A stretch of 45,536 nucleotides of DNA from Escherichia phage vB_EcoS_WFI, in the sequence record NC_073058.1; one strand, given 5' to 3'. Shown piece by piece: positions 1 through 45,536 of this stretch. Numbering within the stretch: the stretch's first letter is position 1; each line of letters begins with the position of its first letter. The notes below the pieces were generated by a model. That model did no database searches, was not told where the DNA came from, and saw nothing but the letters and a program-made list of their open reading frames with translations. A program made the position numbers and the translations under genes.

Positions 1-32
1 CAGCAGATAGCGATCAACTTTTTCATACGCAT
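1..32 (-). CDS. 5' end of a leftward ORF running off the window start (MRMKKLIAIC...)
   Basis: ATG at 30-32 on the minus strand, frame open to position 1; no convincing RBS; truncated by the window edge. Confidence 0.2.
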   Translation of the reverse strand, partial: MRMKKLIAIC

Positions 33-103
33 GATTAATATTGGTTGCATTCAGCCTGGCACCCTGCTAGATTGGTTGCACACCAACGAGAGGACCAAAC
101 AAA

Positions 104-274
104 ATGAAATTTCCAGTAACCATCAAAGACGGTAAATCAACTATCACCTTCACCAGCAACGACCAGGGCACCTATGAAAGCGGGGCGACTTGCATGTCTA
201 CCCTGGACGATGTGATGATTCGTGTTAATTCCGGTAAAGCCTCGATTGTTGACGACAACACTAAGAAGGACTGA
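104..274 (+). CDS. small hypothetical protein (56 aa)
   Basis: ATG at 104 preceded by GAGAGGA; stop TGA 272-274; lies 4 nt before the next ORF; two ATTGGTTGC motifs upstream. Confidence 0.45.
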   Translation: MKFPVTIKDGKSTITFTSNDQGTYESGATCMSTLDDVMIRVNSGKASIVDDNTKKD

Positions 275-277
275 ACA

Positions 278-583
278 ATGAGAGCATTAATCTGGAAATA
301 CTCACGGGCCATAGCGAAGCTGGACGAAGCGAAAAACACAAACGGCAACGTAGACTATGCGCGCCAGTTTGCGGCACGGGCACACCAACACATCATGAGT
401 GCGCTCGACGATATGGACGCCAGCATGGATGACCTGGGTCCGCTGCGTAAGGCTATCCATGAATACGCGCTGGCATTCTCCCGTGAGCGCCTGGCCTATC
501 GCTTCGGTATTGGCGATAAGGCAGTGACAAACGTTGCCCGGATTAAAGCCCAGCGTGAGCTATTCGCCCAGCTTGCGAAATAA
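278..583 (+). CDS. hypothetical protein (101 aa)
   Basis: ORF track; tight spacing with flanking genes. Confidence 0.55.
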   Translation: MRALIWKYSRAIAKLDEAKNTNGNVDYARQFAARAHQHIMSALDDMDASMDDLGPLRKAIHEYALAFSRERLAYRFGIGDKAVTNVARIKAQRELFAQLAK

Positions 584-592
584 GAGGCCAAA

Positions 593-862
593 ATGACCCG
601 TAGACGCGCAAAACAGCTTTCGTGGCATATCCCCCTGCATTGCATACGAATATGGGCTAAGAATGCGAATGAGGGCGATTCAGTGTTCTGGTGCTATCGC
701 GACGACGTTAAGCCGTTGACGCAGACTCGCTACTTGCACCAGTTCGCAGCACAACACGATTTCAGGGTGCGGACTTCCTTGCAACCAATGGGGATCCGTA
801 TTACATTACGCCGGAAGCCCGCCGTTGAGCGGGTAGGCAAACACTGGAGACTGAGCAAATGA
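593..862 (+). CDS. hypothetical protein (89 aa), member of a tandem paralog set
   Basis: RBS AAGAGG before ATG 593; C-terminus ERVGKHWRLSK resembles C-terminus of the next gene; ATGA overlap with next gene. Confidence 0.5.
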   Translation: MTRRRAKQLSWHIPLHCIRIWAKNANEGDSVFWCYRDDVKPLTQTRYLHQFAAQHDFRVRTSLQPMGIRITLRRKPAVERVGKHWRLSK

Positions 863-1203
863 TTCGAGTAACCGCACGCCACGAACAATCGGGGGCCACT
901 TACGATGTAATCGACGTTCGCGGCGCGTTCGTCATCTTCGGACGGGGTGACGACCGGCTGGCGCTGCCGATCGGTATGCTGAGCACATACGACTATTTCA
1001 AGCATAACGTCCGGTGTGGCGATGTGCTGCGCGATAAGCGCACCGGTGAGCTATGGACGGTGGCGAGTATTTGGGTGAAAGATAAACGGCAGCACACGTT
1101 ATTGCTCGCCCGCCCGGATTGCAAACAGCAAACTATTAACACTATTGGCCTGGTGGACTACACCCGCGTAGGCCGTAACGCTACCTGGAGACTGAGAAAA
1201 TGA
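859..1203 (+). CDS. hypothetical protein (114 aa), tandem paralog
   Basis: Shares GDVLRD-R-G-LW-V and GL-Y-RVGR motifs with the 1200..1832 product; ATGA start/stop overlaps on both sides. Confidence 0.6.
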   Translation: MIRVTARHEQSGATYDVIDVRGAFVIFGRGDDRLALPIGMLSTYDYFKHNVRCGDVLRDKRTGELWTVASIWVKDKRQHTLLLARPDCKQQTINTIGLVDYTRVGRNATWRLRK

Positions 1204-1832
1204 AATTACTATTCCGCCGTAACTCAGATGGCTATATCCTGAAGCCGATCCAGACCTTATCGAACTGGGTACGCCTCCACCACGTTGCAAGCGATAAAGT
1301 CTGGTGGGCGACTAAGGCAAAGCTGCCGGAGTACTACGAAATCCTCACACACGATATCGAGCGCGGCGATGTGCTGCGGGATATTCGCGACGGGCAATTG
1401 TGGGTCGTGGAATACACCTACCGGCACGGCCTGCGTATGACGTCCCGCAAGGATGGCGTAGCGGGCAACATGGTCAAGGGCATGACGTACTTCGGGCTAA
1501 TCAACTACGAACGAGTGGGCCGCAAGTACAGCAAGCGTGACCGCCAGCCACATGAGCGAGCGAACGCCATAGCTGACGTCGTCAACCGCGTAACGCGTGA
1601 GGTGGCGCAGAAGATGAGCGTTGAGTTCCGCAAATCCCAGCCAGCGTATGCGACCTACGACGCCCGCCAGGTGCAGGCCAGACTTAACAAGGCCACGCAT
1701 GAGATAATTAATCACGTTGATGCCGTGACGAATGCGCAGCGCATGGCCCGCGAATACGGCGTAGGATTCATCCGTGTCGAGCAAGACGGCAGCATGTCCG
1801 CTATAGACCCGCGCTCGGTAATACTGAAATGA
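1200..1832 (+). CDS. hypothetical protein (210 aa), N-terminal domain paralogous to 859..1203
   Basis: Motifs ERGDVLRDIRDGQLWVV and GLINYERVGRK align with the upstream gene; translationally coupled. Confidence 0.6.
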   Translation: MKLLFRRNSDGYILKPIQTLSNWVRLHHVASDKVWWATKAKLPEYYEILTHDIERGDVLRDIRDGQLWVVEYTYRHGLRMTSRKDGVAGNMVKGMTYFGLINYERVGRKYSKRDRQPHERANAIADVVNRVTREVAQKMSVEFRKSQPAYATYDARQVQARLNKATHEIINHVDAVTNAQRMAREYGVGFIRVEQDGSMSAIDPRSVILK

Positions 1833-1953
1833 GCGCGACTATCCGTGATATGCTTATGCATAACCGCTTTGAGATAGGCGGGCGAGTATTCTGCAATTAC
1901 TTCGTGGCGCGTGCTTGGGCGCGCCATATCGGAAAACCAGTAGGGGCAATACG

Positions 1954-2241
1954 ATGCTATACGATTTGATATTTTGGTTTGGTTTGGGGTGTGCGTCACT
2001 CTTTGTTGTGGTGCTGGCGCTGTTGGTATGGCTATTCCTGGTATGGCCCGCGGTGGAAGCAGCCAGCATTACCCGCATGACGTTCAAGATATACAAGCGC
2101 CGCGGCATATCGGAACACCCGACCAGGTTGCGCATGTGGTGGCTTTGGTATCTGGATATGATTGGCGGTCGAAGGTTTGAGGCCATCCGGTCATCCGGGT
2201 GGGAATGGAAAGGCGTCGGCAAGTGGTCCATTTTCGATTAA
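1954..2241 (+). CDS. small membrane protein (95 aa)
   Basis: ATG 1954 with GGGG 8 nt upstream; hydrophobic N-terminal segments (LIFWFGLGCASLFVVVLALLVWLFLVW); sits just before the lysis cassette. Confidence 0.45.
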   Translation: MLYDLIFWFGLGCASLFVVVLALLVWLFLVWPAVEAASITRMTFKIYKRRGISEHPTRLRMWWLWYLDMIGGRRFEAIRSSGWEWKGVGKWSIFD

Positions 2242-2260
2242 ATATGCAGTCGTGATATAG

Positions 2261-2293
2261 TCCCAGTGAGCTAAAACTTACTGGGACTTTTTT
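2261..2293 (+). terminator. stem-loop plus T-run abutting the holin start codon
   Basis: TCCCAGTGAG/CTTACTGGGA stem followed by CTTTTTT, then ATG at 2294. Confidence 0.45.
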
Positions 2294-2584
2294 ATGGATA
2301 AGCTAAACGAGTGGTTATTCGCCCTCGCGTGTCTTGCAGGTGGCTTCGTTGGCGCTCGCATTCACGGTGAGGCAACGAAAGGGCCGCTAAATTTTGTGTT
2401 GTTTATCGTGGTCGGCTTCTTGTGCGCCGTGTTTGGGGCACCAGCTATTGCCGAGTGGTTTAATCTAACCGGACCGAGAACTGTCGCCGGTCTTGGCTTC
2501 GTAACGGCAATCTTCTGGATGCCGGTCGCCGCCAGAATCCGTGAAGCAATTTCCTCGTTCCGTCTGCCGGGGAATGCAAAATGA
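2294..2584 (+). CDS. holin-like membrane protein (96 aa, about 3 TM segments)
   Basis: Three hydrophobic helices; immediately upstream of a second small membrane protein and the endolysin; ATGA overlap. Confidence 0.55.
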   Translation: MDKLNEWLFALACLAGGFVGARIHGEATKGPLNFVLFIVVGFLCAVFGAPAIAEWFNLTGPRTVAGLGFVTAIFWMPVAARIREAISSFRLPGNAK

Positions 2585-2820
2585 TTATCGCCATCCTGTT
2601 ATTAGTGATCGGGGCTTCGTCGCTGTATAACGTATACGCGCCATCCGTCCAGGATGGCATTTGCGGACGGGTGCTCTACCTGCTTACAGCAATGACCTGT
2701 ATTATTGGCCTGATGCAAACGGGGGACGTATCGAATACAGTCTGGTCCGTGCTAATCTGGCTATTCGCATTACGCACACTGCGTAATGCTGTTTTAAATG
2801 GGGTAAAACATGCGATTTAG
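2581..2820 (+). CDS. holin or antiholin-like membrane protein (79 aa, 2 TM segments)
   Basis: Two hydrophobic helices; overlaps the endolysin start. Confidence 0.5.
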   Translation: MIIAILLLVIGASSLYNVYAPSVQDGICGRVLYLLTAMTCIIGLMQTGDVSNTVWSVLIWLFALRTLRNAVLNGVKHAI

Positions 2821-3301
2821 TGACAACGGTCTAAGATTTACGGCAGCGTGGGAGTCGTTCAGCCCAGTGCCGTATTTCGCGACTAAGAAGGAGCAGGCCC
2901 GCGGCTTGTACACCTGGGGCTACGGTCATACTGGCACTAATCCGCCACAGAGCATTACCCGCGCGGAAGCGCTGGAGCTACTCAAGCGTGATGTGGCGTA
3001 TGCCGAGAACTGGGTGAACAAGTACGCACACCCGAGCATCAATCAGGCGCAATTCGACGCGCTGGTGGATCTGGTAATCAATGCCGGTCAAGGTCCGATC
3101 GTACCGGATAACATTGCCAATGACTTCGATGACGCGGTGCGCCTGGGTGATTGGGCCAAAGTCCGTGCTACGCTGCCGCAGTTCCGCAAGCAAGGCGGTG
3201 AAGTGCTCAAGGGCCTGGTACGTCGTGCAATCGGCAGACAGGCGCTATTCGATGGTAAGCAGTGGGACGTTGCCGAGAAAATCGGTCGTAACGCGGCATA
3301 A
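2810..3301 (+). CDS. endolysin, GH24 phage lysozyme-like
   Basis: Motif E...YTWGYGHTG typical of T4/lambda-type lysozymes; 163 aa; follows holin candidates. Confidence 0.75.
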   Translation: MRFSDNGLRFTAAWESFSPVPYFATKKEQARGLYTWGYGHTGTNPPQSITRAEALELLKRDVAYAENWVNKYAHPSINQAQFDALVDLVINAGQGPIVPDNIANDFDDAVRLGDWAKVRATLPQFRKQGGEVLKGLVRRAIGRQALFDGKQWDVAEKIGRNAA

Positions 3302-3317
3302 TAAGAGGAAACACAGT

Positions 3318-3731
3318 ATGTTAAAAAGTATTCTTGATCATAACGCCGACGCGCTCGCCGCGCTGGCTAAAACCGAAGACCCCGGCGCACGCGCTATTAT
3401 TGCGGACACTATCAGCCATGCGGGCGTCTTTGACGCGAAGCTGCCTAGCGTGCCGGAAAGTAAGCCGGTGGCAAGTGCGACCATAACCATCACACCGGAA
3501 TCCGCCGCAGTTGGTGCGAAGGCCACCGCTTCGGTTGAGGTCCAGCCACCCGACGCGACTAACAAGGCAGGGAAGTGGGTGTCGTCGAATCCCGCCTGCG
3601 CGGCAATCGATCAGACTACCGGCGAAATCACAGCCCAAACGGCGGGTAGCGCCCACATCTTTTGGGTGGCCTCCGATGGTAGCGGGGCGATGGCGTCCGC
3701 CATCTTCACCGTAACGGGGGCGGAAGAATAA
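3318..3731 (+). CDS. Ig-like (Big_2-type) domain protein, 137 aa
   Basis: ATG 3318 with RBS AAGAGGAAA; C-terminal half Ala/Thr/Ser/Val-rich, resembling bacterial Ig-like domains; the 3081 start in the ORF track was rejected. Confidence 0.55.
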   Translation: MLKSILDHNADALAALAKTEDPGARAIIADTISHAGVFDAKLPSVPESKPVASATITITPESAAVGAKATASVEVQPPDATNKAGKWVSSNPACAAIDQTTGEITAQTAGSAHIFWVASDGSGAMASAIFTVTGAEE

Positions 3732-3737
3732 AACCAC

Positions 3738-3764
3738 AAGCCCGGTTAATTCCGGGCTTTTTAT
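3738..3764 (+). terminator. rho-independent terminator
   Basis: AAGCCCGGTTAATTCCGGGCTT hairpin followed by TTTT. Confidence 0.6.
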
Positions 3765-3828
3765 TGCTTGACTTGCAACCAACATAAGGGCCATACTGCA
3801 ACCAATCAACGAGAAGGAGTAACACACT

Positions 3829-3909
3829 ATGACACGCAATGATATTTATGTACTGGCAATCTGGTCCGCCGCCGCATTCATCGGTATGGTTATTTGCGAA
3901 TTGCTATAG
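3829..3909 (+). CDS. possible 26-aa hydrophobic peptide
   Basis: Strong RBS GAAGGAG 9 nt upstream of ATG; MTRNDIYVLAIWSAAAFIGMVICELL; not in the ORF track because of size. Confidence 0.3.
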   Translation: MTRNDIYVLAIWSAAAFIGMVICELL

Positions 3910-3970
3910 CCCGCCGCCATAAGGACCGTGGTATATTGTCCCCGGACCCATAATCAGGAAGTAAATTAAT

Positions 3971-5113
3971 ATGCACCCTCAAACTAAAATTACCGACGAG
4001 CAATTGATCGCTGAATTGCAATCTGGCACTACCTCGAAAGATATTGCGAAGAAATACGGCATTGCCCTTCGAAATGTCTATATGCGCAAAGCCCGCCTGT
4101 CGAAGAAAGGCATTGGACACGGCAACGATGCTGTAATCCGCAAGCGCGTTGCCGATGGCTTCGGCGTTAAGCGTGTATCAGCCCTGGTGCGCGGCAATGG
4201 CGAAGAGGTCATGTCCTGGGTCATCACCGAGCAGGACAAGGAGCGCCAACTTGAAGCAATGCGCGCCGTTGTCGAGGGTATGAACAGCGAAATCACACCG
4301 GCAGCACCAGTGAGCGCTCCGCCAGTCCCGATCCAGGCGCTTGACCTGCTTAACCTGTATACCGTGTCGGACTTCCACCTGGGAATGTTGGCATGGGGCG
4401 AGGAGACTGGCGAAGACTGGGATATGGCAATCGCCGAAGACCTTTTCTACCGCTGGTTTGTCGAAGCCTTCGCCCGCGCGCCGGACGCTGGCACTGCCGT
4501 AATCAATATCCTCGGTGATATGGCCCACTTTGACAGCCTCGACGCCGTCACGCCAGCCAGTGGTCACGTACTGGACGCAGATACCCGCTACCAGAAACTG
4601 GTCCGCTACATGATTCGCATGGTGCGCAACGTGGTTGAACTGGCGCTGCAAAAACACCATAAGGTCAAACTGTTAATCGTCCAGGGTAATCATGATGAGT
4701 CCGGTATGATTTGGCTGGCTGAGATGTTCAATACCCTGTACGAGAACGAGCCGCGCGTTGATGTGGACACGTCCCCGGACGTTTACAAAATGGTGCAGCA
4801 CGGTAAAACAACGCTGTTCTTCCACCACGGACACAAAGCACGCTTTGACGCCATCGAACCGGTCATGATTTCTAAATTCAGACAGGCTTTCGGGTCCAGT
4901 GAGTACAGCTACGCGCACGTGGGCCACTTGCACCACCAGAAGATTGTTGAATCCCGCAACATGATTGTTGAACAGCACCGGACCCTTGCCGCGAAAGACG
5001 CATATGCGAGCCGCGGCGGTTGGATGTCTGGTCGTAGTGCTAACGTCATCACCTATAGCGCCAACTACGGCGAAGTAGCGCGCTTAACCATTAGCCCGGA
5101 AATGTTGAAATGA
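3971..5113 (+). CDS. calcineurin-like metallophosphoesterase with N-terminal HTH-like domain
   Basis: Phosphoesterase motif series DFHLG, GDMAHFD, QGNHDE, FHHGHK, HVGHLHH; N-terminal SKDIAKKYGIALRNVYMRKARL resembles an HTH. Confidence 0.6.
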   Translation: MHPQTKITDEQLIAELQSGTTSKDIAKKYGIALRNVYMRKARLSKKGIGHGNDAVIRKRVADGFGVKRVSALVRGNGEEVMSWVITEQDKERQLEAMRAVVEGMNSEITPAAPVSAPPVPIQALDLLNLYTVSDFHLGMLAWGEETGEDWDMAIAEDLFYRWFVEAFARAPDAGTAVINILGDMAHFDSLDAVTPASGHVLDADTRYQKLVRYMIRMVRNVVELALQKHHKVKLLIVQGNHDESGMIWLAEMFNTLYENEPRVDVDTSPDVYKMVQHGKTTLFFHHGHKARFDAIEPVMISKFRQAFGSSEYSYAHVGHLHHQKIVESRNMIVEQHRTLAAKDAYASRGGWMSGRSANVITYSANYGEVARLTISPEMLK

Positions 5114-5322
5114 TTAGACAAGTATTCATGAGCACGCAGGCCACCCGCCTGAAAGAGCTTCGCAAACAGCTTGAAGGCTTGCGCCGATTCGAACGAACGG
5201 CAGCGGCAATAGGCATGTCTATCAGTGAGCGGATCGAGATACTATCGCAGATACGCTACACAGAAGGCGCTATAAGCGAAGTAGAAAGCATGTTGACCAG
5301 ATACTACGGTCGTGCCGTTTAA
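5110..5322 (+). CDS. hypothetical protein (70 aa)
   Basis: ATGA overlap with upstream gene; followed by a terminator. Confidence 0.4.
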   Translation: MIRQVFMSTQATRLKELRKQLEGLRRFERTAAAIGMSISERIEILSQIRYTEGAISEVESMLTRYYGRAV

Positions 5323-5328
5323 CCCTCC

Positions 5329-5356
5329 CAGCCCGCCGATTTGGTGGGCTTTTTTG
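5329..5356 (+). terminator. rho-independent terminator upstream of the terminase genes
   Basis: CCAGCCCGCC-GATTT-GGTGGGCT stem followed by TTTTTT. Confidence 0.45.
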
Positions 5357-5439
5357 TGCCTGTTATAATCCCCCTTAGATGGCTGGGCCGTCTCCTATGT
5401 TGCCGATGGTCGGCGCATATGCATAAAAGGGCTTATATC

Positions 5440-5991
5440 ATGGCAGAAATCAAAGTTAAGGGCCGTCGTGCCAAACTGGACGGACGAGTAGCAGTTACCC
5501 CGCGCCGTAAACCAGGCGAGCAAACAGAACACACCAATCTTGGACCAGAGATCGAATACGGCAAGCGTCGTAAAGGCGGCAAATGCGGACGCCCGACCGA
5601 CTACCGCACCGTGTATTGTGACCAGCTTCGTCGCTATTTCGCCGATGCCGTAGCCTGGCAGATCAACTACTCCGACAAGGGCGCTGCGCAAGTCATCCCT
5701 CGAAACATGATGCCGACTCTCGGTCGATTCGCTGCAAATATTGGTGTAGGCATCGCCTGCCTGTATCGCTGGGCGCGCGCACATGAGGAGTTCGCCGAAG
5801 CGATGGCGGACGCTATGGAGTTGCAGAAAACTTTCCTGATGGAAGCTGGCGGCGTGACCATCGCGGCGGGCTTCGCTACGTTCCTGCTTAAAGCCAACCA
5901 CGGCATTCGTGACGATGCGCCGCTGGATGACGACGAAGATGATAACGGCGACGTCGTTGTGGAACCTACCGGCAAAGGCCAGGGTGAGTAA
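5440..5991 (+). CDS. terminase small subunit (putative)
   Basis: Directly upstream of and overlapping TerL (ATGA at 5991); basic N-terminus, acidic C-terminus; start at 5440 chosen over 5341 or 5419. Confidence 0.55.
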   Translation: MAEIKVKGRRAKLDGRVAVTPRRKPGEQTEHTNLGPEIEYGKRRKGGKCGRPTDYRTVYCDQLRRYFADAVAWQINYSDKGAAQVIPRNMMPTLGRFAANIGVGIACLYRWARAHEEFAEAMADAMELQKTFLMEAGGVTIAAGFATFLLKANHGIRDDAPLDDDEDDNGDVVVEPTGKGQGE

Positions 5992-7376
5992 TGCGTAACT
6001 ATGCGGCAGAACACCGCGCACTTGAACGCGCGATCGCAAAGCGCAACCGACCGCCACGCCCTACGCGCGTTGCGCAGGCCGTCCGCCTGTATCAGCCTGA
6101 TTGCCTTCCGCACCAGGTAGAACTGCTGCGCGACACGAAGACTAAAATCCTCGGCCTTTGCTCCGGCTTCGGTGGCGGAAAGTCGTGGGTAGCGGCGCGT
6201 AAGGTCATCCAGCTTCTCACACTTAACCCCGGTCATGATGGCATCGTTACAGAACCGACTATTCCACTCCTGGTTAAAATCATGTACCCGGAGCTTGAGA
6301 AGGCATTCGACGAGGCTGGATTCCGGTGGAAGTTCAACAAGCAAGACAAGATTTATAGCGTGCTGGTGAAAGGCAAATGGACCCGCGTTATTTGTGAGTC
6401 AATGGAGAACTACACCCGCCTGATCGGGGTTAACGCCGCGTGGATTGTTGCCGATGAGTTCGACACCACTAAGCAAGACGTCGCTATGGCGGCATATCAC
6501 AAATTGCTTGGTCGTCTGCGTGCGGGCCTGGTGCGCCAGTTCGTCATCGTATCCACGCCTGAAGGCTTCCGGGCGATGTACCAGATTTTCGAAGTGGAGA
6601 AGGATAGCCAGAAACGTTTGATCAGGGCGAAGACTACCGATAATCACCACTTACCGGCAGACTTTATCGACACGCTGCGGAGCCAGTACCCGGCAAACCT
6701 GATTGATGCATACCTGAACGGCCTGTTTGTCAACCTTACGTCTGGCGCGGTCTACAAGATGTTTAACCGCGAAGAGAACGCCAGCACCGAGGAAGTGCAA
6801 CCGGATGATACGCTGATTATCGGTATGGACTTTAACGTAACGAAAATGGCGGCGGTTGTGTACGTCAGACGGCAGCACACTACCGAGAACAAGGAGTTCC
6901 GCGACGAGATTCACGCAGTGGATGAATTCGTGGACCTGTTTGATACCCCGGCTATGATTGAGGCGATCGAGGAGCGCTACCCCGATCATTGTGCTGCCGG
7001 TCGGGTCGTCGTTTACCCGGATAGCAGTGGCAAGTCTCGAAAGACTGTTAACGCATCGTCGTCCGATATCGCGCAACTGGAAGACGCTGGCTTCGAGGTG
7101 GAGTATGACAGCGTCAACCCGCCTGTAAAAGACAGATTGATCGCGATGAATACGATGATGTGCAACTCGAAGGGCGTGCGCCAGTATTTTGTCAACATGG
7201 ATAAATGCCCTACACTAGCGAAATGTCTGGAACAGCAGGTTTATGACCTGAAGAAAGGCGAGCCGGATAAAACCGCCGGTGTGGACCACATGAACGATGC
7301 CGCGGGCTATCCAATTGCGCACCTGTTCCCAGTGATTCGTCCTATCGCCGTTGTTCCAACTGTTGACTTCTACTAA
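5991..7376 (+). CDS. terminase large subunit
   Basis: Walker A-like GLCSGFGGGKS and Walker B IVADEFD; 461 aa; position between TerS and portal. Confidence 0.85.
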   Translation: MRNYAAEHRALERAIAKRNRPPRPTRVAQAVRLYQPDCLPHQVELLRDTKTKILGLCSGFGGGKSWVAARKVIQLLTLNPGHDGIVTEPTIPLLVKIMYPELEKAFDEAGFRWKFNKQDKIYSVLVKGKWTRVICESMENYTRLIGVNAAWIVADEFDTTKQDVAMAAYHKLLGRLRAGLVRQFVIVSTPEGFRAMYQIFEVEKDSQKRLIRAKTTDNHHLPADFIDTLRSQYPANLIDAYLNGLFVNLTSGAVYKMFNREENASTEEVQPDDTLIIGMDFNVTKMAAVVYVRRQHTTENKEFRDEIHAVDEFVDLFDTPAMIEAIEERYPDHCAAGRVVVYPDSSGKSRKTVNASSSDIAQLEDAGFEVEYDSVNPPVKDRLIAMNTMMCNSKGVRQYFVNMDKCPTLAKCLEQQVYDLKKGEPDKTAGVDHMNDAAGYPIAHLFPVIRPIAVVPTVDFY

Positions 7377-7386
7377 GGAAACGACC

Positions 7387-8907
7387 ATGACCGTTAACGT
7401 TGACAACCAACACCCACTCTATGCGCGCATCGCGCAAGAGTGGAAAATGATCCGGGATTGCGTAGCAGGGGAGCGCGCCGTGAAGGCGTGCGGCCCCTTA
7501 TACCTGCCACACCCAGCCAGTGGCGACAATACCGACCAGAAAGCACGGGCGCGATATAAGGCGTATAAGCAACGTGCTGTATTCCTGAACGCCACCGCAC
7601 GTACACTTAACGCGCTGTTAGGCGTTGCCTTCGCTAAGCCGGTTAGTGTGGATCTTACCGGGGCGATGGCTGACCTGATTGATGACGTAGACGGCAGCGG
7701 GATGCCCCTGGCGCAACTCCTGCGCGGTGCTATGTCGGAAGTGCTGCAATCGGGCCGCGCTGGCTTTATGGTGGACTACGACCGCCAGGCTAACTTTGAT
7801 GAACTGGGTAACGTAGTGCCGCAGACCGCCGCCGAGATGGCGACACACCGCCCGCTTATCCGCCTGTATACGGCAGAACAGATCATCAACTGGCGGCAGA
7901 CTCACGGCGTCGATACGCTAATCGTGCTGAAGGAAACGGACGAAATCAGCACCGAAGACCCGGACGACTTCGCAAACCACGAAGTAACGATCTGGACCGA
8001 GCTTCGCATGGTTGACGGCAAGGCGCACGCCCGTCGCTGGTTTTACAACGCGGACACGTCCGAGGTGCAAATGGACTTGCCGCGCGGATTCACCCGCACC
8101 GACCTTGTACCGCTGGTGGATGCTGCCGGTCGTGCGCTTACTCAACTGCCATTTTGCTGGTGTGGTGCAGTGGACAACAACGCCACGCCGGACGCCGCGC
8201 CGCTGGCGGATATTGCATCCATCAACATTAAGCACTACAACGCTGAGGCGGACGTCGCCGAGATTGCGCACATCGTGGGCCAGCCTACCCTGGTTGCCAC
8301 GGGCTTGACTCAATCATGGGCCGACAAAAACCTGAAGGGTGGCATCGCTCTCGGTGCGACTAAGGGCGTTATCCTGGGCCAGAACATGGACGCTAAACTG
8401 ATTCAGGCCGAGGAGCGCAACTTGTCTGTTGCACTTTGTGAGCGCCGCGAATTGCAGATGGCTAAACTGGGCGCGGCCCTGGTTGAGAAGGGGACCGCAC
8501 CGAAGACGGCAACCGAAGCGGCCTACGATGCGCAGACTGATAACAGTATCTTGTCGCTCATTGCCGGTAACGTTGAGAAGGCTTTCAACCGTGCGCTGCA
8601 AATCGTCCAGCTATTCACCGGTGACACCGCAGTGCAGCAAGTCACGTTGAACAAGTTCTACACCGAAATCACGGTTGACGCGCAGCTTATGACCGCAATG
8701 ATGTCAGGTGTGCAGACTGGCACGGTCCGACTGGCTGACTTTATCAAGTGGATGATGGCGCAGGGCGTTATCGACGACTCGCAAACCGTCGAGCAGGTGG
8801 AAGACGAATTGCGAAATCAGAATCCATTGCCTCAAATGTCCCCTGATGCGGTAGAATCTACCGAAGAAGACCCGGACAAGGTAACGGACAATGGCGAGAA
8901 CAATTAA
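7387..8907 (+). CDS. portal protein
   Basis: About 506 aa ORF immediately after TerL and before the MuF-like gene; start 7387 with RBS AAGGAAACGACC. Confidence 0.75.
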   Translation: MTVNVDNQHPLYARIAQEWKMIRDCVAGERAVKACGPLYLPHPASGDNTDQKARARYKAYKQRAVFLNATARTLNALLGVAFAKPVSVDLTGAMADLIDDVDGSGMPLAQLLRGAMSEVLQSGRAGFMVDYDRQANFDELGNVVPQTAAEMATHRPLIRLYTAEQIINWRQTHGVDTLIVLKETDEISTEDPDDFANHEVTIWTELRMVDGKAHARRWFYNADTSEVQMDLPRGFTRTDLVPLVDAAGRALTQLPFCWCGAVDNNATPDAAPLADIASINIKHYNAEADVAEIAHIVGQPTLVATGLTQSWADKNLKGGIALGATKGVILGQNMDAKLIQAEERNLSVALCERRELQMAKLGAALVEKGTAPKTATEAAYDAQTDNSILSLIAGNVEKAFNRALQIVQLFTGDTAVQQVTLNKFYTEITVDAQLMTAMMSGVQTGTVRLADFIKWMMAQGVIDDSQTVEQVEDELRNQNPLPQMSPDAVESTEEDPDKVTDNGENN

Positions 8908-9994
8908 TCAACATATGGCGGATCGTATGATTCGCCGTCACATCTTCACCCAGCGCCTGAGCAATGACCAGGCGCGAAGGGTGCTGACTATGTGGGAGAA
9001 GTTCCGGCCCACGTTACTTGGTAAGCTGACCGAGTTACTTGATGGCAAAAAGTCCATGAATAACAAGGCACTGACCACACTGTTAACGCAAATCGACAAG
9101 ACCGTCAAAACGGAACTGCGCACCGAGTTTAAGGCGCTGGCTGAAAGCCTTCAGGAGTTCGCCGACACGGAGGCTGATTATCTTGCCGATACATTAACGG
9201 CAGCGATCCAGCCAGCGGTCGCCGTACCGGCTGTTGAGGTTGTTGGCGTAGTGACTGGCGCGCAGATCGCAGCGACGGCTATGAAAAACCCATTCCAGGG
9301 TAACACCATGATGCAATGGCCCGATTCACTTTCGGAGTGGACCAGGACGCAGATCGGTAATCAGGTGCGCGCTGGATTCATCCAGGGCAAGCCGACTATG
9401 GAAATTATCGCGGACGTAAGGCGCGCTCTCGGCGGTCGTAGTGCGCAGGCAATCTCAAGCGTTGTTAAGTCCGCAGTAAACCACTATGCGGCGACCGCCC
9501 GCGAATTAATGGTAAAAGCTAATGACGATATTCTCGAAGGTCGCCAATGGTTGGCTACATTGGATACGCATACTTCTCCCATGTGCCAGCTACGCGATCG
9601 CCTGTTTTATCCAGTTGATGTTACTCCCGACACCAAAGGAAAGCGCGGCGGGAAAGTGGTGGCTGGGTCACAATATGGCGCTGGTCCGGGCAAGCTGCAT
9701 TATTGCTGCCGGTCTACGGAGACGTGGAAAGTCAAAGGCATGGAAGATTGGCCCAGTGGTAAGCGTCCGGCACTGAAGGCTGACGCGGGTCGATTGCTGA
9801 GTGAGCAGGTCGACGCGCAGACTGATTTCTTCTCATGGGTGCAGCGCCAGCCGCGCCATATTCTGGAGGAATTATATGGGGTGCAGCGCGCAGACCAGAT
9901 TATGCGCGGCGTGAAAGTGCCGAATATGTTCACCGATACTGGCGAACTAATGACTATCGCACAGCTTAAAAACCGGGGGTTATGGCGTGATTAA
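8891..9994 (+). CDS. head morphogenesis protein (MuF / SPP1 gp7-like)
   Basis: Motif WLATLDTHTSPMCQLRDRLFYPVD typical of the MuF-like family; follows portal. Confidence 0.7.
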   Translation: MARTINQHMADRMIRRHIFTQRLSNDQARRVLTMWEKFRPTLLGKLTELLDGKKSMNNKALTTLLTQIDKTVKTELRTEFKALAESLQEFADTEADYLADTLTAAIQPAVAVPAVEVVGVVTGAQIAATAMKNPFQGNTMMQWPDSLSEWTRTQIGNQVRAGFIQGKPTMEIIADVRRALGGRSAQAISSVVKSAVNHYAATARELMVKANDDILEGRQWLATLDTHTSPMCQLRDRLFYPVDVTPDTKGKRGGKVVAGSQYGAGPGKLHYCCRSTETWKVKGMEDWPSGKRPALKADAGRLLSEQVDAQTDFFSWVQRQPRHILEELYGVQRADQIMRGVKVPNMFTDTGELMTIAQLKNRGLWRD

Positions 9995-10295
9995 ATATGC
10001 AGCGATTGGACTGGTTATCGGTCTGGCGGTTGGATTCTGGCAGGGTGATTCCTACCGCACTGGCGTTGTGGCGAAAGCGGCGCAAGAAGCGCAAGCCGAA
10101 GCCCAACGGCAGCAAACTAAGGTTGTTGAGGGGTCGGTGAAGGCTGAGCAAGCCCGCGACGTGGAATACCGGACTATCACGAAAGAGGTTGTAAAATATG
10201 TTACGCGTCCTAACCGTCCTGATTGTAGTTTTGATGCTGAGCGCGTGCGGATCAAGCAAAGCGCCATCGACGCCGCTAACCGAGTCGGTCTATAG
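9987..10295 (+). CDS. i-spanin (Rz-like)
   Basis: N-terminal TM helix (IKYAAIGLVIGLAVGFW) followed by charged coiled-coil region; o-spanin gene overlaps in another frame. Confidence 0.65.
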   Translation: MIKYAAIGLVIGLAVGFWQGDSYRTGVVAKAAQEAQAEAQRQQTKVVEGSVKAEQARDVEYRTITKEVVKYVTRPNRPDCSFDAERVRIKQSAIDAANRVGL

Positions 10296-10428
10296 ACCGC
10301 CTTGCACCTTTGAGAATGCCTCGGCAGATCCAGACGAGGACTTGCTTGTTGATGTTAAAAATATGGAATGCGGGGCTAAGCTGAGGGCGCAAGTGCTGGA
10401 GTTGCAGAAAATAATTCGGGGGCCGTAA
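10198..10428 (+). CDS. o-spanin (Rz1-like lipoprotein)
   Basis: Signal peptide with lipobox LSAC, Pro-rich mature part; starts inside the i-spanin gene in a different frame. Confidence 0.65.
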   Translation: MLRVLTVLIVVLMLSACGSSKAPSTPLTESVYRPPCTFENASADPDEDLLVDVKNMECGAKLRAQVLELQKIIRGP

Positions 10429-10442
10429 TGGCCCCCTTTTTG
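10418..10442. terminator. bidirectional terminator between convergent genes
   Basis: GGGGGCCGTAATGGCCCCC hairpin followed by TTTTTG; the o-spanin stop lies in the loop. Confidence 0.6.
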
Positions 10443-11207
10443 TTAGCGCGGAATACCGCAAATCTCGTTTAACGTCTTCACGTCCAGCGCTACTGCCGTT
10501 GACTTCGGCTTGTCCGGGTATGGAATGAACTGTTCAACTTCAGGCCACGCCGCGATCAGCTTCTTGTCAGTATTGTGCATATCCAGCACGCCGGTAACAG
10601 TTAGTTTGAACGCGTCATACTTCGCACGCAATTCACGGCGGGCCTTGTCGTTGCGGTCCAGGCGCTTGCAGAAATCATGATCTGCCGGGTAGTCTACGCG
10701 ACCGCGCGGGAGATATATCGGCAGCGCGGCCCCGTTCTCGTCCACTTCACACACTGACGCGAGCATAACTTCCTCGTACCCCGGTACTATATCGCTGAGA
10801 TCCGGCGCGAGCGTATTCATATATTTCTCTTCCCAGTATCCGCGGTGCTGGCGGTAGCGGTATCCGTCGCCGCTCATATGCAGGGTACGGATGTTACCGC
10901 CTGCGTTGATTTCGAAAGTGGAGCAGTAAACGCGTCCAATGCCTTTCGTCCGGTCCTTGTTATAGCTGTACGACGCTTTATCGGTGTAAACGCTGACGCC
11001 GTACATCTGCGACTGGTTATCGCTGATTTCTGCGATATATGCGCGTAGCTCGGCGAACGTGTGAATGCCTTTTGGCATACAGTGCAACGTAATGTCATAC
11101 GCCAGGTCGCGAGAGTCCATCATGATTTTTTTGGCTTCAGTCGCGATTTCGTGGTCGCGCAGGATGTTAGCCAGAATCTGGTTTTTAATGTCTTTTGTCA
11201 GTCTCAT
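10443..11207 (-). CDS. hypothetical protein (254 aa), opposite-strand gene inside the head module
   Basis: ATG at 11207 with RBS GAGGA; two ATTGGTTGCAC motifs and TATATT just upstream; no recognisable motifs. Confidence 0.6.
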   Translation of the reverse strand: MRLTKDIKNQILANILRDHEIATEAKKIMMDSRDLAYDITLHCMPKGIHTFAELRAYIAEISDNQSQMYGVSVYTDKASYSYNKDRTKGIGRVYCSTFEINAGGNIRTLHMSGDGYRYRQHRGYWEEKYMNTLAPDLSDIVPGYEEVMLASVCEVDENGAALPIYLPRGRVDYPADHDFCKRLDRNDKARRELRAKYDAFKLTVTGVLDMHNTDKKLIAAWPEVEQFIPYPDKPKSTAVALDVKTLNEICGIPR

Positions 11208-11356
11208 TTGTGTGTCCTCATTGTTGGTGTGCAACCAATATAGTGCAACCAATACCTGGATTGCAAGCGAATTTTGCGATTATTTTTATCGCTGATAATA
11301 TTAGAGGCGTGAAGTCGAGCGGGTGGCCCGCTCTGCCACAATCCCAGGGGGATAGC

Positions 11357-12061
11357 ATGAAACTTACTAAAGCAGAATATGACGCGTTGCCGGAAAGTAT
11401 GAAGGCGCTCTTTGTTGCCGATGGCGACGGGTATAAATCAACATTTATGTCCGCTGACGAAGTACAGGCGGAAATCAAGGGTCTGAAAGACAACAACGCA
11501 AAGCTGGTGAGCGAGAAGAAAGCAGAAGCTGAACGCCGCGCCGAAGCCGAGCGCCTTGCGAAAGAGAAAGAGGAAGCCGCCGCGCGCAAAAATGGCGACC
11601 TCGAAGCGATCGATAAGTCCTGGAAGGATAAGTTTGCAAAACACGAAGCAGACACATCGGGGAAAATCGAATCATATCGCAAGCAGATCCACGACCTTAC
11701 TATCGGCAGCGCTGCCAAAGACCTGGCCTCGAAGCTATTCGGTAAGAATGCTGGCATCATGCAACGCCACGTAATGGAGCGCCTCGCGCTGGAAGACGGC
11801 GAAGACGGCAGCTTGAAAGTGCGTGTCTTGCAGGATGGCAAACCGTCCGCGTTGACTATGGACGAGCTTGAAAAAGAGTTCCGTAATAACGCTGATTTTG
11901 CATCCGTCCTGGCTGGCACGCCAGCCGGTGGCGCACCGAGCAAACCGACACAGGTTATCGAAGATGCGAAGTCTAAAATCACGATGGGCCATAGCTTCGG
12001 TATCACCGACCTGACGAAACAGGCAGGGGATATCATCGCTAAGATGGGCGACGACGAGTAA
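11357..12061 (+). CDS. scaffolding protein (putative)
   Basis: Charged, predicted coiled-coil (AEAERRAEAERLAKEKEEAAARK); immediately upstream of major capsid gene; RBS GGGGGA. Confidence 0.6.
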   Translation: MKLTKAEYDALPESMKALFVADGDGYKSTFMSADEVQAEIKGLKDNNAKLVSEKKAEAERRAEAERLAKEKEEAAARKNGDLEAIDKSWKDKFAKHEADTSGKIESYRKQIHDLTIGSAAKDLASKLFGKNAGIMQRHVMERLALEDGEDGSLKVRVLQDGKPSALTMDELEKEFRNNADFASVLAGTPAGGAPSKPTQVIEDAKSKITMGHSFGITDLTKQAGDIIAKMGDDE

Positions 12062-12065
12062 GCAG

Positions 12066-12090
12066 ATCGCCCGCGAAAGCGGGCGATTTT
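12066..12090 (+). terminator. rho-independent terminator
   Basis: ATCGCCCGC-GAAA-GCGGGCGAT hairpin followed by TTTT. Confidence 0.55.
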
Positions 12091-12158
12091 GCGAGCGCGT
12101 AAATCTAAGGTAACATTAACGTCACTGGGCGAATGCTCACAACTCAAAGGATTTCGAT

Positions 12159-13259
12159 ATGTCTTTAACAGTGTTCCAGCGTAAACTCGTTACCGCGGTT
12201 ACGCAGATGATTCCCGACAACCTGAACGTGTTCAACGCTGCCGCTAACGGCGCTGTTGTTCTCGGTACAGGTGAAGTGCTGAAGGACGTTGTAGAAAAAA
12301 TGTCCGTAGGCTTGATCGCCAACCTCGTTACTGACCGTAACGCCTACGCCCCTGTTGGTACTCCGGCAACCGCTAAAGTGCTGGCGCGTATGCTGACCAA
12401 CTCGGTTAACCTCTCCGCGAAAGTGGGTCCGGTAGCAATCACCAAGGCTATGATGGCTAAGATCGAAACCAACGTTAACAGCGTTGCGGCTGAGATTGCG
12501 GCACAGGCTACTCAAGCGATTATGCTGCATTACCTGAAGGCCGGTATCGGTGCAAGTAAAGCGGCGATCGAGAGCAACGCAGCGGCAGCATACACCCAAC
12601 CGGCGCGCGTTGATGGCGTTGGCGGTCGTACCTTCCCGACCCTGGCAGACTTCCCGCTGGCGGCTTCTAAGTTCGGCGATCAGGCGTCTTTGATTAAGTC
12701 CTGGTTTATGGACGGCGTTACCTGGGCTAACTTCATTGCCTATCAGGCACTGCCTTCTGCGGAGCAGGTATTCGCTATCGGCGATCTGCAAGTAATGGGT
12801 GATGGCCTGGGCCGTCGTTTCATTATCTCCGATGCCGCTGCCGATGCTATGGGCGCTGGCAAAATGCTGGGTCTGGTCCCTGGCGCGGTTGCAGTTACCA
12901 CCAACGGCCTCGATATGCTGGCGCAGGAAAAAGGCGGTAACGAGAACATCGAGCGCTGGTGGCAGGGTGAGTTCGACTTCAACGTGGCTGTTAAAGGCTA
13001 CCGTCTGAAGGCGTCCGCTCGTACCCCGATCGAAGGCGTCCGCTCTTTTGCCCTGGGTGATATCACCACTAAGGACAACTGGGAACTGGACCAGGGCCAG
13101 GTTGACAACGCTCCGGCAACCGTCCAGGACGTTGGCGCGCAGGACGGTAGCGGGTCACTCGGTCGTCGTAAGAAGCAGGCTGAACAGACCGCACCTACCC
13201 GTAACATCAAGGAAACGGCTGGCGTACTGGTTACGCTGACTGCTACCAGCGCGTCTTAA
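12159..13259 (+). CDS. major capsid protein
   Basis: 366 aa ORF after scaffold, followed by a strong terminator; size and position typical. Confidence 0.7.
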   Translation: MSLTVFQRKLVTAVTQMIPDNLNVFNAAANGAVVLGTGEVLKDVVEKMSVGLIANLVTDRNAYAPVGTPATAKVLARMLTNSVNLSAKVGPVAITKAMMAKIETNVNSVAAEIAAQATQAIMLHYLKAGIGASKAAIESNAAAAYTQPARVDGVGGRTFPTLADFPLAASKFGDQASLIKSWFMDGVTWANFIAYQALPSAEQVFAIGDLQVMGDGLGRRFIISDAAADAMGAGKMLGLVPGAVAVTTNGLDMLAQEKGGNENIERWWQGEFDFNVAVKGYRLKASARTPIEGVRSFALGDITTKDNWELDQGQVDNAPATVQDVGAQDGSGSLGRRKKQAEQTAPTRNIKETAGVLVTLTATSAS

Positions 13260-13276
13260 TCGGCGCACATCCCAAA

Positions 13277-13304
13277 GGGGCGGGCTTATGCCCGCCTTTT
13301 TTAT
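13277..13304 (+). terminator. rho-independent terminator after capsid gene
   Basis: GGGGCGGGC-TTAT-GCCCGCC hairpin followed by TTTTTT. Confidence 0.6.
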
Positions 13305-13317
13305 AGGAGCGAATAAA

Positions 13318-13818
13318 ATGTATGGCGACCCGCAAACCTTTACTGATTATGCCGCAGCGCGTGGCGTTGAAATTACGCTGGGCGATGCAACGCGACACCT
13401 TACCATCGTTAATGACTTCCTCAACGGCCTCAACTGGATCGGCGAACAAGCAGACCAGACCGGAATCGACGCATGGCCCCGCATTAATTACCCGTCAGAC
13501 GGTAAGCCGGTGCGAGACACGCTCACTGAAGTTGTGGCGGTAGTGCCTGCCGGGCAAATCGTAGACTTCGCATCAATCCCCGTTGCCGTTGAGCAAGCCG
13601 TTTACCGGCTGGCGCTGTTGGTGGCGGACGATATTGATATTTCGCCGATCGGCGGTGGCAAGGAGACTATCCGCGAAACTGTTGGCCCGATTACGATGGA
13701 ATATGACCCCGCTACAATTGGCGGATACGTGGCGTTCCCGTGGTGGGATGGCTTGCTGGGCTACTGGGTGAACGTAGACGGCAACGCTTCAGGTAACTTT
13801 GACGTATACAGGGGCTAA
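13318..13818 (+). CDS. head-tail connector / head completion protein (putative)
   Basis: RBS AGGAG before ATG 13318; position between capsid and tail genes. Confidence 0.45.
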   Translation: MYGDPQTFTDYAAARGVEITLGDATRHLTIVNDFLNGLNWIGEQADQTGIDAWPRINYPSDGKPVRDTLTEVVAVVPAGQIVDFASIPVAVEQAVYRLALLVADDIDISPIGGGKETIRETVGPITMEYDPATIGGYVAFPWWDGLLGYWVNVDGNASGNFDVYRG

Positions 13819-13819
13819 T

Positions 13820-13933
13820 ATGAATCCGGCTGTTATTGCAGCGTTGCTGGCAGCGCTGGCGACGAAAGAGAAAGAGGAAGAACCAGTACCTCCGGAAGCA
13901 CCGGCGCGGGAGGAAGACGATGGCGGGCTTTGA
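13820..13933 (+). CDS. possible small acidic protein (37 aa)
   Basis: ATG 13820 after AGGGGC; overlaps the start of the next gene; uncertain. Confidence 0.2.
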   Translation: MNPAVIAALLAALATKEKEEEPVPPEAPAREEDDGGL

Positions 13934-14273
13934 CTACGCGGGCTTAAAGCGGAAAGTTAATCCGCTGATTAAAAAATTCGGCATGACAGTTACCGTGACG
14001 CGTCCCGGATCTGTTGACCGCGTTAACGGCGACGAAGTGGTAATCCCGCCGACCTCGTTTGATATCATCGGACTGCGTGAGGAGTACAAGCCACGCGAGA
14101 TCGACGGTACCCGGGTCATTGCCGGTGATGTTAAATTCTTATGCCAGGCGGTGGAGCAATTGCAGGTAGGCGATCTGGTTAACCTGAATAACACAGACTA
14201 CCGGGTCGTTAATACTAACCCCCTGCAACCGGCGGGCACGACCATGCTGTTTCAATTACAGCTAAGGGGGTAA
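13920..14273 (+). CDS. head-tail joining protein (putative)
   Basis: ATG 13920 (MAGFDYAGLK); position in neck module. Confidence 0.45.
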   Translation: MAGFDYAGLKRKVNPLIKKFGMTVTVTRPGSVDRVNGDEVVIPPTSFDIIGLREEYKPREIDGTRVIAGDVKFLCQAVEQLQVGDLVNLNNTDYRVVNTNPLQPAGTTMLFQLQLRG

Positions 14274-14274
14274 C

Positions 14275-14868
14275 GTGGCTGAGGTCTACTCGTTCGCCGC
14301 TACCATTGCAACATGGGTAGATAAGACGAAGGAGAACAACGACAAGGCGGTGCGGGCGACCGGTATGCAAATACTCGGACGCCTGATTGAGATCTCCCCG
14401 GTGGGCGACCCCCGCCGGTGGAAGATTAACAAGGCTTATGCGATGGCCCGCCAGCACGCGAACAAGGTGAACGCCGCACAGCGCCGCAAGAATGGCGGCA
14501 AACTGAAGCGCGGGCAGAAGAAGCACGCCAGTGTGCTAGTATCGTTCAAGACTAAAAACGGCAACGTCACGTTCCGCCAGCGTGGCTGGGCCGCGAAGAA
14601 TTACACCGGCGGGCGCTTCCGGGGAAACTGGCAGGTGTCTTTCGACCGTCCGGCTGTTGGCGCTGTTGACCGGGTGGACAAGGCCGGAACGGCAACATTG
14701 GCGGCGGGGCGTGACGTGCTGGCGCATTACGATTCTGGCGAATACGGGTCGATCTGGTTTACTAACAATGTGCCATATGCGCAGCGGCTTGAGTATGGCT
14801 GGAGTAAACAAGCGCCCGCGGGGATTGTTCGCGTCGTAGCGGCAGAAATCAATTCGAAGGTGAAATAA
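14275..14868 (+). CDS. neck / tail completion protein (putative)
   Basis: GTG start with RBS AAGGGGG 5 nt upstream; position. Confidence 0.45.
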   Translation: MAEVYSFAATIATWVDKTKENNDKAVRATGMQILGRLIEISPVGDPRRWKINKAYAMARQHANKVNAAQRRKNGGKLKRGQKKHASVLVSFKTKNGNVTFRQRGWAAKNYTGGRFRGNWQVSFDRPAVGAVDRVDKAGTATLAAGRDVLAHYDSGEYGSIWFTNNVPYAQRLEYGWSKQAPAGIVRVVAAEINSKVK

Positions 14869-15290
14869 TGAGCAATACTCTAATCCGCAAGGCGCTTAAC
14901 AGCGTAGTTGAAGAATTATCGGTAAGCCTGAGCACTAACCAGCGCCCGATCAAGGTTAACTGGGAGAACGTGAAGGGCGACCACGCTATCGGCAATGGCG
15001 TGTACCTGGAGCCGTACTTGCTTCCGGCACCGACCCAGTTTGTTGGCATTCAGCAGAAGGGCCGGATCTACGCAGGCGTGTATCAGGTTGCCGTAGTGTT
15101 CCCCGCGGGCACTGGCACACAGTATGCGAGCGAACTGGCGGACGCCATCGCGACGTCAGACAAATGGCAGGGCGTAAAGATTACCGGCGCTACCTTCCAG
15201 CTTCAGGACGCGCCCTACACCAGTTCGGTGATTGAAGATATCGACCGCGCCCGCATCGTGGTATCGGTCCTGTATAACTGTTGCGCCTGA
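14868..15290 (+). CDS. tail terminator-like protein (putative)
   Basis: ATGA coupling with upstream gene; position just before major tail gene. Confidence 0.45.
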   Translation: MSNTLIRKALNSVVEELSVSLSTNQRPIKVNWENVKGDHAIGNGVYLEPYLLPAPTQFVGIQQKGRIYAGVYQVAVVFPAGTGTQYASELADAIATSDKWQGVKITGATFQLQDAPYTSSVIEDIDRARIVVSVLYNCCA

Positions 15291-15351
15291 TTTGGCGCAA
15301 TTCTGCGCGTGCTGTATCATTAATCCGTATATCTAAACAGGAGCTTTCATT

Positions 15352-16077
15352 ATGGGTTATCAACTTCCTAACGGGTCTAGCGTCCAGATTGGGTCCGTAC
15401 TGGGCGACGGCATCGCTGTTACGGCAGCTACCAACGCCACCGCGTCGATCTCTGACCTCGCTACCGGTTGCGTTATTACCTGCGCGGAATCTCATGGTCT
15501 GGTTGTTGGTGATGTGGTTATGTTCACTAAAACCCCGTGGGTCCGTGCGCTAAACCGCGCGTTTATCGTTGGCGCAGTGTCTACCAACGATGTGACGCTG
15601 GCGCGCTTCGACTCCTCGGACGTCACCAAATATCCTACCGGTGCTTTTGCAGTAGGCACTCCGGGTGAAGTGGTGAAGGTGTCGAGCTTTATCGACTTCC
15701 CGTTTATCACCAACGTTGCCGTGTCGGGTGGCGACCAGCAGACGACTACCTTCCAGCCGTTGCAGGTTAACACCGCGATCAGCCTGAACACCACGAAAAA
15801 CCCGTTGGTCCAGACTTACACCTTCACCCACGACGAAGAAGACCCGATCCGCCCAATCCTGGAAGACCTGGACGACACGCAGAAGACCACCGTGATCAAG
15901 TTCACTAACCCAGCGGCAGCAAGCGGCAAAGGTGAAATTCGTATTTACCCGGCTAAGGTATCTTTCCAGAAGATTCCGTCCGCTGAAGTAAACAACGTTG
16001 AAACGGTACAATCCACTCTGACCATGCAGTCTGATATGGTTATCTACCGTAAGGATCTGGTCGAGGCATTGTCTTGA
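15352..16077 (+). CDS. major tail protein
   Basis: RBS AGGAGC; 241 aa; followed by strong terminator and then the G/GT chaperone and tape measure genes. Confidence 0.65.
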   Translation: MGYQLPNGSSVQIGSVLGDGIAVTAATNATASISDLATGCVITCAESHGLVVGDVVMFTKTPWVRALNRAFIVGAVSTNDVTLARFDSSDVTKYPTGAFAVGTPGEVVKVSSFIDFPFITNVAVSGGDQQTTTFQPLQVNTAISLNTTKNPLVQTYTFTHDEEDPIRPILEDLDDTQKTTVIKFTNPAAASGKGEIRIYPAKVSFQKIPSAEVNNVETVQSTLTMQSDMVIYRKDLVEALS

Positions 16078-16106
16078 TTTGGTCGCTTAAATAGCGAGTG
16101 TTAATA

Positions 16107-16130
16107 TGGGGCCAGCACGGCCCCTTTTTT
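16107..16130 (+). terminator. rho-independent terminator after major tail gene
   Basis: GGGGCCAGCACGGCCCC hairpin followed by TTTTTT. Confidence 0.6.
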
Positions 16131-16146
16131 ATTGGAGAATATTACA

Positions 16147-16509
16147 ATGGCGAAAGCACCACTCTTCACACTTGACCCTAAGCCGACCTTTAAGCTGCCG
16201 ATTGAGATCCCGCGCCCTGGTGAGAACGAGCCGGGCAAGATGACCTTTACCGTCCGCCACCGCCCGATCGACGAGTTTTCGCAGACCATGCAGGACACCG
16301 AGCGCAAGCTGTCGGAATATGACGACAATGACCCGGACGGCTTTAACGTTATGGTTGAGGCCATCATGCACGTCGCTGAAGGCTGGAATCTGCCAGACCA
16401 ATTTAACGCTGAGAACGTCCGCCGCCTGGTAGTCAACTACCCGCGCGCGTTCGGCGTGTTCCACACCTCGTACTATCTCGAATTGATGGGATTGCGTGAA
16501 AAAAACTAA
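16147..16509 (+). CDS. tail assembly chaperone G
   Basis: RBS GGAGA; ends LREKN* directly over slippery heptamer A AAA AAC (16500-16506). Confidence 0.7.
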   Translation: MAKAPLFTLDPKPTFKLPIEIPRPGENEPGKMTFTVRHRPIDEFSQTMQDTERKLSEYDDNDPDGFNVMVEAIMHVAEGWNLPDQFNAENVRRLVVNYPRAFGVFHTSYYLELMGLREKN

Positions 16510-16823
16510 TTGAGGCGGCGCGACGCTTTTATGGCCCGCCGCCACCCTCCGAAGATGTAGCCGCAAGTTTATGGGGCGCGGCCCCCGAAGATGTTTGTCC
16601 GTCTGTTGCGCTATGGCCCGACAACGCGAAGATAGTCGCAGTCTTCACAGATTGCTCTACGCAATGGCGCACCGGATTCGGTGGCGCATACGGCATCGAC
16701 TACGGCGTGCTGGAATGGCTATTTAAGATGCACGGCATCGAAAACGAGCAACGTGCATTTAAAGATATAAAGCTAATGGAGCGAATCGCGCTTGACGAAA
16801 TGGCGCAACAAAACCCCGCATAA
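16147..16823 (+). CDS. tail assembly chaperone GT (programmed -1 frameshift fusion)
   Basis: Frame 0 is open from 16500 to TAA 16821-16823 and encodes ...VALWPDNAKIVAVFTDCSTQW..., recognised from memory as a gpT-like chaperone domain; slippery site A AAA AAC. Confidence 0.6.
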
Positions 16824-16828
16824 TGAAG

Positions 16829-17139
16829 CGGGACAAAACGGGACGTCCCGCTTTGTCCCGTTTTGCAAAACTGCATACTTACTCACTTTCATTGCATAAA
16901 CTCAAAGCGGGACGAGCGGGACGTCCCGATCCGTCCCGCCCCCTAAATGTGCATACCTATTCAGATTTCGTGCATAAAACAAACGGGACAGAAAGCGGGA
17001 CAAACATGGGGCGGGACAAAGCGGGACAGCACCCCGTCCCCGTCAGTGCTGCCGCGGGTTTCAGCCGATCGGGACAAGCGGGACAAACCCCAGTCTTTCA
17101 GACTAGACGGGGGTCAATGGCCCCCCTCGTCTGAGACTG
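16829..17139. repeat. iteron array (about 10 direct and 5 inverted CGGGACA units) ending in a ~50-nt imperfect palindrome; homologous to 45264-45421
   Basis: Visible repeats GCGGGACAA / GTCCCGC; palindrome CAGTCTTTCAGACTAGACGGGGGTCAATGGCCCCCCTCGTCTGAGACTG at 17091-17139; conserved block GGGGCGGGACAARGCGGGACAGCACCCC shared with the second copy. Confidence 0.7.
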
Positions 17140-17207
17140 AATAAGGTTTGTTTGAAATTCGCTGATACAATGTCAATCGGCAACTGCATAAAAAAGGGGA
17201 CTGCATA

Positions 17208-19853
17208 ATGGCAGATCAAGCAGCAGGCATCACGCTAAAGGCGGATGTTGCACAAATCAGAACGGCGAATACGGTGCTGGACTCATTCGCGCAGAAGTCC
17301 GAGAACACCGAAAACAAGGTTAAGAAATTAAACGACACACTCGGCAACACGAAAAAGGTGACGGGTGACGCCGCGGGCGGAATGGGGAAGCTGGCAACTG
17401 AATCGCAGCGCGCCGCAGATGGCATGACGAAGCAGGAGCGACTTGCCAACCGCTTAGGCATGTCAACCAAAAACCTCGGCTTTGCCTCACGTAACGCCGC
17501 ATTTCAGTTACAAGATATTGCGGTCACGCTAGAGATGGGTATGCCGGTGCACCGCGTCATGATTCAGCAGCTACCGCAGTTAACCGGGGCATTCGGAGGA
17601 CTGGGTAATACGCTGCGTTATGTTGCTGGCTTTCTCGGTCCGGTAGGGATCGGCCTTGCTGCGGTAACGGCGACGTTAGGTGTAGGCGTGGCGATTACGT
17701 CCCGCGCAGAAAACCAGGTAGCGGCGCTGAATAAGACGCTGGCGCTATCCGGTAATATCTCTGGCCTCACCGCTAACCAGATCCTGGTGCTGTCGGAGAA
17801 CGCCGAACGCATGGGCGGATCATTCAGCAAGACGCGTGACACAATTCAGGCACTGGCGGCAGCAGGTGTGAAAGCTGGTGCTGACTTTGGCGCGCTGGCG
17901 AAAGTGGTGAACGACTTCGCGAAGGTGTCTAATCAGCCGATCGCGGACGTGGTGGAGTCCATCTCCAAATTGTCCAACGACCCGGTGGGCGGATTGCGCG
18001 CACTGGCGGACAAGTATCACGTCGTTACCGAGGCGCAGGTCCAGCAGGTGCAATCCCTGGTGACGACGGGCCGCGAAACCGAAGCGGTGGCGTTGGCTAA
18101 CAAAACAGCCGCGGCGTCGTTCACCAGCATGACCAACGAGATCAAGTCCAACATGGGTACGCTTGAGCGGTCAATGAACGTCGTCACATCGGCAGCCAAA
18201 TCTATGTGGGATGCCATCCTGGATGTGGGCCGCGCGCAGTCCTCGAATGAGTCCGAGATGAAAGCGCGTGAATCCTTGCAGCGCATGACAACGGCCTACT
18301 ATGCCGAGATGAAAGCGGTAAACGCTGCCGGTGGGGTAATGACCGAGGCGCAGAAAGCACGAATTAACATGCTTTATAGCGAACTGGTCGCCCAGGAGAA
18401 AGTAGTAGCGTCACTCACCCTGCGCAACCGTGCTGAGCGTGACAACGCAAGCGCCGCGGACAAATCAGCGAAGGCGAACGAGGAGGCCAACCGCACCGCC
18501 CGCGACCGCGCCGCGTTCGAGAAGGAATTTGCCACCAACGCGCAGAAGCGCGCCGACGAGATCGCCCGCCTCAATTTGCTGAATAAGCGCGGTGTGATTA
18601 ACGAGAAAGAACTAGCCGAGGCGGTGAAGCAGGTCAACGAGCGCTACAAAGACCCCGCACCGAAGAAGGCGGCGGCTATTCGCGTGGATGCTGGTGTCAA
18701 AATGCTGGAGGTCGCACGGAGCGAACTGGCGCAGCTTAAGGAGTCCGGCAAGCAGATCGAGGCCAATGCGACAACGCAGACCCGCACGCAGCGCGCACAG
18801 GCCGCGTTGAATAAGCTGGTGGCGGATAATGAGCAGATGGTCACAGCAAGCAAGGAGCGCACACTAACGGCAGCAGAAAAGCAGCAGATGGCGGAGTTCG
18901 AGGCGGTTAAAGCAGTACGCGAGCAGATCGTCGAAGAAGCCAAGTTGCTGGACGCGAAAGAGAAGCAGATCAAGGCACACGCCCAGGTCGAGGCATTCAT
19001 CAAGAACCAGAACGCTGAGCTAAGGGCCACCGCTGCGGGCTATGCGCTTTCCACTCGCGAAGCGGCTAACCTGCGCGAAGAATTACAGCTAATTGACCGC
19101 CTTCAGCGTGTCGGCGCTAACGATACTGATATTGACAACGCGGTGTCTAAGCTGCGCGAAGTGCAGGAAGCACAGACCGGTGCTAACGCCTCGTTGTGGG
19201 ATGGCTTCAGCCGCGGGCTTAAGGATAGCGTGGATGAAATGGGTAACGGCTACACGCAGATGACGTCACTCACAAAATTCACGTTCGGCGCTATGCAGGA
19301 CACGATGAACAAGTTTTTCGAGACGGGCAAGCTGAGCGCGAAGGATATGGTTAAGTCCATCCTGAGCGAATTAATCAAGCTGGCTACCTCGCAGGCGTTC
19401 AAATCCGTCGTTAGCGCTTTCGGCGGTGACGGCGGCAAAAACGGATTGTTCGGCGCTATCTTCTCCGGCCTCACTAAGAACGCAGACGGCGGAGCGTACG
19501 CAGGAGGCAACCTCGCGGCCTATTCGGGGCAAGTGGTAAGCCAGCCTACCTTTTTCAGCTATGGCGTCCAGGCGTTCGCGAAGGGCGCAGGATTGATGGG
19601 TGAGGCTGGACCCGAGGCAATCATGCCACTGAAGCGCGGGCCGGATGGGAAACTGGGCGTTGCCGCTGCCGGTGTTGGTGGGGGTGGGATGATTGTAACG
19701 ACCAACGTGAACATGGGGACCGGTAAAACGGACACCAGTGTGAGCGGACCGGACCCACGCACCGCGCAGGCGTTCGGCAAGCAAATCACCGAGTCGGTCA
19801 AGGCTGAGATCGTGAAAGCGACGAAACCGGGTGGAGTACTTTACAAACGATGA
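17208..19853 (+). CDS. tail tape measure protein
   Basis: 881 aa, Ala/Gln/Lys-rich helical protein directly after G/GT; C-terminal Gly-rich region. Confidence 0.85.
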   Translation: MADQAAGITLKADVAQIRTANTVLDSFAQKSENTENKVKKLNDTLGNTKKVTGDAAGGMGKLATESQRAADGMTKQERLANRLGMSTKNLGFASRNAAFQLQDIAVTLEMGMPVHRVMIQQLPQLTGAFGGLGNTLRYVAGFLGPVGIGLAAVTATLGVGVAITSRAENQVAALNKTLALSGNISGLTANQILVLSENAERMGGSFSKTRDTIQALAAAGVKAGADFGALAKVVNDFAKVSNQPIADVVESISKLSNDPVGGLRALADKYHVVTEAQVQQVQSLVTTGRETEAVALANKTAAASFTSMTNEIKSNMGTLERSMNVVTSAAKSMWDAILDVGRAQSSNESEMKARESLQRMTTAYYAEMKAVNAAGGVMTEAQKARINMLYSELVAQEKVVASLTLRNRAERDNASAADKSAKANEEANRTARDRAAFEKEFATNAQKRADEIARLNLLNKRGVINEKELAEAVKQVNERYKDPAPKKAAAIRVDAGVKMLEVARSELAQLKESGKQIEANATTQTRTQRAQAALNKLVADNEQMVTASKERTLTAAEKQQMAEFEAVKAVREQIVEEAKLLDAKEKQIKAHAQVEAFIKNQNAELRATAAGYALSTREAANLREELQLIDRLQRVGANDTDIDNAVSKLREVQEAQTGANASLWDGFSRGLKDSVDEMGNGYTQMTSLTKFTFGAMQDTMNKFFETGKLSAKDMVKSILSELIKLATSQAFKSVVSAFGGDGGKNGLFGAIFSGLTKNADGGAYAGGNLAAYSGQVVSQPTFFSYGVQAFAKGAGLMGEAGPEAIMPLKRGPDGKLGVAAAGVGGGGMIVTTNVNMGTGKTDTSVSGPDPRTAQAFGKQITESVKAEIVKATKPGGVLYKR

Positions 19854-19860
19854 TAAAATG

Positions 19861-19889
19861 GCCCTCACATACAACGTGGGGGCTTTTTT
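19861..19889 (+). terminator. stem-loop plus T-run abutting the next start codon
   Basis: GCCCTCAC-ATACAAC-GTGGGGGC followed by TTTTTT, then ATG 19890. Confidence 0.45.
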
Positions 19890-20489
19890 ATGGCGCAAGG
19901 TACAATCACACTAACGAACGGAAGTAAGACCGTCACGGGCGCGGGGACGGCGTTCCTGAGCGAGATCGGGAAGGTCCGCGTATTTGCCCGCATCGACGGC
20001 AACGACTACACCGGTAAAATCGCTGCATTCAACTCTGACACCGTCATCACCCTGGTGGATAACTGGGCCGGTCCGACAAAAGCCGGTGCAGCCTACGAGC
20101 TAATCGAAGCGCACGACCCGCGATCAAACGAATGGCCCTATTACTGGCACATGCAATTGCAGGGCGGCGGCGACGTGCAATTGGCTTTCCGGTCGGAGGA
20201 ATTGCAATTCGGTAACGGCTATGGTCAGAACATCGCAGACGGCCCGAACGCCGAGACGAAACAGTTCCCCGTGCAATTCATCGGACTGACTACGGACAAG
20301 TGGTGTGACCCTAAACTGGTGTACAACTTCCTTCGCGGGCACTTCGTCAAGCCGTTTGTCGTCACCGCGCCGGATGGCGAAACAGGTTTATTCGTGGTCG
20401 AGCGTTCGAGCTTGTCGTACACTGACAACGGACACTACACGGCAACTGTATCAGCCACCCTTAAGACTGCTATTGGATTCGTAAGATGA
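19890..20489 (+). CDS. minor tail protein (gpM position), N-terminal domain shared with tail fiber
   Basis: Position after tape measure; N-terminus MAQGTITLTNGSKTVTGAGTAF resembles the tail fiber N-terminus (27366). Confidence 0.55.
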   Translation: MAQGTITLTNGSKTVTGAGTAFLSEIGKVRVFARIDGNDYTGKIAAFNSDTVITLVDNWAGPTKAGAAYELIEAHDPRSNEWPYYWHMQLQGGGDVQLAFRSEELQFGNGYGQNIADGPNAETKQFPVQFIGLTTDKWCDPKLVYNFLRGHFVKPFVVTAPDGETGLFVVERSSLSYTDNGHYTATVSATLKTAIGFVR

Positions 20490-21274
20490 ATAAACTATAT
20501 CGCGAGGCGACGCGCTTTGACCCATCGGGCCGCGTTCGCCTGATTCACATTGACGCGCAGGACGTGGAGCCGGGCGACGGCGCGATCGGCGCGGGCCACC
20601 ACTATTTTCATTACTGCTTTATTCCGCATACTGCCGAAGATATTGCTGCCGCTGGTGGAGACGAGGACAAGCTGAAGCCAAAATCTATCTTCTTTGGCGG
20701 GCAGGAGTTCGAATTTTGGCCCTTCGATTTGTCCGGCCTCAACTTCTCCACATCAACGGCAGCAGAACCGCAGCTAACTATCGTCGATATTGGCGGGATT
20801 ATTACCCGGCTATCGCTGAATCACGACCAGCTACTTGGCGCGAAGGTTGAAATCATAGACACGTTTGCTAAGTTCCTGGACAACGGGCCAGATCCAGACC
20901 CAACGCAAAAACGTGTACAGGAGTTTTACATCGACTCCCAGGTGGGCCGAAATCCGGGCAAACAAATCACCTTCGCATTATCCTCGCCCGCGGATATGGA
21001 GGGGCAAGTAGTCCCGCGCCGCCAAATCATGAACATGTGCGAATGGGCGCTCAATGGGAAGTACGCCAGCGGGGACGGGTGCACGTGGAACCTTGCACAG
21101 CCAGGCATCAAGTATTATGACGAGCGCGGTAATGAAGTCATCGCGATGGATATGGACCGGTGCGGCGGCTGTTTGTCCGACTGTTATCTTCGATTTGGAC
21201 AAGGGCTTGCAGATCCGAAAGCGGCGGTACTGGACTACGGCGGCTTTCCGGGGTCCAGATTAATTAAGGGGTAG
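20486..21274 (+). CDS. minor tail protein L-like
   Basis: Position in M-L-K-I-J series; C-terminal Cys cluster CGGCLSDC as in lambda gpL. Confidence 0.7.
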   Translation: MNKLYREATRFDPSGRVRLIHIDAQDVEPGDGAIGAGHHYFHYCFIPHTAEDIAAAGGDEDKLKPKSIFFGGQEFEFWPFDLSGLNFSTSTAAEPQLTIVDIGGIITRLSLNHDQLLGAKVEIIDTFAKFLDNGPDPDPTQKRVQEFYIDSQVGRNPGKQITFALSSPADMEGQVVPRRQIMNMCEWALNGKYASGDGCTWNLAQPGIKYYDERGNEVIAMDMDRCGGCLSDCYLRFGQGLADPKAAVLDYGGFPGSRLIKG

Positions 21275-21276
21275 TC

Positions 21277-22017
21277 ATGTTAACGAAAAAGGTTAAGAGC
21301 GATATCGCCGCACACGTTGCGGCATGTCTGCCTGAAGAAGCGTGCGGCCTGGTCGTCATGGTGGGCCGTAAGCAAGTATTTATCCCGTGCCTGAACGTGT
21401 TCGAAGACCCGACCGGCGCGCGATCGCGTAAGGACGCGTTTACAATTAGTGATATGGCATGGATGGACGCCGAGGATATTGGCGACGTCGTGCGCGTAGT
21501 CCACTCACATCCAGGTCAGCGGGAGTTAACCCCATCATTGGGCGACGTTAACGGATGCAACGGCAGCGGCATAGTGTGGACCATTACCAACGAGTACGGC
21601 GACTTTATCGAGATCGACCCTGAAGACCCACCACTGGTAGGTCGCCGATTTGTTCTCGGAATTACGGATTGCTATGGCCTCGTCATGGACTGGCACAAAA
21701 AGCAGGGCGTGAATCTGCCTGACTTCCGCGTGCCGTACAACTGGTGGGAGATGGGCGAAAGCCTGTACATGGATAACTGGTATGATGCGGGATTCAGGGA
21801 GTGCGCGGAGAATACGCCGGGGGCAATGGTCATCATGCAGATTAGCGCACCAGTGCCAAACCATGCTGGGATCTTCCTTCCGGGCAACCAACTACTACAC
21901 CATATCTACGGCAGCCTGTCGAGCGTGGTCCCCTTCCGGGCAGGATTTTTCCGCGACAATGTGGTTAAATGGGTACGTCATAAAGACTTACCTGGGGAAA
22001 TCACAGAATGGCAATGA
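21277..22017 (+). CDS. tail assembly protein K-like (MPN/JAB plus NlpC/P60-like)
   Basis: JAB-like motif VVHSHPGQ...S..D; position between L and I. Confidence 0.75.
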   Translation: MLTKKVKSDIAAHVAACLPEEACGLVVMVGRKQVFIPCLNVFEDPTGARSRKDAFTISDMAWMDAEDIGDVVRVVHSHPGQRELTPSLGDVNGCNGSGIVWTITNEYGDFIEIDPEDPPLVGRRFVLGITDCYGLVMDWHKKQGVNLPDFRVPYNWWEMGESLYMDNWYDAGFRECAENTPGAMVIMQISAPVPNHAGIFLPGNQLLHHIYGSLSSVVPFRAGFFRDNVVKWVRHKDLPGEITEWQ

Positions 22018-22625
22018 CCACATTTAAATTGTACGGCGTCTTAGGACGTCGTTTTGGTAAAGTGCATAAGCTGGACTGCTTCACACCTGGCGAGGGTATC
22101 ACCGGCCTATGCGTGAAGTTGCCAGGCTTACAGGACTTTCTAATGTCGGCCCACCTGGAAAACATGATGTTCAAGGTGCGCAAGGGTAATCACACAATGA
22201 CCGGCTACGACGAGTTGGGTGAGTTCCACGGCGACCGCGTAGTTACCATCGCGCCGGTTATGACTGGTGCTAAAAGCGGACTTGGACAATTGCTGGCTGG
22301 CGTAGCTATCGTGGTGGCGTCGTTCTACACTGGCGGGCTTGCCGCTGCCGCTTTCGGGGCTTCCGCTGCGACCGCCGCCGCTATCGGAACGGCGACGTTT
22401 TCGTTCGGTATGTCGCTTGCGCTGGGCGGCGCTATGCAATTGCTGTCACCGCAACCGAAAGGATTGCAGATACGGCAGGACGTGGATAACAAGGCGTCGT
22501 ATGCGTTCGGCGGGCCGGTAAACACGACCGCGCAAGGCACAGCACTTGGTGTATTATGGGGTGAGCGTGAGATCGGCGGCGCTATTATTTCAGCCGGAAT
22601 TGTAACCGAGGATTTGAACGAATGA
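22008..22625 (+). CDS. tail assembly protein I-like
   Basis: Position; Gly/Ala-rich hydrophobic C-terminal half; overlaps K and J. Confidence 0.65.
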   Translation: MAMTTFKLYGVLGRRFGKVHKLDCFTPGEGITGLCVKLPGLQDFLMSAHLENMMFKVRKGNHTMTGYDELGEFHGDRVVTIAPVMTGAKSGLGQLLAGVAIVVASFYTGGLAAAAFGASAATAAAIGTATFSFGMSLALGGAMQLLSPQPKGLQIRQDVDNKASYAFGGPVNTTAQGTALGVLWGEREIGGAIISAGIVTEDLNE

Positions 22626-25600
22626 CGATTATCTACGACGTCACGGGCCATAAAGGCGGCGGTGGCAAACAGCACACCCCACAGGAGACGCCTGATAGCC
22701 TGCATTCGCTGGCTAAAATCCGCATCTTGCTCGCACTGGGCGAGGGCGAATTTGAAGGCATTCCCGACCCTAACGAATTACGGCAGCGTGTATACCTGGA
22801 CGGCACACCGATCCAGAACGCCGACCTGTCGGATAACTTCCCCGGCGCGCGCGTGGAGTTCCGCCCCGGCACGCAGCACCAGGATGTGATTCACGGTTTT
22901 TCAGCGGTGGAAAGCGAGCAAACAGTAGGCGTAAAACTGGAACAGGGACAGCCGTGGGTCCGCCAGATTTCGGACACCAGTCTGGACGCGGTGCGTATTC
23001 GAATCGGTATTCCGGCCCTGTACACCAACGAAGATAACGGCGACCTGGTGGGCGGGCGCATCGACTATAAAATCGTTGTGTATACAGATAACGCCGATCC
23101 GCGCGAGTTCACATTCGCTGCCGTTGGTAAAACAATGTCGCTGTACGAGCGAGATCACCGCATCGAATTACCGTCTAACGTTAACACCGGCTGGCGCGTG
23201 GAGGTGATCCGCACAACGGCAGACTCCACATCGGCGAAAGTGGTCAACGATATCCAGGTACAATCCATTACTGAGATTATCGACGCCCGCCTGCGTTACC
23301 CGCTAACCGCGCTGTTGTTCGTGGAGTTCGACGCTAAGGCTTTCCAGAACATCCCGCGCGTGTCAATCAAGTGCAAAGGCCGCAAAGTGCTGGTCCCGAA
23401 CAACTATGACCCCGTGAATCATACCTATTCTGGTAACTGGGACGGTACATTTAAACGCGCCTGGACGGATAATCCTGCGTGGCACTGGTACGATATTTGT
23501 ATTACTGAGCGCTTCGGCCTCGGTCGTCGTGTCAAGCCACAAATGCTAAACCGTTACGCACTCTACCAGATTGCGCAGCGCTGCGACCAGATGGTCAGTG
23601 ACGGCAACGGCGGTCAGGAAATCCGATTTAAGAATGATATGTACATTCAATCGCAGACCGACGCCTGGACCGTGCTGAAGGATTTAGCGGCTATCTTTGC
23701 TGGGATGACCTGGTGGGGCAACCAGATGCTGAATATTGTCAGTGACCAGCCGGTCGCAGCGGTATCGCATACTATCACCAACGCCTCGGTTATTGATGGT
23801 CGATTCGACTACGCATCGGGAAGCCAGAAAACTCGGTATTCCACGTTCTCTGTAGCCTACGGCAACCCGAAAAACCATTACGAGGACGCCATCGCAACGG
23901 GCCAGCGTGTCGAACTGGTGCGCCGCCATAAGATTAACCGCCTTGATATTACGGCGATCGGCTGTACGCGTGAATCTGAAGCGCAACGCCGCGGACACTG
24001 GGCGCTAATCTCCAACCAGCTTGATCAGCAAGTTAGCTTTAAGGTTGGCATGGAGGGGTTATTCTTTATTCCGGGGAGCGTAGTCGCGATCGCAGATACT
24101 AACATTTCTGGCGGCTTCGAGACACGCGGCGGACGTCTGTTGTCAGATCCGGGCACGCGCACCGTGCTGAACACGGACAGCGAAATCACGTTCCGCCCTG
24201 GCGATAAATTCCTGGTGCGCACCGATAGCGGTAATGTGGAGACTCGCGAGATTGCCAGCGTCAACGGCAACCAGGTCACGCTAAAAACCGCACTGGACGC
24301 CGACCCAATTCCTGATCAGCCGTTTTGCGTTGATGGCGATGATATCCAGTTGCAGAAGTTCCGCATCACCGACCTGGAATATGACGACGCTACCAGCACT
24401 TTCTCGGTGCGCGGGATTGAGTACAATGACAGCAAATATGATGCCGTTGATAATGGCGCGCGTCTTGATCCGGGTATCTTCACGCAAGTGCCGGACGGTG
24501 TAATGAAGGGGCCAGAATCCGTTACCATCACCCCGTCGCAGATCTCATCACAAGGCCAGCTAATCACCAACGTGGATATTGTTTTTCCGCCGGTGAAGGA
24601 TGCCGTTGTGTACGAAATCCAGTGGCGACGTACCAGCTTGCAGAATCTGGAAATCCAGTGGGGCAACGACTGGGTTAACATCCCCCGCACGGCGTCGAAT
24701 GGTGCGCATATCCCGAACGTGTTTTCTGGTAACTACCAGGCACGCGTCCGCGCTATCGGTATGGGCGAGATTTCATCCCCGTGGGTGTCATCCGCCATCA
24801 CGCCGGTGGAGGGTCGTCTTGGTGTGCTTAACGCGCCTATCATCACCAACGCGATTTCGGGCCTTCACCAAATTTTGTGGAAGTGGAATCACAACAACGC
24901 CGCAACGGATATTTCGTATACCGAGCTTGAAGTACGCAAGCTGGGCGAAACGGAATGGAAATTCCTAACCAACGTCCCATATCCGGGGTCGGACTATGCG
25001 CAAACGTCGCTGGAGTTCGGGATCTACCAGCAGTTGCGCGCACGCGTAGCGGATAAAATCGGCAACCTGTCAGACTGGTCCGATCCGTTCGACGGGCAGG
25101 TGAGTGACAAAGTTGACGAGTACATGCAGGGGCTTGATGACGAGTTCTTGACTTCCGAGGACGGTAAACACTTCCAGGAAGCAATCGACACCATTCCGCA
25201 AGGCATCTATGAGTCAATGCTTACGGACGCCCAGCAGTTATTCAACGCCCGCGCCGAGTATAAAGGGATTTATGCAGAAATTACGGTGGCGTATAACGTG
25301 GCGGCGGACGCTCACGAAGCCGTAGCGCAACTGGAAACGTTAATCGGCACGCGCCTTGACGACGCCGAAGCGTCAATCCACACGTTGCAGACCGCGCAAA
25401 GCACGCATGAACAGGCGTTCGCCCAGTACCAACAAACTGTTGCCGCTAAGTTCGGGGAGCAGGAAGCTGCCATCCAGCAGGTACAAACGGCAACGGCAGA
25501 CGTAGCGGGCGCGCTGGCGGAGTATAAGACCCAGGTCGCGGCACAGTTCGGTCAGCAGTCCGCAGCTATCGAGCAGAAGATGACGTCCTCGTTTAACCAT

Positions 25601-26068
25601 GCTGGCGGTAGCGCCACATACAGCCTTAAGGCTGGCGTGACGTATAACGGGACTTACTATGATGCCGGTATGCAGCTTTCCGTCGTGGCGGAAGGTGGCG
25701 CGGTTAAATCACGCATCGCGTTCAAGGCGGACCAGTTCTACATCATGCACCCATCTAACGGGACGCTCTCGTCCGCGTTTATCGTTGACGGCGGGCAGGT
25801 GTATATTGACACGGCACGCATCAAGAACGCGTCTATTAACTTCGCGCAGATCACGGACACGCTGCAATCCAATAACTGGAATCCAGGTAACAGCGGCTGG
25901 CGTATCGCGAAGGATGGCGGGGCGGAGTTCAACAACGTTACGGTACGCGGCAACTTGTTCGCAACTACGGGTAACTTTGGATTCTCCGGCGGGTCAGTGA
26001 CTATCGACGCAACGGGCGTCAACGTGCCATTACCTGGAGGGGGCAGGGTGAAAGTCGGGACGTGGTAA
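22622..26068 (+). CDS. central tail fiber / host specificity protein J-like
   Basis: 1148 aa; follows I; size and position as lambda J. Confidence 0.85.
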   Translation: MTIIYDVTGHKGGGGKQHTPQETPDSLHSLAKIRILLALGEGEFEGIPDPNELRQRVYLDGTPIQNADLSDNFPGARVEFRPGTQHQDVIHGFSAVESEQTVGVKLEQGQPWVRQISDTSLDAVRIRIGIPALYTNEDNGDLVGGRIDYKIVVYTDNADPREFTFAAVGKTMSLYERDHRIELPSNVNTGWRVEVIRTTADSTSAKVVNDIQVQSITEIIDARLRYPLTALLFVEFDAKAFQNIPRVSIKCKGRKVLVPNNYDPVNHTYSGNWDGTFKRAWTDNPAWHWYDICITERFGLGRRVKPQMLNRYALYQIAQRCDQMVSDGNGGQEIRFKNDMYIQSQTDAWTVLKDLAAIFAGMTWWGNQMLNIVSDQPVAAVSHTITNASVIDGRFDYASGSQKTRYSTFSVAYGNPKNHYEDAIATGQRVELVRRHKINRLDITAIGCTRESEAQRRGHWALISNQLDQQVSFKVGMEGLFFIPGSVVAIADTNISGGFETRGGRLLSDPGTRTVLNTDSEITFRPGDKFLVRTDSGNVETREIASVNGNQVTLKTALDADPIPDQPFCVDGDDIQLQKFRITDLEYDDATSTFSVRGIEYNDSKYDAVDNGARLDPGIFTQVPDGVMKGPESVTITPSQISSQGQLITNVDIVFPPVKDAVVYEIQWRRTSLQNLEIQWGNDWVNIPRTASNGAHIPNVFSGNYQARVRAIGMGEISSPWVSSAITPVEGRLGVLNAPIITNAISGLHQILWKWNHNNAATDISYTELEVRKLGETEWKFLTNVPYPGSDYAQTSLEFGIYQQLRARVADKIGNLSDWSDPFDGQVSDKVDEYMQGLDDEFLTSEDGKHFQEAIDTIPQGIYESMLTDAQQLFNARAEYKGIYAEITVAYNVAADAHEAVAQLETLIGTRLDDAEASIHTLQTAQSTHEQAFAQYQQTVAAKFGEQEAAIQQVQTATADVAGALAEYKTQVAAQFGQQSAAIEQKMTSSFNHAGGSATYSLKAGVTYNGTYYDAGMQLSVVAEGGAVKSRIAFKADQFYIMHPSNGTLSSAFIVDGGQVYIDTARIKNASINFAQITDTLQSNNWNPGNSGWRIAKDGGAEFNNVTVRGNLFATTGNFGFSGGSVTIDATGVNVPLPGGGRVKVGTW

Positions 26069-26073
26069 ATGAG

Positions 26074-26097
26074 AAGGGGCCATCCGGCCCCTTTTTT
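26074..26097. terminator. terminator between convergent genes
   Basis: AAGGGGCCATCCGGCCCCTT hairpin followed by TTTTTT. Confidence 0.6.
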
Positions 26098-27061
26098 AAT
26101 AGATATTAGGAATGACGAGTAACGGGGTGGGTACGGCAATATTTTTGCCCGGCATTTGGAATTGCTGCCGTGAGTAGTTGCCAATGACGCGGTTTTTGGC
26201 GATGCGCACATTATTACCCGCCATTCGTATCCCGTTCATGCGCACATGGTTGTATCCGCTGTTGTTCTCAATGAGCGCACCGGTATATGAAAGCTGGATC
26301 AGACTATTACCGATGTGCTGGTCGCCGCCACCGATATGAATCGTGCGGTCGTAGACAAACGGCTTGTTTACCGTCGAGAACGTGACCTGCCCCTGGTTGT
26401 TAGTCATGGTGATACCGGTCCCCGGTGAGGGCGGCGTATTGTTGAATATTACCAGGTCCATATCAACGGCAGCGCCTACGTCGTCAATCCCGCCATAGGA
26501 CGCATTACGGACGATAATACTTCCGCCATCGAAGCCAACCGATACGTTGCCGTCGTCCCAGCGCGCGAACGGGACACCGCCGACTGGTAGCGGCATACTT
26601 CCGTCTACCCGCACACGCTGCGCATATCGGCAGGTCATTAGCCGTGCTACGTTGGATATGGCGGTGAAGTCTGTAGAGTTAGCTACCAGAATCCCCGCAT
26701 TGCGTGACCCCACCGGCAGCACTTCCATAATCACCCCGCCCCATGTTGGAAGCCCGCTGTATGCGTTATAGGCGTCCTCACCGCGCAAGGTGATCCCGCC
26801 ATCCCCGTTACGTTGTATCGACGTCACATAAAACGGGTCTGGCAAGACCAGGGTCTGGTCGAATACTTCCATCACTTCTACCGGATTAGTTAGGGCAACG
26901 ACCAGTTCGGACCCTGGAGTCAGCGGTGTGTTAATGGTCAGCGTCTTGTCAGACTGACAGCGCTGATTAAAGGTAGTGCAAAACGACGGAGCGCGAAGGC
27001 CCGCGGTTATCTCCATGACAGGTCTACCGTCGTTGTAGTCGATAAGTATTCCAGCGCCCAT
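26096..27061 (-). CDS. hypothetical Gly/Asn-rich beta-type protein (321 aa), opposite strand
   Basis: ATG at 27061, 2 nt after the stop of the upstream lipoprotein gene; Gly/Asn/Val/Thr-rich composition (my guess: beta-rich); no recognised motif. Confidence 0.5.
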   Translation of the reverse strand: MGAGILIDYNDGRPVMEITAGLRAPSFCTTFNQRCQSDKTLTINTPLTPGSELVVALTNPVEVMEVFDQTLVLPDPFYVTSIQRNGDGGITLRGEDAYNAYSGLPTWGGVIMEVLPVGSRNAGILVANSTDFTAISNVARLMTCRYAQRVRVDGSMPLPVGGVPFARWDDGNVSVGFDGGSIIVRNASYGGIDDVGAAVDMDLVIFNNTPPSPGTGITMTNNQGQVTFSTVNKPFVYDRTIHIGGGDQHIGNSLIQLSYTGALIENNSGYNHVRMNGIRMAGNNVRIAKNRVIGNYSRQQFQMPGKNIAVPTPLLVIPNIY

Positions 27062-27063
27062 TA

Positions 27064-27285
27064 TTACCACTCCCGCGATTTAACTGATACTGTACCTGAG
27101 AAATTGCCGTCGCTATCGGCAGATAGGCCAGTGAAGCGCATGTCCACGTCTCCGGCAGGGACTTTCTGCCCGTCAACGTAACGCAACATGCAGCTTCCGT
27201 AAGCCACCGTAATGCAATCACCGTTGTTGCGTTCTACAGCACAACCGGACAAAAGAACAGCACAAATCATAATTAAAGTTTTCAT
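27064..27285 (-). CDS. small lipoprotein, Cor-like superinfection-exclusion candidate
   Basis: RBS AGGAGA before ATG; signal peptide with lipobox LLSGC; Cys-rich 73-aa product; location next to tail-fiber genes as for cor genes in T1/phi80-type phages. Confidence 0.45.
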   Translation of the reverse strand: MKTLIMICAVLLSGCAVERNNGDCITVAYGSCMLRYVDGQKVPAGDVDMRFTGLSADSDGNFSGTVSVKSREW

Positions 27286-27365
27286 GTTATCATCTCCTAT
27301 ATTTGGTTGAGTTTTAGTATTACACCGCTCGATCAAGAATGCAACCAATTTATGAGGATTCAGCT

Positions 27366-29408
27366 ATGGCAGCGGGTACACTATCCGTAACGAATAACAG
27401 CACCGCGGTGACTGGAGACGGCACAACGCTTACCGCGCTGAAGGCGGGCGACTTCCTGTCGCTGGTAGTAGGGCAAGTCCCTTACACTATTGCTATTGCA
27501 TCCATTGAGAGCGACACCGCGCTTACACTGGCGCTGCCGTTCGATGGCCCAACGGCAACCGGCCTCGCATGGGATAGCGTGGCGCGCGATACCATGTCCC
27601 TAGCAACGATGGGTGTAACCGTCCAGGCGCAGAAAGCACTACGCTTGATGATCGCGGATGAAAACAACTGGCGTGCAATCTTCGGCGACGCTGAAGAAGT
27701 CACGGTAACGCTGCCGAACGGGCAAGTTATGCAGGGAATGTCATGGGGCTACCTGTCATCCTTGTTAAAGGAAGTAGACCCCGTCGAAATGCGCGACCTG
27801 CAACAACAAGCCGCCGCATCGGAAGCCGCCGCGCTGGTGTCACGCAATGAGGCCGAAGGCTTCAAGAACGATGCCAATACCATCAAGACGCAGACCGACC
27901 AAATCAAGGCTGACACGCAGGCAATCCACGACGCCACCAATACGATCAAGACGCAGACCGACCAGATTAAGACCGATACGCAGGCTATCAAGGACCAGAC
28001 CAACCAGATTAAGACTGATACTGGCGTTATTCGCGATGAAGCCAATACTGCGAAGACTGACGCGCAAGCCGCCAGCACTGCCGCGCAGGGATTTCGCGAT
28101 CAGGCCGAAGAATGGGCGCAAAGCGTAAACGCGGATAATCTGCTAACTAAATCAGGAAACCTGGCAGGCGTTGCCGATGTGCAGACGTCGCGAACCAACC
28201 TCGAACTGGGGGAGGGTAACGAGCCGATTTTCAAGGGCGCCCTTGCTGTTAAATCGGCCCCCGACACCGTATCGGCACAGGGCGGAATGTTCCAGTCTAA
28301 GCTGCGGAATAGCGACGGCGACGATGTGGTTACAACGCAAAGCTACGCGGAAACACAACTTGGGGTCGGAAAGCACACGATCGGCGTAATCACGCCTTCG
28401 GGGGCACATTACTATCAACTCGACGTCGAAGGTAACTTTAACGGATTCAAGCGCCTGTCATCCGCGGCGGGTGGCGAAGTTCTCCTAAACGGCGTCGATA
28501 GTAACACCGTGCAGCTACTGTCGCTTAACCCACCAAAGCCGAACGACTACACCGGATTCACGCGGTATAACTGGCAAAATAGCGCGGTGTTTACCGGGCC
28601 GATTCGTCAGGGAGGGACGGGGCTTGAAGCCTATGAGGTCTACGTCCTGAATGCTGGCGTGGCGGAATGGCGCTACCGGTTTAGACCCGATGGAAAGATG
28701 TCCGCCAGACGACTTATCGCCGAAGGTTTCCAGACCGGCTGGGACCAGCCTAACAACTACGGGGACAGCGGTGTGTGGCTATCTGACGTCGGAAATAACG
28801 ACGGCGGCTGGGTTCCTGCAATCTCCTGGCGGTCCCAATCAACCGGCGGTTACCCTATCCGCGCCACGTGGGGGCTTATCTCTCAGGGCGCGGCGAACTG
28901 GCCCCGTGCGGCATTGCGATGCCGAGGGGATGGCGAAAACTGGACAAACTTCGAGTTCGTCGTTAACAGTTGCGATATCCAGGTCAGCGGTACATTCGGC
29001 GCGTACACGTTCTCCAAAGCGCCTACGTCCGACCGAGACCTGAAGCACGATATTAAGTACACGGAAGGGAAAGAAAGCTACGATCGCGTGATGCAGTGGC
29101 TTCCCACAATGTTTAAGTATAAAGGGTCGGAAATCCAGCGCTACGGCCTTATCGCGCAGGACCTGGTGAAAATCGATCCGCAATACGTGAAGATTATTCC
29201 AGGCGCACTTAAAAACCCGGACCTCGTAGGGGCTGAAGGATTCAAAGCCGAAGACGGCGACTACTACGACGACACGCTGGCACTTGACAGCAACGTCATG
29301 TTAACAGATATGGCGTGCGCGATGGTCTTCATGGGGCGTAAAGTGGAAGATATGCAGAAAGAACTGGAGGAATTGAAAGCTGCCGTAGCGGCACTGACCA
29401 AAGCATAA
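27366..29408 (+). CDS. tail fiber protein with C-terminal S74-type intramolecular chaperone domain
   Basis: N-terminal conserved domain; 21-aa tandem repeats TIKTQTDQIK(A/T)DTQAI; C-terminal motif TSDRDLKHDIKY...GLIAQDLVKIDPQYV typical of autocleaving chaperone domains. Confidence 0.75.
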   Translation: MAAGTLSVTNNSTAVTGDGTTLTALKAGDFLSLVVGQVPYTIAIASIESDTALTLALPFDGPTATGLAWDSVARDTMSLATMGVTVQAQKALRLMIADENNWRAIFGDAEEVTVTLPNGQVMQGMSWGYLSSLLKEVDPVEMRDLQQQAAASEAAALVSRNEAEGFKNDANTIKTQTDQIKADTQAIHDATNTIKTQTDQIKTDTQAIKDQTNQIKTDTGVIRDEANTAKTDAQAASTAAQGFRDQAEEWAQSVNADNLLTKSGNLAGVADVQTSRTNLELGEGNEPIFKGALAVKSAPDTVSAQGGMFQSKLRNSDGDDVVTTQSYAETQLGVGKHTIGVITPSGAHYYQLDVEGNFNGFKRLSSAAGGEVLLNGVDSNTVQLLSLNPPKPNDYTGFTRYNWQNSAVFTGPIRQGGTGLEAYEVYVLNAGVAEWRYRFRPDGKMSARRLIAEGFQTGWDQPNNYGDSGVWLSDVGNNDGGWVPAISWRSQSTGGYPIRATWGLISQGAANWPRAALRCRGDGENWTNFEFVVNSCDIQVSGTFGAYTFSKAPTSDRDLKHDIKYTEGKESYDRVMQWLPTMFKYKGSEIQRYGLIAQDLVKIDPQYVKIIPGALKNPDLVGAEGFKAEDGDYYDDTLALDSNVMLTDMACAMVFMGRKVEDMQKELEELKAAVAALTKA

Positions 29409-29412
29409 TTAG

Positions 29413-29436
29413 AAGGGGCCATACGGCCCCTTTTTT
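29413..29436. terminator. terminator between convergent tail fiber and leftward genes
   Basis: AAGGGGCCATACGGCCCCTT hairpin followed by TTTTTT. Confidence 0.6.
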
Positions 29437-30010
29437 AGTTTGAGTTTTCCCAATCCATTTTGCGCCGCACCAGCGGACTCTCATAATATTCCTTGCCTTC
29501 TACTTCCACCAACGGCCAATCGTTCACGATTACGTACGGTTCCGCAATATCCTCAATCACGCCGTGCGCGCTATGTTGTCCGAACGATACACCCACCAGG
29601 ATAACACCGGCAACTCGACGGGTTAGATACTCGCGAGCGCAACGGGCTTCTACCAGTCCGCGACGGATGCCGCTGGTGGCTTTGACCTCGTAGGTCCAGA
29701 CGGCGTCAATCATGTGCTCACGGAAGTCGGGGCCGGACTTAACCTTGCGCTTACCGACCATGATAATATCGCCGCGGTCGATAGTATTGGCGCTAAACAG
29801 GCCGGTACGCATAAGTAAGCCTTGCGGGATACAACTACGCCCGCCTGCCTGCCCTTCAAGGTACATGCCCGCAAACATCTCGCCCAGCACACCGACAAGA
29901 CGGCTTTGCTTGCAAGCGTCAGACTTTAAGCGCCACTGGTCAAACTCGACGCTTGCTAACATTGCCGCTATGTGGAATTGTTTACCTGTTATTTCATATT
30001 CGCCGTACAT
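29435..30010 (-). CDS. hypothetical protein, possible PD-(D/E)xK nuclease fold
   Basis: 191 aa; motif GDIIMVGKRK...IDAVWTYEVKA resembles D...E-x-K; weak. Confidence 0.4.
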   Translation of the reverse strand: MYGEYEITGKQFHIAAMLASVEFDQWRLKSDACKQSRLVGVLGEMFAGMYLEGQAGGRSCIPQGLLMRTGLFSANTIDRGDIIMVGKRKVKSGPDFREHMIDAVWTYEVKATSGIRRGLVEARCAREYLTRRVAGVILVGVSFGQHSAHGVIEDIAEPYVIVNDWPLVEVEGKEYYESPLVRRKMDWENSN

Positions 30011-30052
30011 TGTGAAGTCCTCATTGCTGCGGGCCGAAGCCCGCTATTAGAA

Positions 30053-30575
30053 TTATTTAAGTGCGCCAGTCACCAGTGTTTTTTCCATATTGCGGAAGTC
30101 TTCCGGCGTCATGAGTATTTTGGACCCGTCCTCGCCAGTGAGCACGACCATAGGCTGGACGTCCTGGGCTACGACACCGAAATTGGCGGCGTTAACCATC
30201 TTGCCCGCAGATGACGAAGGATGCCAGGTACCGGCAATGTCAAGGGGCCAACCCTTGAGGCTGTCGAATTGCGATGCCGTTGTATCGATCTGAATCTCAT
30301 CATGCACGGTCATGTGCGACTCACCCAGTAGTGCGGCATACGCAACCAGGTCAACAATATTGTCTTCCTGGTGCTTACGGTGCTGGCGCACCAGCTTCAG
30401 GCAGATCAGGAAGGTCCAGGCTTCTTGCTCTGTAAGGTCGCGACCGGTAAGCGCGTTTAAACACGGCAGCGATTTGCTTCGCGCTGCGTTCTTCTTTCGC
30501 GTTGTCATAGCCGTTCTCTTTCCCGCGCTGTTCCATAGTGGTGGCGGCGTTCTTGCAGTATTCAAATGCTTTCAT
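30053..30575 (-). CDS. hypothetical protein, reading frame apparently interrupted (+1 shift near 30455-30465)
   Basis: Two overlapping ORFs (30375..30575 and 30053..30565); protein-like sequence switches frame at GTG TTT AAA C. Confidence 0.4.
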
Positions 30576-30636
30576 GATGTTTTCCTTTTAGTGGGGGCCG
30601 GATTGCCCCCGACGCGTTAACTATAGTGCAACCAAC

Positions 30637-31107
30637 CTATTGGTTGCAAGTAAATTTTGCTACGTTTATAGAATAAATTTTCGGGACCAGATCGCCGCAC
30701 GCGCGACGTATGGCTTCGATATTCTTCGGGCAGTCTTCAATGATGACCAGTTCGGACACGTCCGCATAGCACACCATTTTGAACACCGCGCACGCCTTAA
30801 ATTCCGGCGGTGGGGTGTCATCCAGCATGTGGCGCATGAACAACCGGCCTGTCGGGAATACTTTCAACTGTTCAGCGGTAGTCTCCCAGCATTCGCGCTG
30901 CCGGTTAGTCAGATACGCTATCTCGAAGCCTTGCTCTTTGTACATGCGCAGCAACGGCAGCATGTCCATGTTCAGGTCTTCGCGGACGTGCGCTTTGTGC
31001 CACTTCGCCCAAAAGGTTGATTTGGTTTTTATGCCGGGCACCAGGTCAGCACGCGCATCACTTGAACCATTAATAACGCCATCCAGATCACAAATCAGTA
31101 GTTTCAT
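30637..31107 (-). CDS. HAD-superfamily phosphatase (polynucleotide 3'-phosphatase or nucleotidase-like)
   Basis: N-terminal motif LICDLDGVI (DxDGT-type). Confidence 0.55.
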   Translation of the reverse strand: MKLLICDLDGVINGSSDARADLVPGIKTKSTFWAKWHKAHVREDLNMDMLPLLRMYKEQGFEIAYLTNRQRECWETTAEQLKVFPTGRLFMRHMLDDTPPPEFKACAVFKMVCYADVSELVIIEDCPKNIEAIRRACGDLVPKIYSINVAKFTCNQ

Positions 31108-31328
31108 TTTAAGCTCTCAATAAGGGTGTGACGGGCGCTTCGCGCCGTAAAGGAGTTGCATACAAAATGGCAACGCTTGGTTATGACAAGCCAACCGGTA
31201 AGGTCAAGGCCCATGATGGATTCGGGTCTGGATACGCGCATCACACGGTCGCGGCGCGGGTCGATGAAGAAGTCCCATTGCATTTGGTCTACTACCGCAG
31301 GGTCGCGGTCAACGATTAAGATATTCAT
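31104..31328 (-). CDS. hypothetical protein (74 aa)
   Basis: ORF track; ATGA overlap with downstream gene. Confidence 0.4.
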   Translation of the reverse strand: MNILIVDRDPAVVDQMQWDFFIDPRRDRVMRVSRPESIMGLDLTGWLVITKRCHFVCNSFTARSARHTLIESLK

Positions 31329-31794
31329 GTAGTTCTCTCTCGCTCATTATTTCAATTTGTGCGCTGCCGATGGGCGGCGCTTCGTCAAATATTATCAATT
31401 GCTGGCACTTGTTATTGCTCGGCCCAACTTCGCCGGTCACAGCATGGATGAATCGCACACGCCAGTCCAGAAGAATTATCATGTTTGCAGTCTTCCGGGC
31501 CAGCCTCGCCCACTTCGTCGATGTGTCTTGATTCAGTAGCATTACCGTCCGGCGTCCGTGCGCAGCACACTCGACCCACGGCAGCGGATCGGAGTACGGC
31601 GGGTTGCACCACTTCCACCCTTTCAACTCTGACCAGTCCGCATCAAGCGCGCTATGCTCTGCCGTGAAGTAGCGCGGTAGCAGGTGATTGGCGTCGCTTG
31701 CAGCCATATCGTAACGAAATCGGTACTTACGGCGCAGCGGTTTAAATAAAGCTGGCGGAGTGCGCCAGCTATCCTTTTGCTCACTCTTCTGCAT
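31309..31794 (-). CDS. phage-type DNA N6-adenine methyltransferase (Dam-like)
   Basis: Motifs WRTPPALF, DMAASDANH, and NPPYS. Confidence 0.8.
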   Translation of the reverse strand: MQKSEQKDSWRTPPALFKPLRRKYRFRYDMAASDANHLLPRYFTAEHSALDADWSELKGWKWCNPPYSDPLPWVECAAHGRRTVMLLNQDTSTKWARLARKTANMIILLDWRVRFIHAVTGEVGPSNNKCQQLIIFDEAPPIGSAQIEIMSERELHEYLNR

Positions 31795-32245
31795 GGTCGG
31801 TGTCTATCGCGTAAAGGGCAATCTTTTCCCCTTTCTTCAGGATTCGCTGCAATCGCTGCGTCTCCGACACCCCCAAAGGGCGCGCGTCCGGGTAGAAGTT
31901 GCCGTTTGTTGGGTGTCGCCACGCCATAAGCACCAGGTCTTTACGGGCGACCGCAGACTGGCGGCCCTTCGGACGCACGTACGCCTCGGCACGTTTGCAA
32001 TGCTCACGCAGACCTTCAGCCGTCATGCGATTAAGCACCGCGGTGGTTGTGTATCCGGTGCGCTGCATAATCCCCATCAGTTCGAACAGCAGTTCGAAGC
32101 GCTCCTCTAACTCCTTGCGCACCTTCTCCTCACCTTCATAGCTCGCAAGGTAGGTGTCTGCCAGCGCGTTCGCGCGTTCGGCCTGTTCGCGGGCTTCGAG
32201 GCACTGCGCGGCCCAGTAATTTTTCTCTTCTTGTAAAATTTTCAT
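31781..32245 (-). CDS. hypothetical protein (154 aa)
   Basis: ORF track; overlaps neighbours. Confidence 0.5.
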   Translation of the reverse strand: MKILQEEKNYWAAQCLEAREQAERANALADTYLASYEGEEKVRKELEERFELLFELMGIMQRTGYTTTAVLNRMTAEGLREHCKRAEAYVRPKGRQSAVARKDLVLMAWRHPTNGNFYPDARPLGVSETQRLQRILKKGEKIALYAIDTDHAEE

Positions 32246-32488
32246 TTATTTAAGCTCCGTAGTGCGGATTTCATCGCGTGGGATAAATTTGCCGTCCATC
32301 TCTACCCAGCAAACACCGTAGCGCCATTGGGTATTACGGCCTGTTTGCTCGGCGTACACGGTCTGGCATTCGTAGCGGTCGACGTAGTAAATAGCCGTAG
32401 AAGGGATACCAATACAACCGGCAAACATGAGGGTTAGTATTACCCAAAATCGAAGGTCGCCATCGTAGTCGAAAAACAATGATTTCAT
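32246..32488 (-). CDS. small membrane protein (80 aa)
   Basis: ATG 32488 with RBS GGAGA; one hydrophobic helix. Confidence 0.4.
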   Translation of the reverse strand: MKSLFFDYDGDLRFWVILTLMFAGCIGIPSTAIYYVDRYECQTVYAEQTGRNTQWRYGVCWVEMDGKFIPRDEIRTTELK

Positions 32489-32568
32489 CGTAATGTCTCC
32501 AGGTATTAAAAAGGGCGTCCAACCGGACACCCTTAAGATAATGCAACCAATCTAATTACGCAACCAAT

Positions 32569-32892
32569 TTATTCATAAAAATTTGGGTCGCGCGCTACGT
32601 CTACCAGATACAAGTTGCTCATGCGGTTGCCGTAGTGCCCTGGCGTGCGCTGGCGGCACACAACGGCGAAGCCTGGAGGGATTGTATTGCCAGTCTCGAT
32701 AATCCACGCCACGCGCGCGCCAGACAGCGTCTTGCCGTTGCATTCGATACGAGTACCGCCATCAGCGGTGTTAAGGTTGCCAATCTTGCAGCCGGTGGAC
32801 TTCAGACGGATGACGCCGGTTTTGCTGTCGTAGGTGAATAACTGGTTAGTCATTGCAACCGAGAAGTCGATGGCTTCGAATGTAGTATTCAT
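32569..32892 (-). CDS. hypothetical protein, possibly degenerate HNH/AP2-like DNA-binding fold
   Basis: Pattern G.IRLKS...NGK...ARVAW...G.IP.G resembles HNH_3-type proteins but catalytic His positions are unclear. Confidence 0.3.
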   Translation of the reverse strand: MNTTFEAIDFSVAMTNQLFTYDSKTGVIRLKSTGCKIGNLNTADGGTRIECNGKTLSGARVAWIIETGNTIPPGFAVVCRQRTPGHYGNRMSNLYLVDVARDPNFYE

Positions 32893-33584
32893 TTTAAATT
32901 TTCCTCATTGACTGCTATTGCGAAGCCGCGCGGAGTGAGCGACCGGATTAATTTGGTGCGGGCAGATTTGCCACCGAGGCGACTATACTGCTTCGAGTAC
33001 CCTTTTTCAACGAATACCGGCTTTTTCTCCGGCATACGAAAGCCATTGCCGGTCCATAAACAGGTCAGCTTTGGATATGAATCGCGGTCGTTGATGTATT
33101 CCGGGAACAACGGATGTACGTCATCCTCCGGCAGATAGCCGCCATACTCCCACGGATCAAACGAGTGGTCTGGCTTGCGCCACTGGGTGGATAGCACACT
33201 GCGCGGATTCTCAATCATATATGGCACTTCAAAGAAGTCACCCAGGTAAGCGGCAATCTTCGCGGTGCGCACTGCCTTAAGCTGAAAGGCGGGGTCTTTC
33301 GCACGCTTGCACGGGAAAGCTGGCGCACCGCTCACCGCCAGATCCGTACACGGCGGAAACGCGTAGATAATATCCGGCGTGCCGAAATCGCCATTCATCG
33401 CGCGGTCCACGAAGTCCAGATCGATAAACTCGTTACGATAGCGGATACCGCGACCATAAATCCGGTAGTCAAGGTAAGACCCGTGATCGGCTTCCGAGTA
33501 GTTGAAACAGTAGCATTTATGCCCCATCTCGGCAGCGCGCTCTATCATCAAGCCGCTGCCGTCAAATAATGACCAGATAATCAC
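32889..33584 (-). CDS. short C5-cytosine methyltransferase-like protein (no obvious target-recognition domain)
   Basis: Motif I-like LFDGSG, PC motif FPPCTD, ENV-like MIENP; only 231 aa. Confidence 0.5.
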   Translation of the reverse strand: MIIWSLFDGSGLMIERAAEMGHKCYCFNYSEADHGSYLDYRIYGRGIRYRNEFIDLDFVDRAMNGDFGTPDIIYAFPPCTDLAVSGAPAFPCKRAKDPAFQLKAVRTAKIAAYLGDFFEVPYMIENPRSVLSTQWRKPDHSFDPWEYGGYLPEDDVHPLFPEYINDRDSYPKLTCLWTGNGFRMPEKKPVFVEKGYSKQYSRLGGKSARTKLIRSLTPRGFAIAVNEENLK

Positions 33585-35005
33585 TTGCGCACCTTCTTAG
33601 CTTTCATGTATTCCATCAAGTCGTCCTGGATGTCGCGCTTACCATCGCGGCGGTCCGCCACCAGTTCGTCCAGTGTCCCGCGTGCCTGGATAATATAGAC
33701 GAATACCGGTCGAGGGTGCCCGGCTTGCATCTGGCGAACTGGCCCGATACGCTCCACGATCTGCGCAAAGTGCTCATAGTTCCACGTATCCGAGAAGATA
33801 GCCAGGTGATGACCGCCGTCCTGCAAGTTAAGGCCGTGACCAGCCGATGCCGGGTGTGCGAACATGATGGGAATCTCGCCCCTGTTCCACGCTTCCATAT
33901 CCTTATTGCCCTGCTTACCCTTACCCATCGCAACGCCGTGGGGAAACTTCTTCTTCAGACGTGCCAGGTCGTGCTTGTACTGGTACGCAACGAGCAACGG
34001 CGCTCCGTTCAACTCCTCTACGATACTTTCCAGCGCGTCCAGCTTGGCGTCGTGAATCTTCTCCCACTCGTCGGTCCGCTCTCCGTCTTCGTCCACCTTA
34101 TACACGGCACCGGATGCAAGCTGAAGGCACTTGATGGTCTTAGCCGCAGCGTTCGCCGCTTCCACTGTTCCGCTTTCCAGTTCGGCAAATAGCTCACTCT
34201 CAAACTGGTCATAAATCTTGCGGGCTTTCTTCGGCAGGTCCACGACAACCGGCGTGTAGATTGGCTTGTCACATCCGAAGTATTCAGCCGCGTCCACGGT
34301 AAGGGATACATCGGACAGGCGCTGTTGGATCTCCTTCTCGGAGTTCTTTAGCGGGGCGTGCTGCATAGTGAAGCTGCCTGGCTTAACAGGCTTGCTAATA
34401 AACCAGCGATCGGTGAATGCCTTATAGCTACTGCCGAGGCGTTCGCCACCGTCGACAAACCACGTCTGACCCCATAAGTCTTTTAGCCCGTTTGGCGCTG
34501 GTGTGCCGGTAAGGTTAATCCAGCGCTTGACGTGTTTATGTGCAATCGCTGCCAGTGCGCGGGCGCGCTTGCTCCCCTGCTTGCTACGATAGCCTTTCAG
34601 CTTAGTCGATTCATCGGCAACAACCACCGTAAAGGGCCACGCATCGCCGTAATAGTCGACCAGCCACTCAACCACATCGTAGTTAACACAAACCACGTTA
34701 GCGTCGCTCTCAAGCGCGGCTATGCGGTCCTTCTCTGGTCCAGTGCCGTCTACGACCAGCAGGGATGAGAACCGCCATTTCTCCTGTTCCGGGGGCCATG
34801 TGCCGGAGGCAACGCGTAGCGGGGCCAGCACCAGTACGCGGTCCTCCTGGTTGGACAGGATGCCAGTCTGGAACATTTTGTTTAGCGCCCACATAGTCGC
34901 GCCGGTTTTACCGGACCCCATTGTCGCCCAAATATTGCAGCGCTCATGCTTGAGAATAAACGCGGTTATCAATTTCTGATATTCGCGACGTCGGAATCGT
35001 GCCAT
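33581..35005 (-). CDS. superfamily-2 DNA helicase
   Basis: Walker A TMGSGKTG and DEAD-like VVADESTK; start at 35005 with RBS. Confidence 0.75.
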   Translation of the reverse strand: MARFRRREYQKLITAFILKHERCNIWATMGSGKTGATMWALNKMFQTGILSNQEDRVLVLAPLRVASGTWPPEQEKWRFSSLLVVDGTGPEKDRIAALESDANVVCVNYDVVEWLVDYYGDAWPFTVVVADESTKLKGYRSKQGSKRARALAAIAHKHVKRWINLTGTPAPNGLKDLWGQTWFVDGGERLGSSYKAFTDRWFISKPVKPGSFTMQHAPLKNSEKEIQQRLSDVSLTVDAAEYFGCDKPIYTPVVVDLPKKARKIYDQFESELFAELESGTVEAANAAAKTIKCLQLASGAVYKVDEDGERTDEWEKIHDAKLDALESIVEELNGAPLLVAYQYKHDLARLKKKFPHGVAMGKGKQGNKDMEAWNRGEIPIMFAHPASAGHGLNLQDGGHHLAIFSDTWNYEHFAQIVERIGPVRQMQAGHPRPVFVYIIQARGTLDELVADRRDGKRDIQDDLMEYMKAKKVRK

Positions 35006-35009
35006 ATCT

Positions 35010-35234
35010 TTATTCCGCCTTTTTCCAGACTTCGGTTTCACTGTTCCAATTCCTCTTTGTGGCGTCGTAGTTGGTGGCGTGTCCAATGTGCACACCGGTC
35101 GCGCGGAAGCTCTTAAACTTCTGCCAGCACACTGTCAACGGCAGCGGGTAATTCATGCCTGCGATAAACCATACGCGATCGCCAGGTTTGCACTCTCCCA
35201 GCTTGGTGAGTCGGTAATGTTCTTTCATCGTCAT
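35010..35234 (-). CDS. hypothetical protein (74 aa)
   Basis: ORF track; tight spacing. Confidence 0.4.
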   Translation of the reverse strand: MTMKEHYRLTKLGECKPGDRVWFIAGMNYPLPLTVCWQKFKSFRATGVHIGHATNYDATKRNWNSETEVWKKAE

Positions 35235-35270
35235 GCCTCCAAAAATGGCGGGACAAGCCCGCCGTATTGA

Positions 35271-35444
35271 TTATTCTTGTTCTGCGCGATAGCGGCGCTG
35301 CCGATCACGTTCTTTCTTATTGCGGCACGATTTGCACTCGGCCCGATGCCCGTCTGGACTGCGCGCAGTCTTTCCGGTGTATTTGTGGAACTGGGATAGC
35401 GGCTTGATGCATCCGCAATTACTACAACGTTTTTCTTCAATCAT
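35271..35444 (-). CDS. small zinc-ribbon protein (57 aa)
   Basis: CSNCGC...CKSCRNKKER; RBS GAGGA. Confidence 0.45.
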   Translation of the reverse strand: MIEEKRCSNCGCIKPLSQFHKYTGKTARSPDGHRAECKSCRNKKERDRQRRYRAEQE

Positions 35445-35484
35445 TTCTAAAATCCTCGATAGGGCTAACCGGCACACTATACCG

Positions 35485-35763
35485 CTACGCGACCAATTCA
35501 GCAACCAATAAATCGCAGTCGGCTATGTTGTCAATAACGCGAACGTCAGCACCGCGGCGGGCCATTCGCTCATGTTCTCGCACCTGGTGCGGCTTCGGTT
35601 TTCCTCCGGGGCGCTTCACTTCGACGAATACTATGATGCCGTTGATGATAATAATCAGGTCGGGCGCACCTGCGCGCCCCTCCCATGCCAGCTTGCGGCA
35701 GAATCCGCCAACCTCTTTCACCCGTCGCATCAGGTGACTTTGAATATTGCCTTCTGGTGTCAT
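35485..35763 (-). CDS. VRR-NUC domain nuclease
   Basis: Motifs PDLIII..G.IVFVEVKRPGGK. Confidence 0.6.
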   Translation of the reverse strand: MTPEGNIQSHLMRRVKEVGGFCRKLAWEGRAGAPDLIIIINGIIVFVEVKRPGGKPKPHQVREHERMARRGADVRVIDNIADCDLLVAELVA

Positions 35764-35951
35764 TTGGTTTGCAACTCCACGTTACGCAGACGTAGATCTA
35801 CCGGTATGTCAGATCTACCGGTTAGCGCCAGCGCCAGGTTTTCAGGCGTGACAAGTGCCGTGATGGTCTTGCCACGTTCCAGTCTAAGGACGATGCGAAT
35901 CTCGTCATCGTCCGTCGCGCCAGCGCGCATTATGCTTAATTCTGCTTTCAT
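35760..35951 (-). CDS. hypothetical protein (63 aa)
   Basis: ORF track, start trimmed to ATG 35951. Confidence 0.35.
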   Translation of the reverse strand: MKAELSIMRAGATDDDEIRIVLRLERGKTITALVTPENLALALTGRSDIPVDLRLRNVELQTK

Positions 35952-35955
35952 AATC

Positions 35956-38247
35956 TTACTTCCTGTACCGATACATAATGTCGCCTTCGGCGGCAAGTGG
36001 GAAACCTTTCGCCCATATAGGCAGGTCACACATCAGCGCGCAAAGCTCCTCGGTCGTGTAATCGTCGGTGTCCGGCACTTCGGTGATCAATTCATCGTGC
36101 ACTGACAGGACGATTTCATAGCCCGCAGCTTCAACACCAGGCATGGACCATGCGAGAATATCGCGGCACAACGCCTGTACGATGTTCTCCGTAAGTTTGC
36201 CGCCGTAGGTGTACTGGAATCCCCACTGGCGCGTCGTCTGATTCTCGCCCTGGTATTTGATGCGGGTACTGGTGCGCTTCTTGCCGGTGTCTTCGTCAAT
36301 CTCGGTAGTGACAGACAGCGCGATTCCGGGGTAGCTCATGATTCGCCCTGACGGCAACTCAACCTTCAGCCACCAGCCCGCGGCGTTCGGGTCGTCGCGT
36401 TCCTCGTCAAAGGTGGGGTCGTGCTTCGCCTTCGTGCGCACAATCTTGAGCGCTTTCTTGCCATCCGGGCGAACGTTCGCGCCAGCCCAGTATGCCTTAC
36501 CTGGATTGCGTATCGCACATAACACCGCCTCCTCAAGCTCGGCCCAAAAGGCTACGGTCTTCGGGTGAGATTCACGCCACATACGTTTGATCGCGTCGCA
36601 GGTCAACCACACGTTTTTAGGCAGTATGTAAGTCGGGCGCTCGTCTTTCTTGCCGGGCTTCGGCGGGCGCTTCGCTTCGTTGATGCGGGCAAACTCATAA
36701 CCGCGTTTAGCCGCCGCCCAAATATGATCGGGGAATGTTCCCTTCATGACGTCAGCCATTGCGTACAGGTCGAGGCCCAGGTTTTTAGCAAACTGCAAGA
36801 ACGCCGCGACGCCGCCACCATAGCCCAGTCCCAATTCACACGCCTTACCAATCTGGCGTAGGTCTTTGCGGTTGGCTTTGATGTAGTCCGGGTCAAGGCC
36901 AAACATCTTACCGGCAGTTTCACAATAGATATCGCGTCCGGCCTTAAACACCATAAGCGCGGTTTTCTCGCCAGCGATCCAGGCAAGGCCACGCCCTTCC
37001 ACGTTGGAGTAGTCCGCTACAACAAACTTCTTGCCCTTAGCCGGGATAATGCACCCGCGAACGGTCGAGGCGGTTAGCTTCGATATGTCATACGCCCAGT
37101 GCGCGGTCCCGCGTAACAGGGAGTTGATGCCGTTGGTGAGCATGTGCGACCGTACCCAAAACGAGACGTCGCTCTCACCTTCGCGGCGCTTAATCTTCCC
37201 TTCGTGGTCATCACTGTACTCGCCACGTGCCAGGTTTTGAGGCTGAAAGCCTTTACCGGCCCAGCGTAGTGTGCGCTTTGCCCCACCATACTGAAGACAA
37301 CCACGGCGGCGACCATCGGCAGAAAGACCATTGACGAGCGGATTGTATTTAGTCGATGCCGTTGATGACGCGCCGAGGCGCATTTCAATAAGCACTTTGC
37401 CCTCGTCGGGGAAGTCTGGATCTTCCAGCAAGTCATTCAGCGTGGATTTCTGCGCGTTGTGAATGGTGAACGCCGGGGCAATATCACGCAGGATTGGCAG
37501 GAAGTCATTACCGGTCAGTTTACCGCCGAACAGTTCCCAGGCTTCTTCCTTCAATTCTTCTTTGTGCACCTGCACCGCCTTGATCGCGGCGTTCGCCAGG
37601 TCAACGTCCACATAGAAGCCACGGTCGTTAATCAACTGGTCGATACGCAGGATTTCATCTTCCTTCGGTGAGTTGCCCCAGTCCGGTATTCGCCAGTAGA
37701 CTTCACGCATTGCGATAATATCCAGCGCGGCATAGCGCAGGAATTTAGCCCATTCTTCAGGGTGAGTCTCGCGCGTGTAGCGGCGGATTTTGTAGGTCTT
37801 AGGGGTCGGCTTACAAAATCGCTTAATCAGCGCCTTGCCTGCCTTATCCTTCGCGTGCTCTGCGTCAACGCCCAGCACCTGGCATTGCATATCGAGGCCA
37901 CCCGGCAGCGCGTGACGAAAGGCCATAATCATCGTATCTTCGATCTGGCTTACCGGCAGGTCGATGCCCCACTTTTCACGGATAACCAGGCGGTCAAACA
38001 GGAGGCCGTTAGCCATCACTATTTTTGCTTTCTTGCGGGTTACCTGGCGTAGCGCCTTGCGCAGTTCACGCGGCATCGTGGGGGATTCAGTGGCGTCCCA
38101 TGTCTGCACGCGGCCCTCGTCGATGGCGTAGGTGCAAATCATAATCTCGGTGGATGGGTGTTCTGCATAGGCATACGCACCTGCTTTCTTCAGGTCCACC
38201 CCGCTATATGTCTCGGTGTCAAGAAACAGGCGTTCGAAGTCTTTCAT
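35956..38247 (-). CDS. DNA polymerase I (family A) with 3'-5' exonuclease domain
   Basis: Exo motif FLDTETYS; polymerase motifs RDIYCETAGKMFG, KACELGLGYGGG, LSVHDELITEV. Confidence 0.9.
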   Translation of the reverse strand: MKDFERLFLDTETYSGVDLKKAGAYAYAEHPSTEIMICTYAIDEGRVQTWDATESPTMPRELRKALRQVTRKKAKIVMANGLLFDRLVIREKWGIDLPVSQIEDTMIMAFRHALPGGLDMQCQVLGVDAEHAKDKAGKALIKRFCKPTPKTYKIRRYTRETHPEEWAKFLRYAALDIIAMREVYWRIPDWGNSPKEDEILRIDQLINDRGFYVDVDLANAAIKAVQVHKEELKEEAWELFGGKLTGNDFLPILRDIAPAFTIHNAQKSTLNDLLEDPDFPDEGKVLIEMRLGASSTASTKYNPLVNGLSADGRRRGCLQYGGAKRTLRWAGKGFQPQNLARGEYSDDHEGKIKRREGESDVSFWVRSHMLTNGINSLLRGTAHWAYDISKLTASTVRGCIIPAKGKKFVVADYSNVEGRGLAWIAGEKTALMVFKAGRDIYCETAGKMFGLDPDYIKANRKDLRQIGKACELGLGYGGGVAAFLQFAKNLGLDLYAMADVMKGTFPDHIWAAAKRGYEFARINEAKRPPKPGKKDERPTYILPKNVWLTCDAIKRMWRESHPKTVAFWAELEEAVLCAIRNPGKAYWAGANVRPDGKKALKIVRTKAKHDPTFDEERDDPNAAGWWLKVELPSGRIMSYPGIALSVTTEIDEDTGKKRTSTRIKYQGENQTTRQWGFQYTYGGKLTENIVQALCRDILAWSMPGVEAAGYEIVLSVHDELITEVPDTDDYTTEELCALMCDLPIWAKGFPLAAEGDIMYRYRK

Positions 38248-38414
38248 TGCTTTATCCTCACTACTGCGTCAGCGCTGCCGATCATGGAGAAGATACCATC
38301 CGACAAGGCAATCTCTTCGCCGTTGTTGCGAATCTCGGCAACGGTAAAATACTCGCCCAGCAATTTGGACCATACACGCATTCCGACTTTTACTTCACTG
38401 GCTTTAATACGCAT
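38244..38414 (-). CDS. small hypothetical protein (56 aa)
   Basis: RBS AGGA; stop overlaps the DNA polymerase ATG (ATGA). Confidence 0.35.
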   Translation of the reverse strand: MRIKASEVKVGMRVWSKLLGEYFTVAEIRNNGEEIALSDGIFSMIGSADAVVRIKQ

Positions 38415-38427
38415 TTTTCATTGTCCT

Positions 38428-38456
38428 AATAAAAAGCCCGCAATAAGCGGGCTTGA
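38428..38456 (-). terminator. rho-independent terminator (minus strand)
   Basis: AGCCCGC-TTATT-GCGGGCT hairpin followed by TTTTT on minus strand. Confidence 0.45.
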
Positions 38457-38472
38457 ATAGTGGGCTTTGCCC

Positions 38473-39261
38473 TTAACGGCGGCGACGTTTACGTGGTGCT
38501 TCGTCTTCGTCGTCGTCGTCCTCATCTTCGTCATCGCGGGACTTTCGACGCTTGCGAGGTTTTTCGTCTTCCTCGTCTTCGTCATCGTCATCACGACGCT
38601 TGGATTTCTTGGACTTGCGCGGCTTATCATCTTCGTCATCGTCATCACGACGTTTGGACTTCTTAGCCTTGCGCGGTGCTTCATCTTCGTCATCGTCGCC
38701 CAGGTCGTCATCGGAACAAGAAGACCCGCCGCCACCGAAGGAGTCACCATCGTCACGGAAGCGAAGACCCATCAAGCCAGCACCGAGACCTTTACCGTTG
38801 GTGTTGTTCCACGCCCAAATATCCAGGGACACGTTGCAATAACAACCGGAATAGATTTCCTGGCCTTCGATCTCGTCGCCGTCGATGGTCAGACCCTGTT
38901 CGGTCTGCTTCTCGCCCAGTGACGTTTGAATGTTAGGCTGTTTGAACGATTTGGCGTTGATGTACAACATGCCTTCGAATTCTTCGGTTACTTCGTCGCG
39001 CTCGTCGCCGTCACGAACTGCGCATTCCTTAGAATCCTGGGCGTAGTGGCGGTCCATCCACTTATCGGCGTTCTTCTCGGATTTCAGCTTGTCGGTAAGC
39101 ACTGCGCGCGCTGCCGCTTCCACTTTGTCCACCTGCGGATCTTCTTTATCAAGAAGAATCACGGCACGGTATGCCGGTTTTTGTCCATCCTGTTTAGGGG
39201 TATCACGTTCCCAAATTTTCAGGAAGCATACTCGTACATTTTTCAGGTTGACTTTAGCCAT
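38473..39261 (-). CDS. ssDNA-binding-like protein with highly charged repetitive C-terminal tail
   Basis: N-terminus MAKVNLKNVRVCF; C-terminus has three tandem units of DDDEDE...PRK.KKSKRR; gene linked to exonuclease and polymerase. Confidence 0.5.
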   Translation of the reverse strand: MAKVNLKNVRVCFLKIWERDTPKQDGQKPAYRAVILLDKEDPQVDKVEAAARAVLTDKLKSEKNADKWMDRHYAQDSKECAVRDGDERDEVTEEFEGMLYINAKSFKQPNIQTSLGEKQTEQGLTIDGDEIEGQEIYSGCYCNVSLDIWAWNNTNGKGLGAGLMGLRFRDDGDSFGGGGSSCSDDDLGDDDEDEAPRKAKKSKRRDDDDEDDKPRKSKKSKRRDDDDEDEEDEKPRKRRKSRDDEDEDDDDEDEAPRKRRRR

Positions 39262-39350
39262 TTCTCAATTCCTCATTTCGCATGTATCGGGGTTATTGTG
39301 AGCCACCCCGTTCGGCTTGGTTGCTAATTTACTTGGTTGCGCCTAAGCGG

Positions 39351-39593
39351 TCAAGCACTTTTATTAAAAAGATTTCGCGTCACGTAGTTGGTGGCGTTCT
39401 CGATCCAGCTTAACGGCGGTCGGTCGATGTGCTTCTCGACCCAATCGACGGCAACGTCGCTGTAGCCATCGTCCAGCCAGCGGGACGGATGGCGAATCAT
39501 CCAGGCCACCATTAACACGCCTTGCACGCAATGCAGGATAAAGCCCAGCGCGCCGAGCATAATCATCAATACGAATGCAAACACCTTATTCAT
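39351..39593 (-). CDS. small membrane protein (80 aa)
   Basis: Two hydrophobic helices. Confidence 0.45.
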   Translation of the reverse strand: MNKVFAFVLMIMLGALGFILHCVQGVLMVAWMIRHPSRWLDDGYSDVAVDWVEKHIDRPPLSWIENATNYVTRNLFNKSA

Positions 39594-41016
39594 TACTTAA
39601 GTCCTCATCAGTAGCTTCAGACCACGCAGGGCGCGGGTCGTCGATTGGTGCCAATACCGGTTTAGCCGGTGCGCGCGTGATTTTATCACACAATTTCGCC
39701 CACACTTTCGGTTTCTCGTCCTTCAATACCTTCTCGGCATCGGTAGGACTGAGCAATGTTTCTTTGTACATTACATCGCGCTTGATCCGGGCCTTCGTGA
39801 AGATTTCAATCACTTCGCTCTCATCCGCCCACTTGCGATTACCTTCCTTACCGGCAACCATCTTGAGGCCCAGCGATTCGCCATCACCCGCCATCACCGC
39901 CTTGAATACTGCGGACTCGATAGCCTTGATGTGCTGACGCATTGCGTCGAGGCCTTCGTATGCATTACGCAGTTCCGCCGCGCTCATAGCGCCATTGGAT
40001 TCTTCCTTATAGCCGCGCTTCGCACGTCGTGCCGCTTTCCGGGCTTCGCGGGCTGTATTGCGGTCGTGGTTGGCGCATTCTTCTTCTGTCGCCACGCTCA
40101 CGTCGTCCGCCAGGTCGTCGTCTGTTGCCGTTGGTGGGGTCATCGTGTCGATGGCGGCCTTAGCGCGGGCACTACACTGATCCGCAAATCGGCACCACTG
40201 ACAGGCGTCAACGCTCGGTCGGAAGTCGGCACGGGTAAGTCCCTTCTTGCCTCGGGAATACGCGTCCAGTGCCGCGACCGCTCGCTTGGACGCAAACTTA
40301 GCGAATATCTCCAGCGCTTCCACTGTAATATCCCACTCCGACGCCCCGCCGCAATACGGCTGGAAGATTACCAGGCGAACGGTCGTAATGTCGTACATGG
40401 TTTGCAGCTTGCGCAGCAGGCCCAGCGCGTACAACATAAGCTGTTTGTTTTCTTTCGCCTCGACCTTATGTCGCCCGGTCTTCAGGTCGCCAACAATAAG
40501 CATGTACGTGCCGTCGGTCTTCTTCATGACCATGACCATATCGGCAGTGCCAAACGTCTTCACCCTGTTGCCGTCTATCTCGAAGCCAGGGTGCAAGATG
40601 CGGGTGAGATCGGCGCGCATTTCAAGCTGGACAAACTCCGCCACTTCAAGGAGCGGTCGCCAGTGGTCGATGTACGCGTCACACTGTTTCACCATATCGT
40701 CGTTGACCAGTACGCCGCCTTTCGGTGCTTTCGGGTGCGCCTTTACCGGCCCCTTACCTTCGTTCTCAACGTAACACCCTTTGTACGTCTTCGCGGATAG
40801 CTTCTTCTCTCCGGCAATGATGCGGTTTAGCACGACTTCTGATACGGTGTGCATACTCGTACCGTTAATCGCAGCTTGCCCGGATTCGTTCGGGATACCT
40901 TTTTCGACTACCAGGGCGGCGGGGCACCCCATCCATTTTTTAGATCCCGATGGCCCGAGTAATGAGTGTTCGGTATTGCTACCGGATTGCGTTTTGCGCT
41001 TTGGTTTAATAGCCAT
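39586..41016 (-). CDS. Cas4/RecB-like PD-(D/E)xK exonuclease
   Basis: 476 aa; C-terminal Cys cluster CQWCRFADQC; co-located with SSB-like gene and polymerase. Confidence 0.55.
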   Translation of the reverse strand: MAIKPKRKTQSGSNTEHSLLGPSGSKKWMGCPAALVVEKGIPNESGQAAINGTSMHTVSEVVLNRIIAGEKKLSAKTYKGCYVENEGKGPVKAHPKAPKGGVLVNDDMVKQCDAYIDHWRPLLEVAEFVQLEMRADLTRILHPGFEIDGNRVKTFGTADMVMVMKKTDGTYMLIVGDLKTGRHKVEAKENKQLMLYALGLLRKLQTMYDITTVRLVIFQPYCGGASEWDITVEALEIFAKFASKRAVAALDAYSRGKKGLTRADFRPSVDACQWCRFADQCSARAKAAIDTMTPPTATDDDLADDVSVATEEECANHDRNTAREARKAARRAKRGYKEESNGAMSAAELRNAYEGLDAMRQHIKAIESAVFKAVMAGDGESLGLKMVAGKEGNRKWADESEVIEIFTKARIKRDVMYKETLLSPTDAEKVLKDEKPKVWAKLCDKITRAPAKPVLAPIDDPRPAWSEATDEDLSNE

Positions 41017-41201
41017 TATTCCACCCTTGTAAACTGGACAATTACATATTTACAGATATTAGCCATTCCCGCCTGTTCGACACGGCGGTGCACTTCATGC
41101 TGCGCATCTATCCAGCACATCGAGGCGTCATGGTTAACAACCATAAAAGAGAAGTGGTCGTTTGTTTTGTGGCAAGTTGCCAGCACGAAGAATTTAGCCA
41201 T
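41016..41201 (-). CDS. hypothetical protein (61 aa)
   Basis: ATG 41201 with RBS GGGAGA. Confidence 0.35.
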   Translation of the reverse strand: MAKFFVLATCHKTNDHFSFMVVNHDASMCWIDAQHEVHRRVEQAGMANICKYVIVQFTRVE

Positions 41202-41452
41202 TATTTCGTCTCCCAACGGTCAATTACTTTTTCCTCCGACGATACGGCAAAGCGAACATATTCCAGATTGGAGTCCGCCCAAATATAGAAGTCGGGGTTA
41301 GTAAATGTGGTGCGCTTAATTTGCGCGGGGTTATCGCGGCGTTTATCTATTACGGCAACGCGTGATTTAAAGTTGCCGGTACGTTCGAATAGCCAATAAT
41401 AAGGGCGCTGGTCGCGTGAATCCACCGCCTCGATTAGCGTGAAGCGTGCCAT
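41201..41452 (-). CDS. hypothetical protein (83 aa)
   Basis: ORF track. Confidence 0.4.
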   Translation of the reverse strand: MARFTLIEAVDSRDQRPYYWLFERTGNFKSRVAVIDKRRDNPAQIKRTTFTNPDFYIWADSNLEYVRFAVSSEEKVIDRWETK

Positions 41453-41462
41453 TGTCTCGTCC

Positions 41463-41494
41463 TCTAAAAATAGGCCCGCAGATTAGCGGGCCGG
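41463..41494 (-). terminator. rho-independent terminator (minus strand)
   Basis: GGCCCGCTAATCTGCGGGCC hairpin followed by TATTTTT on minus strand. Confidence 0.45.
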
Positions 41495-41500
41495 ATAATA

Positions 41501-41626
41501 TTAATCTTCACCGCCGAGTTGTCTATAAACCTCGTCCGGGTCGTCGCCTCTTTCTTCGCAGAAGGCGGTGAATGCCGCCCAATTTTCTGCTATGAAATCG
41601 AGCGTGATTCTCATTTCATAGTCCAT
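41501..41626 (-). CDS. possible small acidic protein (41 aa)
   Basis: ATG 41626; MDYEMRITLDFIAENWAAF...; below ORF-track size cut-off. Confidence 0.3.
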   Translation of the reverse strand: MDYEMRITLDFIAENWAAFTAFCEERGDDPDEVYRQLGGED

Positions 41627-41630
41627 TATA

Positions 41631-42149
41631 TTAATCTTCTAATTCGAAATAAGTTTCGACGATTGCTTTTAATTCCTGGTGGAACTCTTCCACGTCGTCA
41701 TCTTCCAGCTTGGCAACGGATTTAATTTCGAATTCTTCCAGCAGGTCGTCAAATTCGTCGTTTGCGTCGTCGTCATCACCGCCAGCAATAATAGCGGCAT
41801 ACTGCTTGATTTCGTCGCGCATCTCTTTCAGCGGATCGGCATCTTTCTTGCCTTTACCTTTCGCCGGTGCTTTCTTAGATTTCGCCGGGGCTTCTTCTTC
41901 GTCGTCCGCGTCGTCTTCTTCTACGGCTTCTTTCTTAGCCTTGCCCTTTGCTGGCGCTTTTTTGGTCTTAGCCGGTGCTTCGTCTTCAGCGTCGTCATCT
42001 TCGACTACTTCTTCTTTTGCCTTGCCCTTAGCCGGGGCTTTCTTCGCTTCCTGTTTACCAACGGCAGCGCCAGCAGTTTCATAATGCTTAGCGATGGTTT
42101 CCAGTGCTACTACGCCGCGTGTGATCAGGTTTACGATTTGCTCAAACAT
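41631..42149 (-). CDS. Lys/Ala-rich and acidic repeat protein (histone-H1-like repeats, acidic C-terminus)
   Basis: RBS GGAGA before ATG 42149; three tandem units KKAPAKGKAK...EEDDA(E/D)DE; first gene downstream of the strong leftward promoter. Confidence 0.6.
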   Translation of the reverse strand: MFEQIVNLITRGVVALETIAKHYETAGAAVGKQEAKKAPAKGKAKEEVVEDDDAEDEAPAKTKKAPAKGKAKKEAVEEDDADDEEEAPAKSKKAPAKGKGKKDADPLKEMRDEIKQYAAIIAGGDDDDANDEFDDLLEEFEIKSVAKLEDDDVEEFHQELKAIVETYFELED

Positions 42150-42345
42150 TGTATATCTCCGATTGGTTAAGTTTAGGTGTCGGCAGTCAACTTCGTCGGT
42201 GGCCTTAACATAGTGCCAGGTTACGCGTTCTCCCTTTCGGGTAGTGGACCTGGTTATATAATCACGGTTGGGAATCCTGACACTTCGATCCGGCCCCTGC
42301 GTTGCCCCTCTCCAGTTTGCGTCCTGCATCCTGTCGACGGAGTGA

Positions 42346-42375
42346 ATAATAGATTGGTTGCAGGTGGGGTGTCAA
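42346..42375 (-). promoter_or_regulatory. sigma70-like leftward promoter TTGACA-N18-TATTAT
   Basis: Minus strand reads GTTGACACCCCACCTGCAACCAATCTATTAT; about 190-nt leader to ATG 42149. Confidence 0.45.
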
Positions 42376-42492
42376 CAACTAATTTCAAAAAAAAAAGCGC
42401 CGAGGCAAAATGCGACGGCGCTAACCAATAAGAGACAATGAGACGTGATTATTATTACACGCGTGCGCGCCCGTTTCAATATACAAAAGGAG

Positions 42493-42521
42493 TTGACACC
42501 CTGCAATTTTAGGTGTAGTTT
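42493..42521 (+). promoter_or_regulatory. possible rightward promoter TTGACA-N17-TAGTTT
   Basis: GTTGACACCCTGCAATTTTAGGTGTAGTTT; the -35 flank GTTGACACCC...CTGCAA matches the leftward promoter; weak -10. Confidence 0.35.
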
Positions 42522-42552
42522 CGTTGGTCATTAACCAATAGGAGACAGAACA

Positions 42553-42882
42553 ATGCATATCAACGACGCTATCGAAATGTTAACTAAGACCGTAAGCGGT
42601 GAGACAAGCCGGTCCTGGGCTTATACCGATGCCGTTGGTGCGGCGTTATTTGAAATCGAACGCCTGCGCAGTGTCGAAAAAGAATTGCGCGCCAAGCTGG
42701 AATTACTCAACGGTACGGCAGCAAGCAAGCTGCAAAAACACAATGAAGAAATGGAAGAATACAAAAAGCAGGTTATCCGTTTACGCGACGAGGGCAAGTC
42801 CTGGGCGATGATTGCCGAGTTGACCGGAATTAATCAGAGCACCGTGCGCTCCTGGGTACGCAATAATAAAACTTCTAAGTAA
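42553..42882 (+). CDS. HTH-type transcriptional regulator (putative)
   Basis: RBS AGGAGA; C-terminal WAMIAELTGINQSTVRSWV resembles an HTH. Confidence 0.5.
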   Translation: MHINDAIEMLTKTVSGETSRSWAYTDAVGAALFEIERLRSVEKELRAKLELLNGTAASKLQKHNEEMEEYKKQVIRLRDEGKSWAMIAELTGINQSTVRSWVRNNKTSK

Positions 42883-42892
42883 GGCAACGGCA

Positions 42893-45157
42893 ATGAGCTT
42901 AATTAAATTCGCAGTAACAAGACCCGCTAAAAAAGGCGAAAAAGCCAGGGCGGAAAACTTCGAGATGACCACTGATGAGTTTTTCGAATTTATCAATGAT
43001 GCGAAAGAAATCTCCTCGGTGCACATCAACAAGACTGAAGATAAAGCCGAGTATGCGCGCCGCAAGCGTAAGGCCGATGGCATCGTGGCCTATACCAATG
43101 ATGGGTTACGCCGCAAGACCAGTGCGGTCGACCGCTCGATCCTGTTCTTCGATATTGACCGCACCGACACCCGCACATTACGCCGCTGCCGTAAAGCGTT
43201 CACCGACGCTGGTCTGGAGCATGTATTCCACACCACGACCGGCGACCGTCACCCACTGAAAGGCGGCACACGTTGCGCCCGTTTCCTGGTGCTCACTGAC
43301 AAGCCTGTACCGGCTGAAGACCTGGGCCGCGTCCAGTATGCATTGTTAGACCAACTGGGCTTGTCAGATGTGGACTTCGACGATTGTACAAAAGACACAA
43401 ACCGCCTTATGTACCTGCCTCACCAGCAGTCTGTCATAAAGTGCCACTACGGCAAGCGCGCCCGTGTCCGTCGTCTGCTTCGCCTGGCGGATAAGCTGGG
43501 AGTGGAGAAAGAGGAAGTGCGCCGCGAACTGACCCAGGGCGACGACGGCGTGGCGGACGGGATTCTGGATTGGTGCTTCCAGGCTGGCTTTGAACCACTG
43601 TCATCCGGTCGCGGTTATGAAGTGCCTTGCCCGAACGAGCACCTGCATAGCGGCGGCGGGTCGACGGCTATCATGGTTAAGGATGGCGAGATCCGTTTCA
43701 AGTGTATGCACACCGGCAACGAATGCTGTTCCGAACTGAATAAACACCAGCACCTGGCGTTACGTCTGATTGGTATCCCGGACCACTTGAACGTCGAGCC
43801 ACACAACATGTCACGCAAGCAAATCGCCGCAATCCTTCCGGGACTGGACGACGAGGAAGTGGAATCGTGCTATGAACATATTGTTGATGCGGTCGGAGAC
43901 GGCGACGAGTACGGCGAATGCACCGACGCTGACCTGGACAACGAGCCGGTCGCTCTGTTCAGTAAGCACGACCCGATTATCGAAGGCCTGGTCAACTTCA
44001 AATCTACCTGGTATATGGCGGGTGAGTCGAACATTGGTAAGTCGTTCTACGTGCTGGGCCAGATGGGCGCTGTTGCCGCGGGGATTCCGTTCGGTGGCGC
44101 GAAGGTCGTCCAGTCGCATTGCTTCTATTTCGATGCGGAAGGTGGCGAAGCCTCCAACCAGCGTAAGGAAGCATTGCAGATTAAATACGAGCACGACCTC
44201 GACAAGCTGCACATTATCGACCTGCAATCACGCGGCTGGGATATTACCAGCAAGTCAGGCTTGCGCGAGGTTATCAGCTTTATCAACCGCACCGCTAACG
44301 GGGAGCCGGTTGGCCTGGTGGCCTTCGACTCACTCAACCAGACTGTAGCGCTGCGGTCCGCTGATGCCAAACCGTTCGACGAGAACAACGCAAGCGATAT
44401 GGGTGAAGTGGTCAAAGCGCTGAAGTCCATTGCGGAAAATACAGGCGGCAGTGCGGGCGTCATCCATCACCCGGCTAAGGGTGCAAACGGCAGCAGATCC
44501 CCACGCGGGTCCGGCGCGCTTCATGGTGCTGTCGATTCTGCGTTCTTCCTGGAACAGCCGGACGATAATCAGCCAGGCCAACTCAACCTGTATCACGAAA
44601 AATCCCGTAACGGCATCAAGCAAGCGCCGCGTGGCTTCGTCCTGCTCAAGTGCAAAGTTAAGGTGGATCTCCGTAAGTCTGATGCGTTCGAAGCCCACCA
44701 GTCCACCAGCACCGGGCCAGACTTCGGCGATGTGGTTGCCGGTTGGGACGTCAAGCCAATTGCATCCACGCCACGCGACGAGACTCTCTACCTCGTACCG
44801 GTCGCCCTGGCACCGTTCGCTATCGAACAGGCTAAGGCAGCAGGCAAGGCCGCAGTTAAGGAAGAGAACACCGCCGGACCGCGCAACGAGAAAGAGAAGG
44901 TGCTTTATGCGGCACTGGAAAAACTGATGGAAGATAACCCGGACCATACTGGATTCAGTAAATCGGCAATTGTCCGCCAGGCTGGACTTGCGAAAGGTGG
45001 CACATCGACGAAGGCAATTGACGATATGGTGGAGCGCGGCGTGCTCGGGTTTTATACAGATCCACACACCGGGGCCATCTATGGGTCGTCGAATCTGGTC
45101 ATCAAATCGGATATACCCATCACGCTTTCAGCGACCGATGATGACTTAAAAGATTAA
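42893..45157 (+). CDS. primase/helicase fusion (primase-polymerase-like N-domain plus RepA-like RecA-fold ATPase)
   Basis: N-terminal ILFFDIDRTD and HVFHTTTGDRHP; C-terminal Walker A GESNIGKS and motifs VAFDSLNQ, VIHHPAKG. Confidence 0.6.
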   Translation: MSLIKFAVTRPAKKGEKARAENFEMTTDEFFEFINDAKEISSVHINKTEDKAEYARRKRKADGIVAYTNDGLRRKTSAVDRSILFFDIDRTDTRTLRRCRKAFTDAGLEHVFHTTTGDRHPLKGGTRCARFLVLTDKPVPAEDLGRVQYALLDQLGLSDVDFDDCTKDTNRLMYLPHQQSVIKCHYGKRARVRRLLRLADKLGVEKEEVRRELTQGDDGVADGILDWCFQAGFEPLSSGRGYEVPCPNEHLHSGGGSTAIMVKDGEIRFKCMHTGNECCSELNKHQHLALRLIGIPDHLNVEPHNMSRKQIAAILPGLDDEEVESCYEHIVDAVGDGDEYGECTDADLDNEPVALFSKHDPIIEGLVNFKSTWYMAGESNIGKSFYVLGQMGAVAAGIPFGGAKVVQSHCFYFDAEGGEASNQRKEALQIKYEHDLDKLHIIDLQSRGWDITSKSGLREVISFINRTANGEPVGLVAFDSLNQTVALRSADAKPFDENNASDMGEVVKALKSIAENTGGSAGVIHHPAKGANGSRSPRGSGALHGAVDSAFFLEQPDDNQPGQLNLYHEKSRNGIKQAPRGFVLLKCKVKVDLRKSDAFEAHQSTSTGPDFGDVVAGWDVKPIASTPRDETLYLVPVALAPFAIEQAKAAGKAAVKEENTAGPRNEKEKVLYAALEKLMEDNPDHTGFSKSAIVRQAGLAKGGTSTKAIDDMVERGVLGFYTDPHTGAIYGSSNLVIKSDIPITLSATDDDLKD

Positions 45158-45263
45158 ATTTTGCGCGCATTGGTTGCCATTTTGAGTGTTTTTAGCTGGT
45201 CGCATTGGTTGCCGTGTAGTGTGAATATAGTGAATAGTTATGCATTTTTATTGCATAAAGTAA

Positions 45264-45421
45264 GCGGGACAAAAAGCGGGACAGACAGGGGGCGGGACAA
45301 GGCGGGACAGCACCCCCGTCCCGCCCCGGATTACGCGGCTTGCGGGGGAGCGGGACAGGCGGGACAACTCCCAGTCTTTCAGACTAGACGGGGGTCAGTT
45401 GGCCCCCCTCGTCTGAGACTG
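45264..45421. repeat. iteron array plus ~50-nt imperfect palindrome, second copy of the 16829-17139 element
   Basis: GCGGGACA units; palindrome CAGTCTTTCAGACTAGACGGGGGTCAGTTGGCCCCCCTCGTCTGAGACTG at 45372-45420; flanking TGCATAA repeats. Confidence 0.7.
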
Positions 45422-45536
45422 CATAAAATCCTGGATTGCATAATGTACGGCAGTATGATGCGAATTGCGGTCGTTGATGAACTAGGCAACCAATGCGAGT
45501 TGTATTATGGTGAGTGAAAAATGCAGTTTGCAGTTA

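Follow-up and report, generated by a model that had tools for sequence, protein, structure and literature searches.

A covarying leader RNA and a candidate small RNA between the divergent early gene blocks of Escherichia phage vB_EcoS_WFI

The window, by which we mean the whole 45.5-kb stretch of Escherichia phage vB_EcoS_WFI DNA analyzed here, is that of a Dhillonvirus, an HK578-like siphophage of E. coli. Two early gene blocks diverge from a 403-bp gap at 42150-42552. The initial annotation had described a non-coding divergent region of about 400 nt at this place, and the gap is indeed free of genes and flanked by ATG codons at 42149-42147 (minus strand) and at 42553. We read it, at about even odds, as the early control region of Dhillonviruses, with three predicted sigma-70 promoters and two putative RNA elements. 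The genes and the signals relevant to its outer layout are the following.

41473-41492, minus strand: conserved intrinsic terminator inside the leftward operon, about 680 nt 3' of the leader element
41631-42149, minus strand: first leftward gene, an ORF for a very acidic 172-aa protein with lysine-rich repeats
42346-42375, minus strand: P_L, leftward early promoter (TTGACA, 18-nt spacer, TATTAT)
42493-42521, plus strand: P_R, putative rightward promoter (TTGACA, 17-nt spacer, TAGTTT), read from the sequence
42524-42538, no strand assigned: palindrome TTGGTCATTAACCAA at the predicted rightward start, read from the sequence
42553-42882, plus strand: HTH gene, encoding a 109-aa protein with a C-terminal helix-turn-helix domain

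The 172-aa acidic protein has no Pfam match and belongs to PHROG 3127, to which no function is assigned, while the 109-aa protein matches the Pfam families HTH_23, HTH_28 and Sigma70_r4_2. ARAGORN detects neither a tRNA nor a tmRNA gene anywhere in the window. A GC-skew minimum at 42.0-42.4 kb merely reflects the switch in gene direction. Of the Dhillonvirus copies with enough downstream sequence for a check, all except one have the leftward-operon terminator.

P_L matches the promoter consensus at 11 of 12 positions and is kept throughout the Dhillonviruses, even where the leader described below is missing, and the HK578 record carries a promoter annotation at the same site. P_R scores under the threshold of our promoter scan and is putative because its -10 element is weak; the HK578 annotation has a promoter at this place too. 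As had been observed at the outset, the two -35 regions share a flank: GTTGACACCC, followed by CTGCAA, is present in both, and these are the sole two exact copies of GTTGACACCC in the window. The palindrome TTGGTCATTAACCAA is kept wherever the HTH gene is present and is lost together with it in HK578 and CHD5UKE2. Its role may be that of an operator or of a hairpin in the 5' UTR.

The RNA of the leftward leader is structured, covaries strongly and is conserved well beyond the genus. Its architecture of about 160 nt comprises seven helices and two branch points, as listed here.

42179-42338, minus strand: structured leader RNA domain, seven helices, defined by covariance-model match and covariation
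42331-42338 with 42179-42186, minus strand: helix P1
42318-42328, minus strand: helix P2, a hairpin with an AGGAC loop
42304-42308 with 42198-42203, minus strand: helix P3
42264-42302, minus strand: helix P4
42255-42261 with 42205-42212, minus strand: helix P5
42248-42253 with 42216-42221, minus strand: helix P6, the CCAGGT/ACCTGG stem
42230-42244, minus strand: helix P7, the CCC-GAAA-GGG hairpin enclosed by P6

The covariance model matches the window once, at 42170-42339 with 162 bits, and finds one copy per phage at 153-187 bits. Covariation statistics were computed on the covariance-model alignment of 35 distinct leader copies, because MAFFT alignments placed P1, P5 and P6 out of register between lineages; in Dhillonviruses the registers of P1, P2 and P5 are shifted, fall outside the consensus model and were read by hand. 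Compensatory double changes occur in 20 of the 45 base pairs (4-6 in controls), 84.1% of the alignment cells are paired (33-45% in slid controls), and the covariation score of 0.300, compared with 0.02-0.06 in controls, was not reached by any of 500 shuffles. The roughly 114 G-U cells in the alignment indicate that the fold is strand-specific. Folded alone, the window leader has no stability beyond that of shuffled sequences (z = -0.62), and thus the evidence for structure is covariation across relatives rather than energy. Minimum-free-energy folds of single copies agree only on P1, P4, P6 and P7. Of the two approaches named in the initial annotation, covariance across relatives therefore bears out the structure, whereas folding of the single leader sequence does not; the hairpins pointed out there are real, and they are P6 and P7 of the larger fold. 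A scan for further covarying columns, such as those of pseudoknots, gave mostly two-clade artefacts, with 96-119 as the sole independent-looking pair.

The pattern of conservation consists of invariant junctions and internal loops together with covarying peripheral helices. A core of about 70 nt is invariant across phage families and includes the GGA hairpin loop, GGAGAGG, the P4 hairpin and the junctions. The GGA of the P2 loop is present in 35 of 35 copies, while the remaining GGA motifs are partly base-paired, and P7 carries GNRA loops. Three other ideas about this stretch were discarded. A coding leader was rejected since an AUG in P2 opens 10 codons in the lineage type L038 and is missing in tunus. 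GGCGGCAGGATG was considered as an ops/RfaH-like element, but it has a C in place of the key T, and Dhillonviruses do not have the motif; this idea was dropped. A replication origin or single-stranded DNA structure was rejected on the strand-specific G-U pairs, the fixed promoter and the GNRA loops in P7, and also because the leader is missing from relatives with the same replication genes.

The 35 distinct copies are distributed over six to eight unrelated groups of virulent enterobacterial siphophages. The BLAST matches to the leader lie in co-oriented gaps that carry no annotation, in Tempevirinae, Murrayvirus, Serratia MQ-4, Bas97 and others, and the core is near-identical even in phages with no flanking proteins in common. 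A sigma-70 promoter precedes the leader in every group. The distance from the end of the -10 box to the invariant GGAGAGG is 30-32 nt in 14 of 16 lineages, which places the beginning of P1 1-4 nt past the predicted start site. On the other side, the start codon lies 105-118 nt 3' of the leader 16-mer in 13 of the 17 lineages with a callable first ORF, and the end of the leader is separated from the first start codon by about 25-35 nt in most lineages, irrespective of the gene. This first gene differs in every lineage, belonging each time to a different PHROG without known function or to none, and a search for a protein family common to the leader flanks returned only spurious ORFs overlapping the leader itself. 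The linker between leader and ribosome-binding site is open and A/C-rich, and the Shine-Dalgarno region behind the leader is predicted to be open (unpaired probability 0.5-0.77). No terminator directly follows the leader, nor is there a conserved sequence that could sequester the Shine-Dalgarno site.

The leader is also optional. It is absent from WF5505, YD-2008.s, Ioannina and CHD5UKE2, as well as from Jahat, in contrast to tunus, which has it. Each leader-less relative retains a small 5' hairpin at the same place. Because natural relatives dispense with the leader, its role in cis cannot be essential. A search with Rfam 15 at E <= 10, covering window positions 41000-43500 and six loci of other lineages, returned nothing on the leader. 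Among 185,579 species genomes there is one match, on a phage-sized contig, and no copy is present in the E. coli genomes searched or in plasmids. A second k-mer scan, using GGAGAGGNGNNACGCAGGGGC, added no further lineage, and the single additional locus that it returned (L063) is rejected by the covariance model. We found no description of this RNA in the literature, where coverage of the 408 supplementary files of PMC8040213 extended to the first 200. By these sequence comparisons, the leader is a member of an RNA family that is restricted to phages and lacks annotation in the sources searched.

The second element emerges from a repeated motif. The initial annotation had noted a direct repeat, TAACCAATARGAGACA. 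Both copies exist on the plus strand, at 42422-42437 (one base from the 42423-42438 first given) and at 42532-42547, but a third copy had been missed. This one is inverted and lies at 42154-42169 on the minus strand (TAACCAATCGGAGATA), just 5' of the leftward ATG. Three matches occur in the 45.5-kb window where 0.32 are expected, and none of 100 shuffles had three. The features built around these copies are given below.

42147-42169, minus strand: initiation region of the first leftward gene, UAACCAAUCGGAGAUAUACAAUG, with the third, inverted repeat copy
42387-42422, minus strand: predicted intrinsic terminator of the small RNA, an inverted repeat (AGCGCCG...CGGCGCU) followed by a U-run
42387-42446, minus strand: candidate small RNA of about 57-60 nt, 5'-ACGUCUCAUUGUCUCUUAUUGGUUA-hairpin-U10, predicted fold
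42422-42437, plus strand: central repeat copy, TAACCAATAAGAGACA, whose complement would be the small RNA seed
42451-42479, minus strand: predicted small RNA promoter (TTGAAA, 17-nt spacer, TG-n-AATAAT, an extended -10)
42531-42555, plus strand: initiation region of the HTH gene, UUAACCAAUAGGAGACAGAACAAUG

The second direct copy lies within the initiation region of the HTH gene and hence on its ribosome-binding site, as first noted. Together, the two initiation regions, left and right, constitute an inverted repeat of 15 nt with 93% identity. Judged from its sequence and position, the repeat is a translation-initiation motif, UAACCAAU-N-GGAGA, common to both divergent first genes. The left initiation region is near-invariant in Dhillonviruses, with one-base variants in HK578 and Ioannina, and Jahat (Drexlerviridae) has a similar AACCAAUC plus Shine-Dalgarno motif. 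In the HTH initiation region, only UUAACCAA is retained across relatives. The central copy is invariant in relatives except for a 1-nt deletion in Ioannina.

The central copy locus is probably a small RNA gene with its own promoter and terminator. Its predicted promoter matches 10 of 12 consensus positions in addition to the TG, its hexamers are invariant in 13 + 5 distinct Dhillonvirus sequences, and a promoter is also annotated here in HK578. The terminator hairpin has a predicted energy of -16.7 kcal/mol and, apart from two compensatory double changes in the stem in Ioannina, is invariant in the 18 distinct Dhillonvirus sequences; the WF5505 record annotates a terminator at this site. The seed, too, is unchanged in these 18 sequences except for the 1-nt deletion in Ioannina. 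The locus is present in 153 Dhillonvirus records, mostly with 95-99% identity, and is more conserved than the flanking genes. The predicted fold of the candidate begins with an open 5' seed of 24 nt, followed by the terminator hairpin and a run of about 10 U. A promoter, a Rho-independent terminator with U-tail and a single-stranded seed, all predicted from sequence, give it the layout of a base-pairing small RNA of the Hfq type. Rfam returns only chance-level matches at the locus (17-21 bits, where the gathering scores are 43-72).

Across the window, the seed finds its best non-self target in the HTH initiation region, with a predicted duplex of -25.2 kcal/mol, compared with a mean of -9.8 kcal/mol (sd 3.3); a second calculation gives -24.2 kcal/mol for this duplex. 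The left initiation region reaches -18.5 kcal/mol, and right initiation regions of other phages reach -17.5 to -21.7 kcal/mol. Most relatives have weaker pairing at the HTH initiation region than the window does. Energies of this size are rare among shuffles, the exception being HK578, in which the gene is replaced. The pairing between small RNA and targets has no covariation support because the seed, the left initiation region and the central copy are almost invariant, and the likeness of the seed to the initiation regions could be that of a mere duplicated initiation region.

Our favored explanation, to which we assign a probability of about 0.5 as a whole, combines a portable cis-acting leader module with an anti-RBS small RNA. 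The leader is most likely, we infer, a portable 5' module that acts in cis by protecting the mRNA end and docking a host factor. The first 160 nt or so of the P_L transcript (42338-42179, minus strand) would fold into the closed seven-helix domain, and P1, by closing the 5' end, might protect the transcript from 5'-end-dependent decay. The invariant core would meanwhile dock a conserved host component, perhaps CsrA or the 30S subunit as suggested by its CAGGAUG and GGAG motifs, and this docking could set the expression level of the first early cistron. The small RNA, for its part, would start at its own extended -10 promoter, run leftward and stop at the intrinsic terminator; the central repeat copy would be the template of its seed, and the seed could pair across both flanking ribosome-binding sites and thereby repress both genes. 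The start sites of leader and small RNA, and the existence of the latter, are predictions from consensus matches. The initial annotation had proposed a cis-regulatory RNA, of which the conserved and covarying structured RNA holds; its regulatory effect, like the transcription of both RNAs and the host partner, is something that we infer. Two observations were counted against parts of this explanation: the elaborate invariant core exceeds what 5'-end protection needs, and the GGA and GGAG motifs, which suggest docking of CsrA or the 30S subunit, are so short that they could have a structural role.

Some readings treat the repeat differently. It had been suggested that the region is an autoregulatory switch, and a related but unlikely proposal is that the repeated TAACCAAT is a DNA operator for the HTH protein, with the central copy as a further operator rather than an RNA gene. 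There are four AACCAAT copies within 400 bp, one of them part of the palindrome TTGGTCATTAACCAA at the rightward start site, and the first rightward gene does encode an HTH protein. However, two copies lie on ribosome-binding sites, far 3' of their promoters, and three copies, including the central and left ones, are unchanged in HK578 and CHD5UKE2 despite a different first rightward gene. Moreover, the AACCAAUC plus Shine-Dalgarno motif also occurs in a Drexlerviridae leader, and an operator leaves unexplained the invariant promoter and terminator that flank the central copy on the opposite strand, which fit a small antisense-type RNA better. These same facts do not support the notion of an autoregulatory switch. 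It is extremely improbable that the central copy is instead the ribosome-binding site of a plus-strand ORF of 24-26 codons at 42440-42514. An ATG does lie just 3' of the AAGAG of the central copy, and the frame is open in all relatives examined, but AAGAG is a weakened Shine-Dalgarno sequence, and the plus strand lacks a promoter upstream of it. The peptide is not conserved either: a pair of compensating 1-nt indels shifts the frame of the central 13 codons in half of the relatives, and the 24-codon ORF was rejected on this basis.

For the leader, a bolder reading, which we consider possible but less likely than not, is that it represents a new functional-RNA class with a specific molecular partner. 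It would be either a sensor of a small ligand or host factor, by which strictly virulent phages tie their earliest genes to the state of the host, or a decoy for a defense or regulatory protein of the host, carried on a promoter-linked cassette that spreads between unrelated phage families. The invariant core of about 70 nt, the optional presence within genera and the restriction to phages are compatible with such a class. The leader might also be an accessory RNA that acts in trans as a decoy or sponge, with a host protein, a host small RNA or a component of anti-phage defense as its target; this seems possible yet doubtful, as does the corollary that it is released from the 5' end of the early transcript and sits before a gene merely as a means of early expression. 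Its patchy occurrence inside genera resembles that of accessory or anti-defense genes, the core is near-identical among phages without common flanking proteins, and the leader has its own promoter in every lineage and heads blocks of small genes with no assigned function; in tunus, the gene behind the leader has a match that one Klebsiella phage record labels an anti-RM protein. Yet the leader never appears by itself as a gene that ends in a terminator of its own, we identified no signal for a 3' end, and a constant gap of 25-35 nt to the start codon would be unexpected for an RNA acting purely in trans. The same spacing is not required of a processive antiterminator resembling the HK022 put RNAs, which bind the beta' zinc-binding domain of RNA polymerase and suppress downstream terminators; on this reading the nascent leader RNA would bind host RNA polymerase and cause terminator read-through. 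We consider this decidedly unlikely, even though the leader starts right after an early promoter, as putL does, its carriers depend on the host polymerase, and phages of the same hosts have its core in invariant form. In the Dhillonvirus operon, a strong conserved intrinsic terminator does lie 460-680 nt downstream, before nuclease and ssDNA-binding genes, and several further lineages have terminators 350-2000 nt downstream, but Dhillonviruses without the leader keep the same operon, and no terminator occurs within 1.4-4 kb in Tempevirinae or in the L042/L048 group. Nor do 160 nt and seven helices resemble the approximately 70 nt and two stem-loops with a triplex of put. Finally, a riboswitch-like aptamer that senses a host metabolite or signal and gates early genes would be in keeping with the invariant junctions and internal loops, the covarying outer helices and a closing P1 beside the ribosome-binding site. 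We regard it as very unlikely, given that each lineage has a different downstream gene, that there is neither a terminator nor a conserved Shine-Dalgarno-sequestering sequence, that the Shine-Dalgarno site is predicted to be open, and that no Rfam riboswitch matches even at E <= 10.

The E. coli phages that are isolated most often include Dhillonviruses and Tempevirinae, some of which belong to the BASEL reference collection. To our knowledge, their early regulation has not been studied. As a candidate for a new class of functional RNA, the leader is well defined: its core is invariant, its place relative to promoter and start codon is fixed, and unrelated phages exchange it. Its role is directly testable through natural pairs with and without it (JohannBuxtorf_Bas84 and Haito_Bas83; tunus and Jahat). 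The unit of promoter, leader and ribosome-binding site may also serve as a portable expression part. If the small RNA is real, then a virulent phage would throttle both divergent early operons with one anti-RBS RNA.

Several known systems invite comparison. The put RNAs of HK022 (putL and putR) are cis-acting antiterminators of about 70 nt with two stem-loops, the first of which contains a triplex (PMC9378689). Like them, the leader is a structured phage RNA that has no protein partner of its own and begins a few nucleotides from the start site of an early promoter in a phage dependent on host polymerase (PMC9378689). It differs from them in its size (about 160 nt), in its seven helices and two branch points, in its optional presence among members of a genus and in its constant distance to the start codon, and no sequence similarity is evident. 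With riboswitch aptamers it shares a P1-closed, multi-helix 5' domain, invariant junction nucleotides and covarying stems, but there is no constant downstream gene function, expression platform or Rfam class match.

RNAs that bind CsrA, which include the CsrB/CsrC sponges and CsrA-controlled leaders, are characterized by the repeat CAGGA(U/C/A)G and by a SELEX consensus, and display GGA in hairpin loops at two or more accessible sites. The leader resembles such targets in that P2 presents CAGGAUG (CAGGAUG and CAGGACG in the window) with GGA in the loop, and GGA recurs in GGAGAGGAG, P4 and the majority of the Shine-Dalgarno sequences. It differs from them because one GGA alone lies clearly in a hairpin loop and the rest of the conserved fold is not accounted for by CsrA; the CsrB/CsrC/Rsm families of Rfam do not match it. 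The 5' stabilizer hairpins of bacterial and phage mRNAs, of the ompA type, are simple and not conserved in sequence. A helix closing the RNA no more than 1-4 nt from its 5' end, and the small hairpin kept by leader-less relatives, recall these stabilizers, whereas an invariant core of about 70 nt common to several phage families does not.

The PeSL cassettes of T4-type phages combine an early promoter with stem-loop motifs that flank variable genes, and are short composite promoter-terminator motifs with many copies per genome (PMC2839356, PMC4122927). The leader is likewise a conserved cassette with an early promoter beside hypervariable small genes, common to otherwise differing phages. Unlike PeSLs, it is a single-copy element of siphophages with a covarying fold of 160 nt and no terminator. 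As for the small RNA, P22 sar overlaps its target on the opposite strand, and the C4 RNA of P1/P7 and the CI RNA of P4 are processed from the target transcript. The candidate (42446-42387) overlaps neither initiation region (42147-42169 and 42531-42555) and so is not a cis-antisense RNA of the sar type, and the Rfam C4 family has no match in the scan of window positions 41000-43500. It would nonetheless share with these phage anti-RBS RNAs a place in an early or immunity control region and a single-stranded part complementary to a ribosome-binding site. In contrast to sar, C4 and CI, the candidate has a predicted promoter and terminator of its own, and would act in trans, through imperfect pairing, on two targets 90 and 270 nt away.

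As the initial annotation proposed, the region 42150-42552 lies between the leftward and rightward gene blocks, and the observation of a control region with a structured leader and direct repeats is both confirmed and extended by our analysis. The surrounding 1.5 kb exhibits 99.9% identity with Escherichia phage vB_EcoS-101114BS4 and 80-95% identity with approximately 170 further records, nearly all from Dhillonvirus, a group of HK578-like virulent siphophages of E. coli. The flank described as common to both -35 regions, GTTGACACCC, occurs exactly twice in the window, at the two divergent -35 boxes. To these features we add a third repeat copy, a second minus-strand promoter, and a minus-strand hairpin with a U-run.

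Features of the control region
41631-42149, minus: first gene of the leftward block, encoding a 172-aa, extremely acidic protein
42154-42169, minus: third repeat copy (left), two mismatches, directly upstream of the leftward ATG
42338-42179, minus: folded leader RNA, helices P1-P7
42346-42375, minus: leftward promoter, P_L
42422-42387, minus: candidate small-RNA terminator hairpin and U-run (inverted repeat I4)
42422-42437 and 42532-42547, plus: central and right copies of the 16-mer repeat TAACCAATARGAGACA
42479-42451, minus: candidate small-RNA promoter from the consensus scan, TTGAAA-17-TG-n-AATAAT
42493-42521, plus: putative rightward promoter, P_R
42553-42882, plus: first gene of the rightward block, encoding a 109-aa protein with a C-terminal helix-turn-helix (HTH)

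The acidic-protein gene is followed by genes for a DUF2800/PD-(D/E)XK nuclease and then an Enc34-type ssDNA-binding protein, and the HTH gene is followed by a primase/helicase gene. The acidic protein carries KKAPAKGKAK-type repeats and belongs to PHROG 3127, a function-unknown family; it has no Pfam match, and the phage welsh record annotates a repeat_region within its gene. It may be a DNA mimic or a nucleoid-directed protein. Within the leftward operon, an intrinsic terminator (41473-41492, minus strand; GGCCCGC-loop-GCGGGCC plus a U-tract) is retained by nearly all Dhillonviruses checked, and its loop is found in both orientations (CTAATCTG, CAGATTAG, CATATTAG). In HK578 (locus L016, 1654-2082) and CHD5UKE2 (locus L066, 719-1083), a longer, unrelated first rightward gene replaces the HTH gene, and the P_R spacer and right initiation region also differ.

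A sensitive BLAST search with the gap matched other Dhillonviruses, whereas other taxa matched 42167-42327 alone. These taxa include tunus, slyngel, Motto, and KMI8 of the Tempevirinae (Drexlerviridae), as well as Murrayvirus Lumpael, Serratia phage MQ-4, HeidiAbel_Bas97, PT1, Arya, IME279, and KA2-1, and each copy resides in an unannotated gap in the same orientation as the neighboring genes. Scanning sequence collections with conserved k-mers yielded 35 distinct copies of the leader; apart from a few short metagenome fragments, their sources were all phage genomes or contigs of phage size (30-53 kb). The only match among 185,579 species genomes was on a metagenome-bin contig of 42.7 kb, and there was none in 5,426 E. 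coli genomes or 72,556 plasmids. No protein family common to the flanks of the copies was found. Five records name non-enteric hosts (ON843697, Pseudomonas phage Motto; MG065648, MG065680, and MG065638, Campylobacter phages; OQ221563, Acinetobacter phage NJ01), but their sequences are those of Tempevirinae or Dhillonvirus, with 82-97% identity to E. coli phages. Their host labels look doubtful.

An alignment of eight lineages contains the invariant blocks GGAGAGG, ACGCAGGGGC, GGATTCCCAACCGTGA, AGAACGC, and CCGACGAAG. The stems between these blocks vary in a compensatory manner, both in hairpins (CCC-GAAA-GGG, GCC-ACCA-GGC, CCG-GAAA-CGG, CTC-GAAA-GAG) and in longer pairings (CCAGGT/ACCTGG, CTATC/GATAG, CATTGG/CCAATG). 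The CCAGGT/ACCTGG stem around CCC-GAAA-GGG, already noted in this phage, is present at 42216-42253. A seven-helix fold derived by hand served as the basis for a covariance model. The domain is closed by P1 and contains a small hairpin, P2, with GGA in its loop; P3 closes a three-way junction from which the long, invariant P4 hairpin and an arm of P5, P6, and P7 extend. Each phage has exactly one match to the model, scoring 153-187 bits, and four loci where the conserved 16-mer occurs by chance give none.

In the model-based alignment, which is fitted to the structure, 84.1% of cells form standard pairs, compared with 33-45% when the 3′ partners are slid by 1-3 columns as a control. Double, compensatory changes affect 20 of 45 pairs (4-6 in the control), and the covariation score is 0.300 (0.02-0.06). 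None of 500 shuffles attained the observed percentage paired, double-change counts, or score. At each position of P6 there are three to five types of pair, and Dhillonviruses themselves contribute two independent compensatory changes in this helix. On the opposite strand, approximately 114 G-U cells would become C-A mismatches, and thus the fold is specific to the transcribed strand. In the Dhillonvirus group, P1, P2, and P5 form in shifted registers that the consensus scores as unpaired and that we read by hand (GUCGACAG/CUGCCGAC, UGC-AGGAC-GCA, UUAUAUA/UAUG(U)UAA). The covariance check across relatives that had been suggested therefore bears out the earlier proposal of a structured, cis-regulatory RNA insofar as the leader is a conserved RNA with compensatory stem changes across lineages. 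We regard it as almost certain that this structure has been maintained by selection.

The leader also appears to be undescribed. It matches no Rfam family even at E ≤ 10, ARAGORN detects nothing in it, and no conserved ORF runs through it. The conserved 16-mer was not found as a sequence string in the literature searched, and searches on Dhillonvirus, Drexlerviridae, phage non-coding RNAs, and motif discovery turned up no description of either RNA element considered here. A large catalogue of RNA motifs from the human microbiome likewise does not contain the leader sequence in the first 200 of its 408 supplementary files. The GenBank record of HK578 annotates three consensus promoters in the control region, and that of WF5505 the small-RNA terminator, with no RNA proposed in either.

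The position of the leader is fixed at both ends. In 14 of 16 lineages the best -10 hexamer ends 30-32 nt upstream of the invariant GGAGAGG, and therefore P1 begins 1-4 nt past the predicted start site; the two exceptional lineages have an alternative -10 at the same place. The first start codon lies 105-118 nt past the conserved 16-mer in 13 of the 17 lineages with a callable first ORF, and the A/C-rich linker from P1 to the Shine-Dalgarno sequence is predicted to be open (unpaired probability 0.5-0.77). The ORF itself differs per lineage, encoding members of separate PHROGs of unknown function, a lipoprotein-like protein, or a membrane protein. No terminator was found directly after the element. 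Its P2 loop is CAGGAUG (CAGGAUG and CAGGACG in the window), which is the repeat of CsrB-type RNAs, and GGAGAGGAG is Shine-Dalgarno-like.

The element is also dispensable in natural relatives. Four Dhillonviruses, WF5505, YD-2008.s, Ioannina, and CHD5UKE2, have retained P_L and P_R together with the left initiation region and the small-RNA locus, and in each the 150-nt leader interior is replaced by 12-20 nt forming a small 5′ hairpin. BLAST coverage indicates the same loss in Envy, Haito_Bas83, and JLBYU37, and k-mer scans find no copy anywhere in the YD-2008.s and Envy genomes. Among Tempevirinae, Jahat shares the tunus promoter, but both the element and the first small gene are missing; the Jahat leader has a small GGGCG...CGCCC hairpin, then AAAACCAAUCAGGAGA-N7-AUG. 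That 60-aa gene, tunus_48 (locus L018, 1293-1475), directly follows the element in Tempevirinae, is missing in Jahat along with it, and has ~80% DNA identity to a gene annotated "anti-RM protein stp1" in Klebsiella phage Roth47. A small tunus ORF upstream of the leader (L018, ~1938-2108) has ~78% DNA identity to RB49-like T4-type myoviruses, which points to a probable exchange of early modules between phage families.

Given the fixed distances to start site and start codon, the open Shine-Dalgarno sequence, the interchangeable cargo gene, and the 5′ hairpin retained in relatives that lack the element, we consider a portable cis-acting leader module the most likely function, with a probability of roughly 0.45. 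Such a module would give the early transcript a protected 5′ end and would also offer a conserved host component a docking site, through which expression of the first early cistron would be tuned. A host partner is argued for by a core that is invariant across phages sharing only hosts. The main competing explanation is a trans-acting accessory or decoy RNA, with which the patchy, accessory-like distribution is consistent. A put-like antiterminator is possible, since Dhillonviruses have a strong, conserved terminator 460-680 nt further downstream. However, relatives have the same operon without the element, several lineages lack terminators, and the architecture is unlike put. Because the leader is not associated with particular genes and has no expression platform, a classical riboswitch is unlikely.

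The repeat invites a different explanation. Its three matches are all that occur in 45.5 kb, where 0.32 are expected, and none of 100 shuffles attains three. The left and right copies constitute the initiation regions of both first genes (UUAACCAAU-N-GGAGA...AUG), the left one resembling that of T7 gene 10, and AACCAAUC with a Shine-Dalgarno sequence is seen again in other lineages' leaders. The suggestion of an autoregulatory switch, with the repeat as a DNA operator for the HTH protein, is weakened, as both the left and the central copy are still present in phages that have exchanged the HTH gene for another. The central copy as the ribosome-binding site of a plus-strand mini-ORF is similarly weakened, because two compensating indels alter the middle frame. 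Other short repeats are a fourth AACCAATC copy in the P_L spacer (42354-42361, minus) and a 12-nt repeat common to the left leader and P_R spacer (AAGTTTAGGTGT/AATTTTAGGTGT; 42169-42180, 42505-42516). The palindrome TTGGTCATTAACCAA (42524-42538), across the predicted rightward start and 5′ UTR, accompanies the HTH gene wherever found and is lost in HK578 and CHD5UKE2, which have a different first gene.

The central copy is flanked by two minus-strand signals, on one side the second promoter and on the other the hairpin, which the loop limit of the consensus scan hid and which is visible as inverted repeat I4. The predicted transcript (~42446-42387) begins with 24 unpaired nt complementary to the central copy and continues into a hairpin of -16.7 kcal/mol and a run of ~10 U. 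The two promoter hexamers are invariant in 13 + 5 distinct Dhillonvirus sequences, and so is the terminator; the seed differs only in Ioannina, by a 1-nt deletion, and the terminator stem of this phage has undergone two compensatory double changes. We found the 101-bp locus in 153 records, all of them from Dhillonvirus and most of them 95-99% identical, compared with ~90% for the flanking genes. In a scan of 18,200 windows covering both strands of the 45.5 kb, where energies averaged -9.8 kcal/mol (sd 3.3), the HTH initiation region came out as the strongest non-self partner of the seed (-25.2 kcal/mol). Dedicated runs gave -24.2 kcal/mol for that region, -18.5 for the left one, -17.5 to -21.7 for right initiation regions of other Dhillonviruses, and -14.2, not significant, for HK578, where the HTH gene is replaced. 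Seed-target pairing has no covariation support because the partners hardly vary.

These features match the profile of a predicted small anti-RBS RNA that would act on each of the two divergent operons. Judged from sequence, the chances slightly favor such an RNA being made, and its regulation of both initiation regions is a more tentative proposal. The spacer of its promoter holds a perfect 8-bp palindrome, CACGCGTG (42457-42464), ~30 bp upstream of the P_R -35. This palindrome hardly varies among relatives, which is not typical of spacers, and a protein may bind there. Single-nucleotide indels at ~42449/42450 (small-RNA -10 to start) and ~42483 (between the divergent -35 boxes) occur together in most relatives compared, and thus total length is usually preserved.

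The leader would share its working principle with known leader RNAs, yet falls outside every family tested. The candidate small RNA is like the phage anti-RBS RNAs sar and C4; unlike them, it would be transcribed and terminated by signals of its own and would act in trans on two targets.

What the first reader, a model, noticed from the sequence alone, without database searches (positions are those of the whole stretch)
45158..45442. Candidate replication origin: AT-rich stretch, iterons and palindrome immediately downstream of the primase-helicase gene
The second copy of the iteron/palindrome element begins about 100 nt after the stop of the primase/RepA-like helicase gene (42893..45157). An AT-rich segment with two ATTGGTTGC motifs precedes it. 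Iterons next to an initiator gene is the classic layout of plasmid and phage origins. The short ORF at 45443-45517 starts in the same TGCATA-ATG context as the tape measure gene.
Basis: inference. Interest (0 to 1): 0.8.

Follow-up and report, generated by a model that had tools for sequence, protein, structure and literature searches.

The report
Likely phage replication origin with iterons
The repeat-rich, gene-free stretch just after this E. coli phage's primase-helicase gene is real, conserved and best read as the phage's replication origin, a known kind of element that has not yet been mapped experimentally in this phage group.

Summary
The window is a complete Dhillonvirus (HK578-like coliphage) genome. 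In detail: six direct GCGGGACA repeats plus one inverted copy, a 22.5% GC stretch and a 50-nt hairpin follow the primase-helicase stop codon.

A 79%-identical copy lies upstream of the tape-measure gene. Across 19 Dhillonvirus genomes the octamers and hairpin stems are conserved. Spacers and the loop vary, with 1-nt indels, so the region is non-coding.

Key evidence: most relatives sampled, down to 37-44% helicase identity, keep the same module right after the same gene. The short repeat is lineage-specific, with about ten types seen. The helicase's C-terminus, one of its least conserved parts, models as a winged helix. Its N-terminus has an archaeo-eukaryotic primase fold.

This matches self-loading initiator-helicase origins (SaPI Rep/PriRep, P4 alpha, pRN1 ORF904). 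I read it as an origin, confidence about 0.6, with no experiment behind it.

Side finding: the octamer ACGGCAGC occurs 29 times against 2.8 expected. It is strand-biased, lies in all reading frames, and its bias starts at this element.

The parts
42553..42882 (+). Small helix-turn-helix protein gene (109 aa), first gene of the primase-helicase operon. Probably the operon regulator, as ORF56 is in pRN1.
   Evidence: Pfam HTH_23, HTH_28 and Sigma70_r4_2. Relatives carry a non-homologous HTH_3 protein at the same position.
42893..45157 (+). Primase-helicase gene. Three domains: N-terminal archaeo-eukaryotic primase fold, central RepA-like AAA_25 helicase (aa 357-531), and C-terminal winged helix (about aa 665-740). 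It is the proposed initiator.
45169..45212 (+). Two ATTGGTTGCC motifs (45169-45177 and 45204-45212). They are members of a genome-wide promoter/operator-like motif family. The second overlaps a minus-strand ACGGCAAC (45208-45215).
45220..45262 (.). AT-rich segment (22.5% GC) and candidate unwinding region. It holds the palindromic box TGAATAGTTATGCA (45231-45244) and a TGCATAA half-site (45252-45258).
   Evidence: for composition. The box TGMATANNTATKCA gives 4 hits against 0.28 expected, three of them in the two elements. The identical box occurs in relatives that carry different iterons.
45264..45309 (+). Four direct GCGGGACA iterons, starting at 45264, 45276, 45292 and 45302.
   Evidence: Iteron columns are 89% conserved against 73% for spacers across 18 other genomes.
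45316..45323 (-). One inverted iteron. It reads CGTCCCGC here and TGTCCCGC in the relatives I read by eye.
45350..45366 (+). Two further direct GCGGGACA iterons (45350 and 45359).
45372..45421 (.). Composite GC-rich hairpin: CAGTCT..AGACT enclosing GACGGGGG-loop-CCCCCCTCGTC.
   Evidence: DNA fold -12.6 kcal/mol, z = -3.6. Stems are 98% conserved and the loop 55%. Hairpins of different sequence occupy the same place in other lineages.
45420..45454 (+). TGCATAAAATCCTGGATTGCATAATG followed by ACGGCAGT (45447-45454). The latter reads ACGGCAGC in most relatives. The ATG at 45443 is not conserved.
16826..17139 (+). Second, fuller copy upstream of the tape-measure gene. It holds two palindromic iteron quartets (16826-16863 and 16905-16941) and two AT-rich boxes (16872-16899 and 16950-16977). 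It also holds six direct iterons (16984-17085) and the same hairpin (17091-17139).
   Evidence: Nearly all of the 157 Dhillonvirus records show two places. It is absent from Cornellvirus.

Best explanation
The region 45158-45454 is the replication origin, or one of two origin-like sites, of this Dhillonvirus. It is served in cis by the product of the gene just upstream.

Proposed mechanism:
1. The 754-aa protein is a self-loading initiator with an archaeo-eukaryotic primase domain, a RepA-like helicase domain and a C-terminal winged helix.
2. The winged helix binds the GCGGGACA iterons, which are arranged as direct repeats plus a converging copy.
3. Several protomers assemble on the array and open the adjacent 22.5% GC segment.
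4. The helicase ring loads onto single-stranded DNA.
5. The conserved GC-rich hairpin, and possibly the nearby ACGGCAGC-type site, then marks where the primase domain lays the first primer.

The palindromic TGAATAGTTATGCA box is identical in lineages with different iterons. It is probably read by a conserved factor, either a host protein or a conserved phage domain.

The copy upstream of the tape-measure gene would be a second origin or a cis enhancer. P4 crr and SPP1 oriR are precedents recalled from my own knowledge.

Shown: the sequence anatomy, its conservation, its linkage to the helicase gene, lineage-specific repeat turnover, and the domain folds. Inferred: who binds what, DNA melting, priming, and origin activity itself.
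For: 1. Iteron enrichment and clustering: 13 against 1.95 expected, and 21 of 38 CGGGAC hexamers fall in the two loci.

2. Purifying selection acts on octamers and hairpin stems, not on spacers or the loop. There are 1-nt indels and a 56-nt deletion in EE09, so the region is non-coding.

3. The palindrome spacers I compared by eye do not co-vary. This points to DNA sites rather than RNA stems.

4. All eight lineages first examined (44-68% helicase identity) have a 290-650 nt gene-free gap directly after the helicase stop. Most of these, and most of the wider IMG/VR set, hold a lineage-specific short repeat in both orientations. The types seen are GCGGGACA, GGGGGAGA, CGGACAA, TTCCGACA, AGGGATAA, GGGGATGA, GGGAT(C), ACTCGCAA/TCGCAA and TTCCGCACA. 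A long hairpin follows.

5. Genes downstream of the gap differ between lineages, and so does the upstream small HTH gene. The helicase gene is the constant neighbour.

6. In the one complete Cornellvirus genome, the only iteron cluster is the one after the helicase gene: 7 of 9 GGGGAGA.

7. The helicase C-terminus is among its least conserved parts. Its predicted recognition helix differs between iteron groups and is similar within groups. It folds as a winged helix resembling Cdc6/ORC winged helices.

8. Precedents with the same layout: SaPI Rep/PriRep winged helix with 5-6-nt iterons immediately downstream of rep and an AT-rich centre (PMC9371898); pRN1 origin stem-loop downstream of orf904; P4 alpha and RSF1010 (all in PMC4234260).

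9. In HK578, escape mutants from the OLD defence map to this helicase-primase and to its operon promoter. The authors treat it as the replication-initiation protein, and no origin is named in the passages retrieved (bioRxiv 10.64898/2026.07.10.737580).
Against: - There are no replication data of any kind, so origin activity is inferred from anatomy and comparison only.
- Closely related phages share everything, so the match between winged-helix type and iteron type is confounded by phylogeny.
- The small upstream HTH protein also varies by lineage and could be the iteron reader.
- In this locus all iterons lie on one side of the AT-rich stretch. SaPI origins have them on both sides. Only the tape-measure copy and the Cornellvirus version flank it.
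- EE09 is viable without 56 nt of this locus, a stretch that holds three of the seven iterons.
- Six IMG/VR relatives (L066-69, L073, L074) show no strongly repeated k-mer after the helicase gene, and in the one I read the module is absent. L080, with a different C-terminus, shows only GCAACCAA and TGCATAA motifs.
- The module also sits at the boundary between the replication operon and the long rightward late operon. A transcription-control element would sit there too.
- GC skew follows gene orientation and is uninformative.
- DnaA boxes are not enriched.
Confidence: 0.6

Rival explanations
1. Transcription-control region at the early/late boundary. The repeats would be binding sites for a lineage-specific phage regulator, for example the small HTH protein encoded upstream of the helicase. 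That regulator would switch on, insulate or boost the long rightward late operon. The tape-measure copy would be a booster for tail genes.
For: - Both copies lie in the rightward transcription unit, and everything from 104 to 29408 is on the + strand.
- Five TTGGTTGC promoter/operator-type sites surround this locus, and a sigma-70-like promoter (TTGCAT-17-TAGATT) follows at 43-71.
- The first palindrome of locus 1 is annotated as a terminator in HK578.
- The upstream HTH protein changes family between lineages, as the iterons do.
Against: - Seven to fourteen short sites in mixed orientation is unusual for an activator or repressor and typical of origins.
- No sigma-70 consensus promoter lies inside either element.
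- Downstream genes differ among lineages while the helicase gene is the constant neighbour.
- The T-run after palindrome 1 is not conserved.
- Cornellvirus has no copy in its tail operon.
Confidence: 0.2
2. Structured RNA element made from the rightward transcript. It could be an antitermination (put-like), processing or stability element, or a small RNA, present in two copies.
For: - The 218-nt RNA folds at -92.5 kcal/mol with z = -5.05.
- The hairpin stems are 98% conserved with a free loop.
- Both copies share orientation with transcription.
Against: - No Rfam family matches at gathering score, and the only E<1 hit is a meaningless miRNA match.
- The direct repeats have no pairing partners.
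- The palindrome spacers I compared do not co-vary.
- Stems never vary within the genus, so no compensatory change supports pairing.
- The repeat sequence is replaced wholesale between lineages while its number and arrangement persist. That is the behaviour of protein-binding sites.
Confidence: 0.07
3. Packaging (pac/cos-B-like) or recombination site. The repeats would bind the small terminase or a recombinase, as in the P1 or SPP1 pac sites (comparison from my own knowledge).
For: - Several public records from different submissions end about 115 nt to the right of the hairpin, as this window does.
- From my own knowledge, pac sites can consist of clustered short repeats.
Against: - The terminase genes lie about 5.5 kb away in both Dhillonvirus and Cornellvirus.
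- PhageTerm reports give headful packaging for Opt-212 and BF9. For EE09 they give a cos end (ATCTTAAGGG), which matches window 32530, about 13 kb from the element.
- A second copy inside the tail operon would be harmful for a packaging signal.
Confidence: 0.05

Closest known systems
SaPI replication module: Pri, Rep (or fused PriRep5) and ori (Staphylococcus pathogenicity islands)
   Same: - A self-loading helicase-initiator, fused to the primase in SaPI5, carries a C-terminal winged helix that reads short iterons.
- Six to twelve iterons lie immediately downstream of the rep ORF.
- An AT-rich region is present and some iterons point in opposite directions.
- Iterons and specificity differ between elements (PMC9371898).
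   Different: - The Rep1 and PriRep5 ATPase domains are assigned to a different clade from the one found here, which is Pfam AAA_25, RepA/DnaB-like. There is no sequence homology.
- Here the iterons are 8 nt.
- In this locus the AT-rich part is on one side of the array.
- There is an added GC-rich hairpin, a conserved palindromic box and a second genomic copy.
Phage P4 alpha protein with ori and crr
   Same: A primase-helicase whose C-terminal winged helix binds repeats at the origin (PMC4234260). Two separate cis sites carry the same octamer-type repeats (ori and crr; from my own knowledge).
   Different: - The P4 primase is Toprim-type (PMC4234260), whereas this one has an archaeo-eukaryotic primase fold.
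- The helicase family differs.
- No sequence match to any solved structure was found.
Archaeal plasmid pRN1: orf56/orf904 operon and origin
   Same: - A small DNA-binding repressor gene is followed by a primase(AEP)-helicase-winged-helix protein.
- The origin is a stem-loop directly downstream of the replication gene, shown by deletion and relocation experiments.
- The same layout was noted downstream of similar proteins in Bordetella phages (PMC4234260).
   Different: - pRN1 has an SF3 helicase and no iterons.
- Here iterons dominate and the helicase is RepA-like.
IncQ plasmid RSF1010 oriV with RepA, RepB' and RepC
   Same: - Its origin has iterons, GC-rich and AT-rich segments, and hairpins (ssiA, ssiB) where the primase starts (PMC4234260).
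   Different: - RSF1010 uses three separate proteins with a dedicated iteron-binding RepC. Here a single polypeptide carries its own winged helix.
- From my own knowledge, IncQ iterons are about 20 bp in 3.5 copies.
- Two ssi hairpins on opposite strands were not identified here.
Bacillus phage SPP1 oriL/oriR and lambda ori (from my own knowledge)
   Same: These are iteron arrays next to an AT-rich stretch, bound by a phage initiator. SPP1 has a second copy far away in the late region.
   Different: Those initiators (G38P, O) are not helicases and their origins lie inside the initiator gene. Here the site lies just after the gene and the initiator is the helicase itself.

Membership tests
Iteron origin served by a self-loading initiator-helicase with a C-terminal winged helix (SaPI Rep/PriRep, P4 alpha type) | The initiator is a helicase carrying a C-terminal winged-helix DNA-binding domain. 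| tested here: met
   [not shown]
Iteron origin served by a self-loading initiator-helicase with a C-terminal winged helix (SaPI Rep/PriRep, P4 alpha type) | Six to twelve short repeats lie immediately downstream of the initiator ORF. | tested here: met
   Seven sites lie at 45264-45366, starting 107 nt after the stop codon. The same position holds in most related lineages sampled.
Iteron origin served by a self-loading initiator-helicase with a C-terminal winged helix (SaPI Rep/PriRep, P4 alpha type) | An AT-rich segment is flanked on both sides by iterons pointing in opposite directions. | tested here: inconclusive
   In this locus the AT-rich stretch (45220-45262) has iterons on its right only, and one iteron is inverted. 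The flanked arrangement is present in the tape-measure copy and in Cornellvirus.
Iteron origin served by a self-loading initiator-helicase with a C-terminal winged helix (SaPI Rep/PriRep, P4 alpha type) | Iteron sequence and initiator specificity domain change together between elements. | tested here: met
   About ten repeat types were seen. Each goes with its own variant of the winged-helix recognition region, and lineage pairs sharing a repeat share the variant. Shared ancestry confounds this.
Iteron origin served by a self-loading initiator-helicase with a C-terminal winged helix (SaPI Rep/PriRep, P4 alpha type) | The initiator binds the iterons specifically, and the site supports replication with the initiator in trans. 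| not testable with these tools
   This needs EMSA or footprinting and a plasmid or marker-frequency assay.
Iteron origin served by a self-loading initiator-helicase with a C-terminal winged helix (SaPI Rep/PriRep, P4 alpha type) | The helicase is homologous to SaPI Rep or P4 alpha. | tested here: not met
   The only Pfam hit is AAA_25, RepA/DnaB-like. There is no sequence match to any PDB chain. It works like this family but is not a homologue.
IncQ (RSF1010) replication system | RepA-type helicase and RepB'-type primase. | tested here: met
   [not shown]
IncQ (RSF1010) replication system | A separate RepC initiator and about 20-bp iterons. | tested here: not met
   The DNA-binding domain is fused to the helicase. 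The repeats are 8 nt.
IncQ (RSF1010) replication system | Two single-strand initiation hairpins (ssiA, ssiB) on opposite strands. | tested here: inconclusive
   One composite hairpin lies at 45372-45421. No second hairpin on the other strand was identified.
pRN1-type origin | A stem-loop directly downstream of an AEP-primase/helicase/winged-helix gene that is preceded by a small repressor gene. | tested here: met
   Gene order and folds. Hairpin z = -3.6, with counterparts in other lineages.
pRN1-type origin | SF3 helicase domain. | tested here: not met
   AAA_25 is the only helicase-domain match.
Known structured RNA families (Rfam), including antitermination RNAs | A match to a curated covariance model. 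| tested here: not met
   There were no matches at gathering score in the whole window. The only E<1 hit in 45100-45536 is a 20.7-bit miRNA match against a 100-bit threshold.
Protein-coding gene (annotated 'hypothetical protein' over the repeats in several GenBank records) | The reading frame is preserved among relatives. | tested here: not met
   Single-nucleotide indels and a 56-nt deletion occur within the region. The ATG at 45443 is absent from 17 of 19 genomes.

The most novel reading that the evidence does not exclude
The element is an origin that works together with a dedicated eight-base priming signal. ACGGCAGC (relaxed: ACGGCARC) would be the template sequence recognised by this family's archaeo-eukaryotic primase domain.

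One copy sits just past the origin hairpin in 16 of 21 lineages. From there the motif runs on one strand roughly every 1.5 kb through the first 25 kb, embedded in genes in every reading frame. It would mark the lagging-strand template of rightward forks or of rolling-circle replication.

In this reading the duplicated origin copy in front of the tape-measure gene, and the conserved TGAATAGTTATGCA box (resembling an ArgR operator by my recollection of the consensus), would be further control points.
Probability: 0.15. Interest if true: 0.75.

Novelty: new variant of a known kind. Interest (0 to 1): 0.5.

Why it matters
Dhillonviruses and the related Guernseyvirinae are common coliphages and Salmonella phages. 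They are used in phage collections (BASEL), in defence-system studies and in biocontrol. Their helicase-primase is already invoked as a trigger of anti-phage defence (OLD escape mutants in HK578), yet I found no mapped origin for them.

A defined origin with a predictable initiator-iteron code would have several uses.
- It would allow origin-swap and specificity experiments.
- It would give a cis element for phage engineering and phagemid-like vectors.
- It would help explain which DNA structures replication-sensing defence systems detect.

It would also extend the self-loading winged-helix initiator-helicase plan, known from SaPIs, P4 and archaeal plasmids, to a fusion of an archaeo-eukaryotic primase with a RepA-type helicase.

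The polar octamer, if linked to replication, would make fork direction and priming in these phages directly testable.

Tried and rejected
- **Known RNA families.** Rfam found nothing at gathering score in the whole window. The E-value search of 45100-45536 gave only a sub-threshold miRNA hit. There are no tRNA or tmRNA genes.
- **Sigma-70 promoters.** The promoter and terminator scans found no consensus promoter in either element. The terminator-like hits in locus 1 are the iteron palindromes read on the minus strand. The + strand T-run after palindrome 1 is not conserved in relatives.
- **DnaA boxes.** TTATNCACA with one mismatch gives 31 hits against 28.6 expected, so there is no enrichment. 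The one-mismatch boxes inside the elements cannot be claimed.
- **ArgR boxes.** TGAATWWWWATTCA with two mismatches gives 3 against 1.0 expected in the window and 4 against 1.5 in Cornellvirus. This is not significant as an ARG box. The narrower palindrome TGMATANNTATKCA is enriched, 4 against 0.28. The ArgR idea stays a lead recalled from memory, not a result.
- **Protein-coding reading of the repeats.** Rejected because of indels and loss of the start codon.
- **RNA-stem reading of the palindromes.** Rejected because the spacers I compared do not co-vary.
- **cos/pac reading.** Published terminus calls are headful for Opt-212 and BF9, and for EE09 a cos end that maps to window 32530, not to this element.
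- **GC skew as an origin marker.** It follows gene orientation only.
- **Sequence search of the helicase against PDB.** No meaningful match.
- **TALE-like hit.** The profile of the C-terminal domain hit the TALE-like protein BurrH at E = 1e-33. This is the sum of about 20 weak repeat matches of 5-12 bits each to a 'GFSxxxIVKIAGxxGG' motif. I treat it as a curiosity, not as homology.

Full report
**What the window is.** The 45,536-bp window is a complete Dhillonvirus (HK578-like E. coli siphophage) genome. It is 96-99% identical to several GenBank phages over the helicase region. The sequence runs continuously across the window ends in relatives, so position 45536 joins position 1. Genes from 104 to 29408 and from 42553 to 45157 are on the + strand. 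Genes from 29435 to 42329 are on the minus strand.

**Checking the observation.** The ORF 42893-45157 is the replicative helicase-primase. After its stop codon come the following features.
- Two ATTGGTTGC motifs at 45169 and 45204.
- A segment whose GC falls to 22.5% at 45220-45259, against about 55% for the genome.
- Four direct GCGGGACA octamers, one inverted copy, and two more direct copies.
- A 50-nt GC-rich hairpin whose DNA fold has z = -3.6.

GCGGGACA occurs 13 times in the window against 1.95 expected. A 178-nt stretch (45230-45407) is 79% identical to 16949-17126, just upstream of the tape-measure gene. That locus holds 14 CGGGAC sites: two palindromic quartets and a six-copy array, interleaved with two AT-rich boxes.

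**Conservation within the genus.** All 157 Dhillonvirus records carry the element, nearly always in two places. I aligned this locus from 19 genomes and the tape-measure locus from 16.
- Octamer columns are 89% conserved against 73% for spacers. For locus 1 the figures are 93% against 80%.
- Hairpin stems are 98% conserved and the loop 55%.
- Single-base indels occur, and EE09 lacks 56 nt containing three sites. The 'hypothetical protein' annotated over the repeats in some records is therefore not a gene.
- The spacers inside the palindromes, where I compared them by eye, do not co-vary. The conserved units are thus the hexamer/octamer sites, as expected for protein-binding DNA rather than RNA stems.
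- The ATG at 45443 exists only here and in one close relative, so the 24-codon ORF is not a gene either.

**Relatives outside the genus.** The helicase-primase has homologues at 37-69% identity in Guernseyvirinae (Cornellvirus and Jersey-like Salmonella phages) and in uncultured phages. All eight lineages first examined have a 290-650 nt gene-free gap directly after the helicase stop. In most of these, and in most of the wider set, the gap holds a short repeat in both orientations followed by a long hairpin.

The repeat differs by lineage:
- GCGGGACA in Dhillonvirus and a 68%-identity sister group
- GGGGGAGA in Cornellvirus and the VSiP phage
- CGGACAA
- TTCCGACA
- AGGGATAA
- GGGGATGA
- GGGAT(C)
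- ACTCGCAA or TCGCAA
- TTCCGCACA

The order of parts is the same where the module is clear. The box TGAATAGTTATGCA, often twice at 21-bp spacing, is identical across lineages whose iterons differ. Genes downstream of the gap differ between lineages, and the small HTH gene upstream changes family (HTH_23 against HTH_3). The helicase gene is the only constant neighbour.

In the complete Cornellvirus genome, 7 of 9 GGGGAGA copies lie in this one cluster and none precedes the tape-measure gene. The tape-measure copy is therefore absent from the one outgroup genome checked and is probably a Dhillonvirus duplication.

There are exceptions. Six IMG/VR relatives show no strongly repeated k-mer after the helicase gene, and the one I read lacks the module. 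One relative with a different C-terminus shows only TTGGTTGC-type and TGCATAA motifs.

**The protein.**
- Pfam sees only AAA_25, the RepA/DnaB-like helicase domain, at residues 357-531.
- The C-terminal 90 residues are among the least conserved parts of the protein, at 0.25-0.35 identity against 0.7-0.8 in the helicase core.
- The start of the predicted recognition helix differs between iteron groups and is alike within them.

**Interpretation.** The layout has four parts: a small DNA-binding gene, a primase-helicase with a C-terminal winged helix, short lineage-specific iterons, and an AT-rich stretch with a hairpin immediately downstream. This is the layout of known self-loading initiator-helicase origins.
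- SaPI Rep and the fused PriRep5 bind 5-6-nt iterons placed immediately after rep around an AT-rich centre (PMC9371898).
- The pRN1 origin is a stem-loop just after orf904, shown experimentally (PMC4234260).
- The same paper summarises P4 alpha, whose winged helix binds origin repeats. It also summarises RSF1010, with its iterons, RepA helicase and RepB' priming at hairpins.

I therefore read 45158-45454 as the origin, or one of two origin-like sites, with the winged helix as the iteron reader. My confidence is about 0.6. The helicase is not homologous to the SaPI, P4 or pRN1 helicases, so this is a new variant of a known kind rather than a family member. In HK578 the protein is already treated as the replication-initiation factor, and the passages I retrieved name no origin.

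**What argues against.**
- Nothing here measures replication.
- The match between winged helix and iteron is confounded by shared ancestry, and the upstream HTH protein also varies.
- In this locus the iterons lie on one side of the AT-rich stretch.
- EE09 tolerates loss of three sites.
- The module sits where a late-operon control region would sit, surrounded by five TTGGTTGC sites.

The main rival is a transcription-control element, at about 0.2. A structured RNA (about 0.07) and a packaging site (about 0.05) are less likely, for the reasons given under the rivals.

TTGGTTGC has 20 copies genome-wide, of which 15 are the longer ATTGGTTGC. The copies usually come in pairs placed over promoter elements. 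Examples are TTGCAT-17-TAGATT at 43-71 and TTGCAA-18-TATATT at 11.25 kb on the minus strand. Variants of the motif (TTGGCTG, TTGGCAGC, TTGGCCGC) occur in the other lineages. It is a general promoter/operator-type motif, not an origin mark. The TGCATAATG start context is a by-product of the duplication and is not conserved.

**Side finding.** ACGGCAGC occurs 29 times against 2.78 expected and is the commonest 8-mer on the + strand. The relaxed form ACGGCARC occurs 54 times against about 5 expected, split 39 + and 15 -.
- All 29 exact copies lie inside genes, in all three frames, and both sense and antisense. Selection therefore acts on the DNA.
- The bias is 26+/4- over 0-25 kb and about even over 25-45 kb. 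The + run begins at this element. The last minus copy, at 45208, overlaps the second ATTGGTTGCC. A degenerate + copy, ACGGCAGT, lies at 45447.
- The motif is equally enriched in HK578, EE09, LM40P1 and Cornellvirus.
- A + copy lies 206-330 nt after the helicase stop, just past the module, in 16 of 21 lineages.
- In Cornellvirus the copies at 6-12 kb, to the left of the module, are mostly minus. Those to the right are mostly plus.

A primase recognition signal on the lagging-strand template is one reading. A Chi-like or packaging-related polar signal is another. I could not test either.

Noticed in passing
whole window, e.g. 1086, 1786, 2840, 5197 ... 44487 (+); 23117, 26164, 27533, 29379, 33555, 43185 (-): The octamer ACGGCAGC occurs 29 times against 2.8 expected, and ACGGCARC 54 times against about 5. 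All exact copies lie inside genes, in all three frames and in both sense and antisense. The motif is strongly + biased over 0-25 kb and unbiased over 25-45 kb, and the bias starts at the element. It is enriched in all Dhillonviruses checked and in Cornellvirus. A + copy sits just past the iteron/hairpin module in 16 of 21 lineages. Its function is unknown; priming signal, Chi-like signal and packaging polarity signal are candidates.
   Followed up: partly
41, 72, 781, 3775, 3798, 11231, 11245, 21884, 27341, 30628, 30640, 32543, 32560, 35501, 39317, 39333, 42354, 45170, 45205, 45486: TTGGTTGC has 20 copies, of which 15 are ATTGGTTGC (0.63 expected). They mostly come in pairs 14-35 nt apart that overlap -35, spacer or -10/+1 positions of sigma-70-like promoters on both strands. 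Variants of the motif occur in related genera. This looks like the operator of a global phage regulator. The reader protein is unknown.
   Followed up: partly
16826-17207: A roughly 700-nt non-coding insert lies between the tail-chaperone genes and the tape-measure gene. It carries the fuller copy of the element, with 14 CGGGAC sites. Nearly all of the 157 Dhillonvirus records have it, and Cornellvirus lacks it. Its first palindrome is annotated as a terminator in HK578, but the T-run is not conserved.
   Followed up: yes
16872-16885, 16950-16963, 45231-45244; L037 13782-13816: The palindromic box TGMATA-NN-TATKCA gives 4 hits against 0.28 expected, with a TGCATAA half-site 21 bp downstream. 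It is identical (TGAATAGTTATGCA) in lineages with different iterons. It resembles tandem E. coli ArgR boxes by my recollection of the consensus, but the ARG-box pattern itself is not significantly enriched.
   Followed up: partly
44960-45060 (protein residues about 690-720): The H2-turn-H3 region of the winged helix ('GFSKSAIVRQAGLAKGGT...') matches the repeat motif 'GFSxxDIVKIAGNxGG' of the TALE-like protein BurrH. The summed E-value is 1e-33, but each of about 20 repeat matches scores only 5-12 bits. This is probably convergent.
   Followed up: partly
32530-32539 (-): ATCTTAAGGG is the 10-nt 5' cohesive end that PhageTerm predicted for the Dhillonvirus EE09. It occurs once here, overlapping the -10-like TATCTT and the region just downstream of a TTGGTTGC-type promoter. 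Two other Dhillonviruses were reported as headful packagers, so the nature of this end is unclear.
   Followed up: partly
45161-45517 and 45443-45517: The 118-aa TTG ORF over the repeats is annotated as a hypothetical protein in several GenBank records. Neither it nor the 24-aa ORF is supported: there are frame-breaking indels, and the ATG is missing from 17 of 19 genomes.
   Followed up: yes
26068-26098 and 29407-29437: Two 94%-identical terminator hairpins (AAGGGGCCATCCGGCCCCTTTTTT) bracket the block 26096-29408, which contains oppositely oriented genes.
   Followed up: no
3061, 8112, 12955, 18815, 20651, 29672 (+); 36370, 44703 (-): There are eight E. coli Chi sites (GCTGGTGG), where roughly one or two would be expected from length alone. 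Their orientation follows the two halves of the genome. Significance was not tested with shuffles.
   Followed up: no
27874-28041; 38501-38680; 41810-42044: In-frame tandem repeats lie inside genes. One is a 63-nt unit in the 27339-29408 tail-fibre-like gene. The others are acidic/basic 54-81-nt units in two minus-strand early genes.
   Followed up: no
L066-L069, L073, L074, L080 (IMG/VR relatives): Six relatives show no strongly repeated k-mer after the helicase gene; in L067, the one I read, a terminator-like hairpin follows the stop. L080 has a different C-terminal domain and only GCAACCAA (x7) and TGCATAA (x4) motifs, plus a 24-nt inverted repeat about 200 nt apart. These are useful natural controls for the origin model.
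   Followed up: no
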